Shown in pieces: positions 1 to 64,000 of a stretch of 64,000 nt of DNA. Numbering within the stretch: position 1 is the stretch's first letter; every line of letters starts with the position of its first letter. Source of the DNA: Nevskia sp. (GTDB lineage Bacteria; Pseudomonadota; Gammaproteobacteria; Nevskiales; Nevskiaceae); NCBI GenBank assembly GCA_030694365.1, contig JAUXYM010000083.1, forward strand, positions 1,901-65,900. The letters are read 5' to 3'. The notes beneath the pieces are model-generated. The model had not been told where the DNA came from. It saw only the letters and a program-made list of their open reading frames with translations, and ran no database searches. The translations under genes were made by a program, and so were the position numbers.

Positions 1-144
1 CCGCAGCTCATCATCGCCAACGAAATGCGCCCATTCCAGGCTGATGCCGCGCGTGTTCAGCAGTTCGATCACTTGCGGCAAATGCTTGTCCGGCCGCTTG
101 CCGGACAGTAGTTCGTCACCGACGATCAGAAGACCTACTGCCAT
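1..144 (-). CDS. CinA-like molybdopterin-binding protein, N-terminal part (runs off window start)
   Basis: Manual translation MAVGLLIVGDELLSGKRPDKHLPQVIELLNTRGISLEWAHFVGDD has the CinA/MoCF GDELLSG and VGDD motifs; GGAGGA RBS upstream. Confidence 0.85.
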   Translation of the reverse strand, partial: MAVGLLIVGDELLSGKRPDKHLPQVIELLNTRGISLEWAHFVGDDELR

Positions 145-175
145 CTCGATTCCTCCGTATGTCTGAGTTCCACGC

Positions 176-559
176 TCACGGCTGCACGCGTGGCGGGTCG
201 CAGACCAGCAAGGCTTGCAGCGCCAGGCCGACACCGGCCTGATCGCTCGCCGTCAGCCGGCCGGCACGGCGCAGGATCAGCCGGTGATCCAAGGTGAACA
301 GCTTCATGCGGGCCACCGAGGGTGCCGGCAGGCCCGCAGCGGCAAGATTGGCGATCGGCGTATCGAGCGGCCAGGCATCGCGACCTTCCTTGCTGCTGGT
401 GATCATCGCCAGCACCGAATGGCCGATTTCGGCGTTGAAGCTGGCTTTCGATGACAGCACCAACGCTGGACGGCGCTTGGCGGTGTCGCGATCGGTGAAC
501 GGAAACGGCACGACGACGACATCGTAGGCGTCAAGCTGTTCGAGTTCTTCAGAGGTCAC
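176..559 (-). CDS. PemK/MazF family type II toxin
   Basis: VVVVPFPFTD...KRRPALVLS motif; overlaps the upstream AbrB-type gene. Confidence 0.9.
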   Translation of the reverse strand: MTSEELEQLDAYDVVVVPFPFTDRDTAKRRPALVLSSKASFNAEIGHSVLAMITSSKEGRDAWPLDTPIANLAAAGLPAPSVARMKLFTLDHRLILRRAGRLTASDQAGVGLALQALLVCDPPRVQP

Positions 560-785
560 GATAGGCCGCCTCGTCGTCCTCGGACGACCACTCGGACGCC
601 AGCGTGCCGTTCAGCGCGCGGGCGTACTCGGCATCGAACGGCTGCTGTTTGCGCAGGTAGACGACACCGCGTTCGTTGATCTCGAAACGCACGACATCAC
701 CGGATTTCAAGCCCAGTACCTCCCGTACCGGCTGCGGAATCGTCGCTTGGTACTTGCTCGTCAAGCGGCTGGCAATATCGCTCAT
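549..785 (-). CDS. AbrB/MazE/SpoVT family antitoxin
   Basis: SRLTSKYQATIPQPVREVLGLKSGD swapped-hairpin signature; acidic C-terminus EWSSEDDEAAYRDL. Confidence 0.9.
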   Translation of the reverse strand: MSDIASRLTSKYQATIPQPVREVLGLKSGDVVRFEINERGVVYLRKQQPFDAEYARALNGTLASEWSSEDDEAAYRDL

Positions 786-798
786 CGGTCATCCATCA

Positions 799-813
799 GT
801 AATGGCGTATTAC
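799..813. promoter_or_regulatory. Putative TA autoregulatory operator
   Basis: GTAAT-N5-ATTAC palindrome just upstream of the antitoxin start. Confidence 0.4.
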
Positions 814-913
814 CAAATTACCGCCATCACCCATTGGCAGTCAACTCCCGCTGTCGCGATGGCCGGCATCGTTCAGCCAGGAAAAAGGCGGTTCCCGTTG
901 CATGCGACGCAAT

Positions 914-942
914 AAAAAACGCCCGCGCAAGGCGGGCGTTTT
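914..942 (-). terminator. Intrinsic terminator of grxD
   Basis: AAAACGCCCGC-loop-GCGGGCGTTTT hairpin with A/T tracts. Confidence 0.8.
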
Positions 943-961
943 GGATCCGGCCGTTCAGCGA

Positions 962-1282
962 TCAGGCGGCGACGGTCGCTTCCTTGAGCATCTTCTGCAG
1001 CTCGCCGGACTGGAACAGGTCGAGCGTGATGTCGCAGCCGCCGACCAGTTCGCCCTTCACGTAGAGCTGCGGAAAGGTCGGCCAGTTGGCGAACTTCGGC
1101 AGCGCGCGGTAGACCTCTTCGTCTTCATAGATGTTGACGTAGGCGTATTCGGCACCACAGGTATTCAAAGCCTTGATGACCCGCGAGGAAAATCCGCACT
1201 GCGGAAAATCGGGCGTGCCTTTCATGTAGACGATGATCGGGTTCTGGGTAACCTGCTGCTTGATTCTTTCGAGTGCGTCCAT
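962..1282 (-). CDS. grxD: Monothiol glutaredoxin Grx4
   Basis: MKGTP..PQCGFS, WPTFPQLY, GGCDI motifs. Confidence 0.97.
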   Translation of the reverse strand: MDALERIKQQVTQNPIIVYMKGTPDFPQCGFSSRVIKALNTCGAEYAYVNIYEDEEVYRALPKFANWPTFPQLYVKGELVGGCDITLDLFQSGELQKMLKEATVAA

Positions 1283-1487
1283 GGTCCTGTTTCCGTGTTG
1301 ACTGTGGCGGCGGATGACCGGATTTTAACACCCGGACGGATCAGCTACATTGAAGCTGTCCTTCGGGCACATCGGCAATGCTAAAATCGCGCCATCGGTG
1401 GGGTCGCAGTCGATGCCAGTCCGGCACACAACTCATCGGACGCTGAACCCCCTCGGAACCGTCAACCCGCCTTCACGAGTAATTTCC

Positions 1488-2063
1488 ATGACCTTTGCCC
1501 TGCCGGAACTGCCCTACGCCCGCGAAGCACTCGAGCCGCACATGTCTCGCGAGACCTTCGAATACCACTACGGCAAGCATCACAAGGCCTATGTCGACAT
1601 GGCCAACAAGCTGATCGTCGGCACCGAATTCGAGAACGCGTCGATTGAAGACGTGATCAAGAAATCGTCCGGCAAGCTGTTCAATAATGTCGCCCAGATC
1701 TGGAACCACACGTTCTTCTGGCACTGTCTGACGCCGACCCAGGCCGCTCCCGGCAAGAAGCTGACCGATGCCCTGGTCAAGACTTTCGGCGGCATCGAAG
1801 ACTTCAAGAAGCAGTTCACCGAAGCCGCGATCGGCACTTTCGGTTCGGGCTGGGCCTGGCTGGTCAAGAAGTCCGACGGCACGCTGGCGATCGTTTCGAC
1901 CACCGGTGCCGGCAACCCGATGACCGCTGGCGACCTGCCGCTGCTGACTTGCGACGTCTGGGAACACGCTTATTACATCGACTACCGCAACGCCCGTCCG
2001 AGCTACCTGGAGCACTTCTGGTCGCTGGTGAACTGGGAATTTGTCGAGAAGAACCTGAACTGA
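1488..2063 (+). CDS. sodB: Fe/Mn superoxide dismutase (Fe type)
   Basis: MTFALPELPY, YHYGKHH, AQIWNHTFFW, DVWEHAYY; start trimmed to ATG 1488. Confidence 0.95.
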   Translation: MTFALPELPYAREALEPHMSRETFEYHYGKHHKAYVDMANKLIVGTEFENASIEDVIKKSSGKLFNNVAQIWNHTFFWHCLTPTQAAPGKKLTDALVKTFGGIEDFKKQFTEAAIGTFGSGWAWLVKKSDGTLAIVSTTGAGNPMTAGDLPLLTCDVWEHAYYIDYRNARPSYLEHFWSLVNWEFVEKNLN

Positions 2064-2125
2064 TCACGGCTTGATCGGCTGCCCTCGTCCCGATGGACGG
2101 GGGCAGCCCGGTTCATTTATGGTTG

Positions 2126-2152
2126 AAAGGGTCGCGTCTCGCGACCCTTTTT
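2126..2152 (+). terminator. Intrinsic terminator after sodB
   Basis: AAAGGGTCGCG-tct-CGCGACCCTTT followed by T run. Confidence 0.75.
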
Positions 2153-2236
2153 GTTTCTGGCCTCGGCCTCCCCTTCAGACCCTTGCATGACCCGCTGCCC
2201 GCCGTGACCCGGGCCGCGCTCCACCGGATTTCGAGA

Positions 2237-3133
2237 ATGACCCGTCACCTGCTCAAGCTCAGCGACTTCAGCGCCGACGAACTGCGCGCCATCGTGCTGC
2301 GCGCCATCGAGATGAAGAAGTCCGGCCCGACCCGAAACGGCGTGCTGGCAGGCAAGACGCTGGCGATGATCTTCACCAAGAACTCGACCCGGACCCGGGT
2401 CAGCTTCGAAGCTGGCATGGCCAAGTTCGGTGGCCATGCGCTGTTCCTGCACTCCAACGCCACCCAGCTCGGCCGCGACGAGCCGATCGAGGACACCGCG
2501 AAAGTGCTGTCGCGGATGTGCGACGCGATCATGATCCGCAACGATTCCCAGGCCGATCAGGAAGCGCTGGCTTCGGCGTCACGGGTGCCGGTGATCAACG
2601 GCTTGTCGGACCTGCATCACCCCTGCCAGTTGCTGGCCGACATGCAGACCTGGTTCGAGCATCGCGGCGATCCCAAGGCCAAGGTTGCCGCCTGGATCGG
2701 CGACGGCAACAACGTCTGCCATTCTTGGATCGAAGCCGCGGTGCTGTTCGGCTTCCAGCTGCGCATCGCCAGCCCCAAGGGTTTCGAGCCGGCGGCCGAT
2801 ATCGTTGCGGCGGCGGGCAGCCACGTCGAACTGCTGCGCGGTGCCAGCTTCGCCGCCAATGGCGCGGACGTTCTGGTCACCGACACCTGGACCAGCATGG
2901 GTCAGGAAGCCGAACAGCAGCGTCGGGTCACCGCCTTCGCCGATTACCAGATCGATGCTGCGCTGATGGCGAGAGCCGGTCGCGACGCGATCTTCATGCA
3001 CTGCCTGCCGGCGCATCGCGGCCAGGAAGTATCGGCCGAGGTCATCGACGGGCCGCAAAGCGTGGTCTGGGACGAAGCCGAAAACCGCCTATGGGCGCAG
3101 ATGGCGCTGCTCGAACATCTGCTTTCGCAGTGA
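2237..3133 (+). CDS. argF: Ornithine carbamoyltransferase
   Basis: STRTRVSFE, HPCQ, HCLP, DEAENRL motifs; start trimmed to ATG 2237. Confidence 0.95.
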   Translation: MTRHLLKLSDFSADELRAIVLRAIEMKKSGPTRNGVLAGKTLAMIFTKNSTRTRVSFEAGMAKFGGHALFLHSNATQLGRDEPIEDTAKVLSRMCDAIMIRNDSQADQEALASASRVPVINGLSDLHHPCQLLADMQTWFEHRGDPKAKVAAWIGDGNNVCHSWIEAAVLFGFQLRIASPKGFEPAADIVAAAGSHVELLRGASFAANGADVLVTDTWTSMGQEAEQQRRVTAFADYQIDAALMARAGRDAIFMHCLPAHRGQEVSAEVIDGPQSVVWDEAENRLWAQMALLEHLLSQ

Positions 3134-3141
3134 GTCTTCAG

Positions 3142-3996
3142 ATGAAGCTGCCGGCTTACGTCAATGATCTCGACGCCGTCGTCGCCCAGGCCATTGCCGA
3201 AGATCTGGGCTGCGGCGATCACACAGCGCGTCTCGTGCCGGCCGATCAGCAAGCCTGCGCGCGGGTGATTTCCCGCGAAGCCGCGGTGATCTGCGGCCGC
3301 GCATGGGTCGATGCGGTGTTCGCGCAGATCGATGCTGAAGTGCAACTCGAATGGCTGGTCGATGATGGCCAGCAGGTAGCCGCCGATCAGCTGCTTTATC
3401 GCCTGCAGGGCTCGGCACGCAGCCTGCTGACCGGCGAACGCACGGCGCTGAATTTCCTGCAGTCGCTGTCCGGCACCGCGACTGCGGTGCGCGAGTACGT
3501 CGACGCCGTGGCCGGCACCGGTACGGCGATCGTCGATACCCGCAAGACCCTGCCCGGCCTGCGCAATGCCCAGAAGTACGCGGTGCTCTGCGGCGGAGGC
3601 GTCAACCATCGCATCGGCCTGTACGACGGCATCCTGATCAAGGAAAACCACATCGCTGCCGCCGGCGGCATTGCCGAAGCGATCGCCGCTGCGCGAGCAC
3701 TCGGTGCCGGCGTGCCGCTGATGACCGAAGCGGAAACGCTGGACGAAGCGCGCATTGCCCTGGATCAGGATGTCGACCTGCTGCTGGTCGACGATTTCGC
3801 CGACGCCGAACTGCGCGCCGCCGTGCGTCTGACCCGCGCTCATCGCGCTGCCGGTGGCCGCACGCTGATCGAATATTCCGGCGGCGCTACGCTCGCCAAC
3901 ATCCGCGCGATGGCCGAAACCGGCGTCGACCGCATCTCGATCGGCGCGATCACCAAGCACGTCCGCGCTGTCGATCTGTCGATGCGCTTCACCTGA
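3142..3996 (+). CDS. nadC: Nicotinate-nucleotide diphosphorylase (carboxylating)
   Basis: TGERTALNFLQ, DTRKTLPGLR, NHRIGLYD, IKENH; start at ATG 3142 inside the longer ORF. Confidence 0.95.
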   Translation: MKLPAYVNDLDAVVAQAIAEDLGCGDHTARLVPADQQACARVISREAAVICGRAWVDAVFAQIDAEVQLEWLVDDGQQVAADQLLYRLQGSARSLLTGERTALNFLQSLSGTATAVREYVDAVAGTGTAIVDTRKTLPGLRNAQKYAVLCGGGVNHRIGLYDGILIKENHIAAAGGIAEAIAAARALGAGVPLMTEAETLDEARIALDQDVDLLLVDDFADAELRAAVRLTRAHRAAGGRTLIEYSGGATLANIRAMAETGVDRISIGAITKHVRAVDLSMRFT

Positions 3997-4029
3997 CGAG
4001 GCTCGGCAGGCAAAGCGCACCATGCCTGG

Positions 4030-4947
4030 ATGACGACCTTCCGAGTCGTCGGCAACACCATGTCGGGAGATGTTCCGGTGACTGCTTACCTGCAACTGCT
4101 GAAGCGCGTGCCCCTGTTCCAGGGCTTTTCCGACAGCGATCTCGGCGAACTGGAACAGCTGCTGCGGCCGCGCAAGGTCGCGCCCGGCAGTCTGCTGTTC
4201 TCGAAGGGCGAGCACGGCGGTTCGATGTTCATCGTGGTCAGCGGCAAGGTGCGCGTGCTGCTGCCAGCCACGCGGCCGGGTGCCGCGCCGGTGGTGCTGC
4301 AGGAACTTGGCGACGGCGAGTTCTTCGGCGAGATGGCCCTGATCGACAACCAGCCGCGCAGCGCCAGCGTCGACGTGCCCCACGGCGCCGAGCTGGCCGA
4401 ACTGACGCGGGAAAGCTTCGTTGCCCAGCTCGACCGTTCGCCGCGCATCGGCATCTCGATGCTGGCGGTGATGTCACGGCGGCTGCGCAGCGCCGCCGAG
4501 TTGCTCGGCACCCCGGCGTCCCGCGACATCAACCGGGAATCCGACGAGCAGCAGACCTGGTCGCAGAAGCTGGCCGACCGGGTGGCGCAATGGAATGGCA
4601 GCTGGTCGTTCCTGATCCTGCTGATCATGGCGACTGCCGTCTGGACCGGCATCAACGCCGTGCCCGGTCTGCAGTTCGATCCCTATCCGTACCAGTTCTT
4701 CAACTTCTTTCTGGCCTTTCTGGTCGCCGTGCAAGGCCCGCTGCTGATGATGAGCCAGAACCGGCAGGTGCTGAAGGAACGGCTGCACGCGGAGGCCGAC
4801 TACCGGGTCAATCTTAAGAACGAAACCGGCATCGGCCAGGTGCTGCTGGAATTGGCCGAACTGCGCCGCCAGTTGGCCGAGGTCGGTCAGAAAACCTGCG
4901 CCAAGCCGGCGGCACCGAACGACGCCACCGACTCGGGATATCTCTGA
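4030..4947 (+). CDS. Cyclic-nucleotide-binding domain fused to DUF1003 membrane domain
   Basis: FFGEMALIDNQPRSASV cNMP pocket; LADRVA..GSW, FDPYPY, MMSQNRQ DUF1003 motifs; start may be 4060. Confidence 0.85.
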   Translation: MTTFRVVGNTMSGDVPVTAYLQLLKRVPLFQGFSDSDLGELEQLLRPRKVAPGSLLFSKGEHGGSMFIVVSGKVRVLLPATRPGAAPVVLQELGDGEFFGEMALIDNQPRSASVDVPHGAELAELTRESFVAQLDRSPRIGISMLAVMSRRLRSAAELLGTPASRDINRESDEQQTWSQKLADRVAQWNGSWSFLILLIMATAVWTGINAVPGLQFDPYPYQFFNFFLAFLVAVQGPLLMMSQNRQVLKERLHAEADYRVNLKNETGIGQVLLELAELRRQLAEVGQKTCAKPAAPNDATDSGYL

Positions 4948-4957
4948 TTCAGCTCGC

Positions 4958-6826
4958 TCAGCGCCCGCCGAGCGCCGGCGTGCAGAAGCAGTAGGCGTAG
5001 ACCCGCTGCGGATCGTCGAGACGGCGCACGGCATCGCCGATCGCCCGCGCCGGGGCTGCCAGGACGCCGCCCGGAAGCTGGTTCAACAGCGCGCCATAAA
5101 TGTTCCCTTGGCCGCTCATGCCCTGCCCCTTGCCGAACAGATCGCCGAGCAGTTGCTTGAACAGATCGCGATCCGGCTGCATCTCGTTGAGCTGATAGCG
5201 ACCGGGGGCGAGCTTGGCGAGTTGCGCCAGCGCCGTTTCGGCATCCTGGAAACTGCCGAGTGAATCGACCAGCCCGAGTTCTTTCGCCGCCTTGCCGCTC
5301 CAGACCCGGCCGCGGGCGATGGTATCGACCTGCTCGACCGGAATCTCGCGGCCCTTGGCAACACCTTCGATGAAGTTGCGATAGCCCTTTTCGATCTGCA
5401 GCTGGAACAGCGTCTTGACGCTGTCGGCCAGCGGCCGGTCGACCCGGAAGGCGCCGGCCAGCGGCGTGGTGCCAACGCCGTCGGTGTGGATGCCGAGCTT
5501 GTTCAGCGGCTCGTTGATGGTCGGGATCATGCCGAAGATGCCGATCGAGCCAGTGATCGTGGTCGGTTCGGCCCAGATCTGATCGGCGTCCATCGAAATC
5601 CAGTAGCCGCCGCTCGCCGCCAGGGTCGACATCGACGCGACCACCGGCTTGCCTTCAGCCTGCAACGCCAGCACGCCACGACGAATCTTTTCCGAGGCAA
5701 ACACGCTGCCACCCGGCGAGTTGACCCGCAGCAGCACGGCCTTGACCTTGTCGTCACGACGAGCGCGATCGAGCAGATCGGCGATGGTATCGCCGCCGGC
5801 GTTGTTGTCCTCGCTGTCACCGTCGACGATCTCGCCCTGGACGATCACCACCGCCATCTTGTCGGCCTGGCGCTTGGATTTTTCGGCGCGGATGGCGGCC
5901 AGGTAGCTGCCGGCATCGATCTGACGGAACGAGCCGTGCTCGTCATCCTCGCCGACTCGTTCGATCATCCGCTTGCGGAAGTCCGCCTGCGTCTCGATCT
6001 GGGTCACCAGGCCTGCTTCCAGCGCATAAGCGGCGAGATCGCCCTTGTGCTTCTCCAGCCCCGCCGACAGGCCGGCAATGTAGCGATCGGCGGCATCCGG
6101 GGTCAGCTTGCGCGCCTCGCCGAGGGTGGTGCCGTACAGGCTCCAGAGATCGCCGAGCCAGGCCTGGTTGGCGGTGCGGGCCTCGGGCGACATGTCGTTG
6201 CGCTCGTAAGGCTCGACGGCGGACTTGAATTCGCCGACGCGGAAGATGTTGATCTGCACGCCAAGCTTGTCGAGCGCGTCCTTGAAGTAGTTGGTGTAAA
6301 CGGAAAAGCCTTCGAGCAGCACCGAACCGAGCGGATCGATCGAGATTTCATCGGCCTGCGCCGCCAGGTAGTACTGCTTCTGGTCGTAGGAATCGCCATA
6401 GGCGTAAACCGGCTTGCCGGCCGCGCGGAACTTGCGCAGGGCGACAGCGATTTCCTCGAGCTGCGGAAGACCGGCACCGGCCATGTCGTCGAGCTTGACG
6501 ACGATCGACGGAATGCGCGCGTCGCTGGCCGCGGCATCGATGGCGTCGACCACTTCGCGCAACGACGTCTGATCCGGTTTGTTGTCGCTGAAGCGCTGCA
6601 GCAAGGCACGGCTGCGGTCGTTAGGAATCTGTTCGCTGAGATCGCCGAACGGGATCACCGTCATCGCGATGTTGTCCTCGATCACTGGCGTCTGGTCGCG
6701 GCTGCCGGCCCAGATGCCGAAACCGAGGACCACCAGCGACAGCACGACGAGGGCGCGGAAGCAGAACACGATCAGCGTCCAGATCCAGCTGAACAGACGC
6801 ACTATCAGGGGGCGCGGCTCACTCAT
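4958..6826 (-). CDS. sppA: Signal peptide peptidase SppA, 67 kDa type
   Basis: VGEFKSAVEP, RVNSPGGS, AASGGYW, TGSIGIFG, GRVWSG; start trimmed to MSEPRP. Confidence 0.95.
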   Translation of the reverse strand: MSEPRPLIVRLFSWIWTLIVFCFRALVVLSLVVLGFGIWAGSRDQTPVIEDNIAMTVIPFGDLSEQIPNDRSRALLQRFSDNKPDQTSLREVVDAIDAAASDARIPSIVVKLDDMAGAGLPQLEEIAVALRKFRAAGKPVYAYGDSYDQKQYYLAAQADEISIDPLGSVLLEGFSVYTNYFKDALDKLGVQINIFRVGEFKSAVEPYERNDMSPEARTANQAWLGDLWSLYGTTLGEARKLTPDAADRYIAGLSAGLEKHKGDLAAYALEAGLVTQIETQADFRKRMIERVGEDDEHGSFRQIDAGSYLAAIRAEKSKRQADKMAVVIVQGEIVDGDSEDNNAGGDTIADLLDRARRDDKVKAVLLRVNSPGGSVFASEKIRRGVLALQAEGKPVVASMSTLAASGGYWISMDADQIWAEPTTITGSIGIFGMIPTINEPLNKLGIHTDGVGTTPLAGAFRVDRPLADSVKTLFQLQIEKGYRNFIEGVAKGREIPVEQVDTIARGRVWSGKAAKELGLVDSLGSFQDAETALAQLAKLAPGRYQLNEMQPDRDLFKQLLGDLFGKGQGMSGQGNIYGALLNQLPGGVLAAPARAIGDAVRRLDDPQRVYAYCFCTPALGGR

Positions 6827-7060
6827 GAGGGGGAAATCCGAGGCTATGGGAAGGGGTTGGGACTGGGAAAAGTATCGCACGGGGCTTGCCAGTACGCGGC
6901 CGGGTGGGCGTTTCGCCACGGGGCTTTGAAGCGGCGAATGCGTCCCCAACATCCGCTCGATACCACCGATGGTGCACTGCCGCACCGCTGCCCACTGCGG
7001 GGCCTTATGCTTCGCGCCTGCCCCGCTAGGCAATACCGGTCTTTCTCAATTCGTTACTGA

Positions 7061-8020
<960 letters not shown>

Positions 8021-8043
8021 AGCATCGTCGGCAGTCACTGCAG

Positions 8044-8080
8044 AACCCTCGCTCGATCAATGTCGACGCGAGGGTTTTTT
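8044..8080 (+). terminator. Intrinsic terminator after trxB
   Basis: AACCCTCGC...GCGAGGGTT stem followed by T run. Confidence 0.65.
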
Positions 8081-8109
8081 ATTGGCTGTGCGACTGGCAC
8101 AGTGCGGCC

Positions 8110-8571
8110 ATGCCGCTGCCTCGTCTCGTCGTTCCTGTCCTGCTGATGCTGGCGCTCCTGCTCGGCGGCTGTGCGAGCCGCCCGACGCCGGATCATCTCG
8201 AACTGCGCCAGCACATCGTCGAGACCGCGCTCGGCCAGCTTGGCCGGCCGTATCGTTACGGCGGCCGAGACCCGGACGGCTTCGATTGCAGCGGCCTGGT
8301 GCAGTTCGCGTACAGCGAAGCCGGGGTGATCGTGCCGCGCGATACCCGTTCGCAACGCGAAGCCGGCAAGACCTTGTCACTGAGCCAGGCGCAGCCCGGC
8401 GATCTGCTGTTCTACCGTTTCGAGTACGGCGGCGGCCTGCATGTCGGCCTGTATCTGGGCGATGGCCGGATGATTCACGCGCCGGCCTCGGGCCGGCAGG
8501 TCAGCCTGGTGGAAGTCGCCTCGCCGATCTGGAAGAAGCGCTATCTGGAAACCATTCGGCTGCTGCCGTAA
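8110..8571 (+). CDS. NlpC/P60 (C40 peptidase) lipoprotein
   Basis: Lipobox LGGC; PYRYGG, GFDCSGLV, HVGLY, MIHA. Confidence 0.93.
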   Translation: MPLPRLVVPVLLMLALLLGGCASRPTPDHLELRQHIVETALGQLGRPYRYGGRDPDGFDCSGLVQFAYSEAGVIVPRDTRSQREAGKTLSLSQAQPGDLLFYRFEYGGGLHVGLYLGDGRMIHAPASGRQVSLVEVASPIWKKRYLETIRLLP

Positions 8572-8593
8572 GCCCAGCCGTGTGCTGGCCGGC

Positions 8594-8986
8594 TCAGCGA
8601 CAGGATTCCGCCTTGGTCAGCACATCCATCGACACCTTCTGCCCACCATGCAGGCCGCCATGCAGCACCACGTGACGGCAAGCCCCGCTGACGGTGCAGA
8701 TATCGCCGCAGGCGCCGTAATGGCGCTTGCTGTCCGGTGGTGTTGCGGCCGGCATCGAACGGATCAGTGAATCCAGCGTCCGCGCGATGTCGGCGTGAGG
8801 ACTCATCAGATGGCCCTGCAGCAGCAGCGCCATCATCGAAGCGGTCAACAGCAGCACCAACGGCGTCAACACCGACGCGCCGATCATCGACGCGGCAGCA
8901 AGCCGCCGGGGGCCGGACCGGCGGGGCCGCAAGTCGCCTCCGTCCACTGACGGCGCATCGCATCGCCGTCGTTGCCATCCCTGCAC
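8594..8986 (-). CDS. Hypothetical protein, one hydrophobic segment and a Cys-containing C-terminus
   Basis: Fills the gap between nlpC and the htpG terminator; GAGGA upstream of start; no recognised family. Confidence 0.4.
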   Translation of the reverse strand: MQGWQRRRCDAPSVDGGDLRPRRSGPRRLAAASMIGASVLTPLVLLLTASMMALLLQGHLMSPHADIARTLDSLIRSMPAATPPDSKRHYGACGDICTVSGACRHVVLHGGLHGGQKVSMDVLTKAESCR

Positions 8987-9058
8987 GTCAATTCCTCGCC
9001 ATTTCTGGACGAGTCGCTACAACTTCCGTTCCTGGCTGCAAACGAGGTGCCGGCCACG

Positions 9059-9090
9059 AAAAACGGCGCGACAAATCATTGTCGCGCCGT
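9059..9090 (-). terminator. Intrinsic terminator of htpG
   Basis: ACGGCGCGACAA-loop-TTGTCGCGCCGT hairpin with T tract on minus strand. Confidence 0.8.
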
Positions 9091-9125
9091 CGGCTCAGGC
9101 GGGAATCCGGCGAAGCTTTTGAAGC

Positions 9126-11015
9126 TCAGTCGATGATGATCCGGCTCGCTTCTGCCGCCGGCTTGGCGTTCGACAGGATCAGTGTATTGAGCCGGCGCAC
9201 GAAGGCCGCCGGATCCTCGAGCTGGCCGCCTTCGGCGAGCACGCTCTGGTCGTACAGGATCGCCGCCAGGTCATCGAACTCGCCATCGGCAGCGGCTTTC
9301 AGACGCTCGACCAGCGGATGCTCGGCGTTGATTTCCAGCACCGGCGGCATGGCGGGTGCTGCCTGCCCGGCCTGCTTGAGAATCTTCTCGAGACGACGGC
9401 TGTAGCCGAAATCCGGTGCCACCAGACAGGCCGGCGATTCGACTAGCCGTGACGACAGCCTGGCACTTTCGATCTTCACGCCCAGCGATTTGCCGAGCCG
9501 CTCCAGCAGCGGCGCGAACTCGGTCTCGGTCTTTTCCTTCTCCGGCGTGCTGAGGTCCGACGCCAGATCGGCGCCACCGACGGCGCAGGATTCCAGCGGC
9601 TTGCCGTCGAACTCGTTGAGGTGCATGACCACCCATTCGTCGATGCGGTCGGACAGCAGCAGCACTTCCCAAGCCTTCTTGCGGAAACCTTCGACATGCG
9701 GCACGGCGCGCGCAGCGGCGGGCGTGTCACCAGTCACGTAATAGATTTTGGTCTGGCCTTCCGGCATCCGGGCGACGTAATCGGCCAGCGACACCTTGGC
9801 ACCATCGGTCGCGGTGGTGGAATCGAAGCGACACAGCTTGGCGATCCGCTCGCGATTGACGTTGTCCTCGACCAGACCTTCCTTCAGCACGGCACCGAAG
9901 ACATCCCAGAACTTCGCGTAGTCGTCCGGCTTGTTCCTGGCCAGATCGTCGAGCAGGTCGAGCACCCGCTTGGTCAGCGCTGATTTCAGCTTCTCGACAT
10001 TGCGATTGCCCTGCAGCAGTTCGCGCGACACGTTGAGCGGCAGATCATCGGAATCGACCAGACCGCGGACGAAGCGCAGATAGGCCGGCAGCAGCTCGGC
10101 GCCGTGATCCATGATGAACACGCGCTTCACGTACAGCTGTAAACCGCGCGCCTTGTCGCGATCCCAGAGATCGAAGGGTGCGGTGCCCGGAATGTAGAGC
10201 AGCGAGATGTAGCTGAGATTGCCTTCGACTCTCTGATGCGCCCAGCTCAGCGGCTTGCCCGGATCGAAGGACAGGGCGCTGTAGAAGCTGTGGTAGTCCT
10301 CGTCGCTCAGCTCGGATTTCGGACGCGTCCACAGGGCTGCGGCCTTGTTCAGCGTTTCGACCTCGCCGTCATCGACCTTCAGCCGCACCGGCAGGCCGAT
10401 GTGGTCGGAGTACTTGCGCACCAGATGGCCGATGCGGCCGGCTTCGAGAAACTCCCTCTCGTCGTCACGCAGATGCAGCGTGATATCGGTGCCGCGCTCG
10501 TTCTTGATGACCGGTTCCAGCGAATAGCTGCCTTCGCCGGTCGATTCCCAGACATGTGCTGCGGTCTCGCCGGCCCGGCGCGAAGTGACCGTGACCATGT
10601 CGGCAACGATGAACGCCGAGTAGAAGCCGACGCCGAACTGGCCGATCAGCTGGGCGTCCTTCTTGCCGTCGGCGGACAGCTGCTCCATGAACGCCTTGGT
10701 GCCGGAGCGGGCAATGGTGCCGAGGTTGTCGACCAGATCCTCGCGGCTCATGCCGACGCCGTTGTCGCGCACGGTCAAGGTGCCGGCGGCGCTGTCGACG
10801 ATCAGATCGACAGCCAGCGCGGTGTCCTCGCCGAACAGCGCTGGATCCTGGATCGCCAGGAAGCGCAGCTTGTCGGCAGCGTCGGAGGCGTTCGAGATCA
10901 GCTCGCGCAGGAAGATTTCCTTGTTCGAGTACAGCGAGTGGATCATCAGCTTCAGCAGCTGGCGGGTCTCGGTCTGGAATTCGAATTGCTGCGGGGCGAC
11001 GGTATCGGTGGTCAT
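9126..11015 (-). CDS. htpG: Hsp90 chaperone HtpG
   Basis: YSNKEIFLRELISNASDA, IGQFGVGFYSAF, LPLNVSRE. Confidence 0.98.
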   Translation of the reverse strand: MTTDTVAPQQFEFQTETRQLLKLMIHSLYSNKEIFLRELISNASDAADKLRFLAIQDPALFGEDTALAVDLIVDSAAGTLTVRDNGVGMSREDLVDNLGTIARSGTKAFMEQLSADGKKDAQLIGQFGVGFYSAFIVADMVTVTSRRAGETAAHVWESTGEGSYSLEPVIKNERGTDITLHLRDDEREFLEAGRIGHLVRKYSDHIGLPVRLKVDDGEVETLNKAAALWTRPKSELSDEDYHSFYSALSFDPGKPLSWAHQRVEGNLSYISLLYIPGTAPFDLWDRDKARGLQLYVKRVFIMDHGAELLPAYLRFVRGLVDSDDLPLNVSRELLQGNRNVEKLKSALTKRVLDLLDDLARNKPDDYAKFWDVFGAVLKEGLVEDNVNRERIAKLCRFDSTTATDGAKVSLADYVARMPEGQTKIYYVTGDTPAAARAVPHVEGFRKKAWEVLLLSDRIDEWVVMHLNEFDGKPLESCAVGGADLASDLSTPEKEKTETEFAPLLERLGKSLGVKIESARLSSRLVESPACLVAPDFGYSRRLEKILKQAGQAAPAMPPVLEINAEHPLVERLKAAADGEFDDLAAILYDQSVLAEGGQLEDPAAFVRRLNTLILSNAKPAAEASRIIID

Positions 11016-11050
11016 GGAGCGCTCTCGGTGATGTTGGCCAACCCCGCCTT

Positions 11051-11078
11051 GTTGGGTTCATCCGCTGCCGCTTTCAAG
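11051..11078 (-). promoter_or_regulatory. Putative sigma-32 promoter of htpG
   Basis: Minus strand CTTGAAA-N14-ACCCAAC versus consensus CTTGAAA-N13/14-CCCCAT. Confidence 0.6.
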
Positions 11079-11120
11079 AGCCACCACATTTCAAACCAGC
11101 CGGGCTAGAAACCAACCATG

Positions 11121-11260
11121 CATTCCTTGCCCACTTCTCGGAGCATCCAAACCATCTGCTCGTCAGCGCAGAATGAATCGTGCCCGCTTCATGTGCTCCT
11201 GGCTCGTGGCGGGAGCCAGAATCTTAAGCAGCTACTGGTCCGTAATTCGACCAGCAGGCC
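11121..11260 (-). mobile_element. Degenerate left end and orfA start of an IS3-family element
   Basis: Minus strand ...GAGCCAGGAGCAC-ATG then MKRARF/frameshift/ADEQMVWMLREVGKE, resembling IS3 OrfA N-termini (MKxxRFTDEQMVxILREA). Confidence 0.6.
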
Positions 11261-11352
11261 GGCTACTATCGTGGTTCTACGGCGACGGTTCACAACGCCG
11301 AGTCGCGCCGCGAGACGCGGCGCTAACGGTTTGTTGTACGCGCGACACTCGC

Positions 11353-12634
<1,282 letters not shown>

Positions 12635-12649
12635 ATAAGTTGTTGGCCT

Positions 12650-14800
<2,151 letters not shown>

Positions 14801-15012
14801 GGGGCGTGAGTCCTCGTGGGGGTTGTACGGAAGCTACGGCTGGGACCGGGTCAAACAGGCCATTCGGTACCGTATGGAACGCTAATTATACGCGTCTTGT
14901 CCGGCTGGATTGCCATCGCCGCCGAGGCACGGCGGCAGACTGCGTTCCGGCGTTGGCGGCGCGGCCGGTGCGGCCAATGCCGAGCCCGGCAATGTCCTTG
15001 CAACTACTTGTT

Positions 15013-15042
15013 TTGACGCTGTTGTCAACGCCAACCTAGAAT
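15013..15042 (+). promoter_or_regulatory. Putative sigma-70 promoter with overlapping palindrome
   Basis: TTGACG-N18-TAGAAT; TTGAC-N6-GTCAA inverted repeat covers the -35. Confidence 0.45.
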
Positions 15043-15075
15043 CCCCCATCGTCCACCGCACCGAGGTAACGCGAC

Positions 15076-15939
15076 ATGGCTGACAAGAAGACTTTCACCA
15101 AGCCCATCAGCGATCTGTTGGAGATCGTCCGGCAATCGCTGGACACGCTCGGCAACGCCAACCAGATCGTTTACGGTGGCGTGCAGAAGCTGGCCGATGC
15201 CGAACTGAAGGCGCTGAACGACTATTACAAGGCCGCCGTCGCGTCGCTGAAGAAGGCGCAGGGCGACAAGAACATCAAGTCCGCCGCCCAGAAGCAGGCC
15301 ACCCTGTTGCAGGATGCGGTGACCAAGCTGATCGACAACGCCCGCGCGTCGCTGGTCGTGGTCTCCGATGCCCGCGCCGAACTCGCGAAGCTGGTCAAGG
15401 GTGGCAAGGGCGGCGCGCCGCTATCGATCGCCCGTCTCGAAAAAGCGATAAAGCCAGCGCAGAAAGCGCTCGCCAAGATCAAGGCCGATGCCCAGAAGGC
15501 TGGCAAGACTGCCAGCGCCACGGTCAAGAGCGCCAAGAAGGACATCAAGACCGAAGTCGCCAAGGTCGAGAAATCTCTGAAGGCCGACGTCAAAGCAGCC
15601 AAGAAGACCGTCAAGGCTGACGTCAAGGCGATCAAGAAGGTCGTCAAGGCAGTCGAGAATAATGTCATCAAGACTGCCAAGTCCGTCGAGAAGACCGTTG
15701 AAGACGCCGCCAAGGCGGGTGTTGCCGAAGCGAAGAAGATTGTCAGCCGCGCAGTGCCGACACCGTCACCGAATTCGCGCGCCAGCCGCGCGACCAGCGC
15801 TGCGAAGAAGGTGGTCACCAAAGTCACCGCAAGCGCGGAGAAGGCTGTCGATGCCGCCAAGGCCGGTGCCGAGTCAGCTTCGGCGAAAGTCAGTTCTGCG
15901 GTGAACTCGGCCGTCGATGCGGTCAAGTCGCAGGGTTGA
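15076..15939 (+). CDS. Phasin-like N-terminus with Lys/Ala/Val-rich low-complexity C-terminus
   Basis: GAGG RBS, own terminator, helical N-domain, repeats such as VKADVKAAKK. Confidence 0.6.
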   Translation: MADKKTFTKPISDLLEIVRQSLDTLGNANQIVYGGVQKLADAELKALNDYYKAAVASLKKAQGDKNIKSAAQKQATLLQDAVTKLIDNARASLVVVSDARAELAKLVKGGKGGAPLSIARLEKAIKPAQKALAKIKADAQKAGKTASATVKSAKKDIKTEVAKVEKSLKADVKAAKKTVKADVKAIKKVVKAVENNVIKTAKSVEKTVEDAAKAGVAEAKKIVSRAVPTPSPNSRASRATSAAKKVVTKVTASAEKAVDAAKAGAESASAKVSSAVNSAVDAVKSQG

Positions 15940-15987
15940 TCCGGAGCCAAGCCGCAGCTGATCGCGGCGTTCGGCTGCCCCTACGCC

Positions 15988-16019
15988 AAGCCTGCCGACA
16001 GGTCGTCGGCAGGCTTTTT
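15988..16019 (+). terminator. Intrinsic terminator
   Basis: AAGCCTGCCGAC-loop-GTCGGCAGGCTT plus T run. Confidence 0.8.
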
Positions 16020-16044
16020 CGTTGTTGTCGCTTGCTATCTCCGA

Positions 16045-16980
16045 ATGAAACTGAGCATCGCGCAAAGTACCGAACTGTGGCGTCTGCTCGCGGACGCCAG
16101 CAGGCTGCGCCTGCTGTTGCTGCTGGAGGCGCATCAGCTATCGGTTGCCGAGCTGACCGAAATTACCGGGTTGGCGCAAAGCCGCGTGTCGACCCACCTC
16201 GGGCGTTTGAAGCGAGCCGGTCTCGTTCAGGCTGGACGCAGTGGTGGCGGCGCGCTCTATTCCTTGAGTCCGGATCGCGGTCGCGCCTTCGAACTTTGGG
16301 CGGTGATGCGCGAGCGGCTCGAAGATCCACAAGCTCAACTCGATCGCGAACGCGCCAGCGAAGTAGTGCGCGTCCGCAAGCATGGTCAGACCTGGGCGGA
16401 ATCGGTCGCCGGACGCATGGAATTGCACTATTCGCCGGGCCGTACCTGGGAAGCGACGGCGCGGACCTTGATCGGCCTGCTCGATCTCGGCGACGTGCTC
16501 GATGTCGCCTCCGGCGACGGCGTGCTGGCCGAATTGATCGCCGAGCGCGCGCGCAGCGTGGCCTGTGCCGATATCAGCGCCAAGGTGCTGGGCGCGGCAC
16601 GACGCCGGCTCGGCGATCCGCGGAACGTCGCCTTCACCCAGGCCGACATGCGTCAGCTGCCGTATCGCGATGCCAGCTTCGATCATGTCTTCCTGATGCA
16701 TGCACTGACTTACGCGCGCAAGCCCGAAGCGGTGCTCGCCGAAGCCGCACGGTGCCTGCGCCCGGGAGGTCGTCTGGTCATCGCAACCTTGAGTGCCCAT
16801 CACCATGAGGCGGCGATGCAGGCATACGACCACGTCAATCTCGGGACAACTGCCGAGATGCTCGACAAATGGCTCAGCAAGGCGGGACTCGAGGTTGAAC
16901 TGTGCCGGATCACCTCACGCGATCCACGCCCTCCTTACTTTGAAGTGGTGAGCGCGCTGGCCCGACGCGCGGTGGCGTGA
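16045..16980 (+). CDS. ArsR HTH plus SAM-methyltransferase-fold regulator (SamR/SahR-like)
   Basis: LADASRLRLL..LSVAEL..QSRVSTHL HTH; HYSPGRTWEA; VLDVASGDG SAM motif. Confidence 0.85.
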   Translation: MKLSIAQSTELWRLLADASRLRLLLLLEAHQLSVAELTEITGLAQSRVSTHLGRLKRAGLVQAGRSGGGALYSLSPDRGRAFELWAVMRERLEDPQAQLDRERASEVVRVRKHGQTWAESVAGRMELHYSPGRTWEATARTLIGLLDLGDVLDVASGDGVLAELIAERARSVACADISAKVLGAARRRLGDPRNVAFTQADMRQLPYRDASFDHVFLMHALTYARKPEAVLAEAARCLRPGGRLVIATLSAHHHEAAMQAYDHVNLGTTAEMLDKWLSKAGLEVELCRITSRDPRPPYFEVVSALARRAVA

Positions 16981-17118
16981 ACGTCGGAATCGCGGCGCGG
17001 TAGCTGGATTTTCCGGCGGATCGTCACGAATGATTCACAGGGCGACTGCGTCTGGAATCGAGCCTCGCCAGTATCCGTCCATGCGTTCCACATTCAGCGA
17101 AACAATCTGGAGAGACCC

Positions 17119-17661
17119 ATGAAAAAAATCGTACTGACGTCCGCCTTGGCGCTGGTGTTTGCGTTGCCGGTGTTCGCTGCTGATCCGATCGTCGGCGGTG
17201 CGCCGATGCTGCCGACCAAGGACATCATCGACAACGCCGTCAATTCCAAGGACCACACCACGCTGGTAGCCGCCGTCAAGGCAGCCGGTCTGGTTGAAAC
17301 CCTGAAGAGCAAAGGCCCGTTCACGGTGTTCGCGCCGACCAACGCCGCCTTCGCCGCGCTGCCGGCCGGCACCGTCGACACCCTGCTGAAGCCGGAAAAC
17401 AAGTCAATGCTGACCGGCATCCTGACCTACCACGTGGTCTCCGGTAAGTACGACTCCGCCGCGATCGCCGACGCGATCAAGAAGGGCGGCGGCAAGCACA
17501 CCGCAACGACGGTTGCCGGCGGCAAGTTGGTCGCCACGATGGAAGGCAAGAATCTGATCCTGACCGACGAAAAGGGTGGCAAGTCCAAGGTCACCATCGC
17601 CGACGTGTATCAGTCCAACGGCGTGATTCACGTGGTCGACAAAGTGCTGCTGCCGAAGTAA
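17119..17661 (+). CDS. Secreted fasciclin (FAS1) domain protein
   Basis: Signal peptide; [27 protein letters not shown]. Confidence 0.95.
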
Positions 17662-17682
17662 TCCGGCAGCCGCTGCAAGCAG

Positions 17683-17710
17683 AACGGGCAGCCAGAAGGC
17701 TGCCCGTTTT
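17683..17710 (+). terminator. Intrinsic terminator between convergent fasciclin gene and dnaQ
   Basis: AACGGGCAGCC-agaa-GGCTGCCCGTT TT. Confidence 0.8.
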
Positions 17711-17736
17711 CCTTTGCATCGCCGATTCGCTCGGCG

Positions 17737-18474
17737 TCAGTCCGCAGGTGCCGACGCCGGAACCAAGTCTGCGTCCCACAATCGCTTGCCGCTCTTCTTG
17801 ACGATGTATTGCAGCCGCTCGACATGGGCCGCGAGTTCTTCTTCGCTGGCCCGGATCACCCGCAGCGGCCGGCTCAGATCAGCTGCAAACGCTGCAGCGG
17901 TTTCGGCGGCCGGAGCGTCCCGCGGGCCACCGACCGGTTCGCTGATCAGGCCCAGCGCTGCCTGACCGCCAGTCATCGCCAGATAGACCTCGGCCAGCAG
18001 CCGTGCATCAAGCAGCGCGCCGTGCAGTTCGCGATGCGAGTTGTCGATGCCGTAGCGCCTGCATAACGCGTCCAGACTGGCCTTCTGCCCCGGATGTAAT
18101 CGCTTCGCCATCCGCACGGTATCGGTCACCACACACAAGCCGGCGATCCGCTCCGGGCGACCGGCACGCTCGAACTCCTTGTCCATGAAGCCGACATCGA
18201 ACGCGGCGTTGTGGATGATCAGCTCGGCGCCGCGCAGGAATTCGATGACCTCATCGGCGACCTGATGAAAGCGCGGCTTGTCGGCAAGGAAGGCCGTGGT
18301 CAGCCCGTGGACCGCGAGCGCACCCGGGTCGCTGTCGCGGTCCGGATTCAGATACCAGCGCTGCTCCGCAGTGACCCGGCGATTGCTCAATTCGATGCAG
18401 CCGATCTCGATGATCCGGTGCTCACGCGCTTCGAGGCCGGTGGTTTCAGTGTCGAGCAGAATCTGACGGATCAT
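17737..18474 (-). CDS. dnaQ: DNA polymerase III epsilon subunit
   Basis: LDTETTGL, HNAAFD, HGALLDA, YLAMTGGQ. Confidence 0.97.
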   Translation of the reverse strand: MIRQILLDTETTGLEAREHRIIEIGCIELSNRRVTAEQRWYLNPDRDSDPGALAVHGLTTAFLADKPRFHQVADEVIEFLRGAELIIHNAAFDVGFMDKEFERAGRPERIAGLCVVTDTVRMAKRLHPGQKASLDALCRRYGIDNSHRELHGALLDARLLAEVYLAMTGGQAALGLISEPVGGPRDAPAAETAAAFAADLSRPLRVIRASEEELAAHVERLQYIVKKSGKRLWDADLVPASAPAD

Positions 18475-18699
18475 GGTTTTATCGAAATCAACTTAAAGAT
18501 CAAAAAAACGACATCGGCACACTGAACGGCTCGTCCAAATTCGTTACATTCATGGCCGGACGCCAGTACACTACTGCGGTTGACATCAGCCCAAGGCTAT
18601 AGAGCTGCTGCAACTTCGCCCGTCATGCTCAGGTTGGTCGCGATGACGCTGTCATCTAGCTGACCGTTTTCAAAAATCAACGAGATCGAGATCTGCCCA

Positions 18700-20775
18700 A
18701 TGCGCGATCGTAAACTTCATTTTAGAACCATCGGCAACTGGTTGATGGCGTTATCGCTGGCGACCCTCGTGTCCGCCTGCGGCGAGAACCAGACCGGCGA
18801 CGTAACGCCACCAACGGTGATCGCCACGTCGCCGATCAACACCCAGACCGGGGTGCCCGTGTCGACTGCCGCCGTGACGGCGACTTTCAGCGAAGCGATC
18901 AACCCGGCGACGATCAACGGCACCAGCTTCCTGCTGACAGCCGGCGAAGGCGGGGCCGTTGCTGGCACCGTCAGCTATTCCGGTGTCGTCGCGAGCTACG
19001 CGCTCGCCGCACCGCTCGCGCCAAACACGACGTATACCGCGACCATCACAACCGCAGTTCGCGATCTCGTCGACAACCCGCTGGCCAGCAATTTCGTCTG
19101 GACGTTCACCACCGGCGCGCTCGGAGACACGACGCCGCCGCAGGTCAATGCAGTCGATCCGATCGACGCCTCGACCAATGTGCCAAGCAACCGTCGGGTC
19201 GTGGCAACCTTCAGTGAAGCTATCGACCCCGCCTCTATCAGCGCTACCAGCTTCACGCTGACGGGTCCTGGTGTCACGCCGGTCGCGGGGACCGCCAGCG
19301 TCGCCGGCTCGGTGTTGACCTTCACGCCGGGCAACGGCACGACCACCGCCCAGCTGCAGAACAACACGACCTACACGGCCACACTGGCAGCGGACATCAC
19401 AGATCTTTCCGGCAATCCGCTGGGAACCGCGTTCACTTGGACTTTCACTACGGGTGTGATCGACGACACCACGTCGCCTACCATCGTGCTGACTGACCCC
19501 TTCGCTGGCGAGACCGGCACCGCCGTCAACGCTCAGGTTACGGTCACCTTCAGTGAGGTGATCAATGCGGCCACTCTGACAGCGACCAGCTTCACGGTCA
19601 CCGATCCCAGCAATACCGTCATCGCCGGCACAATTGCCTACTCTGGCAACTCGGCGACCTTCACTCCGAGCACCCCGCTGGCGGCACTCACGCTGTTCAC
19701 GGTGACCGTCACCAACGCGGTGACTGACCTCGCCGGCAATGCCCTGGTGGGTTCGATCATCATGAACCCCTACCAGTTCACGACCGGCTTCGCACCGGAC
19801 ATCATCCCGCCGTTCGTCAACCTGACCTCGCCTCCCGACAGCGCCACCGACGTCTGCATCAACTCGACGATCAACGCGCGGTTCAGCGAGACGATAGATG
19901 CCAACACGATCAGCGCCGCCAGCTTCATCGTGACGGCACCGGATGGCTCGCAGGTTCCGGGGGCAGTGACGTACAACGCCACCACCCGCGTGGCGACGTT
20001 CCGGCAGGCGGAAAATTTTCTCGCCGATACCATCTACACCGCAACGGTTACCAGCGCCGTGACCGACCGGGCTGGCAATGCGCTGGTGCTGGGCACGGCA
20101 GCCAACCCGTGGACGTTCCGGATCGGCCCGACGAATACCGTCTGCCAGCTTCCGGTACCGCTTCGCTCGCTAGTGAGCTTCGCGTTGGTAGCCGGCAATG
20201 GCGTCAACATCAACAACACCGCAGGGCCAACGACCGTCACCGGAGATATTGCATTGGCACCGGTGACCACTTGTCTGCTATGCACCGCCCCGGATCTCGT
20301 GCTGAACGGCACTATTTACGCCAACACGGACATCGCAACCCAGGCGAAAGTAGATCTTCAACTCGCCTTCGACGACGCTCGTGGCCGTCCTGTCGGCCCC
20401 GACACGCCTCTGCTGACTGGACAAGTCCTGACACCGGGTGTTTTCAGTTCGGCGACAACGATGTCCCTCGGTGCCGATTCCGTGCTGACACTTGATGCGC
20501 TGGGAGATAGCAACTCCGTTTGGGTATTCCAGGTCGGAACCGATCTGACTTTTGGAGCGCGTTCGCAGGTCGTGCTACTGAACGGTGCGACGGCCTCCAA
20601 CGTCTTCTGGGTCGTCAACGGCAGTATCGCGAGCGGCAGCAATGCCGTAACGGGCGGCACGTTGATCTCCAATAATTCGGTCAACCTCGGAAACGGGACG
20701 CAAATCTTTGGAAGGCTCATGTCGTTTGGCGATATAGCCGTACGTCGCGCAACGATCAGTACGACCGCGCCTTAA
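18700..20775 (+). CDS. Lipoprotein with four Ig-like (Big_5-type) repeats and C-terminal DUF3494 ice-binding-like domain
   Basis: Lipobox VSAC; repeats starting DVTPPTV, DTTPPQV, DTTSPTI, DIIPPFV each with ATFSEAI-like motif; C-terminal LTPGVF, LTLDALGDSNSVWVFQVG, ASNVFWVV, GRL. Confidence 0.85.
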   Translation: MRDRKLHFRTIGNWLMALSLATLVSACGENQTGDVTPPTVIATSPINTQTGVPVSTAAVTATFSEAINPATINGTSFLLTAGEGGAVAGTVSYSGVVASYALAAPLAPNTTYTATITTAVRDLVDNPLASNFVWTFTTGALGDTTPPQVNAVDPIDASTNVPSNRRVVATFSEAIDPASISATSFTLTGPGVTPVAGTASVAGSVLTFTPGNGTTTAQLQNNTTYTATLAADITDLSGNPLGTAFTWTFTTGVIDDTTSPTIVLTDPFAGETGTAVNAQVTVTFSEVINAATLTATSFTVTDPSNTVIAGTIAYSGNSATFTPSTPLAALTLFTVTVTNAVTDLAGNALVGSIIMNPYQFTTGFAPDIIPPFVNLTSPPDSATDVCINSTINARFSETIDANTISAASFIVTAPDGSQVPGAVTYNATTRVATFRQAENFLADTIYTATVTSAVTDRAGNALVLGTAANPWTFRIGPTNTVCQLPVPLRSLVSFALVAGNGVNINNTAGPTTVTGDIALAPVTTCLLCTAPDLVLNGTIYANTDIATQAKVDLQLAFDDARGRPVGPDTPLLTGQVLTPGVFSSATTMSLGADSVLTLDALGDSNSVWVFQVGTDLTFGARSQVVLLNGATASNVFWVVNGSIASGSNAVTGGTLISNNSVNLGNGTQIFGRLMSFGDIAVRRATISTTAP

Positions 20776-20814
20776 ACCCTCCGACGATCACGCCCAAAGA
20801 CATAGGGAATACTC

Positions 20815-22008
20815 ATGAACAAGAAAATGACCGTCGGCCTGCTTGGAGCCTCGTTGCTCGGGTTGGTGTCGAGTGCCGCTGCCCAGAATCGTGCCGAAGC
20901 CTGGACCCTGACGCCCTATGTGGGTGGCTACCTGTTCGACTCGAAGCAGGATCTCGAATCGGCCCCATTGTTTGGCATGCGCGCCGGCTACAACTTCACC
21001 GAGAACTGGGGTGCGGAACTGTTTGGCAGCTACACGCTGACAGAATCGGACCGCGACTCGGGACCGGAAGTGAATGTCGAGTCGGATGTGTTTCGGTTCG
21101 GCGGCAACCTGCTCTATCACTTCCAGCCGACCAAACAGCTGGTGCCGTTCCTGGCGGTCGGTGTCGGCCGCTACAACATCACCATTCCCGATCTCGATCG
21201 GCCGAAGACCAACAAGACGCTGGCCGAGTACGGCGGCGGCCTCAAGTACTTCGTCGGTCCGGACTTCGCGTTGCGCGCCGACATTCGCCACGTCCTCGGC
21301 TTCAGCCCGTCGATCGGCAACTTCGAGTACACCTTCGGAGTTTCCTGGGAACTCGGCGGTGTAAGGCCGGCGGCACCGATCAAGGAGGTCGCACCGATCC
21401 CGCAGATTTGCGAGACCTGTGCGCCACCCCCTCCTCGGGTCGACAGCGACGGAGATGGCGTCGAGGATGCGCTCGACAAATGTCCGAATACGCCGAAGGG
21501 CTACAGGGTCGACGCTACCGGTTGCGTGATCGAGCAGACCGTCGTGCTCAGAGCCGTCAACTTCGTTCTCGACGGTTATGAACTGACGACCCCGGCGAAG
21601 GCGACACTCGATGAGGTGGCAGCGGTCCTGGTCAGTCAGCCGGTGCTGTCGCTGCAGGTTGGCGGCCATACCGATTCCACTGGCTCGGATCAGTACAACC
21701 AGAAGCTGTCGCAGCGTCGTGCGGATTCCGTGCGCAGCTACCTGATCAGCAAGGGCGTCGACGCGTCCCGCGTGATCGCCAAGGGTTATGGCGAAAGCGA
21801 GCCGATCAGCAGCAATGGGTCTCCTGAAGGCCGGGCTGACAATCGTCGTGTCGAGTTCAAGCTGCTCGAAAAGCCTGCCTTCGTGAAGGTCTACAACGAG
21901 GAGTCGTCAAGAGCCTCAAAGGCCGCAGGCAACAAGGAGTCATCACGAGCCTCGAAGGCCGGCGCAACGAAGCCTAGCAAGAAGCCAGGCAAGAAGAAAA
22001 AGAAGTAG
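20815..22008 (+). CDS. OmpA/OprF-like outer membrane protein
   Basis: Signal peptide, beta-barrel, DSDGDGVEDALDKCPNTP TSP3-like linker, GHTDSTGSDQYNQKLSQRRA..NRRVE peptidoglycan-binding domain. Confidence 0.93.
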   Translation: MNKKMTVGLLGASLLGLVSSAAAQNRAEAWTLTPYVGGYLFDSKQDLESAPLFGMRAGYNFTENWGAELFGSYTLTESDRDSGPEVNVESDVFRFGGNLLYHFQPTKQLVPFLAVGVGRYNITIPDLDRPKTNKTLAEYGGGLKYFVGPDFALRADIRHVLGFSPSIGNFEYTFGVSWELGGVRPAAPIKEVAPIPQICETCAPPPPRVDSDGDGVEDALDKCPNTPKGYRVDATGCVIEQTVVLRAVNFVLDGYELTTPAKATLDEVAAVLVSQPVLSLQVGGHTDSTGSDQYNQKLSQRRADSVRSYLISKGVDASRVIAKGYGESEPISSNGSPEGRADNRRVEFKLLEKPAFVKVYNEESSRASKAAGNKESSRASKAGATKPSKKPGKKKKK

Positions 22009-22014
22009 TCGAGT

Positions 22015-22055
22015 GCGTTTCCTGGGTCGTGCCCTTGGCACGACCCAGGAAACGC
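22015..22055. terminator. Long perfect hairpin between convergent ompA and rnhA
   Basis: GCGTTTCCTGGGTCGTGCC-ctt-GGCACGACCCAGGAAACGC. Confidence 0.65.
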
Positions 22056-22069
22056 TTACCGACCTGCGC

Positions 22070-22516
22070 TCAGTTTTTCGCGGACTGCGCCAGTTCGAGG
22101 CCCTTGTTGGCGAGACGGTCAGCATTCTCGTTGCCTGGATCGCCGGAATGTCCTTTGACCCACCGCCAGTCGATCTGGTGTCGTGCGGCGGCAACGTCAA
22201 GCCGTTGCCATAAATCCTGGTTCTTGACTGGCTTCTTGTCGGCCGTCTTCCAACCGCGTTTCTTCCAGTTTGGCAGCCACTCCGTCAATCCCTGCAACAC
22301 GTACTTGGAGTCCGTGTGCAAGATCACCGTGCACGCTGATCGCAGCGATTCCAGCGCGCCGATCGCCGCCATCAATTCCATGCGGTTGTTGGTGGTCGGC
22401 GCTTCGCCACCACAGAGTTCCTTCAGATGTTCCCCGTACTGGAGAGACACGCCCCAGCCGCCCGGGCCAGGGTTACCGCGGCAGGCGCCGTCGGTGTACG
22501 CGATGACTGCTTTCAT
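22070..22516 (-). CDS. rnhA: Ribonuclease HI
   Basis: [35 protein letters not shown]. Confidence 0.98.
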
Positions 22517-23298
22517 TCAGCGGGAGTATTGAGTTCCGGTCCAGCGACAGGTGTGGCGGCAATACCGCCGAGGCTGCGGCCGACCATAGGCTTGACCAGC
22601 GCACGTGGCAGTCGAGTGATCATCGACATCGGGATGACCCGCTTCTTGGCAACGATCAGGTAAGCCTCGGCGAGCGGCGTTGCCAGACTGGCTACCGTGA
22701 ACGGTTCACCTGCTGTGCGGGCCTCGACCCACGGAAACCCGACGCCGAAACGCCGCAGTTCGGTGATTTCGAAATCGAGCAACTCCAACCAGTCACCAAG
22801 CCGCCCGGCACTGTGGAAACGAGCACCCGGCGGAAACGCTCGAGCCCCCATACCGAGCACGCGGCGCAAACCCCAAAAGCTCCAGGGATTGAAGCCGAGG
22901 ATCATCAGACGGCCGCGATCGCTGAGGATGCGATTGACCTCGCGCAACAGGTTGTGCGGCGACGGCGTGAACTCCAGCGTATGCGGCAACAGCACCGCGT
23001 CGACACTGCGCTCCATGATCGGCAAGGCATCGGGCTGGGTCACCGCCTGGGCATCGCCCAGACTGTCGATCAGCGTGCCCAGCACGGCGCGATGCAGCAT
23101 GTCGGCCGACGCCAGCAACTGGCCGTCGCCCCAGTTACCGATCTGCAGGCAATGACGGCCAAAAAGATTCGGCAACACCCGCGCCAGTTCGACTTCCTCA
23201 AGCGCCAGCAGACGCTTGCCGCGCGGGCTGGCAAGCCAGGTTTTCAGAGCTAGGCGGTTGAACGGCTGGCCGCCGCTGACCGCGAGACGCTTAGGCAT
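22513..23298 (-). CDS. YafS-like class I SAM methyltransferase-fold protein
   Basis: [22 protein letters not shown] motifs; conserved position between gloB and rnhA. Confidence 0.85.
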
Positions 23299-23335
23299 GG
23301 TTGACGTAGCGACCCACTATGAAGACGATGCCGCC

Positions 23336-24127
23336 ATGATAACCGTCACCGCCCTGCCCGCGTTCACCGATAACTACCTCTGGCTGCTCGAACGCGATGG
23401 CCATGCTGCCGTCGTCGACCCGGGCGATGCCGCAGTCGTCAGCAAGGCGCTGGCGTCGCGCGGCCTGGTGCTCGATGCGATCCTGATCACCCACCACCAC
23501 CCGGACCACATCGGCGGGCTCGCGGCCCTGGCGGCCGAGACCGGTGCCGTGGTCTATGGCCCGCGCGCCGAGAGCGCGAAGATCAAGGGCCTGACCGTGC
23601 TACTGGACGACGGCGATCGAGTCGACCTCGCTGACCTTGGCGTCAGCTTGAACGTACTCGCCGTGCCGGGGCATACCCTCGGTCATATCGCCTATTTCGA
23701 GCGGGCACAGCGCTTGCTGTTCTGCGGCGATACCTTGTTCATCGGCGGCTGTGGCCGGCTGTTCGAAGGCACACCGGTGCAGATGCATGATTCGCTGGCG
23801 CGGCTCGCCAAGCTGCCAGGCGATACGGCGGTCTACTGTGCGCACGAATACACCTTGTCGAACTACGACTTCATCGCGACAGTCGAGCCGGACAATGCCG
23901 CCATCGCCCGCGAATTCACCCGCCTGCAGACCCTGCGCGCGGAGGGCCGGGCAACCGTGCCGGGCACCATCGCCGGCGAGCGAGCGCTGAACCCTTTCTT
24001 GCGCAGTACCGAGCCTGGACTGGCAGCGGCGATGACCGCGCAGACCGGGCAACCGATGGCTGATTCCGTGGAAGTTTTCGCGGCTCTGCGCCGCCTGAAA
24101 GACAGACACGTACCGCGCATCCGCTGA
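23336..24127 (+). CDS. gloB: Hydroxyacylglutathione hydrolase (glyoxalase II)
   Basis: THHHPDHIGG, PGHTLGH, GDTLFIGGCGR, CAHEYT, NPFLR; start trimmed to ATG 23336. Confidence 0.95.
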   Translation: MITVTALPAFTDNYLWLLERDGHAAVVDPGDAAVVSKALASRGLVLDAILITHHHPDHIGGLAALAAETGAVVYGPRAESAKIKGLTVLLDDGDRVDLADLGVSLNVLAVPGHTLGHIAYFERAQRLLFCGDTLFIGGCGRLFEGTPVQMHDSLARLAKLPGDTAVYCAHEYTLSNYDFIATVEPDNAAIAREFTRLQTLRAEGRATVPGTIAGERALNPFLRSTEPGLAAAMTAQTGQPMADSVEVFAALRRLKDRHVPRIR

Positions 24128-24206
24128 ACCCGCTGTCTGTTTCCGTAGGCCCCGAGCCATTTGTTAGACTCGCGCCTCTTCAACACCCCCTGCTCAGAAA
24201 ACGAAC

Positions 24207-24770
24207 ATGGCTTTCCGCCCATCGAGCCGCCTGTTTTTGTGCACAGTGCTTGCCTGCCTGCCTGCCGCGGTGCACGCCGCCCCGCCGCAGCCAGCCGATC
24301 CGGCCGTGCTGGAAATCGACCGGACGCTGCAGGTGTTGAAGTCGGAAGTCTTCGACATCAACCAGCAAGCGATCCGCACCGAGGACGCCTTCCTCTATCC
24401 CGAGCAAACCCGGGTGACGATCTATGTCGGCATGGATGCTCCGGGCCTGCTGCTCGACGAGGTGGTGGTCACCGTCGACGGCAACGCGCCGGTTCGCCGC
24501 AAGGTCGAAGTCACCGAAGCCGTTGCCCTGCAGCGCCGCGGCCTGTATCGAGCGCTGCGCCTGAATGTCACCCCGGGCGCGCACCGCTTGTGGGCAGAAT
24601 TCAGTGGCCGCTACGCAGACACCGGTGTCGATGGCCAGCGCCTGCGCGGCCGTTACGAAGCGCTGTTCGACAAGACTGATCGGGCATCTGATCTCGAAAT
24701 CCTGATTGCAACGCCAGGCCTTGGTCAGCAGCCGACCATGGCGCTGCGCGACTGGAGACCGTCGCGATGA
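24207..24770 (+). CDS. Exported hypothetical protein, first gene of the Agl/Glt-like operon
   Basis: Signal peptide, coiled segment, beta-rich C-terminus; 4-bp overlap with next gene. Confidence 0.75.
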   Translation: MAFRPSSRLFLCTVLACLPAAVHAAPPQPADPAVLEIDRTLQVLKSEVFDINQQAIRTEDAFLYPEQTRVTIYVGMDAPGLLLDEVVVTVDGNAPVRRKVEVTEAVALQRRGLYRALRLNVTPGAHRLWAEFSGRYADTGVDGQRLRGRYEALFDKTDRASDLEILIATPGLGQQPTMALRDWRPSR

Positions 24771-26587
24771 TCCGCAGCATTCTTTGTGCCACCTTGCTGA
24801 CCGCATCGATTCCAGCGCTGGCCATCGATCGTTACGAACCGGGCAGCGCCAACGATCCGCATGTGCGTGCTGCCGAGTTTCTGATCGGCGACCAGCGCTA
24901 CTTCAGTGCCTCGACCGAACTGCTGCAGTTGATCGGCGAAAAGCCGGATCGCCAGTTGTCGAAGGTCTACTTCCGGCGGCTGGCCGATGCCACGCTGAAC
25001 TTCGGCGTCGAACAGCGCGCCAGCACCATCTACCGCGAATTGGTGCCGGAGCCGACCACCGCTCTGTCGCTGGCCCGCGCCCGCATCCAACTGGCGGAAT
25101 TCGACTACCAGCGCGGCAAGCTCGCCGAGGCGATCGCCGAACTCGAAGCGCTGAAGCCGCAGCTGCCGAAGCAGGCGACGCTGGAATGGCAGGATCTGCT
25201 CGGCCGTGCGCTGCTCGCTCAGGGCCGCTACAAGGAAGCGGCGGCGGTGCTTGCCGAGCTCAAGGATGCCGGTCTGCAGCGAGCGCTGACCCGTTACAAC
25301 TACGGCGTCGCGCTGATCAAGGACGGCCGCATCCCCCAAGGGCTGAGCGTGCTCGACAAGGTCGGTCAGATCGCTGCAGACGATCCCGATGAGCTGGCCG
25401 TGCGTGACAAGGCCAATCTGGCGCTCGGCTATCACTTTTTGCGCAATCAGCAGGGCGGCTCGGCGGTCGGCGTACTCCAGCGCGTGCGCAGCGATGGTCC
25501 GCTGTCGAATCGCGCACTGCTCGGCCTTGGCTGGGCGTATCTGGCACCGGGCGGCAAATCGCAGAAGGCCGGCGACGAGGGCGCCAGCATCTCCAAGACC
25601 TTGTCGACCATCGGCGTGCTGCTGCGGCCCGGATTTCTCGATAACGACATCTACAAGCGCGCCGGCCTCCAGTCCGTCAAGCTGACCAAGGCATCGGCTG
25701 ACGAAGAAGCCGCACTGAAGCGAGCGCTGGTGCCCTGGGTCGAACTCGCCACGCGCGATACCATCGACCCGGCGGTGCAGGAAGTGCTGCTGGCGATTCC
25801 GTTCACACTCGACAAGCTGGGTGCCCACCTGCAGTCGGAAGCGTTCTACCAGCGGGCCATCGACGCACTCACGGCGGCGCGCAGGCGCCTTGACGAAAGC
25901 GCCGCTTATGTCCGCAGCGGCCGCATGATTTCGACGATGGTCCGGCGCACGCAGAATGTCGAATCGGGCTGGGACTGGGAGCTGAAGGATCTGCCGGATG
26001 CACAGGAAACCTATTACCTGCAACGTCTGATCGCCGAGAACCGCTTCCAGGAGCCGCTGAAGAACTATCGCGATGCCCTGCTGCTGAAGCGCAATCTCGA
26101 AGCCTGGAAAGATCGCATGAGCGATGCCCAGGCCGGTTGGCTGGCCCGCAAGGGGCCTGCGGTCTCGACCGAGCAATTGCTGAGCCTGCAGATCAGCAAG
26201 CAGAAAGAAACGCCGAAGGTGACCACGCCCGGTGTGCCGCCACCGCCGGTGAGCTTGCGACTCAGCGAAACCTTGAGCCCGGCGGATTTCGCAACGGTCT
26301 CGGCAACGCCGCCGGTCATCGGTTCGCCGATCATCCTGCTGGCCGCCAAGGCACCGGCGTCGGCGGCGTTCAGTGGCGTCTACGAACGCATGAACGTGCT
26401 GAAGCTGCGCATTGACGAACTGCTGCCTCGGGTCGACACCACCGCGAAGGCGCAGGGCAAGCTGATCGAGAAGCTGGCGCTCGACAATCTCGCCGATCAG
26501 CGCCGCTACACCGAGAAATATCTGATCGAAGCGCGCTTCTCGATGGCTCGCATCTACGACCGCCAGCTCAAGGGAGCGACGCCCTGA
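24767..26587 (+). CDS. Exported TPR protein (GltC-like)
   Basis: Signal peptide; helical repeats (RYNYGVALI, DKANLALGY, ALLGLGWA); overlaps neighbours. Confidence 0.75.
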   Translation: MIRSILCATLLTASIPALAIDRYEPGSANDPHVRAAEFLIGDQRYFSASTELLQLIGEKPDRQLSKVYFRRLADATLNFGVEQRASTIYRELVPEPTTALSLARARIQLAEFDYQRGKLAEAIAELEALKPQLPKQATLEWQDLLGRALLAQGRYKEAAAVLAELKDAGLQRALTRYNYGVALIKDGRIPQGLSVLDKVGQIAADDPDELAVRDKANLALGYHFLRNQQGGSAVGVLQRVRSDGPLSNRALLGLGWAYLAPGGKSQKAGDEGASISKTLSTIGVLLRPGFLDNDIYKRAGLQSVKLTKASADEEAALKRALVPWVELATRDTIDPAVQEVLLAIPFTLDKLGAHLQSEAFYQRAIDALTAARRRLDESAAYVRSGRMISTMVRRTQNVESGWDWELKDLPDAQETYYLQRLIAENRFQEPLKNYRDALLLKRNLEAWKDRMSDAQAGWLARKGPAVSTEQLLSLQISKQKETPKVTTPGVPPPPVSLRLSETLSPADFATVSATPPVIGSPIILLAAKAPASAAFSGVYERMNVLKLRIDELLPRVDTTAKAQGKLIEKLALDNLADQRRYTEKYLIEARFSMARIYDRQLKGATP

Positions 26588-29478
26588 TGCAATCGAATCC
26601 CTGCCCGAATCCATCTGCAAAACTCGTTGCCGGGCTGCGCACGCCGCTGGCCCTGTCGGTTGCGGCCCTGTTTCTTGCCGGCTGTGCCGCATCGCAGTCC
26701 AAGGACATATCGCCGCCGATTCGTACTTTGACCCGGCAGTCGGCGCCGGCTGAAGACAAGCTGCCGGTGATCCGCTCCGAAGCGGTGACTACCGATCCGG
26801 AAAAGGCGATTGAAAATTATCGCGAACTGCTCAGGCTGAAGCCGGACGACAATACTCGTGTCGAAGCGACGCGCCGCCTCGCCGATCTGCTGCTGCAGGT
26901 CGAGGACAGCAGGGGCGATGCCGATCCGGCCGTGATCGCCAAAGTCATCGCCCTGTACAAGTCGCTGCTCGCCGAAAGTCCCAACGATCGCAACAACGAC
27001 CGACTGCTCTATCAGCTTTCCCGTGGCTATCAGATCAATGGACAGATCGAAGACGCGATCGCGACGCTGCGCCGCCTCGGCGACCTGTATCCGACCTCGA
27101 ACCTGATCGGCGACGCGCACTTCCGCAACGCGGAAATTCTTTACGGCCTCGGCCGCTATGACGAAGCCGAGAAGGATTACCAGTTCGTGCTCGGCCTCGG
27201 CAGCACGGCGACTTTCTTCGAGTCAGCCCAGTACAAGTACGGCTGGTCGCTGTTCAAGCAGAGCAAGTACGACGCCTGTCTGCCGGTGTTCTTCACCATC
27301 CTCAATCGCGAACTGCCAGCCGGCGAGCTGGAAGATCCGGACGCCACCCTCAAGGCGGTCGGCAAGGACAAGGCAGAACTGGCGTCGTCCAGCCTGCGGG
27401 TGTCGAGCCTCGCCTTCGCCGCGTTGGGCGGCGGCAACGCGATCAACGACTACTTCACCCGCAGCGCCAGGGTGACCGGCGGTGGCGAACCGCGCTTCTA
27501 TCCGCTGGTCTACAACGCGCTGGGCGAACTGTTCGTCGAGAAACGTCGCTACAGTGATGCTGCCGTCAGTTACGCCGCGTTCATCGCCCGCTACCCGAGC
27601 CATCCCAGCGCGCCGAAGTTCCAGACTCGCGTCATCGGTGCCTACCAGGACGGTGGCTTCAACGATCTCGTGGTCCGCGAGAAGGAACGCTACGTAACCG
27701 CTTACGAGCCGGGCACCTCGTACTGGACCGGCCGCCAGCCGACCGCCGAAGTGCTGACCGTGTTGCGCAAGAGCTTCGAGGACCTCGGTCGTCACTATCA
27801 GGCGCGCGCTCAAGCCGGTCAGCAGGCTGGCCGCAGCGGTGAAGCCATGAAAGATTTCGTCGCCGCAGCCGGGTGGTATCAGAAGATCCTGATCAACTTC
27901 CCGTCCGATCCGAAAATTGCCGACGTGAACCTGCTTTACGCCGATACTTTGTTCGACGGTGGCCGCACCGCGGATGCCGCGAACCAGTATCTGAAGACTG
28001 CGTACAGCTACGGTAACCACCCGAAGGCTGACGAAGCCGCCTACGCCGCCGTGCAGGCCTGGCAGCGTCTGGTCAAGGAAGTGCCTGCTGCCGAACGGCC
28101 CGCCGCGCTGCGGCAGTCGATCGACGCCAGCCTGAAGCTGGCCGATACCTTCCCTGCGCATCCGCAGTGGACCGTCGTCGTCACCCGAGCCGCGCAGGAT
28201 CTTTTCGAGATCAAGGCGCTCGACGAGGCGGTGAAGGTCGCCGAACGCTTGCTTGCACGCACGCCGGCCGCCACCCCTGATCAACGCCGAATCGTGCTCG
28301 GTGTGGTCGCCGACGCCCGCTTTGCCCAGGCCCGTTATCCGGATGCCGAAGCAGCCTACGGCAACCTGCTGAGCTTGCTGGCGCCGAGCGCGCCAGAGCG
28401 CAGGATCGTCGCCGATCAGCTCGCCGCATCGATCTACAAGCAGGGTGAAGCAGCGCGTACCGCCGGCAATCTGCGGGTGGCGGCAGACGCCTTCCTGCGG
28501 GTCGGCGCGACGGTGCCGGATGCCAGCATCCGCCCGAATGCCGATTACGACGCCGCCAGCGCTTACCTGTCGCTCGAGGACTGGCAGAAAGCGGCGATGA
28601 CCTTGGAAGGTTTCCGTAGCCGCTATCCGAACAATCCGCTGATCTCGGATGTCGACAAGAAACTTGCCGCGACCTATCAGAAGGATGGCAAGCCGGCTGC
28701 TGCTGCTGCTGCGTTTGCGCGCATCGCGCAGCGCACCAGCGAAACCGCAGATACCCGTCGCGAATCGGCCTGGCTGGCGGCAAGCCTGTACGACGAAGCG
28801 AAGATGGCAGCACCTGCCACCAAGGCTTACGAGTACTACGTCGGCAACTTCACGCAGCCGGTCGAGCGTAGTTCCATTGGTCGTCGCCGCCTCGCCGATC
28901 TGGCGCTGGCAGCGAATGACCGGGGCCGTTACCTGTACTGGCTCAACGAACTGGTCAAGGCCGATGTCGGTGCCGGTGCCGGTGCCGGGCGTACCGATGC
29001 CAGCAAGCTGGTGGCCGCGCAGGCCAGTCTCGAACTGGCACTGGCAGCCGCTCAGGACGCTCGCAACATCAAGCTGAGCCTGCCGGTCGAAAAGAGCCTG
29101 CTGGTGCGCAAGAACGCGACCGAACTCGCCGTTCAGGCACTGAATCGCTCGGCCGCTTATGGTTTTGCCGACACCACGACGGCGGCGACCTTCGAACTCG
29201 GTGTGGTCTACCGCGATTTCAGCCGTGCCCTGGTGGAATCCGAACGACCGAAGAATCTGAAGGCGGACGAACTCGAACAGTACAGCCTGCTGCTGGAAGA
29301 ACAGGCTGATCCGTTCGTCCAGAAAGCCATCGAGGCTCACGAAGCCAATTTGAAGCGTGTCAGCCAGAACCTGTGGAATCCGTCGATCGCCAAGAGCGTC
29401 AAGGCGCTCGGCGAACTGGCTCCGGCGAAATACGGCAAGCGCGAAATCCGCGAGGACTCCTATGACACCCTGCGTTGA
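26587..29478 (+). CDS. Large TPR lipoprotein (GltD/AgmU-like)
   Basis: Lipobox LAGC; many TPR-like repeats; C-terminal LEQYSLLLEEQADPF motif. Confidence 0.8.
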   Translation: MQSNPCPNPSAKLVAGLRTPLALSVAALFLAGCAASQSKDISPPIRTLTRQSAPAEDKLPVIRSEAVTTDPEKAIENYRELLRLKPDDNTRVEATRRLADLLLQVEDSRGDADPAVIAKVIALYKSLLAESPNDRNNDRLLYQLSRGYQINGQIEDAIATLRRLGDLYPTSNLIGDAHFRNAEILYGLGRYDEAEKDYQFVLGLGSTATFFESAQYKYGWSLFKQSKYDACLPVFFTILNRELPAGELEDPDATLKAVGKDKAELASSSLRVSSLAFAALGGGNAINDYFTRSARVTGGGEPRFYPLVYNALGELFVEKRRYSDAAVSYAAFIARYPSHPSAPKFQTRVIGAYQDGGFNDLVVREKERYVTAYEPGTSYWTGRQPTAEVLTVLRKSFEDLGRHYQARAQAGQQAGRSGEAMKDFVAAAGWYQKILINFPSDPKIADVNLLYADTLFDGGRTADAANQYLKTAYSYGNHPKADEAAYAAVQAWQRLVKEVPAAERPAALRQSIDASLKLADTFPAHPQWTVVVTRAAQDLFEIKALDEAVKVAERLLARTPAATPDQRRIVLGVVADARFAQARYPDAEAAYGNLLSLLAPSAPERRIVADQLAASIYKQGEAARTAGNLRVAADAFLRVGATVPDASIRPNADYDAASAYLSLEDWQKAAMTLEGFRSRYPNNPLISDVDKKLAATYQKDGKPAAAAAAFARIAQRTSETADTRRESAWLAASLYDEAKMAAPATKAYEYYVGNFTQPVERSSIGRRRLADLALAANDRGRYLYWLNELVKADVGAGAGAGRTDASKLVAAQASLELALAAAQDARNIKLSLPVEKSLLVRKNATELAVQALNRSAAYGFADTTTAATFELGVVYRDFSRALVESERPKNLKADELEQYSLLLEEQADPFVQKAIEAHEANLKRVSQNLWNPSIAKSVKALGELAPAKYGKREIREDSYDTLR

Positions 29479-30157
29479 GCTGATGAACATGCCGCGCGCG
29501 CCCCGCTGGCTCGGTATCGCGATGATCGTCGCGCTGGCCACAGGTTGCGGTGCCCAGCCAAGAAAGACGGCGCCAGCCGCCGTCCCAAGCAAGCCGGCAC
29601 CCGAAGCCGTCACTGGCAAGGCGGCCGCCGGCAAAGGCGATCCGCAGGCGCGTTTCGATGAAGCCCTGAAATTGATGAAGGGCCGGCAGACCAAGGAGGC
29701 GCGCGAAGCCTTCCTGGCGCTGGCTCGTGACTTCCCGAATTTCTCCGGGCCGTTCACCGACCTGGCGATCCTGCAGGCCAAGGCCAATCAGCCGACGCTG
29801 GCCATCGACAATTTTGAAAAGGCGACCCGCCTGAACGCCGACAACGCGACGGCCTGGAACTGGCTCGGCACGCTGTATCGCGAGGGCAAGGATTACCAAA
29901 AGGCCGAAACGGCGTACAAGACGGCGCTGAATCTGAAGCCCAACCTCGCCGCTTCGCATTTGAATCTCGGTCTGCTGAACGATCTGTATCTGCGCCGTCC
30001 GCAGGAGGCGCTGAACCACTACCGCGAGTACCAGCGCCTCGCCGGCGGCGATAAGCTGATTGTCACCGCCTGGATTCGCGAACTCGAAGCCCAGTTGCCG
30101 CCGCCGGTTCCGGCGGCGGCAACTGCGCCCGCACCTGCTGGAGCCCGCAAGCCATGA
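29462..30157 (+). CDS. TPR lipoprotein (GltE/AglT-like)
   Basis: GAGGA RBS before ATG 29462; lipobox ATGC; TPRs AWNWLGTLYR, HLNLGLLNDLY. Confidence 0.8.
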   Translation: MTPCVELMNMPRAPRWLGIAMIVALATGCGAQPRKTAPAAVPSKPAPEAVTGKAAAGKGDPQARFDEALKLMKGRQTKEAREAFLALARDFPNFSGPFTDLAILQAKANQPTLAIDNFEKATRLNADNATAWNWLGTLYREGKDYQKAETAYKTALNLKPNLAASHLNLGLLNDLYLRRPQEALNHYREYQRLAGGDKLIVTAWIRELEAQLPPPVPAAATAPAPAGARKP

Positions 30158-30642
30158 ACCTCTCCCGACTTCTGAGTACCACCTGCTCAGCCGCGCTGCT
30201 CTCGGCACTCTCGCTGCAAGTGCAGGCCCAGGAAGAACAACCGATCGCCACGCCGCAGATCAGGGTCCCGTCGAACACCGGGCGATTGAATGGTCCGATC
30301 ATCGAGATACCGAGAAACACTGCTGCACCGACTCCGGCACCGGTGCCAGCGCCAGCGCCGTCAGCGCCACCCGCTTCGGCAGCGACCGCCCCCGGTTCCG
30401 CTGCGGTGCCAATTCCGGAAAATGCGACGTCAGGCACTACCATCGTCGGCGACCGGGAATCCCCGATCGGCCTGTACATCACGCCATGGAAGGATGACTA
30501 CGCCGAGCGCGGGCTTGATCGCCCCGCTCGTCTGGTCGATGAAGCCATGGAACCGATCGATCCGGCAACTTTCCGTCGCCAGATCGAGTATTACGAAACG
30601 ATCACGGCATTCCGCAAGCGCCAGCAAGACGCTGCGAAGTAA
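30154..30642 (+). CDS. Small exported protein with Pro/Ala linker (GltF-like)
   Basis: Signal peptide; C-terminal IVGDRESPIGLYITPWK motif; position between TPR gene and motor genes. Confidence 0.65.
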   Translation: MNLSRLLSTTCSAALLSALSLQVQAQEEQPIATPQIRVPSNTGRLNGPIIEIPRNTAAPTPAPVPAPAPSAPPASAATAPGSAAVPIPENATSGTTIVGDRESPIGLYITPWKDDYAERGLDRPARLVDEAMEPIDPATFRRQIEYYETITAFRKRQQDAAK

Positions 30643-30686
30643 CACCCTCCCTTTTCATTCAAGCAACCCGCAAACGAGGAATCCCC

Positions 30687-31319
30687 ATGGAGTTCTTTTC
30701 CACCGTCATCCGCTACTTCACAGCCGGCGGTGAGTTCATGTACCCGATCCTGGTCGTGCTCGTCATTGGGCTCGCGATCACCATCGAACGTCTGATCTAT
30801 CTGCGCCGCGCCTCCGTCGAGAACCGCGAGGTCTGGGCCAAGCTGATGCCGCTGGTCAACGCCGGCCGTCACGAAGAGGCTGAAGCGATTGCAGCCGCCT
30901 CGACGACCGCCATCGGCCGAGTCCTCGGTTACGGCCTCGCCCGCTCACGCGGTGCGACCAGCCGCGAGGAAGTCGAACTGGCGATGGAAGAAAGCCTGAT
31001 GGAAGTGACTCCGCAGCTCGAGCGTCGCACCCACTATCTCGCCACCTTCGCGAACGTGGCGACCCTGTTCGGCCTGCTCGGCACCATCGTCGGCCTGATC
31101 GCTGGCTTCACGGCGGTGTCTGGCGTCAACCCGGCGCAGAAGCAGGACCAGCTGTCGGCGGCCGTTGCCGTCGCCATGAACTGCACCGCCTTCGGCCTGA
31201 TCACCGCGATTCCGCTGCTGCTGATCCACGCCTGGCTGGTAACCAAGACCGACGAGATGATCGACAGCCTCGAGATCGCATCGGTGAAGTTCCTGAACAG
31301 TCTCGGCCTCAAGAAGTAA
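30687..31319 (+). CDS. MotA/TolQ/ExbB proton channel protein (AglR-like)
   Basis: ANVATLFGLLGTIVGLI and AMNCTAFGL transmembrane motifs. Confidence 0.93.
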   Translation: MEFFSTVIRYFTAGGEFMYPILVVLVIGLAITIERLIYLRRASVENREVWAKLMPLVNAGRHEEAEAIAAASTTAIGRVLGYGLARSRGATSREEVELAMEESLMEVTPQLERRTHYLATFANVATLFGLLGTIVGLIAGFTAVSGVNPAQKQDQLSAAVAVAMNCTAFGLITAIPLLLIHAWLVTKTDEMIDSLEIASVKFLNSLGLKK

Positions 31320-31350
31320 TGGTCGGCGGTAGCCAACGGACGATCCGCCG

Positions 31351-31866
31351 ATGATGCAAGGAATTTCCCGCGACACCCGACGCGCACTGCGCCGGGTCAG
31401 GCGCAAGCGCAGCACCGAGCTGAATCTGGTGTCGATGATCGACATCCTGACCGTGCTGATGTTCTTCCTGTTGGTGAACTCGATCGGCCTGTCGATCCTG
31501 GGCATCAATCTGCCGAACGACGACGCCTCGGCCTCGGAACCGCCACCGCACAATCTCTCCGTGCTGATCCGCAAGAACGATCTGGCGCTCAGCGATAACG
31601 GCTACATCGTGCGTGCGGTCCCGTCGAAAGCTGAAGGCTATGACTTCGAAGCGCTGTCGGTGCTGATGCGCGAGACCAAGAAACGGCTGCCGGCCGAATC
31701 GAAGGTCACGCTGCTGTCCGAGCCAGGCATTGCTTACGAAGTGCTGGTGTCGGTGATGGATGCCGTGCGCGTCGATCTGACCGCCACCGGGCCGGATACC
31801 GTCGAACTGTTCCCGCAGATTTCGCTGGGCGATGCCCCGGCCATAACGGGGGGCGCCAAGCGATGA
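31351..31866 (+). CDS. ExbD/TolR family protein (AglQ-like)
   Basis: LNLVSMIDILTVLMFFLL with conserved Asp; YEVLVSVMD. Confidence 0.9.
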   Translation: MMQGISRDTRRALRRVRRKRSTELNLVSMIDILTVLMFFLLVNSIGLSILGINLPNDDASASEPPPHNLSVLIRKNDLALSDNGYIVRAVPSKAEGYDFEALSVLMRETKKRLPAESKVTLLSEPGIAYEVLVSVMDAVRVDLTATGPDTVELFPQISLGDAPAITGGAKR

Positions 31867-32414
31867 GCCTGCGTACTTCCGCCAAGCGCAAACGAATCGT
31901 GCGCAAGGCCCAGCGGACCGAGACCCCAGGTGCGGTAGGCCTGAATCTGGTACCGATGATCGACATCTTCACGTCGCTGCTGATCTTCCTGCTGCTCAGC
32001 TCCACAGCGGTGCAGCAGATCCGCACGCCGAAGTCGTTGACCTTGCCGTTGGCCGCCACCGTGCAGCCGCCGAACGATACCGGCGTGCTGACGGTATCGA
32101 CCGACGGCGTTACCTGGCAGGGAACCTTGGTCATGAGTCTCGAAGACGCCCAGACGACGCCAGGCAACATCCTGGAACCGTTGAAGGCGCAGCTGGTGCT
32201 ATCGCCGCTGGTCGCCATGCAGGGCACCGGGGAAGCGGGCAAGCAGACGCGAGGCGAGGTCAATATCCTGGCTGACAAGGCCATCCCCTACGCTCTGCTG
32301 AAGAAAATCATGGCCACCTGTGGTGACGCGCAGTTCGCGCGTATCTCGCTGTCGGTGAACCGTCGTTCGATCAACGCGCTTGGTGGTGGTGCCGGTCTGG
32401 GAGCCAAGCCATGA
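31863..32414 (+). CDS. Second ExbD/TolR family protein (AglS-like)
   Basis: LNLVPMIDIFTSLLIFLL with conserved Asp; ADKAIPYALLKKIMATC. Confidence 0.9.
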   Translation: MSLRTSAKRKRIVRKAQRTETPGAVGLNLVPMIDIFTSLLIFLLLSSTAVQQIRTPKSLTLPLAATVQPPNDTGVLTVSTDGVTWQGTLVMSLEDAQTTPGNILEPLKAQLVLSPLVAMQGTGEAGKQTRGEVNILADKAIPYALLKKIMATCGDAQFARISLSVNRRSINALGGGAGLGAKP

Positions 32415-33379
32415 ACGCGGTGATCATGTCGCGGACCATCCGCTGGGATGCCTGGCAGCTGATCGAGGAAGCCGATCGCCGGTTCCGGCGCATCTTCGTC
32501 AGCGTCGCCGTGCCGGCCTTGGCGCTGGTGGTGTTGACCCACTTTTTCTATGTCTCGCCAGAGCCCAAGCTGCCGCCGGCATTCGACAGTTCCCAGTACG
32601 TCGAACTGCTGCCGGAACCGGAAGTGAAAAAACCGGAGCCGGAAAAAAAGATCGTCGAGCCGATCAAGGAAGCACCGCCGAAGCCGGTCAAGCCGATCGA
32701 ACAAGTGAAGCCGAAGCCGATCGAAAAGCCACCGACCGTGGTCCAGGTCAAACCTGAACCGACGGCGAAGGAAGTGGCGGAAAAGTCCGGCCTGCTGGCG
32801 ATGAAGGACGCACTGAGCAGCCTGCGTGACCAGAATCTGGCCAGCGCGACCAGCGACCGGCCACTGAGTTCATCGACGATCACCTCGAAGAGCGGTATCG
32901 GCTCTGCCGCGTCGGCAGATGCCATCGCCGCATCGGCGACCGCCAACAGCGGCGGCATCCGGAACGGCAACGGCGTCACTTCATCGCAGGACGGCGTCGG
33001 CCTCGGTTCACGCAGCACCGGCAAGGTCAGCAGCCCGCTCGGGAGCGGCAACGGTCCGGCCAAAGGCGGCCCGCCAGGGCCCGATGGCGGCCGCAATGCC
33101 AGCGAAGTGCAGGCGGTGTTCGCCAGGAACCAGGGGCCGTTCTACGCAATCTTCAACCGTGCGGCGCGTGACAACGCCGATATCGGTCGCGGCAAGATCG
33201 TGGTCCGTCTGACCATAGCGCCGAACGGCTCAGTGGTCTCCTGCACGATGCTGTCGAGCAGCTACGGCGATGCCGAACTGGAGCGTAAGATCGTCGAGCG
33301 CATCAAGCTGATGAATTTCGGTGCCAAGGCTGGCCCGAATTTCACGCTGGACTATCCGCTCAACTATATTCCTCAGTAA
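32411..33379 (+). CDS. TonB-like energy transducer (GltG / AgmX-PglI C-terminal type)
   Basis: N-terminal TM, Pro/Lys/Glu linker, Gly/Ser-rich linker, C-terminal [15 protein letters not shown] domain. Confidence 0.85.
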
Positions 33380-33402
33380 ATTCAACAACGACTATAAAAA
33401 CC

Positions 33403-34200
33403 ATGGGATTTCTTCAGGGTAAAAAAGCATTGGTGACGGGCGTCGCCAGCGAACGCTCGATCGCCACCGGCATTGCCGAAGCCATGCGTCGCGAAGGTGC
33501 CGAACTGGCCTTCACCTATCAGGGCGACAAGCTCAAGAGCAGAGTCGAGGAGTTCGCCCACGGGCAAGGCTCGGATATCGTGCTGCCGCTCGATGTGACC
33601 CGCGATGCCGAGATTGCGGCGGTGTTCGATACGCTGAAATCGAAGTGGGATGGCATCGACATCGTCATTCATTCGATCGGCTTCGCGCCACGTGAACTGC
33701 TCGCCGGCGGTTATCTGGAAACCGTGACTCGCGAAGGCTATGCCCTCGCCCACGACATCAGCGCCTATTCGTTCGCGGCACTCGGCAAGGCGGCACGTCC
33801 GCTGATGCAGGGCCGCGCCGGCAGCCTGCTGACCCTGAGCTATCTCGGTGCCGAAAAAGCGGTGCCGATGTACAACGTCATGGGCCCGGCCAAGGCCAGC
33901 CTCGAAGCCAACGTGCGCTACATGGCGGCGGAACTCGGCCCGGAAGGCATCCGGGTCAACGGTATCTCGGCCGGTCCGATCAAGACGCTGGCCGCCGCCG
34001 GCATCAAGGGCTTCCGCGGCATGCTGTCCCATGCCGAAAAAGGCTCGGCACTGAAGCGCAACATCTCGATCGACGAAGTCGGCAACGCTGCGGCCTTCCT
34101 GGCGTCCGATCTGGCGTCGGGCATCACCGGTCAGATCATCTACGTCGACGCCGGTTTCAGCATCATGGGTTTCTCGCTGGACGCCGGCACGCCGGGCTGA
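33403..34200 (+). CDS. fabI: Enoyl-ACP reductase
   Basis: [30 protein letters not shown]. Confidence 0.97.
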
Positions 34201-34212
34201 TTCTCCAAGCAA

Positions 34213-34255
34213 AACAAAAAGCCCGAAGCGGACTACCCACTTCGGGCTTTTTGTT
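34213..34255. terminator. Bidirectional terminator
   Basis: AACAAAAAGCCCGAAG...CTTCGGGCTTTTTGTT between convergent genes. Confidence 0.85.
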
Positions 34256-34266
34256 GAGCCGCGAGC

Positions 34267-35517
34267 CTACAACGGCGGCTTCAGGATGTCGTGCTCGCCT
34301 TCCAGGCGGCCAATGACCACCGCACCACAGCCATCGCCGTAGACATTGACCGCCGTGCGGCACATGTCCAACGCCCGATCGACGGCGAGCAGCACGCCCA
34401 GCCCTTCGAGCGGCAGGCCGATAGTGCCGAGAATCACCGCGATCGCGACCAGGCTGGCCGAGGGAATGCCGGTCACCCCCATCGAGGTGACGACGGCCAT
34501 CGACACGATCACGAACTGGGTCGTGAAATCGAGATGCAGGCCGTAAGCCTGGGCAAGGAACATCGCGGCAGCGCACTCGTAGAGCGCGGTGCCGTCGAGA
34601 TTGATCGCCGCACCGAGCGGCAGAGTGAATCCAGAAACACGTTCGGAGACGCCTGCGCGGCTGCGCAGGCATTCCAGGGTCACCGGCAAGGTACCAGCGG
34701 AGCTGGACGTCGAGAAACCGGTCAGCAGCGCCGGCGTCATCGCTTTCAGCATTCGAATCGGTGACACCCGGCCGATCACGGCCAGCAACACCGACATCGT
34801 CACCAGCATGTGGAAGGCGAGGCCGGCGAGCGTAGCGAAGAAGAACAGCGCCAGCGGCCGGATCGCTTCGACGCCGGTCGATGAAAACGCCTTCGCCACC
34901 AGCGCATAGACGCCAATCGGCGCGAAGCGCATCACCACGCCGGTGATGCCCATCATCGTTTCGCGGACGCCGCTCCAGAAATCGCGCTGCACGTCGCCGA
35001 CGCTGCCCGGCAGACGCGCCGCGAAGATGCCGAACATCATGCTGAAGAACACCAGACCGAGCAGATCGCCGTCGGCCGCCGCCTTGATCGGGTTCGAGGT
35101 GATCATGCGATAGAAGACATCGCTGACATCGGACAGCTTCGCGCCCGATACCTGCTCGCTGACCTTGGCACTGCCGGCGGCCAGGCCGAGGATGTCCTTG
35201 GCAGGCTGGCCGTCGATGATGCCGGGCTGCACGATGTTGACCATCGCCAGGCCAACAACGACGGCGAGGACCGTGGTCAGCGTGTAGAACGCCATCGTCC
35301 GAAAACCGATGCGCGACAACGCTGCTGGCTCGTTGAAGGTCGACATGGCGACGATGATCGACGACACGATCAGCGGTACGACCACCATCTTCAGGCCATT
35401 GAGAAAGAGGCCGCCAATGAAGCCGCAGAAGCGGATCAGACTGCTGTCAGCCGACGCCAGTGCGCCGGTCAGCACCGCCAGAGCCAGCGCGATCGCGATT
35501 TGCCAATGAAGCTTCAT
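34267..35517 (-). CDS. Dicarboxylate/amino acid:cation symporter (DAACS)
   Basis: FSTSSSAGTLP, INLDGTALY, DMCRTAVNVYGD. Confidence 0.95.
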   Translation of the reverse strand: MKLHWQIAIALALAVLTGALASADSSLIRFCGFIGGLFLNGLKMVVVPLIVSSIIVAMSTFNEPAALSRIGFRTMAFYTLTTVLAVVVGLAMVNIVQPGIIDGQPAKDILGLAAGSAKVSEQVSGAKLSDVSDVFYRMITSNPIKAAADGDLLGLVFFSMMFGIFAARLPGSVGDVQRDFWSGVRETMMGITGVVMRFAPIGVYALVAKAFSSTGVEAIRPLALFFFATLAGLAFHMLVTMSVLLAVIGRVSPIRMLKAMTPALLTGFSTSSSAGTLPVTLECLRSRAGVSERVSGFTLPLGAAINLDGTALYECAAAMFLAQAYGLHLDFTTQFVIVSMAVVTSMGVTGIPSASLVAIAVILGTIGLPLEGLGVLLAVDRALDMCRTAVNVYGDGCGAVVIGRLEGEHDILKPPL

Positions 35518-35547
35518 CGCGCGGGCCCGGGCTGGCTAGCGGCCGAT

Positions 35548-37476
35548 CTAAGGAGCGACCGGCTCTTGCGCCGGCAGCTCCTTCAATTCGACCTTGATGC
35601 GCTTCTTCAAGGCCTCGTGGTAGGCGTTGAACTCGGCACCGGCACGAGCTTCACGAATGCTGGCCAGTTCACCGGCCGGCTCCGTTCCTGGCCTGAGGCT
35701 GCCATCGACCACGGTCTTGAGCGCAATGACTGCCGTCGCGCCGCCTTCGATGCTGGCTTCGCCATAGCTTGAGGTTGTCGCAGCCGGACGCGGTAGTTTG
35801 AACACTGCATCCAGCAAGGCCAGACCCAGGCCGCTGCGGCTCCGCGTGCTTGGTCCCGGTGACTGCGCGGTGAGATTCAAAGAGGTGGCCACTTCTTCGA
35901 TCGTCTTGCCCGACTTCAAGGCTTCCAGCGCCGTCTTGGCATCGGCAGCAGCCTTGGCACGCGCCTGCTCGTTGCGAAGTTCATCGCGGAGTGTTGCTTC
36001 AACTTCGGCGAGCTGGCGCTGACGTGGCGCTTCGTACTCAGCCTTGCGGACCACAACCAGACGATCGGCGTCCACCGAGATCGGCTTGGAGTTGACGCCA
36101 TCGCTAAGCACCGCCTGCGAGAACGCAGCTTCGATCACCGCCGGATTCGCCGCGATGCCAGCACCACCGGCACGCGTGAACCAGTCCGTGGTCTCGATGG
36201 TCAGGCCGAGTTCCTTGGCAACTGGCTCCAGCGAGGTATCGCTCTCGAACGCAAGCTGCTCGAGTTGCTTGCTCTTTTCCTGGATCTGCAACTGCAGTTC
36301 TTTGTTGATGTACAGATCGGTCAAGGCCTTCTGCACTTCGGCTTCCTCGAACGCCTGCGTGCGCGCGTCGTTCAACTCGGTCAGCTTGATGATGTGGAAA
36401 CCGAACTCGGTTTCGACAGGCTCGCTGGTGTCACCGGCCTTGCTCAATCCATAAAGCGCGGACTCGAACTTCGGCGGCAGCAAGCCATCACCGCGGTTGA
36501 CGATGCCGAGGTCGCCACCCTTGTTCTTGCTGCCAGGATCATCGGAAGCAGTCTTCGCCAGTTCAGCGAAATTCGCACCACTCTTGAGCTGCGCATACAG
36601 ATCACCAGCCTTCTTGCGCGCAGCTTCCTTGTCGGCGCCGAAATTGACCAGGATATGGCTGGCCTTGCGCGTTTCCGGGGTCGAGAAGCGCGTGGCTTTC
36701 TCAGCTTCATAAAGCGTCTTGAGAACGTCCGTGCTCGGCGCGGCAGCCTTGGCGAGTTTGCTCTGCGCAAGTTCGACGAACGCCAGCTTGATCCGCTCCG
36801 GGGCCTGCAGGCCGGCCTTCTTTTCCTCGTAACGTGCAGCGACCTGCTCCGGCGTCACCGTGATATCAGCCAGATACTTTGCAGGCTCGAATTGTAGATA
36901 CTGGAAATCGCGTTCCTGCTTGGAGAGCCGCAGGGCGAGCTTGGCGTCATCCACCGTCACGACAGCACTGCCGAGCACGACGTCACGCAACTGCTCGACC
37001 ATCAGGGTATCGCGCTGTTGGGCTTCGAAACTGTCAGTGGTGTAGCTGTTCTGCGCCAGCAGTTCCTTGTAGCGCTGCGCCGAGAACTTGCCGTTCTCCT
37101 GAAACGCTGGAACTACAGTCAGGTAATCACGCAGTGCGGCATCACCAGCGCGATAGCCGCTGCTCTTCGCGTGCTGCTGCAGCAAGGAGGTCTGCACCAG
37201 ATCCTGAAGCACGCTTTCCCGCATGCGCTGGGCGTTGATCTGATCTGCGCGGAAATTCTCGCCCAGCAGTTGCTGCAAACGGCGATAGCGCTGCTCGTAC
37301 GCACGGTTCAACTGATCGGCCGTGATCTTGCTGTCGCCGACCTTGGCGATCGGCGGATTGGCATTACTCTGGAAGTAGCCTTCAATGCCACTGAATGCGA
37401 ATGGAATACCAATGATGAGCAGTAGAACACCGACAATGACAGGGCCGTTAAGGCTGTCACGGATTTGCTGCATCAT
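35548..37476 (-). CDS. ppiD: Periplasmic chaperone/PPIase PpiD
   Basis: N-terminal TM, SurA-like domain, parvulin motifs ASHIL, SDDPGS..GGDLG, FGFHII; downstream of hupB. Confidence 0.9.
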   Translation of the reverse strand: MMQQIRDSLNGPVIVGVLLLIIGIPFAFSGIEGYFQSNANPPIAKVGDSKITADQLNRAYEQRYRRLQQLLGENFRADQINAQRMRESVLQDLVQTSLLQQHAKSSGYRAGDAALRDYLTVVPAFQENGKFSAQRYKELLAQNSYTTDSFEAQQRDTLMVEQLRDVVLGSAVVTVDDAKLALRLSKQERDFQYLQFEPAKYLADITVTPEQVAARYEEKKAGLQAPERIKLAFVELAQSKLAKAAAPSTDVLKTLYEAEKATRFSTPETRKASHILVNFGADKEAARKKAGDLYAQLKSGANFAELAKTASDDPGSKNKGGDLGIVNRGDGLLPPKFESALYGLSKAGDTSEPVETEFGFHIIKLTELNDARTQAFEEAEVQKALTDLYINKELQLQIQEKSKQLEQLAFESDTSLEPVAKELGLTIETTDWFTRAGGAGIAANPAVIEAAFSQAVLSDGVNSKPISVDADRLVVVRKAEYEAPRQRQLAEVEATLRDELRNEQARAKAAADAKTALEALKSGKTIEEVATSLNLTAQSPGPSTRSRSGLGLALLDAVFKLPRPAATTSSYGEASIEGGATAVIALKTVVDGSLRPGTEPAGELASIREARAGAEFNAYHEALKKRIKVELKELPAQEPVAP

Positions 37477-37533
37477 GTTTTCGGGTCTCGCAAATGAAGA
37501 GGGCGCTCTTTGAGCGCCCTCGTGTTGCATATA

Positions 37534-37610
37534 TGGCGGAGCGGACGGGACTCGAACCCGCGACCCTCGGCGTGACAGGCCGATACTCTAACCGACTGAG
37601 CTACCGCTCC
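37534..37610 (-). tRNA. tRNA-Asp(GTC)
   Basis: GGAGCGGTAGCTCAGTCGG...GTC anticodon...GGTTCGAGTCC...CCA on minus strand. Confidence 0.97.
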
Positions 37611-37645
37611 GCAGAACTACTGACTCCACTTAACGCTTATGTAAC

Positions 37646-37721
37646 TGGTGGGTGCTGAGGGGCTCGAACCCCCGACTCCCGCCGTGTAAAGGCGATGCTC
37701 TACCAGCTGAGCTAAGCACCC
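37646..37721 (-). tRNA. tRNA-Val(TAC)
   Basis: GGGTGCTTAGCTCAGCTGG...TAC anticodon...GGTTCGAGCCC...CCA. Confidence 0.97.
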
Positions 37722-37765
37722 TGTCGACCGTTACATCCGGTGAAGCTGCCCCCCCACCGAGTCAG

Positions 37766-38038
37766 CTACTTTACAGCGTCTTTCAGGGCTTTGCCAGCCT
37801 TGAATGAAGGATTTTTGCTGGCCGTGATGTTCAAGGTTGCGCCGGTCTTCGGGTTGCGTCCGGTACGTGCTGCACGCTCGCGAATTGCGAACGTACCGAA
37901 GCCGACGAGCGACACCTTGTCGTTCTCCTTGAGCGCCTTGCCGATGACTTCGACGAGCGCATCGATCGCATTGCCGGCATCGGCCTTGGTCAGGCCGGAT
38001 TGGTCGGCGACGGCCGCGATCAGTTCGGATTTGTTCAT
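37766..38038 (-). CDS. hupB: DNA-binding protein HU
   Basis: [21 protein letters not shown]; downstream of lon. Confidence 0.97.
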
Positions 38039-38266
38039 GTAGGTTTTTCCCCTCGGATTATTGGATCGGCATGTGCCGGTATTGACTTGGATTTTGTCAC
38101 GCCCAGCCCTGGATCCCGTGGTGGTTTGAGATCGACTTTCAGCAACGAAATCGTCGTCAGGCGTTGGAGAATCCTTATATCAAGCGGGTTTCAGAGCGTC
38201 AATTAAACTCTCGGCAGATTCAGGATTGCCGTGATTTGTGTCACTGCAATCCCGATTTCAGGCTGC

Positions 38267-40663
38267 TCAGTGCGGTCTGACACCTTCGGTGCTGGCTGGC
38301 GTCGGCGCCGCCGCACCTTCAGGAACCGGCTTCGCTTCCGGCATCCGTTCAAGGGCAATGCGCAGCACTTCCTCGACCCAGCGCACGGGTTCGATATCGA
38401 GCTTGCCCTTGATGTTGTCCGGGATCTCGGCGAGGTCCTTGACGTTCTCCTGCGGAATGATCACGGTGCGGATACCGCCGCGCTGCGCGGCCAGCAGTTT
38501 TTCCTTCAGGCCCCCGATCGGCAGCACCTCGCCACGCAAGGTGATTTCGCCGGTCATCGCGACATCTGCGCGCACTGGGATTGAGGTCAGCGCCGACACC
38601 AGCGCCGTGCACATGCCAACGCCTGCAGAGGGCCCGTCCTTCGGCGTTGCACCTTCCGGCACATGCACGTGCAGGTCATGCTTTTGATAGAAATCCGGAT
38701 CGATACCGAGCTGCTTCGCCCGCGAGCGCACCACCGTCAGCGCAGCCTGAATGGACTCTTGCATGACGGTACCCAGGCTGCCGGTCTGGGTGAGCTTGCC
38801 CTTGCCCGGCGTCAGCGCCGATTCGATGGTCAGCAGTTCGCCGCCGACCTCGGTCCAGGCCAGACCGGTGACCTGCCCGACCTGATTCGCCTCTTCGGCG
38901 CGGCCATAACGGAAGCGCGGCACGCCGAGATACTTGTCGAGATTCTTCTCGGTGACCTTCACGGTCTTGTCAGTCGGCTTCAGCAATACCTGCTTGACCA
39001 CCTTGCGCGCGATCTTCGACATCTCGCGCTCAAGGTTGCGCACGCCGGCTTCCCGCGTGTAGGTGCGGATCACTGCGCGAACGGCGGATTCGCTGATGTC
39101 GAGCTCCGTTTCGCTCAGGCCGTTTTCCTTGATCTGCTTCGGAATCAGATAACGCCTGGCGATGTTGAGCTTCTCGTCCTCGGTATAGCCCGGGATACGG
39201 ATGACTTCCATGCGGTCGAGCAACGGCCCGGGAATGTTCAGCGTGTTCGCCGTGCAGATGAACATCACATCGGACAGATCGAGATCCACTTCCAGGTAAT
39301 GATCCTGAAAGGTGTTGTTCTGCTCGGGGTCTAGCACTTCCAGCAGCGCCGATGAAGGGTCGCCGCGGAAATCCATGCTCATCTTGTCGATTTCGTCGAG
39401 CAGGAACAGCGGATTCTTGACGCCGACCTTGGTCAGGTTCTGAACGATCTTGCCCGGCAGAGAACCGATGTAGGTTCGCCGATGGCCACGAATCTCGGCT
39501 TCGTCACGAACGCCACCGAGGCTCATGCGCGCGAACTTGCGGTTGGTCGCCTGAGCGATCGAGCGACCGAGCGAAGTCTTGCCGACACCCGGTGGCCCCA
39601 CCAGGCACAGGATCGGGCCCTTGAGCTTCTTCACCCGGCTTTGTACAGCGAGATATTCAAGGATGCGTTCCTTGACCTTTTCGAGACCGTAGTGATCGGC
39701 ATCGAGCTGATCCTGCGCCTTGGGTAGATCGATGTTGGCCTTGGTGGTCTTCTTCCACGGCACCTGAGTCATCACGTCGAGATAGTTACGCACGACGGTC
39801 GCTTCCGCCGACATCGCCGGCATCATCTTCAACTTGTTCAGCTCGGCCGTGGCCTTGGTCTTGGCAGCCTTGGGCATGCCAGCCTTAGCGATCTTGCGCG
39901 CCAGCTCTTCCTGCTCGTTCGGAGCGTCCTCGAGCTCACCGAGCTCTTTCTGGATCGCCTTCATCTGCTCGTTGAGGTAGTACTCGCGCTGGTTCTTCTC
40001 CATCTGCTGCTTGACCCGTCCGCGAATCTTCTTCTCGATCTGCAGGATGTCGATCTCGCCTTCCAGCTGGGCCAGCACATACTCCAGACGCGGCTTCGGA
40101 TCGCCGATCTCGAGCACCTTCTGCTTGTCTTCGAGCTTCAGCGACAGGTGCGCGGCAATGGCATCGGCCAGGCGACCCGGCGAATCCATGCTGGTCAGGC
40201 TCGGCAGCAGTTCGGCCGGCACCTTCTTGTTGAGCTTGACGTACTGCTCGAAGGTGGCAACCGCTGCGCGCATCACCGCGTCGGCTTCGCTGCCACTGGA
40301 ACCGCTTTCGTCCGGCGGAATCATCGTGAACTCGGCGGTCAGATAATCGCCGGTCATTTCCAGCTTGGTGACGCGCGCGCGCTGGGCACCTTCGACCAGC
40401 ACCTTGACGGTGCCATCGGGCAGCTTCAGCAATTGAAGAATCGAGGCCAGCGTGCCGGTGTCATAGAGATCGTCGACACCGGGCTCATCGGTATCGGCGT
40501 GCTTCTGCGCCACCAGCAGGATGCGCTTGCCATCCTGCATTGCCGCCGTCAGCGCCTTGACCGATTTCTCGCGGCCGACGAACAGCGGAATCGCCATGTG
40601 GGGATACACCACCACATCGCGCAGGGGCAGCACAGGAGTCACAGCTTCATGGGTTCCGGACAC
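38267..40663 (-). CDS. lon: ATP-dependent protease La
   Basis: [32 protein letters not shown]. Confidence 0.98.
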
Positions 40664-40723
40664 GGCTTGAACCTCGGGTCGTCGTGGAATGCTTCGATAT
40701 TGGAATTATGCGCCTAGCAGGTG

Positions 40724-40750
40724 ATGAGTCCGTCAACGGTGCTTTTCAAG
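40724..40750 (-). promoter_or_regulatory. Putative sigma-32 promoter of lon
   Basis: Minus strand CTTGAAA-N14-ACTCAT. Confidence 0.55.
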
Positions 40751-40817
40751 CGCAGGCGAGCAGCAGCAAGGCAAAAAAGCCGACGGCTCATCGGTCAAGA
40801 AACAGAACGACAGCCAG

Positions 40818-40851
40818 AAAAAAGGCGCGCCGCGATCACTCGTGGCGCGCC
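40818..40851 (-). terminator. Intrinsic terminator of clpX
   Basis: GGCGCGCC stem with six-T tract on minus strand. Confidence 0.7.
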
Positions 40852-40869
40852 CGATTCACGTCAGCCCGA

Positions 40870-42147
40870 TCAGGCGCTGTTCTTGACGTCGCGGCGCGGC
40901 GCTTCGAGGTTCTCGTAGACGATGAATGGCTTGGCCTCGCCCTTCGCAACCGACTCATCGACCACCACCTTCGACACGTTGGTCATCGACGGCAGGTCGT
41001 ACATCACGTCGAGCAGGATGTTCTCGAGAATTGTGCGCAGGCCACGCGCGCCGGTCTTGCGATCACGTGCCTTACGGGCGATCGCGTTGAGCGCGTCCTC
41101 GCGGAACTCCAGGACGCAGCCTTCCATCTGGAACAACTTGGCAAACTGCTTGACCAGCGCGTTCTTCGGTTCCTTGAGGATCGAGATCAGCGCCGCTTCG
41201 TCCAGTTCTTCCAGCACGGCGAGCACCGGCAGACGGCCGACGAACTCAGGAATCAAACCGTAGCGAATCAGATCTTCCGGCTCGACACCGAGCAGCATCC
41301 GGCTGACCTGATGGCTGTCCTTCAACGACTTCACATCGGCACCAAAACCAATGCCGGTCTTCTCGGTACGGTTCTGGATCACCTTGTCGAGACCGGCAAA
41401 CGCACCGCCGCAGATGAACAGGATGCCGGCCGTGTTGACCTGCAGGAACTCCTGCTGCGGATGCTTGCGGCCACCCTGCGGCGGCACGCTGGCGATGGTG
41501 CCTTCGATCAGCTTCAGCAGCGCCTGCTGCACCCCTTCGCCGGACACGTCACGAGTGATCGACGGGTTTTCGCTCTTGCGCGAAATCTTGTCGATCTCAT
41601 CGATGTAGACGATGCCGCGCTGCGCCTTTTCGACATCGTAATCGCACTTCTGCAGCAGACGCTGAATGATGTTCTCGACGTCCTCACCGACATAGCCGGC
41701 TTCGGTCAGGGTCGTCGCATCGGCGATCGCGAACGGCACATCGAGCAGACGGGCCAGGGTTTCGGCGAGCAGCGTCTTGCCGGAACCGGTCGGCCCGATC
41801 AGCAGGATGTTCGACTTCGACAGCTCCACGCCATCGCTGGAGCCCTTCTGGCTCAGGCGCTTGTAATGGTTGTAGACGGCGACCGACAGCACTTTCTTGG
41901 CCTGATCCTGGCCAATCACGTACTCGTCCAGCACCGCGCGGATTTCCTGCGGCTTCGGCAGGCCTTTGATCTGCGGCTTGGCGTGGACTTCCTCGCGGAT
42001 GATGTCGTTGCACAAATCGACGCATTCGTCGCAGATGTAAACCGACGGACCCGCGATCAGCTTGCGGACTTCGTGCTCGCTCTTACCGCAGAACGAGCAA
42101 TACAGCACGCGACCACCCTGGGTGCTGCTGCGTACGTTGTCAGGCAT
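40870..42147 (-). CDS. clpX: ClpX ATPase
   Basis: CSFCGK..ICDEC zinc finger, [19 protein letters not shown] loop; start trimmed to MPDNV. Confidence 0.98.
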
Positions 42148-42294
42148 TTCCAACCTCAATCAAGGTTCTTGAATTCTTATAGCATCATGTCGTATGACAG
42201 CAAAACGACTGCAAGTTCTGTTCGCAGTCAGGCCCGGGTAACGTCAACTTGTCGACACGGGGTCGACGCGGGCCTGAAATGCTGCAGACCGCAG

Positions 42295-42918
42295 TCAGTT
42301 TGCGACGGGAGCCTGGGCCCGCTTGTCGATGATGGTGTCGATCAGACCGTAAGCCTTGGCCTGCTCGGAGTTCATGAAATAGTCGCGCTCGACATCGGTC
42401 GCGACTTTTTCGATCGTCTGGCCACAGTGATCGGCCATCAGACGGTTCAGCTTTTCCCGCAGATAGAGGATTTCCCGTGCCTGGATCTCGATGTCGGTCG
42501 CCTGGCCCTGGGCGCCGCCGGACGGCTGGTGAATCATCATTCGAGAATTCGGCAGCGCAAAACGCTTGCCCTTGGTGCCGGCCGACAGCAGGAAGGCACC
42601 CATGCTGGCCGCCTGGCCGATGCACATCGTCGACACGTCCGGCTTGATGAACTTCATGGTGTCGTAGATCGACAGGCCCGAAGTGATCACGCCACCCGGC
42701 GAGTTGATGTACAGGTGTATGTCCTTGTCCGGGTTCTCCGATTCAAGGAACAGCAGCTGAGCGACGACAAGGTTGGCCATGTAGTCGTCGATCGGGCCGA
42801 CGATGAACACGACGCGCTCCTTCAGCAGGCGCGAGTAGATGTCATACGCGCGTTCGCCGCGGGCGGTCTGCTCGACCACCATCGGGACCAGCTGCGAGCG
42901 GTTGCGGAGGTCAGTCAT
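42295..42918 (-). CDS. clpP: ClpP protease
   Basis: [28 protein letters not shown]. Confidence 0.98.
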
Positions 42919-43003
42919 CGGATTTCCAGGTTAAGGGTCAAGTTGGGCAACCGTTCCGACGCTCAAGCGGTCGGAACGGTCGCGTGCAGATTGCTCCGCA
43001 CCA

Positions 43004-44347
43004 TTACGCAGGTTGGGCCTGCTGCTGTGATTTCAACAGGTCTTCGAGCGACATCGGCTCGTCGGTCACCTGGGCGCCGGCGGCCAGTGTTTCGACAACC
43101 TGCTCTTCGAGCACCACACTGCGCAGGCGCTGCATCAGATCCTCGCGCGAGCGGTACAGCTTGCGCACTTCTTCCGGATCCTCGAAATCGCCGGCGACGT
43201 TGTCGAGCGCCGCATCAACACGTGCCGGCTCGATGCTGATGTTGCGGCTGGTGATCACTTCACCGACCAGCAGGCCCAGCGCCACGCGGCCCTTGGCACC
43301 CGGCTCGAACATCTCGCCCGGCAGCATCGCCTTGAGCTGTTCCGGCTTCATCTTGCTGATGTCGGCACCGCGGTTGGCACCGATGCGATTGATCGTCTCG
43401 GCGCGCATGCGGTCGACTTCCTCGGCCACCAGTCCGGCCGGCACATCGATCGGATGCATCGTCGCCAGCTGGTCCATCACTACGCGCTTGACCCGGGCGT
43501 TGACCGCCTTGGTCCGCTCGGCTTCCAGCGCTTCGCGGCACTTGGCGCGCAGCGCGTCGGCACCTCCTTCGTCGATGCCGTGGACCTTGAGGAACTCCTC
43601 GTCGAGTTCCGGCAACTGCGGCGCGCGCACTTCCTTGATCACGATGGTGAACACCGTGGCCTTGCCGGCCAGGGCTTCATTGCGATAGTCGGCCGGGAAA
43701 TTGACCGCCACATCGAAGGTTTCGCCGGCCGCATGACCGATCAAGCCGTTTTCCAGATCCGGCAGGAAGCGCGCTTCGCCGATCTCGATCGAGGCGTTGT
43801 CGCTCTTGCCGCCCTGGAAGGCTTCGCCATCGAGCTTGCCTTCGAAATCGACCGTCACCACGTCGCCGGCCTGGGCGGCGCGTTCGGCAGCCACCAAGCT
43901 GCGGCGCGCCTTGCGCAGGTTGTCGACCAGACGATCGACATCGGCTTCGGTCACCTCGACCAGCGGACGGCTGATCTTGATCTGGCTCAGATCGCCAAGC
44001 GTGATCTCCGGAAACACGTCGAAGCTCGCGGTGTAGACCAGTGCCTGGCCAAGACCTTCAGCAGTGACGTTGAAGCTCGGCGAACTCGCCGGCTGCAGCG
44101 CCGACTGGGTCAGCGCTTCCGGCCAGGTCTGGCGAACCAGTTCACCGACCGCGTCATTGCGCGCGTCGGCACCGTACTGCTGCTGGATGACCTTCAGCGG
44201 CGCCTTGCCCGGACGGAAGCCCGGGACGCGGGCGCGGCCGGCGAGGCGCTTGAGGCGCTCGCCCACTTCGCGTTCAAAGCGATCGGCCGGGATCGTGACA
44301 TGCAGCCGGCGCGTCAGACCGCCGGCGGTTTCGACTTGGACTTCCAT
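43004..44347 (-). CDS. tig: Trigger factor
   Basis: PGFRPGKAP ribosome-binding motif; FKBP domain; upstream of clpP. Confidence 0.97.
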   Translation of the reverse strand: MEVQVETAGGLTRRLHVTIPADRFEREVGERLKRLAGRARVPGFRPGKAPLKVIQQQYGADARNDAVGELVRQTWPEALTQSALQPASSPSFNVTAEGLGQALVYTASFDVFPEITLGDLSQIKISRPLVEVTEADVDRLVDNLRKARRSLVAAERAAQAGDVVTVDFEGKLDGEAFQGGKSDNASIEIGEARFLPDLENGLIGHAAGETFDVAVNFPADYRNEALAGKATVFTIVIKEVRAPQLPELDEEFLKVHGIDEGGADALRAKCREALEAERTKAVNARVKRVVMDQLATMHPIDVPAGLVAEEVDRMRAETINRIGANRGADISKMKPEQLKAMLPGEMFEPGAKGRVALGLLVGEVITSRNISIEPARVDAALDNVAGDFEDPEEVRKLYRSREDLMQRLRSVVLEEQVVETLAAGAQVTDEPMSLEDLLKSQQQAQPA

Positions 44348-44421
44348 CGTTCAAAGACTCTTGTAAAGGTGGTGATGATCTTTCCGACCGCTTCGCTCTG
44401 GGCGGGCGCTCTGTTGTTTTG

Positions 44422-44506
44422 TGGTGCGAAAGGCGAGACTCGAACTCGCACGCCTTGCGGCGCTGGAACCTAAATCCAGTGCGTCTACCAATTCCGCCAC
44501 TCTCGC
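44422..44506 (-). tRNA. tRNA-Leu(TAG)
   Basis: GCGAGAGTGGCGGAATTGG...TAG anticodon, long variable arm, AGTTCGAGTCT...CCA. Confidence 0.97.
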
Positions 44507-44742
44507 CGGTGCTTCCTGCTTCGGAACCGCATCCGCAGCGGCATTCGACACAAGCGTGGAGTATATCAGCGGCTGCCAGCCCGTAGACCTGCAGCAATCC
44601 GGGCACCAGACAGATCAACGTCCGACCTGACGATCAGGCCGCTACAAAGCCCGCGTCCGAACTGGGACACTAGCGCCCTGCTCCGCCCGGTCACCGTGAC
44701 CTCGTCGCGGCGCAGCAATCGATCGCCAGAGCCCGCACCGTT

Positions 44743-45783
44743 TTGTTCCAGTTCAGGTCGTCCAATTCTTCCGCATCACTGCGGCTGCCGCTGTTTGGCG
44801 GCCTGAGTCTGTTGCTGGTGGCTGCAACGGTATTCGCACTCAGCCGCGGCACCATCGCGATCGACTGGGCAACGCTGTTCGTGCCCGGAACCGAACAGGC
44901 CATGCAGACCACCGCCCTGCTCGAACTGCGCCTGCCGAGAGTGCTGCTGGCGCTGCTGATCGGGGCCGTACTCGCCCAGGCCGGTGCCGTCACCCAGGCG
45001 CTGTTCCGCAATCCGCTGGCCGAACCGGGGCTGATCGGAGTCTCCGCCGGTGCCGCCCTCGCCGCAGCGATCGTCTTTACCCGACTGGATCGGCTGGGTG
45101 ACCTGGCCGCCTGGCAGGGCCTGCTGCTGCCGGTTGCCGCTTTCGGCGGCGGCCTGCTCGCGGCGGTTGTCGTGCTGCGCCTGTCGCAGCGCGACGGCGT
45201 CACCCGGATGACCACGATGCTGCTCGCCGGCACCGCGATCAATGCCTTCGTCGCCGCGATCGTCGGCCTGCTGGCAACCAGCGCTGACGATCCCGGTCTG
45301 CGCGGCTTCACCCTGTGGATGTACGGCAACCTCGGCCGTGCCGGCTGGGGCGAAATCGCCATCGTCGGCCCGGTGTTGCTGGTCCTGCTGCTGTGGCTGC
45401 CACGCGAAGCGCGAGCGCTCGATGCCCTGCTGCTCGGCGATGCCGAAGCGCTGCATCTGGGCGTGCCGGTCGAACGTCTGAAGCGGCGCATCCTGATCGC
45501 CGTGGTGCTGGCGACGGCGGCGGCAGTGTCGCTGGCCGGCATCATCGGTTTCGTCGGGCTGATCGTGCCGCATGCGCTGCGTCTGATCGCCGGCCCCGGC
45601 CATCGCCTGCTGCTGCCAGCCTCGGCGCTGGCCGGTGCGCTGCTGCTGGTGCTGGCCGACACGGCGGCGCGCACCCTGGCGACGCCTGCGGAATGGCCGG
45701 TCGGCGCGCTGACCTCGGCGATCGGCGCGCCGTTCTTCCTGTTCCTGTTGTTACGGCTGCGCGACCGCGCAGGGCTGACATGA
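44743..45783 (+). CDS. FecCD/HmuU/BtuC family ABC permease
   Basis: RLPRVLL, LFRNPLAEPGLIGVSAGA, GDAEALHLG, GFVGLIVPH; start uncertain. Confidence 0.92.
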   Translation: MFQFRSSNSSASLRLPLFGGLSLLLVAATVFALSRGTIAIDWATLFVPGTEQAMQTTALLELRLPRVLLALLIGAVLAQAGAVTQALFRNPLAEPGLIGVSAGAALAAAIVFTRLDRLGDLAAWQGLLLPVAAFGGGLLAAVVVLRLSQRDGVTRMTTMLLAGTAINAFVAAIVGLLATSADDPGLRGFTLWMYGNLGRAGWGEIAIVGPVLLVLLLWLPREARALDALLLGDAEALHLGVPVERLKRRILIAVVLATAAAVSLAGIIGFVGLIVPHALRLIAGPGHRLLLPASALAGALLLVLADTAARTLATPAEWPVGALTSAIGAPFFLFLLLRLRDRAGLT

Positions 45784-46577
45784 GCTTGGCAGCGATTTCT
45801 GCCGGCTACGGCGTACGCGGCCAACGCCTGATCGACAATGCCAGCCTGAGCCTGCTGCCCGGCCAGTTGCACGTATTGCTCGGTCCGAACGGTGCCGGCA
45901 AATCGACCCTGCTGCGCCTGCTGGCCGGCGATCTGAAACCGGATGGCGGCCAGGTTGTCCTCGATGACCGGCCGCTTTCGGCATGGCCGAGCGCCGCGCT
46001 GGCCCGCCGTCGCGCGGTGATGATGCAGCGCGAGGATCTGCCGTTCCCGTTCCGGGTCGACGACGTGGTCGCCCTCGGTCGCCTGCCGTGGCAACGCAGC
46101 GCCGACGCGCCAGCCGAGCAAGCCATGGTCGCCGCCGCCTTGGTCGAAGCCGGTGCCGCCGGCCTCGCCGACCGCCGCTACAACGAACTGTCCGGCGGCG
46201 AGCGCGCCCGCGTCCAGCTAGCCCGGGCGCTGGTCCAGATCAGCGCGCCAGACGACCGCGAAGCCCGCTATCTGCTGCTCGACGAACCCACCGCCAGCCT
46301 CGATTTCGCGTTCCAGCATCACGGCCTGCTGACCATGCGCCGGCTCGCCGCGCGCGGTGTCGGCGTGCTGGCGATCCTGCAGGACCCGAATCTGGCCTTG
46401 CGCCACGCCGACACCGTGTCGCTGATCGAACGCGGCCGGATCATTGCTCACGGCCTGCCGAACGAGGTGCTGGCACCGGAACGCCTGTCGGCGCTTTACG
46501 GCCTGACCATCGAAGCGGTGCGTGGCCCGTCCGGCGCGATCTGCCAGTTGTTCGCCACCGGGTCGGCAAGCCGATGA
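45780..46577 (+). CDS. Heme-type ABC ATPase (HmuV-like)
   Basis: GPNGAGKST, LSGGERARVQLARALVQI, LLLDEPTASLD; ATG 45780 overlaps permease stop. Confidence 0.9.
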   Translation: MSLAAISAGYGVRGQRLIDNASLSLLPGQLHVLLGPNGAGKSTLLRLLAGDLKPDGGQVVLDDRPLSAWPSAALARRRAVMMQREDLPFPFRVDDVVALGRLPWQRSADAPAEQAMVAAALVEAGAAGLADRRYNELSGGERARVQLARALVQISAPDDREARYLLLDEPTASLDFAFQHHGLLTMRRLAARGVGVLAILQDPNLALRHADTVSLIERGRIIAHGLPNEVLAPERLSALYGLTIEAVRGPSGAICQLFATGSASR

Positions 46578-49500
46578 ACCGGCGCGATCAACCCTCGTCG
46601 ATCGAACGGTGCCTGCGCTGGCACCAGGGACTGCAATTCCGCCTCGGGCTGCTGTTCGCACTGCTGCTGGCGATCCTCGGCGGCGTCGCCTTCTTCGCCG
46701 CGGATCGCTTGATCGGCCGCGGCCTGGAACAGGCGACGTTCCGCTTCGAGACCGTGATCAACCAGCGGTTGCTCGCCGAGACCGGCGAGATCGTCCGCAA
46801 TGCCGAGCAGTTCGCACAAATGCTGGCGCTGACCGCCGCCAACCCCGATGCCGCACTGCGGGCGCGCCTCGGCGAACGTCTGCTGCAGAACCTGCCGGTG
46901 GCCGGCTACGGCCTGTGGCCGGAGCCCGTGAATACCAGCGCCGGCACGCGACGCAGCAGCCAGTTCTGGCGGATCGCCGACAACGGCAAGCCCGAGGCTC
47001 GCGACGATTACAACGCGCCAGATGCCATCGCCTACTGGCGCGAGCCCTGGTACACACCGTCGCGCATCGCCGGCGGCAGCCGCTGCCTGTGGTCGCCGGT
47101 CTATCGCGATCCGCTGCTCGCCCGCGAGGTGGTGACCTGCAGCGTTGCCATCATCGGTAGCCGCGGCTTCGATGGCATTGCCACCGTCAGCCTCGATATC
47201 GCCCGGATGAGCCAGCGGTTCATGGCCGACGGCGATACCCTGCGCAGCTATGCCCTGCTCAGCGATCGCAGCGGCCAGCTGCTGGCGGTATCGGCACTGG
47301 CTCGCAAGCAGCTCGGTGCCGATGTCGGCGCCAGCCGCAATCTGTCGGAACTGTCCCAGCGCGAAGGCCGCTACAACCCTGTGGCGCTGGCGATCCATCG
47401 CCGCAACGAAGCGTTCCGGGCCGATGCACTGCGTTCGTCAAGCTACGACGCTCGCCTGGTGTCGTCGCTGAAAGACAACAGCCGCGACTTGTCGCGCATC
47501 GCCGCCGAAGACGCCCTCGCCGCCGCCTGGAACGCCAGCGATGGCCGCGCTGCCGATCCGCCGGAGCGCCTGAAGCTGGACGCCGATCCGGTGCTCGGCG
47601 ACAGCAGTTACGCGCTGCTGTCGACGCTGCCCGGCACCGGCTGGCAACTGCTCAGCGTGTCGTCCTCGCGTGATGGCAGTGACGCCACCCTTCATCTGAT
47701 CACCCAGGCGATGGCCTTGATGCTCGGCACCTCGGCACTGGTCCTGGTCATCGCCTTCCTGCTGTTGCGGGGTCTGGTGATCCGGCCGGTGCGCAAGATG
47801 ACGGCCGCACTGGCTCAAGCCGAGCGCGACGGCAATGGTCTCGGCGTCACCCTGGACGAATCCGGCACCGGCGAGCTGCGCCTGCTCGCGCACTGGCATA
47901 ACGAGCACAGCGCGATCCTGCGTGACGTCCAGGATCGCGCCAGCCTCGCGATCAGCCAGTTGCACAGCGAGAGGGCGGAGCGGGTTCGCGCCCAGGACCA
48001 GGCGCTGCGTCTCGGCGATCGCAACCAGTTGCTGATGAATACGCTGGATGACGGCATCGCCGTGCTCGACGAACAGGGCGCGATCGTCGAGCTGAATGCC
48101 ACCGCCGAGCAATGGCTGTCGACCACCCAGCGCAGCGCTCGCGGCGCGCCGTTCGGCTCGGTGCTGCAGGCCCGGCTCGGCAGTCTCGAGGGCCCGACGC
48201 TGCCGGACCTGATGCAGCAGATCCGGGAGACCGGCACGCGCATCGATTTTGCTGACGGCGTGATGCTCGAAGGTAACGGCACCCCAAGCCATGATCGGGG
48301 GCAGGACATGGACCGCGAACTGGGCCTGAGCGCAGTGCCGATCCGCAGCCGCGTCGACCGCATCACCGGCTGCCTCGTCGTACTGCGCCGCGCCGGTGGA
48401 CAGCGAGTGGCCGGCCCCTTGTCGGGCAGCGTCGCCCAGGAGTTCGTCGATCCAGTCACCGGGCTCGGCGGCCGCAAGGCCTGCGAGCGGCGCGTGCGTG
48501 AACTGCAAGCGCAAGCCCAGAACGCGGGTCGCGAAGCGCGCAGCGATGCACCGCTGCAGGTGCTGGCGAAGCTCGATTTCCCGGAACTGCGACGGGTCCG
48601 CGAAACCCGCAGCCACAGCGATGCCGATGCTCTCGCCGCGCGCTGCGGCGAACGTCTGGCAGCACTCTGCGGCGGTTCGAACCACGTGTTCCGTCTGGCA
48701 TCGGACCGCTTCGCCGTGCTGATCGAAACCCAGACCGGCGACCAGGCGCGGCTCGATGCCGAAGCGCTTCGTGCGCACATCGCCGAACAACGTCTCCGGG
48801 TCAGTGGAAATGGGGGCGACGAATGGATCGAGGTGCATGCCGTGATCGGCCTGTGCCTGATTTCGGCCGATATCGGCTCGGCAGCCGAAGTCATGCGCCG
48901 CGCGGGTATCGCCTGCGACCACGCCCGCAACGGTCAGGCCGTGGTGTTGCACGGTGCCGAACTGGAAGTCGGCAGTGGTATCGACCAGGAAACGCTGTGG
49001 GTACGGCGTATCGAGCGCGGCCTGGAAGAGCGCCTGTTCCATGTCACCACCCAGCGCCTGCAGCCGTCCCGCACCCTGGTATCGGAAGGCGAGGTGTTCG
49101 AAGTGCTGCTGGCGCTCGAAGACGAGGAAGGTTTCTGGGCACCGTCGTCGCTGTTCCTGCCGATCGCCGAACGTCACTTGCTGGGCTCGTTGCTTGATCG
49201 CTGGGTGATCCAGGCCGTGTTCGAGCAACTGGCCGCCGACAGCGCGCTGTGCGGCCGGCTGGCGATCTGCGGCCTGCATTTGTCCGAGGATTCGCTGCAC
49301 GACGCCACGCTGATCTCGTTCATCGCCGAGCAGATCAACCGCCATCCGCAGGTGCCGATCGGCAAGCTCTGCTTCGAACTGCGCGACGACACGCTGACCG
49401 GCAATCCGCAGCAAGCCAAGCGCTGCTGTGAAGCGCTGAAGCGGCTCGGCGCGACGATCGCCATCGATCACCGCACCGGCCGCCAGATCGGTTATGTCGA

Positions 49501-49747
49501 ACAGTTGCGTGGCATGCCCGTGGACTACGTGAAGCTCGATGCCTCGCAGTTCCGGCGCATCGCCGACGACGACATCGAACAGATGCTCGCCGAATCAGCG
49601 CTGAAACTGGCCAGACTGATCGGCGGCCGCACCATCGTCGGCGAGATCGACAGCGAAGCGCAGGCCACCGTCTGGCGGCGGCTCGGCGCTGACTACCTGC
49701 AGGGCCCGGTGATCGCCCGGATCAGCCCGGTACCGTTCAGGAACTGA
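46574..49747 (+). CDS. Membrane sensor: Cache-like, HAMP, PAS, degenerate GGDEF, degenerate EAL
   Basis: Two TMs flank a periplasmic domain (PWY, WSPVYRD); DPVTGL, ASDRF in place of GGDEF; EVLLAL and IDHRTG in place of EALxR and DDFGTG; ATG 46574 overlaps upstream stop. Confidence 0.85.
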   Translation: MNRRDQPSSIERCLRWHQGLQFRLGLLFALLLAILGGVAFFAADRLIGRGLEQATFRFETVINQRLLAETGEIVRNAEQFAQMLALTAANPDAALRARLGERLLQNLPVAGYGLWPEPVNTSAGTRRSSQFWRIADNGKPEARDDYNAPDAIAYWREPWYTPSRIAGGSRCLWSPVYRDPLLAREVVTCSVAIIGSRGFDGIATVSLDIARMSQRFMADGDTLRSYALLSDRSGQLLAVSALARKQLGADVGASRNLSELSQREGRYNPVALAIHRRNEAFRADALRSSSYDARLVSSLKDNSRDLSRIAAEDALAAAWNASDGRAADPPERLKLDADPVLGDSSYALLSTLPGTGWQLLSVSSSRDGSDATLHLITQAMALMLGTSALVLVIAFLLLRGLVIRPVRKMTAALAQAERDGNGLGVTLDESGTGELRLLAHWHNEHSAILRDVQDRASLAISQLHSERAERVRAQDQALRLGDRNQLLMNTLDDGIAVLDEQGAIVELNATAEQWLSTTQRSARGAPFGSVLQARLGSLEGPTLPDLMQQIRETGTRIDFADGVMLEGNGTPSHDRGQDMDRELGLSAVPIRSRVDRITGCLVVLRRAGGQRVAGPLSGSVAQEFVDPVTGLGGRKACERRVRELQAQAQNAGREARSDAPLQVLAKLDFPELRRVRETRSHSDADALAARCGERLAALCGGSNHVFRLASDRFAVLIETQTGDQARLDAEALRAHIAEQRLRVSGNGGDEWIEVHAVIGLCLISADIGSAAEVMRRAGIACDHARNGQAVVLHGAELEVGSGIDQETLWVRRIERGLEERLFHVTTQRLQPSRTLVSEGEVFEVLLALEDEEGFWAPSSLFLPIAERHLLGSLLDRWVIQAVFEQLAADSALCGRLAICGLHLSEDSLHDATLISFIAEQINRHPQVPIGKLCFELRDDTLTGNPQQAKRCCEALKRLGATIAIDHRTGRQIGYVEQLRGMPVDYVKLDASQFRRIADDDIEQMLAESALKLARLIGGRTIVGEIDSEAQATVWRRLGADYLQGPVIARISPVPFRN

Positions 49748-49756
49748 GGCAACGGC

Positions 49757-51220
49757 TCATGTAGTGGGCTTGTTCGGATCGCGCCAGGCGCGCTCGAACG
49801 GCAGACGCCAGGCATGCGGGGCGACCAGTTGGTGAATCGCCTTCGGCCCCCAGGAACCCTGTTCGTAGAAGCGCACCGGCGGCGGCGATTCCAGTAGCTC
49901 TGCCGAAACTTCCCAGAGCCGTTCGATGCCTTCGGCCGTCGTGAACAAGGTGTGGTCGCCGCGCATCGCGTCGAGGATCAGCCGTTCATAGGCTTCCAGC
50001 ACATCGCCGATCAGGCCGGTGTCGTGCATCGCGAACTGCAGGCTCAGCTTGTCCAGCCGCATACCCGGGCCGGGTCGCTTGCCGTAGAAAGACAGGCTCA
50101 TCTTCGAGGCGTCAGCAAGATCGAAAGTCAGATGATCCGGGCCTTGCGCGCCGACGCCGGAGCCGACCGGAAACATGCTTTTCGGCGGCTCGCGGAAAGC
50201 GATCGAAATGATCCGCTGGCCTTCGGCCAGACGCTTGCCGGTGCGCAGATAGAACGGCACGCCGGCCCAGCGCCAGTTGTCGATCGCGCATTTCAGCGCA
50301 ATGAAGGTTTCGGTGTCCGACTCCGGATCGACACCGGCCTCGGCGCGGTAGCCAGCGTACTGACCGCGCACGACATTGGCCGGATCGATCGCCAGCATGC
50401 TGCGAAAGACCTTGTTCTTCTCTTCGCTGATCGGCCTGGGTTCCAGCGCCGTTGGCGGCTCCATGGCCATGAACGCGAGGATCTGGAACAGGTGGGTGAC
50501 GACCATGTCGCGAAACGCGCCGGTCTGCTCGTAGAAACCGGCGCGCGTTCCCAGCGCCAGCGTTTCCGGCACGTCGATCTGCACGTGATCGATGAAGTTG
50601 CGGTTCCAGATCGGTTCGAACAGGCCATTGGCGAACCGGAACGCGAGGATGTTCTGCGCCGGTTCCTTGCCAAGGAAATGATCGATGCGGAAGATCTGCT
50701 CCTCGCTGAACACCTGGTGCAGCTTGCCGTTCAAGAGGACCGCGCTGGCCAGATCGGTGCCGAACGGTTTTTCCATGATGATCCGCGAGCGCTCGACCAG
50801 CCCGGCTTCCTTGAGCATGCCGACCGCCGACAAGGCCGCGTTCGGCGGCACACTGAGGTAGTGCAGCCGGCGACTTTCGCCCTTGAACGAAGCTTCCGCA
50901 GCATCGGCCGCTGCTCTGAGCACCGCGGCGCCGGCCGATAGCGGCACGTAGTCCAGCTTCGCCGCGAAAGCATTCCAGGCTTCGTCCTTCGGCTTGCGGC
51001 TGCCAAAATCGTCGAGCGCCTTGCGGGCAATGCTCCGGAAGCCATCGACGTCGATATCGTCGAGCGACACGCCGATGATCCGGCAGTCCGGCATGAAGCC
51101 GGCGCTGGCGAGATGGAACAGACCCGGCAGCAACTTGCGCCGCGCCAGATCGCCGGTAGCGCCGAACAGAATCACCACCTGCGGAAATCGCGGCCCTACG
51201 CCCGGCGGAATCTTGGCCAT
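49757..51220 (-). CDS. zwf: Glucose-6-phosphate 1-dehydrogenase
   Basis: [36 protein letters not shown]; start trimmed to MAKIPP. Confidence 0.95.
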
Positions 51221-51313
51221 CGTCGAAGCCTCTGATCGTCTGTGATGCCGGCAAGCCCGGGCTACGCGGATACGCAAAACGGACGCCAAGTGCGGCACCT
51301 TGGCTGAAGCGGC

Positions 51314-51700
51314 TCAGCGCGCCGCTTCGATCTGCTCGATTCTCAGCTCCAGCGTTTCGCGGTCCTGCCAGCGGTTGATCGCCAACTGGTAGACGGCGCG
51401 AACCCGGCCACCATCGACGGCAGTCTCGGCACCATTGAAATGTACCGCGTTGATCACGCCCTGCAGCCCGCGCAGGCGGTAGCGCACATGGTTGCCGTCC
51501 TTGCCGATCGGGCGCAGATCGATGACCTCGAACTCGCCGTCGAAGCGCGGCTCCGGAAAACCCTGGCCCCAGGGCCCGGCGGAATCGATCAGATGCGCGG
51601 TATCGAGCACGGACTCCTGCGCGCCCAGTTCACCATCGCTGTCGATGACCTGGGCCAGCGCATCGGCGTCGAGCAAGGCACGGCACTGCGCATCGAAGAC
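51314..51700 (-). pseudogene. recJ: 3' fragment of ssDNA exonuclease RecJ (C-terminal OB region only)
   Basis: SDGEL, GPWGQGFPEPRFDGEF, YQLAINRWQ motifs; no DHH domain and no proper start. Confidence 0.8.
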
Positions 51701-51944
51701 GGTGCGGGAAGAGAAACGAAAGCAGGTGATTCGCTTGCGACGCCGTGGGCGTTCCAGACGTTCATCACGCTGACCAGCACCGGCCCGCTCGCTTTCCCGG
51801 ATATCAACGGCCAGTTTGCTGCCGCCCGCAGCCGCTTGCCGGCCATTCCGATTTTGCCGGCACCGAGCCGTTCGCCGTTCTGATTCCGGCTTGAGGGTAG
51901 CGGCCGGGGACGCTGAGATGGTCAGCCTCCGGCCGCTGCCTGCT

Positions 51945-52544
51945 CTAGACCGGCAGGCGCCCGCTGATCGCTCGCGCCAGGGTGCCGCCATCGACGTACT
52001 CCAACTCGCCCCCCATCGGCACGCCGTGGGCGATGCGGGTGACGGCAACGTTCTGACTGCGCGCCAGTTCGGCCAGGTACCAGGCGGTCGCCTCGCCTTC
52101 GACGCTGGGGTTGATCGCGATGATCAGTTCGCGCACCGAGCCATCAGCGAGCAGCCTGGCGAGCGTTTCCAGGCCGAGTTCGGCCGGGCCGATGCCGTCC
52201 AACGGCGACAGCTTGCCCATCAGCACAAAGTAGCGACCGCGATAACCGGCGGCGTTCTCGATCGCCAGCAGATCGGCGGGTGCCTCGACCACGCAAAGCT
52301 GGCCGGTCGCCTCGCGCGCTGCCGCGCAATACCGGCACTGCTGATCCTCGCGGAACATTCGGCAGCTTGGGCAGCGCTCGATGCCGGTCAGCGCTTCGGC
52401 CAGGGTCGTGGTCAGGTAAGCGGCGCCATCACGATCGCGATCGAGCAGGTGAAACGCCATTCGCTGCGCAGACTTCGGGCCGACGCCGGGCAAGCGGCGC
52501 AGTGCTTCGATCAGACGACTCAGACGCGGCGAATAGGTGGCCAT
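51945..52544 (-). CDS. recR: Recombination mediator RecR
   Basis: LPGVGPKSAQR, CxxC..CxxC, EGEATA, RIAHGVPMGGELEY. Confidence 0.97.
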   Translation of the reverse strand: MATYSPRLSRLIEALRRLPGVGPKSAQRMAFHLLDRDRDGAAYLTTTLAEALTGIERCPSCRMFREDQQCRYCAAAREATGQLCVVEAPADLLAIENAAGYRGRYFVLMGKLSPLDGIGPAELGLETLARLLADGSVRELIIAINPSVEGEATAWYLAELARSQNVAVTRIAHGVPMGGELEYVDGGTLARAISGRLPV

Positions 52545-52574
52545 CGGGGCTTCGGGCTCGTCGAAAAAAGCTAT

Positions 52575-52728
52575 CTCACGCGGAGAACGCGGAGGACGCA
52601 GAGAACGGCGAAAAGCGATTCACGTGAAACAAGCCAAGAGAGGCATCGGAAATCGCCGTTCCTTTCCTGAACTCCGTGCGCAAGTTCTTCAAGGCTTTTC
52701 TCTGCGTACTCCGCGTTCTCCGCGTGAG
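52575..52728. repeat. Palindromic element family A, copy 2 (ybaB-recR spacer)
   Basis: 31-bp inverted arms CTCACGCGGAGAACGCGGAG(G/T)ACGCAGAGAA with one mismatch. Confidence 0.9.
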
Positions 52729-52752
52729 GAAAGGCTTTCGTGCGGCCGGCCT

Positions 52753-53070
52753 TCAGAAACCCATGCCCGGCGGCAGGTTCATGCCGGCGGTGACCTTGGC
52801 CATCTTTTCCGAGGAGTGACGTTCAAGCTTCTGCGAAGCGTCGTTGATCGCGGCGGCGATCAGATCTTCGAGAAATTCCTTGTCTTCCTTCAGCGCTTCC
52901 GGATCGATGACCACGCGCTTGGCTTCGTGCTTGCCATTGAGCGTGATCTTGACCATGCCGGCACCGGACTCGCCGGTGATCTCGGCAGCGGCGATCTCGG
53001 CCTGGACCTTCTTCATCGATTCCTGCGCTTGTTGCGCCTGGCGCATCAGCTGCGCGAGCGGACCTTTCAT
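52753..53070 (-). CDS. ybaB: YbaB/EbfC nucleoid-associated protein
   Basis: [23 protein letters not shown]; between dnaX and recR. Confidence 0.96.
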
Positions 53071-53112
53071 TTCATCTCTCCTGCGGGGTTCTTGCGGGCT
53101 TGACCAGCGACG

Positions 53113-53137
53113 ATGGGGCCACGCCTCGGGACTTCAA
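53113..53137 (-). promoter_or_regulatory. Putative sigma-32 promoter of ybaB-recR
   Basis: Minus strand TTGAAG-N13-CCCCAT. Confidence 0.55.
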
Positions 53138-53170
53138 TTGGGGGTTCTGCAGTGATCGCTCAGTCAGCGA

Positions 53171-54886
53171 TCAATCAATGGGCTGAATCGAGCCAGCGCG
53201 CACCGTGGCACCGAACAGCGTGCGGAAGCTGGCGACCACCGGGTCCTGCTCGATGGCCTTTTCGGCATCGCGCTGGCGGTCGATCAGGCGCTGGTCGTCG
53301 GCGGCGGCCGGATGCAGCACGTCGGGACTGGCGACGACACTGATATCCAGGTTCAGCGGCCCCAGCTTTTCGATCAGCGCGGCCTGCACGGCGAGGCGAC
53401 GCTCGTCGGTCAGCAGATGCCGGGCGCGCGGATCGAGTGCGAAGCGCAAGGATTCGCCATCACGGCTCAGCCAGGCGCAATGGCGGGCGAGCTGGCGAAC
53501 CATGCCATCGAGACCGAGTTCGTCGACCAGACGATGCCAGACCGTGCCCGCCATCGCCGCCGCTGCCGGTGGCGCAGCAGCGGGCGCGACAAAAGCTTCG
53601 ATCGGTGCGGCACGGGTCGCGCTCGGCATCAGGATATGGGCGCTGCGCGGCGGGCTGCTGGCCGGCGGCGGCTCGTTGACCGCGATGCGCGCTGGGAGTG
53701 CGGCGATTCGGGATGTCGCCACCGGAGCAGCTACTGAAACAGACGGCGTTGCAGCGGCAACCGTTCGGCCACCACCACCCGTTGGCACCGCCGAGCCACC
53801 GCCGTCATCGAGCTTCAATGCAAACATGCGCAGCACGCTCATCTCGAAACCGAGGCGCGGGTCCGGCGCATACGGAAGATCACGGCGGCCGAGCACGGCG
53901 ATCTGATACCAGAGTTGCACGTCCTCGACAGCGACCGTCTGCGCCAGCGGTAGCAGGCGCGGGTCGTCGTCTTCATCGCCTGCGTTCGGCAGCAACTGCA
54001 GCATCGCCAGCCGCTGCAGCAGCATCGCCAGATCATTCAGCAACGCGTGGAAATCCGGTGCCGATTCATCGAGCCGGCGCAGTGCCGCGAGCAGGGCCTC
54101 GCCGTCATGGGCGGCCAGCGCTTCGATGACCGCGAACAGGTTGCGACGACCGCCGGTGCCAAGCATGTCCTCGACCGCCAGCGCTTCGAGCTTGGCGCCA
54201 CCGGCAAAGGCCAGCGCCTGGTCGAGCAGCGACAGGCCATCGCGCATCGAACCATCGGCGGCGCGGGCCAGTTCAGCGACGGCAGCGATCTCGAAATCGA
54301 CCGCTTCGTGTTCAAGGATATCGGCGAGGTTGTCGCGGATCAGCGCGACGCTCAGGCGCTTCAGGTTGAACTGCAGGCAACGGCTGAGCACGGTGATCGG
54401 CAGCTTCTGCGGATCCGTTGTGGCGAGGATGAACTTCACATGCGGCGGCGGTTCCTCCAAGGTCTTCAGCAGCGCGTTGAACGCGCCCTTCGACAACATG
54501 TGGACTTCGTCGATCAGGTAGACCTTGTAGCGGCCGCGTGCCGGCGAATACTGGGCGTTGTCGATCAGCTCGCGGATGTTGTCGACACCGGTGTTCGATG
54601 CGGCATCGATTTCCAGCAGATCGACGAAGCGGCCGTCGTTGACTTCCTTGCAGGCCGAACAGACGCCGCAGGGATTGGCGCTGACGCCGGTCTGGCAATT
54701 CAGCCCCTTGGCGATGATGCGGGCGAGCGTGGTCTTGCCGACGCCGCGGGTGCCGGTCAGCAGGATCGCCGGATGCAGGCGATCACCGTCCAGCGCATGC
54801 GTCAGCGCCTTGACCACATGGCCCTGGCCACGCACGTCTTCGAAGCGGCGCGGACGCCATTTGCGCGCAAGCGCGAGATAGCTCAT
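53171..54886 (-). CDS. dnaX: DNA polymerase III gamma/tau subunit
   Basis: LARKWRP, GTRGVGKTT, EIDAAS, DEVHML, SRC; start trimmed to MSYLAL. Confidence 0.97.
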   Translation of the reverse strand: MSYLALARKWRPRRFEDVRGQGHVVKALTHALDGDRLHPAILLTGTRGVGKTTLARIIAKGLNCQTGVSANPCGVCSACKEVNDGRFVDLLEIDAASNTGVDNIRELIDNAQYSPARGRYKVYLIDEVHMLSKGAFNALLKTLEEPPPHVKFILATTDPQKLPITVLSRCLQFNLKRLSVALIRDNLADILEHEAVDFEIAAVAELARAADGSMRDGLSLLDQALAFAGGAKLEALAVEDMLGTGGRRNLFAVIEALAAHDGEALLAALRRLDESAPDFHALLNDLAMLLQRLAMLQLLPNAGDEDDDPRLLPLAQTVAVEDVQLWYQIAVLGRRDLPYAPDPRLGFEMSVLRMFALKLDDGGGSAVPTGGGGRTVAAATPSVSVAAPVATSRIAALPARIAVNEPPPASSPPRSAHILMPSATRAAPIEAFVAPAAAPPAAAAMAGTVWHRLVDELGLDGMVRQLARHCAWLSRDGESLRFALDPRARHLLTDERRLAVQAALIEKLGPLNLDISVVASPDVLHPAAADDQRLIDRQRDAEKAIEQDPVVASFRTLFGATVRAGSIQPID

Positions 54887-54988
54887 GAGAGAGACAGGGT
54901 GGCCAGACGGGAGGCCGCATTGTCGCGGATGAGCGCGGATTGCGCCAAGCGGCCGGCAAGAAGCGGGTCTCACGCAGAGAACGCGGAG

Positions 54989-55160
54989 CTTGATTAGCAA
55001 GCAAGCTCAGCCCATTCGCAAAAAGCCCTTGTCTCTTCGGGACAAGGGTTGGGATGAGGGACTTCCCGGCGAAGGAAGCCCTTTGTTGAGACCCCCAGCC
55101 CCTCTCCCGGAGGGAGAGGGGGACCAAAAAGCTCTTGGCTGAAGTTCACTGCTAGTCAAG
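54989..55160. mobile_element. 172-bp MITE with terminal inverted repeats and 8-bp target duplication
   Basis: Ends CTTGATTAGCA / TGCTAGTCAAG; ACGCGGAG at 54981-54988 and 55161-55168; no transposase. Confidence 0.85.
55025..55122. repeat. Inverted doublet of CCCTCTCCC..GGGAGAGGG-type hairpin repeats inside the MITE
   Basis: GCCCTTGTCTCTTCGGGACAAGGGTTGGGATGAGGG and CCCCCAGCCCCTCTCCCGGAGGGAGAGGGG in opposite orientation. Confidence 0.7.
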
Positions 55161-55301
55161 ACGCGGAGATACACAGAGAGGATCAAAAGCTTTATCAAGT
55201 TTTCCGCTTTTCTCTGCGTATCTCCGCGTTCTCTGCGTGAGATCGCTTTGAGCTTCAATGCCGCTTCGGCGACCGCGTAAACTCCGCCATCCCGCGCAGG
55301 A

Positions 55302-56303
55302 GTGTTCCCCTTGAGCCACCCGCTACCCGCCCCGCTCGCCCCCGGTCATGCCCTGGTCACCGGCGGCGCCGGCTTCATCGGCAGTCATCTGGTCGACGGT
55401 CTGCTTGGCGACGGCTGGCAGGTGACGGTGATCGATAACTTCGATCCCTACTACCCGGCCAGCATCAAGCGCCGGCATATTGCCGCCCATCTCGATCACC
55501 CGGCCTACCGGCTGGTCGAGGCCGATATCCGTGACGGTGCCAAGCTGAATTCATTGCTGAACGGCCAGTACACGACGATCGTCCATCTGGCCGCCAAGGC
55601 TGGCGTGCGCAACTCGCTGAGCGATCCGCTCGGCTACCAGATGACCAATGTCATCGGCACCCAGAATCTGCTGAGCTTCGCCGATCAGCGCGGCATCAAG
55701 CCGTTCGTGTTCGGCTCTTCATCGAGCGTCTACGGCAACTGCCCGCGCCTGCCATGGAGCGAGACCGACCTCGGCCTGCTGCCGATCAACCCCTATGCGT
55801 CGAGCAAGCTCGCCAATGAGCAGATGGGCTATGTCTACGCCCAGACCTTCGGCCTGCGCTTCGTCGCCCTGCGCTTCTTCACCGTGTTCGGCGAACGCCA
55901 GCGGCCGGACCTGGCGATCCACAAGTTCGCGCGGCTGATGCTCGATGGCAAGACCATCCCGGTCTATGGCGATGGCTCGTCCGAGCGTGACTTCACCTAC
56001 TGGGGCGACATCGTCGCCGGCGTGCGCGCGGCGATGGCCTTTGCGGCCGACCCGGCCTGCGCGAACTACGAAGTGTTCAACCTCGGCAACAACCGGACGA
56101 TCGGCTTGCTGCCGATGATCCACAAGCTCGAAGCGGTGCTGAACGTCAAGGCGAACATCGACTGGCAGGACTGGCAGCCGGGCGAGATGCGCGCTACCCA
56201 CGCCGACATCGCCAAGTCACAGGCGCTGCTCGGCTACCAGCCGGCGACCGATTTCGATACCGGCCTTGCCCGCTTCGCGAGCTGGCTGGCGCTGCAGCCG
56301 TAG
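55302..56303 (+). CDS. NAD-dependent epimerase, UDP-glucuronate 4-epimerase-like
   Basis: TGGAGFIG, HLAAKAGVR, SSSSVYG, YASSK, LRFFTV.G..QRPDLA. Confidence 0.88.
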   Translation: MFPLSHPLPAPLAPGHALVTGGAGFIGSHLVDGLLGDGWQVTVIDNFDPYYPASIKRRHIAAHLDHPAYRLVEADIRDGAKLNSLLNGQYTTIVHLAAKAGVRNSLSDPLGYQMTNVIGTQNLLSFADQRGIKPFVFGSSSSVYGNCPRLPWSETDLGLLPINPYASSKLANEQMGYVYAQTFGLRFVALRFFTVFGERQRPDLAIHKFARLMLDGKTIPVYGDGSSERDFTYWGDIVAGVRAAMAFAADPACANYEVFNLGNNRTIGLLPMIHKLEAVLNVKANIDWQDWQPGEMRATHADIAKSQALLGYQPATDFDTGLARFASWLALQP

Positions 56304-56401
56304 GGTGGGCAGGTTTCATCTGCCCACGCGGGTGCCCGAACCAGCGCAAGAGTCTGGCGGTCGCGAATCGGTGGGCAGATGAAGCTTGCCCACCCTACGG
56401 C
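56297..56401. repeat. GTAG-family REP doublet (REPIN)
   Basis: 31-bp GCCGTAGGGTGGGCAGGTTTCATCTGCCCAC and inverted copy at 56371-56401 with two mismatches; each has an internal hairpin. Confidence 0.88.
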
Positions 56402-57320
56402 GTGGCTGCTGAACCTCGCGGTCGTCGGCGCGTTCGCGTTTGCCGTCGAGCATTTCTGGGGCTGGTCCAGGCTGCTGGCACCTTGGTCGCAGATCGCGCC
56501 GCTGACCCTGGCACTGGCGATCGCCGGCATGCTCGCCAGCTACGCGCTGCGCGGCACCCGCATCTATCTCGCCGAGGCGCAGATTCCGCGTGGTGCCTGG
56601 TTCGCCTGCCTGCGGCTGATCCTGATCAACAACGCGCTGAACCTGATCCTGCCGGCGCGCGCCGGCGAGGTCAGTTTCCCGGTGCTGATGCGGCGCTGGT
56701 TCGGCATCGATGCGACGCAAGCCGCCGGCACTCTGATCTGGCTGCGGCTGCTCGATCTGCATGTGCTGGCCACGGTCGCCGCCGCTTGTGCGGCCAGCGG
56801 CTGGCTGCTGCGGGTGCAGGGCTTGTCGACCCTGGCCTGGCTCGGCGCAGCGCTTGCAGCCCTTGCGCCGCTCGCGGTCTACGCGCTGCGCGAGCCGCTG
56901 CAGACGAAGCTGGCACGGCGCAGCGGCAAGCTCGCTGGTTTCGCAGCGAAAGCACTATCCGGCCTGCCCAAGCAGACCTCGGGGCTGGCGCTCGATCTGG
57001 TCCTGACCTGGGCGGCGTGGAGCGTGAAGCTGCTGGCGCTCGGCGTCGTGCTCGGTCTGCTGGCGCAGCTGTCGCCGCTGCTCGGCACTCTGGGCGCGAT
57101 CGGTGGCGATCTGTCGACTGTGCTGCCGCTGCACGCGCCCGGCGGCTTCGGCACCTACGAGGCCGGCGTGATGGCGCTGCTGGTGCCAGCGTCTGCTGCC
57201 AGCGAACTGGGCGTCTTGCTGGCCGCGGCCGTCAACCTGCATCTGCTGGTGCTGACCACGGCACTGATCGCCGGGGCACTGGCCTGGCTGGGTGGCGCTC
57301 CGCCATCGCGACCGGAATGA
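56379..57320 (+). CDS. LPG-synthase-TM / flippase-like membrane protein
   Basis: Polytopic; NLILPARAGE and PGGFGTYEAG motifs. Confidence 0.85.
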   Translation: MKLAHPTAWLLNLAVVGAFAFAVEHFWGWSRLLAPWSQIAPLTLALAIAGMLASYALRGTRIYLAEAQIPRGAWFACLRLILINNALNLILPARAGEVSFPVLMRRWFGIDATQAAGTLIWLRLLDLHVLATVAAACAASGWLLRVQGLSTLAWLGAALAALAPLAVYALREPLQTKLARRSGKLAGFAAKALSGLPKQTSGLALDLVLTWAAWSVKLLALGVVLGLLAQLSPLLGTLGAIGGDLSTVLPLHAPGGFGTYEAGVMALLVPASAASELGVLLAAAVNLHLLVLTTALIAGALAWLGGAPPSRPE

Positions 57321-57356
57321 CGGAAGCCCGATGCTAGACTTTGGGTCCTGTCTTCC

Positions 57357-58436
57357 ATGAGTTGCAACGTGACGGAAAGCCTGCCGCCGAGTTCCAGTCT
57401 TCAAAGCTGGCCCAGCCTGTCGATCGTGATCCCGATGTACCGGGAGCAGGACAACGTCGCGCCGATGCTGGCCCGCGTCCATGAAGGCCTTAGCCAATAT
57501 GCCGGCCCCTGGGAGCTGATCTGCGTCGACGACGGCAGCCTCGACGAAACCGGCAAGCGTCTGATCAGCGAAGGCGCGAAGTACGGCTCGCACGTCCGGG
57601 TCATCCGTTTTGCCCGCAACAACGGCCAGACCACGGCGATGCAGGCCGGCATCGATGCCGCGCGTGGTGACGTCATCGCCACCCTCGACGGCGATCTGCA
57701 GAACGATCCGGCCGATATCCCGCAGATGGTCGCCGAGATGTACGAGCGCGACCTCGACCTGCTGACCGGCTACCGCGCCAATCGCCAGGACGCCTGGATG
57801 AGCCGCAAGCTGCCGTCGAAGCTGGCCAACAAGCTGATCGCAAGAGTTACCGGCGTGAAGATTCGCGACTACGGCTGCTCGCTGAAGGTCTACCGCGCGA
57901 CGGTGATCAAGCAGGTGCGCCTGTACGGCGAGATGCACCGCTTCATCCCGGTCTGGGCGGCGATGGTGACCAGCCCGACGCGGATCGGCGAAACGCCGGT
58001 GGGTCATGCTGCGCGCCAGTTCGGTGAGAGCAAGTACGGCATTTCGCGGACTTTCCGCGTCGTGCTCGATCTACTGACCGTGTTCTTCTTCCTGCGCTTC
58101 CGCGCCCGGCCTGGCCACTTCTTCGGCTCGATCGGTCTGGCGCTCGGCTTCGTGGGAAGTGCTGCGATGACCTGGCTCGGCGTGGTCAAGTTCGTGCTCG
58201 GCGAATCGATCGGCGGCCGTCCTCTGTTTCTGATCGCCGTGCTGCTGCTGGTCTTCTCGATCCAGTTCCTGACCACCGGGTTGATCGCGGAAATGCTGTC
58301 CCGGGTGTTCTATCAGCGCACTGAAGGCCCGCTGACCATCGCCAACGGCGCGGTATCGGACGCTGCCAGCAGTTGGGCGCAACTGCCGGTTGCCGCGCGG
58401 CTCCGCATCGACGAGGCAGACCGCAATCGTGCTTGA
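57357..58436 (+). CDS. GT2 polyprenyl-phosphate glycosyltransferase (ArnC/RgtE-like)
   Basis: VDDGS, NGQTTAMQAG, DGDLQNDP, DYGCSLK, GEMHRFIP, SKYG; two C-terminal TMs. Confidence 0.92.
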   Translation: MSCNVTESLPPSSSLQSWPSLSIVIPMYREQDNVAPMLARVHEGLSQYAGPWELICVDDGSLDETGKRLISEGAKYGSHVRVIRFARNNGQTTAMQAGIDAARGDVIATLDGDLQNDPADIPQMVAEMYERDLDLLTGYRANRQDAWMSRKLPSKLANKLIARVTGVKIRDYGCSLKVYRATVIKQVRLYGEMHRFIPVWAAMVTSPTRIGETPVGHAARQFGESKYGISRTFRVVLDLLTVFFFLRFRARPGHFFGSIGLALGFVGSAAMTWLGVVKFVLGESIGGRPLFLIAVLLLVFSIQFLTTGLIAEMLSRVFYQRTEGPLTIANGAVSDAASSWAQLPVAARLRIDEADRNRA

Positions 58437-60000
58437 GACGGAACGGCTGTCGGCTGCGCATCTGGGGTTTCTGTTCGCGGCGGTGCTGCTCGGCTTCTGG
58501 TCGAACCTGTGGGCGGTGCCCCTGTTCGATCTCGACGAAGGCGCGTTCAGCCAGGCCACGCGCGAGATGCTTGCCAGCGGCCAGTGGCTGATCACCACGC
58601 TGAATGGCGAACCGCGTTACGACAAGCCGATCCTAATCTATTGGGCACAAGCGGCTTCGGTGAGCCTGTTCGGCGTCAACGAGCTGGGCTTCCGCTTCCC
58701 GTCGGCGCTGTGCGCGACGATCTGGATGCTGGTGGTGTTCCGCGCCAGCTTCGTGCTGACCCAGAGCCGTAATGCCGCGCTGCTCGCCGGCGGTGCGGTG
58801 GCCTTGACCGTGACGTCCAGCGTCATCGGCCACGCAGCGATTGCCGACGCGATGCTGAACCTGTGGATCGCCCTGGCCATGCTCGGCATCTACCAGCACT
58901 GGCTGGAACCGACGCGCGGCAAGCTGCTGCGTATCTACCTGTGGATGGGCTTGGGCTTTCTGACCAAGGGGCCGATCGCGGTGGCGCTGCCGGTGATTGT
59001 CTCCGCCGTGTTCTACCTGAGCCAGCGCCAGCCGCTGCGCTGGCTCGCCGCCGTGTTCGATCCCTACGGCTGGCTGGTGTTCCTGGCCGTGGTCGCACTG
59101 TGGATGGCGCCACTCGCCATGACCGGCCAGACCGATTTCTTCTTCCACTTCCTGTTCGAGCACAACCTGAGCCGCTACGGCAGCACCATGCAGGGTCACG
59201 GCGGCAAGCTCTGGTACTACGCCGCCGCGCTGCCGCTGATCGTGCTGCCGTTCACCGCCCTGCTGCCCGGTGTCTTCGCGCGGCTGCGCAAGCCTGATCC
59301 GCTCGACCTCTTCCTGCTGCTGTGGTTCGGCTTCGTGTTCCTGTTCTTCTCGTTCTCGGGCACCCAACTGCCGCATTACCTGCTGTACGGCTGCACGCCG
59401 CTGTTCGTGCTGTTCGGCCGCGCCTGGGACCGCCTGCCGGCGAAGTTCTGGACGCTGCTGCCGGTGCTGCTGTTCGCAGCACTCCTGGCCAGCCTGCCCT
59501 GGGTGCTGCCGATGATCCCGCCCGACAGCGATCGCCCCTACGAAGCCGGCATCGTGTCGCTGGCGGCGCGTTCGTTCGGGCTCGACTACACGATCCTCAG
59601 CGGCGCGGTGCTGGTCGCGATGCTGGTGCTGCTGTTCCGGCGCCGGACGGCCGCCTGGCAGGCCTTGCTCGGCTCGGGCCTGTTGCTGGCGATGCTGGTC
59701 TGGTTCGGCGTCATCCCGGTGCTCGCCGCCGCTCAACAGCTGCCGGTGCGGGAAGCGGCGCTGCGGGCCAAGGAACTGGGCACGCCGACGGTCAGCTACC
59801 GCACCTTCCTGCCGACCTTCAGCGTCTACCGCGGCGCGATCACCCCGAACCGCCTGCCCGAACCCGGCGAACTGGTGTTCGTGAAGCTGGACCGGATTCC
59901 GGACCTGCAACGCGAACTGGGCGCCAGCGTGACCCTGATTCCGGAGTTCAAGAAGGGTGGCGTGGCGCTGCTGCTGCGACAGGGCGAAGGCAACCGCTGA
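58429..60000 (+). CDS. ArnT/PMT family (GT-C) glycosyltransferase
   Basis: FDLDEG, YDKPILIYW, RFPSA, LTKGP, LPHY; GTG start overlapping GT2 stop. Confidence 0.92.
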   Translation: MLETERLSAAHLGFLFAAVLLGFWSNLWAVPLFDLDEGAFSQATREMLASGQWLITTLNGEPRYDKPILIYWAQAASVSLFGVNELGFRFPSALCATIWMLVVFRASFVLTQSRNAALLAGGAVALTVTSSVIGHAAIADAMLNLWIALAMLGIYQHWLEPTRGKLLRIYLWMGLGFLTKGPIAVALPVIVSAVFYLSQRQPLRWLAAVFDPYGWLVFLAVVALWMAPLAMTGQTDFFFHFLFEHNLSRYGSTMQGHGGKLWYYAAALPLIVLPFTALLPGVFARLRKPDPLDLFLLLWFGFVFLFFSFSGTQLPHYLLYGCTPLFVLFGRAWDRLPAKFWTLLPVLLFAALLASLPWVLPMIPPDSDRPYEAGIVSLAARSFGLDYTILSGAVLVAMLVLLFRRRTAAWQALLGSGLLLAMLVWFGVIPVLAAAQQLPVREAALRAKELGTPTVSYRTFLPTFSVYRGAITPNRLPEPGELVFVKLDRIPDLQRELGASVTLIPEFKKGGVALLLRQGEGNR

Positions 60001-60030
60001 GATCACCCATTCGATGTTTTCGTCGATACG

Positions 60031-60489
60031 ATGATTGCTTGGCGAAAATTTTGGCGACGCCTGCTTGGGATCGTGATCGCCGTGGCTGCAATCTGCGTGC
60101 TGGTCATGCTTGGCGGCTTCTATTTTCTGGTGTCCACGGCCTGCATCAATGAACCGCTTCAGGAAATTTCATCGCCTGCCGGACTCCTTCGGATCGTGGT
60201 TTTTCAGCGCGATTGCGGTGCGACCACCGGCTTCTCGACGCAGGCTTCGCTGTTGTCCGCCGGCCAGTCCTTGAGTGATAGGGGCGGCAATCTCTTTGTT
60301 GCGGACACCAATCACGGTGCTGCCCCTTCTGGCTCTCACGGCGGCCCAATTGTTGAGGTGGTCTGGCTAGATGCGGCGCACCTCCGACTGACACATCACC
60401 CGCGAGCAAGAGTCTTTCTGGCAGTGCCGGAAGTCGGCGGCGTGCGCGCAGAATTTGTGGGGGCCGTCGATCAGCAGAATCGAAGGTGA
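60031..60489 (+). CDS. Membrane-anchored hypothetical protein (DUF5412-like)
   Basis: N-terminal TM; SP..RIVVFQRDCGATTGFSTQ motif. Confidence 0.65.
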   Translation: MIAWRKFWRRLLGIVIAVAAICVLVMLGGFYFLVSTACINEPLQEISSPAGLLRIVVFQRDCGATTGFSTQASLLSAGQSLSDRGGNLFVADTNHGAAPSGSHGGPIVEVVWLDAAHLRLTHHPRARVFLAVPEVGGVRAEFVGAVDQQNRR

Positions 60490-60540
60490 GGCGGCTATTC
60501 AGCGATTAGCAATTTCGTCGGGCCTTGCGCCGTCCTCTAC

Positions 60541-60954
60541 TCAGTCGAGAAACACATCCGCCGATACCCTGAACCGCTTCGCCAACGCCGCGATCTGCCG
60601 CGCGTTCAGGCTGCGCTTGCCGGACAACACCTCGGAAACCACGCCTTGCGTACCGATTTCCGGAACCTCGGACTGCTTGAGCCCTTGCTCGGCCATCAGA
60701 GAGCGGAGGAACTCGCGGCCATTCATTACCGGGACCGGATGGGCGCGTGATTCCCAGCTTTCGATCTCCTGCGCCAGCCAGCGAATGCCGGCATGCAGCG
60801 GATGCCGATCAGCGCCGCGCACTTCGTCGATCATCGCTTCGATCAGCGCCAGCGCATGATCGTACTGCCCCTCATCGGCAATCTCGGAAAAGCCGACGGC
60901 TCGCTCGAGTCCGGCCCAGGCCGCCTTCACTTTCGATACGTTCAGGGCTTCCAT
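60541..60954 (-). CDS. higA: HigA-type antitoxin (HTH-XRE)
   Basis: [28 protein letters not shown]; follows HigB. Confidence 0.9.
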
Positions 60955-61223
60955 CGGTCGTACTCCTTGTGGGTCAGGACCTGCTTGATGAACACGGTCT
61001 GCGATGCGAACACCACATCGACGATCAGGCGGTACTTGTTGCCGCCGATGTCGAACACGACATAACCGTTGACCCAGTCCGCGCCGGCGAACGCCGCTTT
61101 CAGATCCGCGAAACTGCTGAATCGGCCCTTGACCATCTGGGTATGCCAGCGCGTCAGCGGCATTTCGGCAGCAGAATTCGCGGCCCAGAACTGGCGCAGC
61201 GTTCTTTTTGCGATGACGTGCAT
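60942..61223 (-). CDS. higB: HigB-type toxin
   Basis: [27 protein letters not shown]. Confidence 0.92.
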
Positions 61224-61240
61224 GGTCATTCCGCTAAATT

Positions 61241-61255
61241 ATCTCAATTTGAGAT
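61241..61255. promoter_or_regulatory. Putative HigA operator
   Basis: Perfect ATCTCAA-T-TTGAGAT palindrome just upstream of higB. Confidence 0.6.
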
Positions 61256-61380
61256 TATTGGCAATGGCGGAAAGCCGACCCGATCAACTCGGCGAGCGGT
61301 GGCGGGCATGGCCCGCGTCCGACCGGGACGTCAAAACGAAAACGGCTCGCACAGGCGTGCCGCATCGATGCAACTGAAAA

Positions 61381-61489
<109 letters not shown>

Positions 61490-61661
61490 GGTGGCGATTG
61501 TCCCCTCTGTGGCCGTGAACCTCAAGCATAATTTCTGCATGGGATTTCGCGGTACCCGGGCATCGCGGCTGATACAGCCTGCTTTGTTTACATCGGCCGC
61601 ACCTCGACCTGTTGCATGCTCACCGCCGCGACACCGAACCTCACCACAAAGACCCGAACTC

Positions 61662-63017
61662 ATGACCCTGCGCCTGCCCTGCTTCAAGGCCTACGACATC
61701 CGTGGCCGCGTTCCCGATGAACTGAATGTCGACGTTGCCTATCGCCTCGGCCTCGCCTATGCCGCCGCTTTCAAGCCGAAGCGTGTCGCACTGGGTCGCG
61801 ACGTGCGCCTGTCCAGCGCTGAACTGCTCAATGCGCTGGCTCACGGCCTGGTCGAAGGCGGCGTCGAAGTGGTCGACATCGGCCTCGGCGGCACCGAGGA
61901 GGTCTACTTCGCGTCGTTCCAGCCGGGCATCGACGGCGGCATCATGGTCACCGCCAGCCACAACCCGATGGACTACAACGGCATGAAGCTGGTCAAGGGC
62001 GGCGCGATCCCGATCTCCGGCGACACCGGCCTGCGCGCACTCGAAGAAGCCACTGCCGCATCGACCGCGACGGCACCGACCGGTATCGCGGCGCGCACGC
62101 TGCACGACTATCGGCCGGACTACGTCAAGCATCTGCTCGGCTATGTCGATCCGAAGGCTCTGAAGCCGCTGAAGATCGTCGTCGACGCCGGCAACGGCTC
62201 GGCCGGCCTGGTCATCGATGCACTGGAGCCGCATCTGCCGTTCGAGTTCATCAAGATCCATCACGAGCCGGATGGCACCTTCCCGAATGGCATCCCCAAC
62301 CCGCTGCTGCCGGAGATGCGCTCGGCGACCTCGGCGGCGGTGATCGAGCATCAGGCCGATTTCGGCGTGGCCTGGGACGGCGATTTCGACCGCTGCTTCC
62401 TGTTCGACGAAAAGGGCGGCTTCATCGAGGGCTATTACATCGTGGGTCTCCTGGCCGAAGCGATGCTGAAGCTGGAAGCTGGCGCGAAGATCATTCACGA
62501 CCCGCGCCTGACCTGGAACACCGTCGACATGGTGACGGTGGCCGGCGGACGGCCGATCCAGTCGAAGACCGGCCACGCCTTCATCAAGGAGCGCATGCGC
62601 CTGGAGAACGCGATCTACGGCGGCGAGATGAGCGCCCATCACTACTTCCGCGATTTCGCCTATTGCGACAACGGCAACATCCCGTGGCTGCTGGTCGCCG
62701 GCCTGATTTCGGCAAGCGGCATGACCTTGTCGCAACTGGTGGAAGACCGCCAGGCGAAGTTCCCAGCCTCGGGCGAGATCAACCGCAAGGTGGCGGACGT
62801 GAAGGGCACGATCGCCAAGGTCGAGGCGAAGTACGCCACCGGCGACGCCAAGGTCGAGAAGGTCGATGGCCTGTCGGTGGAGTTCGCCGAGTGGCGCTTC
62901 AACCTCAGAGGCTCGAACACCGAACCGGTGCTGCGTCTGAATGTAGAATCGCGCGCCGACCCGGGGCTGATGGAAGCCAAGACTGCCGAGCTTCTGGCGC
63001 TGATCGACGCAACCTGA
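61662..63017 (+). CDS. manB: Phosphomannomutase/phosphoglucomutase
   Basis: [33 protein letters not shown]; start ATG 61662. Confidence 0.95.
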
Positions 63018-63112
63018 CCGAAACCACCCGCCATCCTTGACCAAGACCGCCCGCGCCACATCCCCTAGCCGTCCTCGCGACGCGAGCAACGGCGGTCTTC
63101 GTTGAGTCCCCT

Positions 63113-64000
63113 GTGAGTACTTTGAAATACCGCGCGACTGCGGTCGCGCGGGTTCTGCTGCTGTTGCTGCGCTGCCTGGTGATCGGCGCGGCGCTGTTGG
63201 TGTCGGTGCAGGACTCCGCAGACGCCTGGTGCGTGCTGATCAATGCCAGCCTGTTCCTGCTGCCGCTGGCGCTGCTGCTGAGCCTGACCGGCCGCTGGGT
63301 CTGGAGCCTGTCGATCGCGGCGGCGTTCGCGCTGTTCATCTACGGCATGGGCGAGCTGAAGTTCGTCTACTTCTACACCCGGCTGATCGTCGCTGACTGG
63401 TCATTCGTGACCGAGCCGGCGAACTGGACCATCGTCCGCCAGTACCCGCGCATCTACACGACTCTGGCCGGCTTCAGCACGGTGCTGCTGCTGCTGATCA
63501 TCGATGCCACCCTGGCCACACCGCGCCGCCCTCGCCTGGCGCGCAGCTTGCGCATCGGTGCCGCCGTGGTGGCGCTGGCGCTGGTCGGCGCGCTGACCGC
63601 GCTGCGGCATCACCACACCTGGGAAGTCTGGCTCGACGACGCCAACTGCAACACCGCGAACAAGTGCGGGGTGGTCAGCCGGCTGCTGTTCTCGCTGCAG
63701 ATCTATGAGTTCGAGGTGCCGCTGCACAAGGGCAATCCGACGCCGTTCCTGACTGCCGAGGTCGCGCTTGGCGAGCAGGCTCGCCCGAGCTTGCCCCTGC
63801 CTCCGGACGTGGTGCTGTGGCTGCACGAATCGACCTTCAACCCGCGCCAGTTCCAGCTACCGGGTGCGGTACTGCCGCCGCTGGCGATGTTCGAGCGCAG
63901 CCCGGAAACCCGGGCGATGGGCTTGCTGCGCACCCATACCTTTGGCGGCAAGACCTGGCTGTCCGAGTTCTCCGTACTCAGCGGCCTGGTGCCGGACGAT
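63113..64000 (+). CDS. LTA-synthase/sulfatase family membrane protein (partial, runs off window end)
   Basis: Manual translation from GTG 63113: several TMs then PDVVLWLHESTFNP and HTFGGKTWLSEF; absent from the ORF track because no stop. Confidence 0.82.
   Translation, partial: MSTLKYRATAVARVLLLLLRCLVIGAALLVSVQDSADAWCVLINASLFLLPLALLLSLTGRWVWSLSIAAAFALFIYGMGELKFVYFYTRLIVADWSFVTEPANWTIVRQYPRIYTTLAGFSTVLLLLIIDATLATPRRPRLARSLRIGAAVVALALVGALTALRHHHTWEVWLDDANCNTANKCGVVSRLLFSLQIYEFEVPLHKGNPTPFLTAEVALGEQARPSLPLPPDVVLWLHESTFNPRQFQLPGAVLPPLAMFERSPETRAMGLLRTHTFGGKTWLSEFSVLSGLVPDD

Follow-up and report, generated by a model that had tools for sequence, protein, structure and literature searches.

Gene content and identity of the operon

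Within the window, the 64,000-nt stretch of Nevskia sp. DNA analysed here, positions 24207 to 33379 of the plus strand are filled by nine open reading frames (g1 to g9) that encode a proton-motor module, a TonB-type transducer and a set of exported and TPR proteins, which raises the question of what machine these genes form and what it acts upon. A preliminary description had noted nine co-directional, mostly overlapping genes, and the reading frames bear this out: five of the eight junctions overlap, by 1 to 4 nt each, with gaps of 44 nt between g5 and g6 and of 31 nt between g6 and g7. A scan of the locus for promoters and terminators gave a signal at chance level. The arrangement is not due to chance: 58 of 82 loci have all nine genes in this order, and three more have it with g1 and g2 fused.

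Judged by sequence and gene order, the nine genes are the Agl-Glt "core complex" described in 2011 by Luciano et al. (PMC3169522) for Gammaproteobacteria and Geobacter (e.g., TERTU_3747-3740 and Gura_3077-3070), with which they share the order gltC-gltD-gltE-extra-aglR-aglQ-aglS-gltG and similar gene lengths. The carriers given there include Cellvibrio japonicus (CJA_3312-3319) and Marinobacter. The published core has eight genes, whereas the operon here has nine, g1 being a conserved member. Since this complex has been published, the operon represents no new class, and the earlier proposal of a third class of Ton/Tol-like motor has to be abandoned; the term "uncharacterised system" remains apt for the function alone and not for the cluster. 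Every gene appears to have a myxobacterial counterpart, that of g5 being remote and graded as likely, and the Agl/Glt kinship turned out firmer than was first ventured, as profiles of g3 and g6 to g9 favour GltD/NfsD, AglR, AglQ, AglS and GltG/NfsG by a wide margin over canonical ExbB, ExbD and TonB.

With TolQRA-TolB-Pal and ExbBD-TonB the operon shares membership of the 5:2 proton motor superfamily and a TonB/TolA-like transducer, but it has two different ExbD-like subunits and a TPR scaffold, and its proteins score well below the tolQ, exbB and tolR cut-offs. Unlike Tol-Pal, it has no single TolR, and unlike ExbBD-TonB uptake systems, no single ExbD; as had been observed at the outset, no TolB, Pal or TonB-dependent receptor is encoded within it. 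Separate Tol-Pal and ExbBD-TonB loci and a second copy of the operon are also present in the genome. The Myxococcus G4-type cluster has the common order g1-g2-g3-g4-GltF-like-g9 and gave the best score of all for g3 (E 5e-104), but it is without motor genes and its proteins are longer than those here. It lies behind mglBA and was equated, by position and length, with MXAN_1919-1923; a polar mutation in MXAN_1922 left motility unaffected.

The exported protein and the TPR scaffold

The first gene, g1 (24207..24770, plus strand, as are all genes below), encodes an exported protein without a Pfam or NCBIfam match, whose predicted structure (pLDDT 94.7) combines a long N-terminal helix with a transthyretin-like beta-sandwich. 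The best fold match of the model was an uncharacterised protein (Z 9.5, rmsd 3.5, 102 aligned), and the fold comparison points to no function. "AraC regulator", an automatic cluster name attached to g1, was rejected as unsupported by any Pfam family. A g1 homologue stands at the head of the G4-type cluster (E 1.5e-9). Like GltF, g1 is likely part of the ancestral core.

By domain search, g2 (24767..26587), g3 (26587..29478) and g4 (29462..30157) encode TPR proteins. The g2 profile aligned with GltC (hhalign probability 92%, E 6e-7) and with the NfsC-position protein (96.5%, E 1e-9), and in the two genomes checked the best genome-wide match of g2 was a GltC-family paralogue, itself the second-best match to NF033756; that model matches 2 of 70 g2 members, weakly. 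We consider g2 likely to be a GltC homologue, a periplasmic connector on the outer-membrane side, an assignment that, like that of g4 to GltE, leans in part on generic TPR likeness. For g3, a GltD-like lipoprotein of 963 residues with an LAGC lipobox, the profile reached E 1e-73 against GltD and 7e-74 against the NfsD-position protein; a search of the PDB with its sequence returned a generic TPR protein alone. The g4 lipoprotein (lipobox ATGC) corresponds in position to gltE, and its profile matches GltE at E 2e-38, with another TPR protein scoring above GltE; its match to NF033758 (E 3.7e-8) falls well short of the cut-off. An upstream GTG was rejected as the start of g4, which begins at 29462, 29483 or 29489. 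Gene fusions join g1 to g2, g2 to g3 and g3 to g4, each in 3 of 82 loci, and these chain the scaffold together; in the second copy of the operon in this genome (contig C14), g1 and g2 share one frame.

g5 as a probable GltF

Luciano et al. placed a small extra gene between gltE and aglR and stated that it was without myxobacterial homologues (PMC3169522). At this position g5 (30154..30642) encodes a small exported protein, which we regard as a likely remote GltF, linked through the Myxococcus G4-type paralogue and by gene position. The g5 profile matched the G4-type GltF family at E 5.9e-4, with none of 100 column shuffles scoring equally high (hhalign), and that family in turn matched GltF with a probability of 95%; directly against GltF, g5 gave E 0.04, with 8 of 100 shuffles equally high. 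When the G4-type profile was run over 5985 ORFs, g5 members made up 19 of the top 30 matches. NF033764, the GltF/CglF family, matched 0 of 63 g5 members, and a search for g5 in four myxobacterial genomes gave no match. The link to GltF was not found in the literature searched. The protein carries a conserved strand, L-x-G-T-x-I-x-G, which we take to resemble a TonB box.

The motor and its aspartates

The channel subunit g6 (30687..31319) has a MotA_ExbB domain (E 9.5e-26) and is of the AglR type, its profile reaching E 1e-54 against AglR and 1e-25 against other ExbB/TolQ proteins; it is 41% identical to the Myxococcus protein, and a sequence search of the PDB returned distant TolQ/ExbB proteins alone. 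T133 and T167 are invariant (66 of 66), and the column five residues upstream of the second conserved threonine, where TolQ and ExbB carry Glu, is Val in 58 of 66. In a quick tree g6 clustered with AglR and M2 (SH-aLRT 85), and grouping with TolQRA or ExbBD-TonB, the outcome named beforehand as contradicting the Agl/Glt kinship, did not occur. Viral contigs yielded one weak match to g6.

Both g7 (31351..31866) and g8 (31863..32414) carry ExbD domains (E 2e-11 and 4e-14), and the two MotB-like subunits of the family split cleanly into a first (62) and a second (62) group. Their best myxobacterial matches are AglQ for g7 (profile E 4e-24) and AglS for g8 (E 1e-33). The periplasmic part of g7 is of the AglQ type (+214.5 bits), with a membrane segment of the AglS type (-57.8) that contains Asp31; Asp34 of g8 is invariant (62 of 62). 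The initial statement that both ExbD/TolR-like subunits keep the transmembrane aspartate is correct for this operon (D31 and D34), but describes a trait of the lineage and not of the family. In 50 of 52 loci outside the genus, the AglQ-type subunit has Asn where the proton-carrying Asp would be, whereas within it Asp sits on an AglS-like membrane helix in 27 of the 29 sequences read; two aspartates are typical of the genus and not of the core-complex family. In Myxococcus, AglQ D28N paralyses the motor, and the family Asn occupies the same column. We did not find this Asn/Asp split in the literature searched, and it is relevant to how 5:2 proton motors turn.

The transducer

The last gene, g9 (32411..33379), encodes a membrane helix, a proline-rich linker and a C-terminal domain that passes the cut-off of the AgmX/PglI C-terminal domain NF033768 (49 bits; cut-off 40). 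Its profile placed it closest to the NfsG-position protein (E 2e-23), followed by GltG (7e-18) and a myxobacterial TonB (3e-6); the full-length GltG model was not reached, and the FHA domain of GltG was not found. The predicted structure resembles TonB/TolA C-terminal domains, with a best Foldseek E of 1.2e-3 and none at 0.001. When longer relatives of its tip were sought, none came up.

Outer-membrane barrels as putative targets

In Myxococcus, the lipoprotein CglB is exposed by the barrels GltA/B, to which GltC binds (PMC11761067), and Luciano et al. gave such barrels for Myxococcales and Bdellovibrionales (PMC3169522). Among 401 genomes of the class, a TIGR04565 barrel over cut-off was found in 54, all 54 of which carry g3, so that GltA/B-type barrels extend past these two orders and never occur without the core in the sample; the literature searched held no report of this restriction. 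In about 20 of 82 loci, a pair of barrels and a large propeller lipoprotein are encoded beside the core, and most of these loci also have thioredoxin and DUF3570 genes there.

The window's copy is a bare version of the system, with no linked GltA/B-type barrels, and its genome is one of 25 among the 79 g3-positive class genomes without a TIGR04565 barrel over cut-off. A family barrel profile found nothing in this 89%-complete genome, whose best TIGR04565 match (51.9 bits, below the cut-off of 60) is encoded outside the operon at 20815..22008. This OmpA-family barrel with a peptidoglycan-binding domain, a possible client, is 27% identical (E 5e-8) to the SH3-barrel of the fuller clusters; its gene was not found at the window's site in five loci of the genus. 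Beside it, the gene at 18700..20775 encodes a lipoprotein in which four Big_5 domains are combined with an ice-binding-like domain; by proximity, it is a possible cargo.

OmpA-type barrel genes flank both operon copies in the genome. Of 15 loci of the genus, 9 have an OmpA-type gene no more than 7 kb from g3, although in one of the nine (L044) the gene is inverted and without a barrel. In five loci of the genus, such a gene follows the last core gene by 46 to 295 nt. Outside the genus the link was seen in 1 of 67 loci, and the members of the genus are kin; five copy-1 loci are without an OmpA neighbour, and OmpA-domain matches number 13 across the genome. In another phylum, the published description of Fibrobacter succinogenes FSU_2396-2403 reads as a core headed by an OmpA gene, and OmpA FSU_2396 and TPR protein FSU_2397 are reported to share a complex with cellulases, all upregulated on cellulose (PMC6851124). 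GltA/B-type barrels not having been found, these associations weakly support OmpA-type barrels as the best candidate clients here.

We therefore tentatively favour, at somewhat less than even confidence, a reading of the operon as a proton-driven puller on small outer-membrane barrels that places or holds surface proteins and does not move the cell. The parts, their orthology and their order are as found above, and the steps follow by analogy the AlphaFold model of Agl-Glt (PMC11761067). In this scheme, a g7-g8 heterodimer would sit inside five g6 subunits, and proton flow would power g9, which would span the wall and wrap the g3-g4 lipoprotein scaffold. The TonB-like tip of g9 might then pair with the conserved strand of g5, whose C-terminal helix would dock into g2, and g1-g2 would take hold of the periplasmic face of the barrel, of the GltA/B type in most carriers and of the OmpA type here.

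A more specific combination, which we regard as rather doubtful, is that most gammaproteobacterial cores are one-aspartate 5:1:1 motors and that the genus, in which the AglS membrane helix was copied onto AglQ, thereby got its two-aspartate axle back and, GltA/B barrels being lacking, uses GltF as a soluble TonB-box adaptor to direct the motor at OmpA-type tethers. If true, this would provide a natural motor pair for asking if alternation between two aspartates is essential to 5:2 motors.

Distribution and alternative functions

By the g3 query, the large TPR gene is present in 79 of 400 class genomes; the core complex, from which the gliding and spore-coat machines are proposed to have evolved, thus occurs in about one-fifth of those sampled. 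No plasmid match to g3 was found. Its presence in 24 of 24 genomes of the genus and 35 of 40 relatives, at a site fixed between gloB and fabI where a linked partner is often absent, together with the grouping of the window's g6 with same-order sequences in the quick tree, would suit a Tol-like housekeeping motor that has no dedicated cargo and maintains the outer membrane by shifting peptidoglycan tethers or lipids. We consider this unlikely: the genome, as read from its ORFs, already has a full tolQRAB-pal-type locus (contig C52), about 80% of the class genomes are without g3 by the query used, and the barrel modules are strictly core-dependent. The gene mltD, directly upstream in six same-order loci, was rejected as a partner, as it reflects ancestral gloB-mltD synteny and is missing at the window's site. 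Profiles of the flavin/haem modules of other loci found nothing in the genome but an unlinked ApbE.

Pulling on barrels also has to be weighed against the movement of secreted polysaccharide or slime across the cell surface, as by Nfs. NfsC-G are equally close homologues and run on the same motor (PMC3858216), a Wza-like exporter (read by eye) adjoins the G4-type cluster, and the genome has two Poly_export genes. However, both of these are on other contigs, the recurring neighbours in the 82 loci include no Wza-type or other export family, and NfsA/B-type barrels were not found in the 89%-complete genome. Such a function is accordingly improbable, and the slime or stalk secretion suggested initially finds no backing.

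To a similar degree we doubt a specialised TonB system in which import is energised through unlinked receptors or small barrels, even though the predicted g9 C-terminal fold is TonB-like, 10 receptor plug domains are encoded in the genome and the Fibrobacter cluster has been read as a cellodextrin importer (PMC6851124). The genome has three further ExbB-type loci that include TonB-like genes, import leaves five conserved scaffold genes unexplained, and g5 appears to bring its own box-like strand. A plug domain lies near the core in just 1 of 82 loci, by a profile that recovered 10 of 10 in this genome, its own source.

Gliding as in Myxococcus is very unlikely, despite the full homology of motor and transducer (AglRQS and GltC-G are common to its Agl-Glt gliding and Agl-Nfs spore-coat machines) and two aspartates as in AglQ and AglS (PMC9389320): single-sequence searches of the genome gave no match to MglA, MglB, GltA, GltB, GltH or the GltG FHA domain, NF033768 matched the two g9 copies and one TonB-like gene with no extra GltJ-type gene in this 89%-complete genome, flagellin is present, and the core alone was judged insufficient by Luciano et al. 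(PMC3169522). As these searches also missed g2 and g5, only the absence of MglA/B is firm; with it, and with no GltA/B/H-type barrel over cut-off, the surface motility first suggested is not upheld. For the favoured puller on outer-membrane barrels, many core loci have housekeeping genes around them, 3 of 82 lie within type VI secretion clusters, and clients may therefore differ between loci.

Relationship to the Agl-Glt core complex

ORF and domain analysis bore out the nine ORFs of the preliminary description (g1 to g9, 24207..33379), with their strand, overlaps and domains. The operon is flanked by gloB and fabI, with a GC content close to that of the flanking DNA. Elsewhere in the source genome (3.08 Mb, 89% complete), ORF sequences read by eye revealed a separate tolQRAB-pal locus on contig C52, as well as three loci of ExbB type that include TonB-like genes.

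Named myxobacterial loci were fetched and their genomes searched with profiles from 82 loci, gene names being assigned here from family matches, order, and length. The proposed kinship to Agl/Glt was upheld by matches of g3 to GltD (E 1e-73), g6 to AglR (1e-54, versus 1e-25 for other ExbB/TolQ proteins), g7 to AglQ (4e-24), g8 to AglS (1e-33), and g9 to GltG (7e-18, versus 3e-6 for TonB). The g4 profile matched GltE (2e-38), yet another TPR protein outscored GltE. In hhalign comparisons, g2 scored 92% against GltC and 96.5% against the NfsC-position protein; only 2 of 70 g2 members touched the GltC model. In a quick tree of 51 channel-subunit sequences, including 26 of 66 core sequences, the core, AglR, and M2 lay on one side (SH-aLRT 85).

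In the available text of Luciano 2011 (PMC3169522), the core complex consists of gltC, D, E, and G, aglR, Q, and S, and one extra gene, and occurs in non-gliding Gammaproteobacteria, Geobacter, and Fibrobacter with no function assigned; accessible parts of Wartel 2013 (PMC3858216) consider it a possible basal transport machinery. Gene order and lengths agree with g2-g9, and the operon is a further member of this published class, not a new class. Of the suggestion that the system was uncharacterised, the part concerning function stands, while the cluster itself was already described. Literature searches found no mutant phenotype for a gammaproteobacterial core; as subscription journals were thinly covered, one may nevertheless be in print.

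Distribution and a second copy

A g3 match was found in 79 of 400 class genomes scored (one more was unscored) and in 36 of 41 relatives, including all 24 genus genomes; the latter tally takes in the source genome and the unpublished G027 (counted only). The 82 loci comprised the window, a second copy on contig C14, and 80 regions fetched around g3 matches (20 from relatives, 60 from the class), picked for long contigs and spread. The complete nine-gene order was present in 58 of these loci, which are not independent of one another, and g1 and g2 were fused in three more; the remainder were mostly scaffold-only copies. Natural g2-g3 (L066, L075, L084) and g3-g4 (L071, L081, L094) fusion proteins may be of use for structure work. 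At L080, L083, and L091, scaffold genes directly follow type VI secretion genes, or an 895-aa gene, judged by eye a possible kinase gene, separates them from the motor half.

The g3 of the C14 copy (about 6700-16323) is 50% identical to window g3. This copy adjoins nitrate/nitrite assimilation-type genes and an ANTAR regulator, as do L039, L043, L044, and L047-L049; an OmpA barrel with a cupredoxin domain usually comes next in this group, and L043, L047, and L049 have neither motor genes nor g9.

Motor aspartates

Among the 62 loci with both AglQ-type and AglS-type subunits called, the AglS-type Asp was invariant. At the AglQ-type column, 51 loci had Asn and 11 had Asp; outside the genus, 50 of 52 had Asn. 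Myxobacterial AglQ has Asp at this column, which by position would correspond to D28 of Myxococcus AglQ; the D28N substitution is described, in the text available, as abolishing proton conductance and motility (PMC3858216). Within the genus (32 matches, 30 fetched, 1 unread), Asp was present in 27 of 29 readable subunits, and the two Asn exceptions sit in the two genomes with a TIGR04565 barrel (GltA/B-type) over cut-off. Literature searches, including the accessible part of PMC9389320, did not find this Asn/Asp asymmetry. The divergent cores of L057 (G022) and G014 (g3 identity 36-37%), with Asn-type AglQ and a TIGR04565 barrel, were possibly acquired sideways.

Window g7 scored as AglS-type in its membrane helix and as AglQ-type in its periplasmic part, a split also seen in L116, from a different family; on these sequences, gene conversion would be the simplest reading.

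g1, g5, and the G4-type cluster

By structure model and fold search, g1 is a helix plus a transthyretin-like sandwich, a fold that points to no function. In Myxococcus sp. Y35, the cluster after mglBA, taken to be G4, has the order g1, g2, g3, g4, GltF-like, g9. Its 447-aa gene was GltG-like by profile (E 4e-23), unlike its listing as a GltC homologue in the table of Luciano 2011, as available (PMC3169522). Because the g5 family aligned to the G4-type GltF-like family (E 5.9e-4; 0 of 100 shuffles as high), itself aligning to GltF (95%), g5 is likely GltF; direct g5-GltF comparisons gave no match or a weak match. The GltF assignment contradicts the statement, in the portion of PMC3169522 available, that myxobacteria lack a homologue of the extra gene. 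The aligned g5 strand resembles a TonB box. In an AlphaFold model (PMC11761067, available in part), a GltF strand pairs with the TonB-like tip of GltG; counting from the C terminus, the aligned g5 strand appears to be that strand. Leading away from mglBA, the Y35 cluster (L220, 5400-18100) heads for a gene encoding a barrel and another that, read by eye, encodes a Wza-like lipoprotein; these neighbours may hint at what G4 does.

Linked barrels and possible function

In about 20 of the 82 loci, the core is accompanied by genes for a TIGR04565 barrel, SH3-barrel, 900-aa propeller lipoprotein, thioredoxin, and DUF3570, often with DUF4266 and ApbE, and in about 10 by a LamG/haem set. DUF3570 is described as a flavinylated ApbE substrate in the accessible text of PMC8238504. 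Every one of the 54 class genomes whose barrel match exceeds the cut-off also carries g3, and 25 of 79 g3 carriers have no barrel over cut-off. In the 89% complete source genome, barrel-module families were not found, except for an unlinked ApbE.

Upstream of the window core, at a distance of 2.2 kb, is an OmpA-type barrel gene; the C14 copy is directly followed by the start of another, where the contig ends. Of the 15 genus loci, 9 had such a gene close to g3, versus only 1 of 67 others. In Fibrobacter, the available text reports a core headed by an OmpA gene, and OmpA in complex with a core TPR protein and cellulases (PMC6851124, PMC4619616). The stretch 18700-22008, between dnaQ and rnhA, holds a gene for a lipoprotein with four Big_5 domains and an ice-binding-like domain, followed by an OmpA gene, an arrangement shared with G002. 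Four more genus genomes have the OmpA gene about as far from g3, and the pair appears to be an insertion specific to this lineage.

Parts, order, fusions, residues, and co-occurrence are established here. Force would pass from g6/g7/g8 to g9, then to g5 and g3/g4, g2/g1, and the barrel, through putative g5-g9 and g2-barrel contacts. That the core is such a path, with the job of placing surface proteins, is a tentative reading to which we give slightly less than an even chance. The competing readings are envelope upkeep, polysaccharide spreading, import, and gliding. Gliding ranks weakest, because MglAB, a GltJ-type gene, and a GltA/B barrel were not found in the 89% complete source genome and flagellin is present; the surface motility first suggested is thus poorly supported.

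Elsewhere in the window, a Lys/Ala-rich protein with a phasin-like start (15076-15939) is encoded immediately beyond the fatty-acid oxidation genes. Two further genes, a small one resembling PemK/MazF (176-559) and a helix-turn-helix gene resembling HigA (60541-60954), were judged by eye to be toxin-antitoxin parts.
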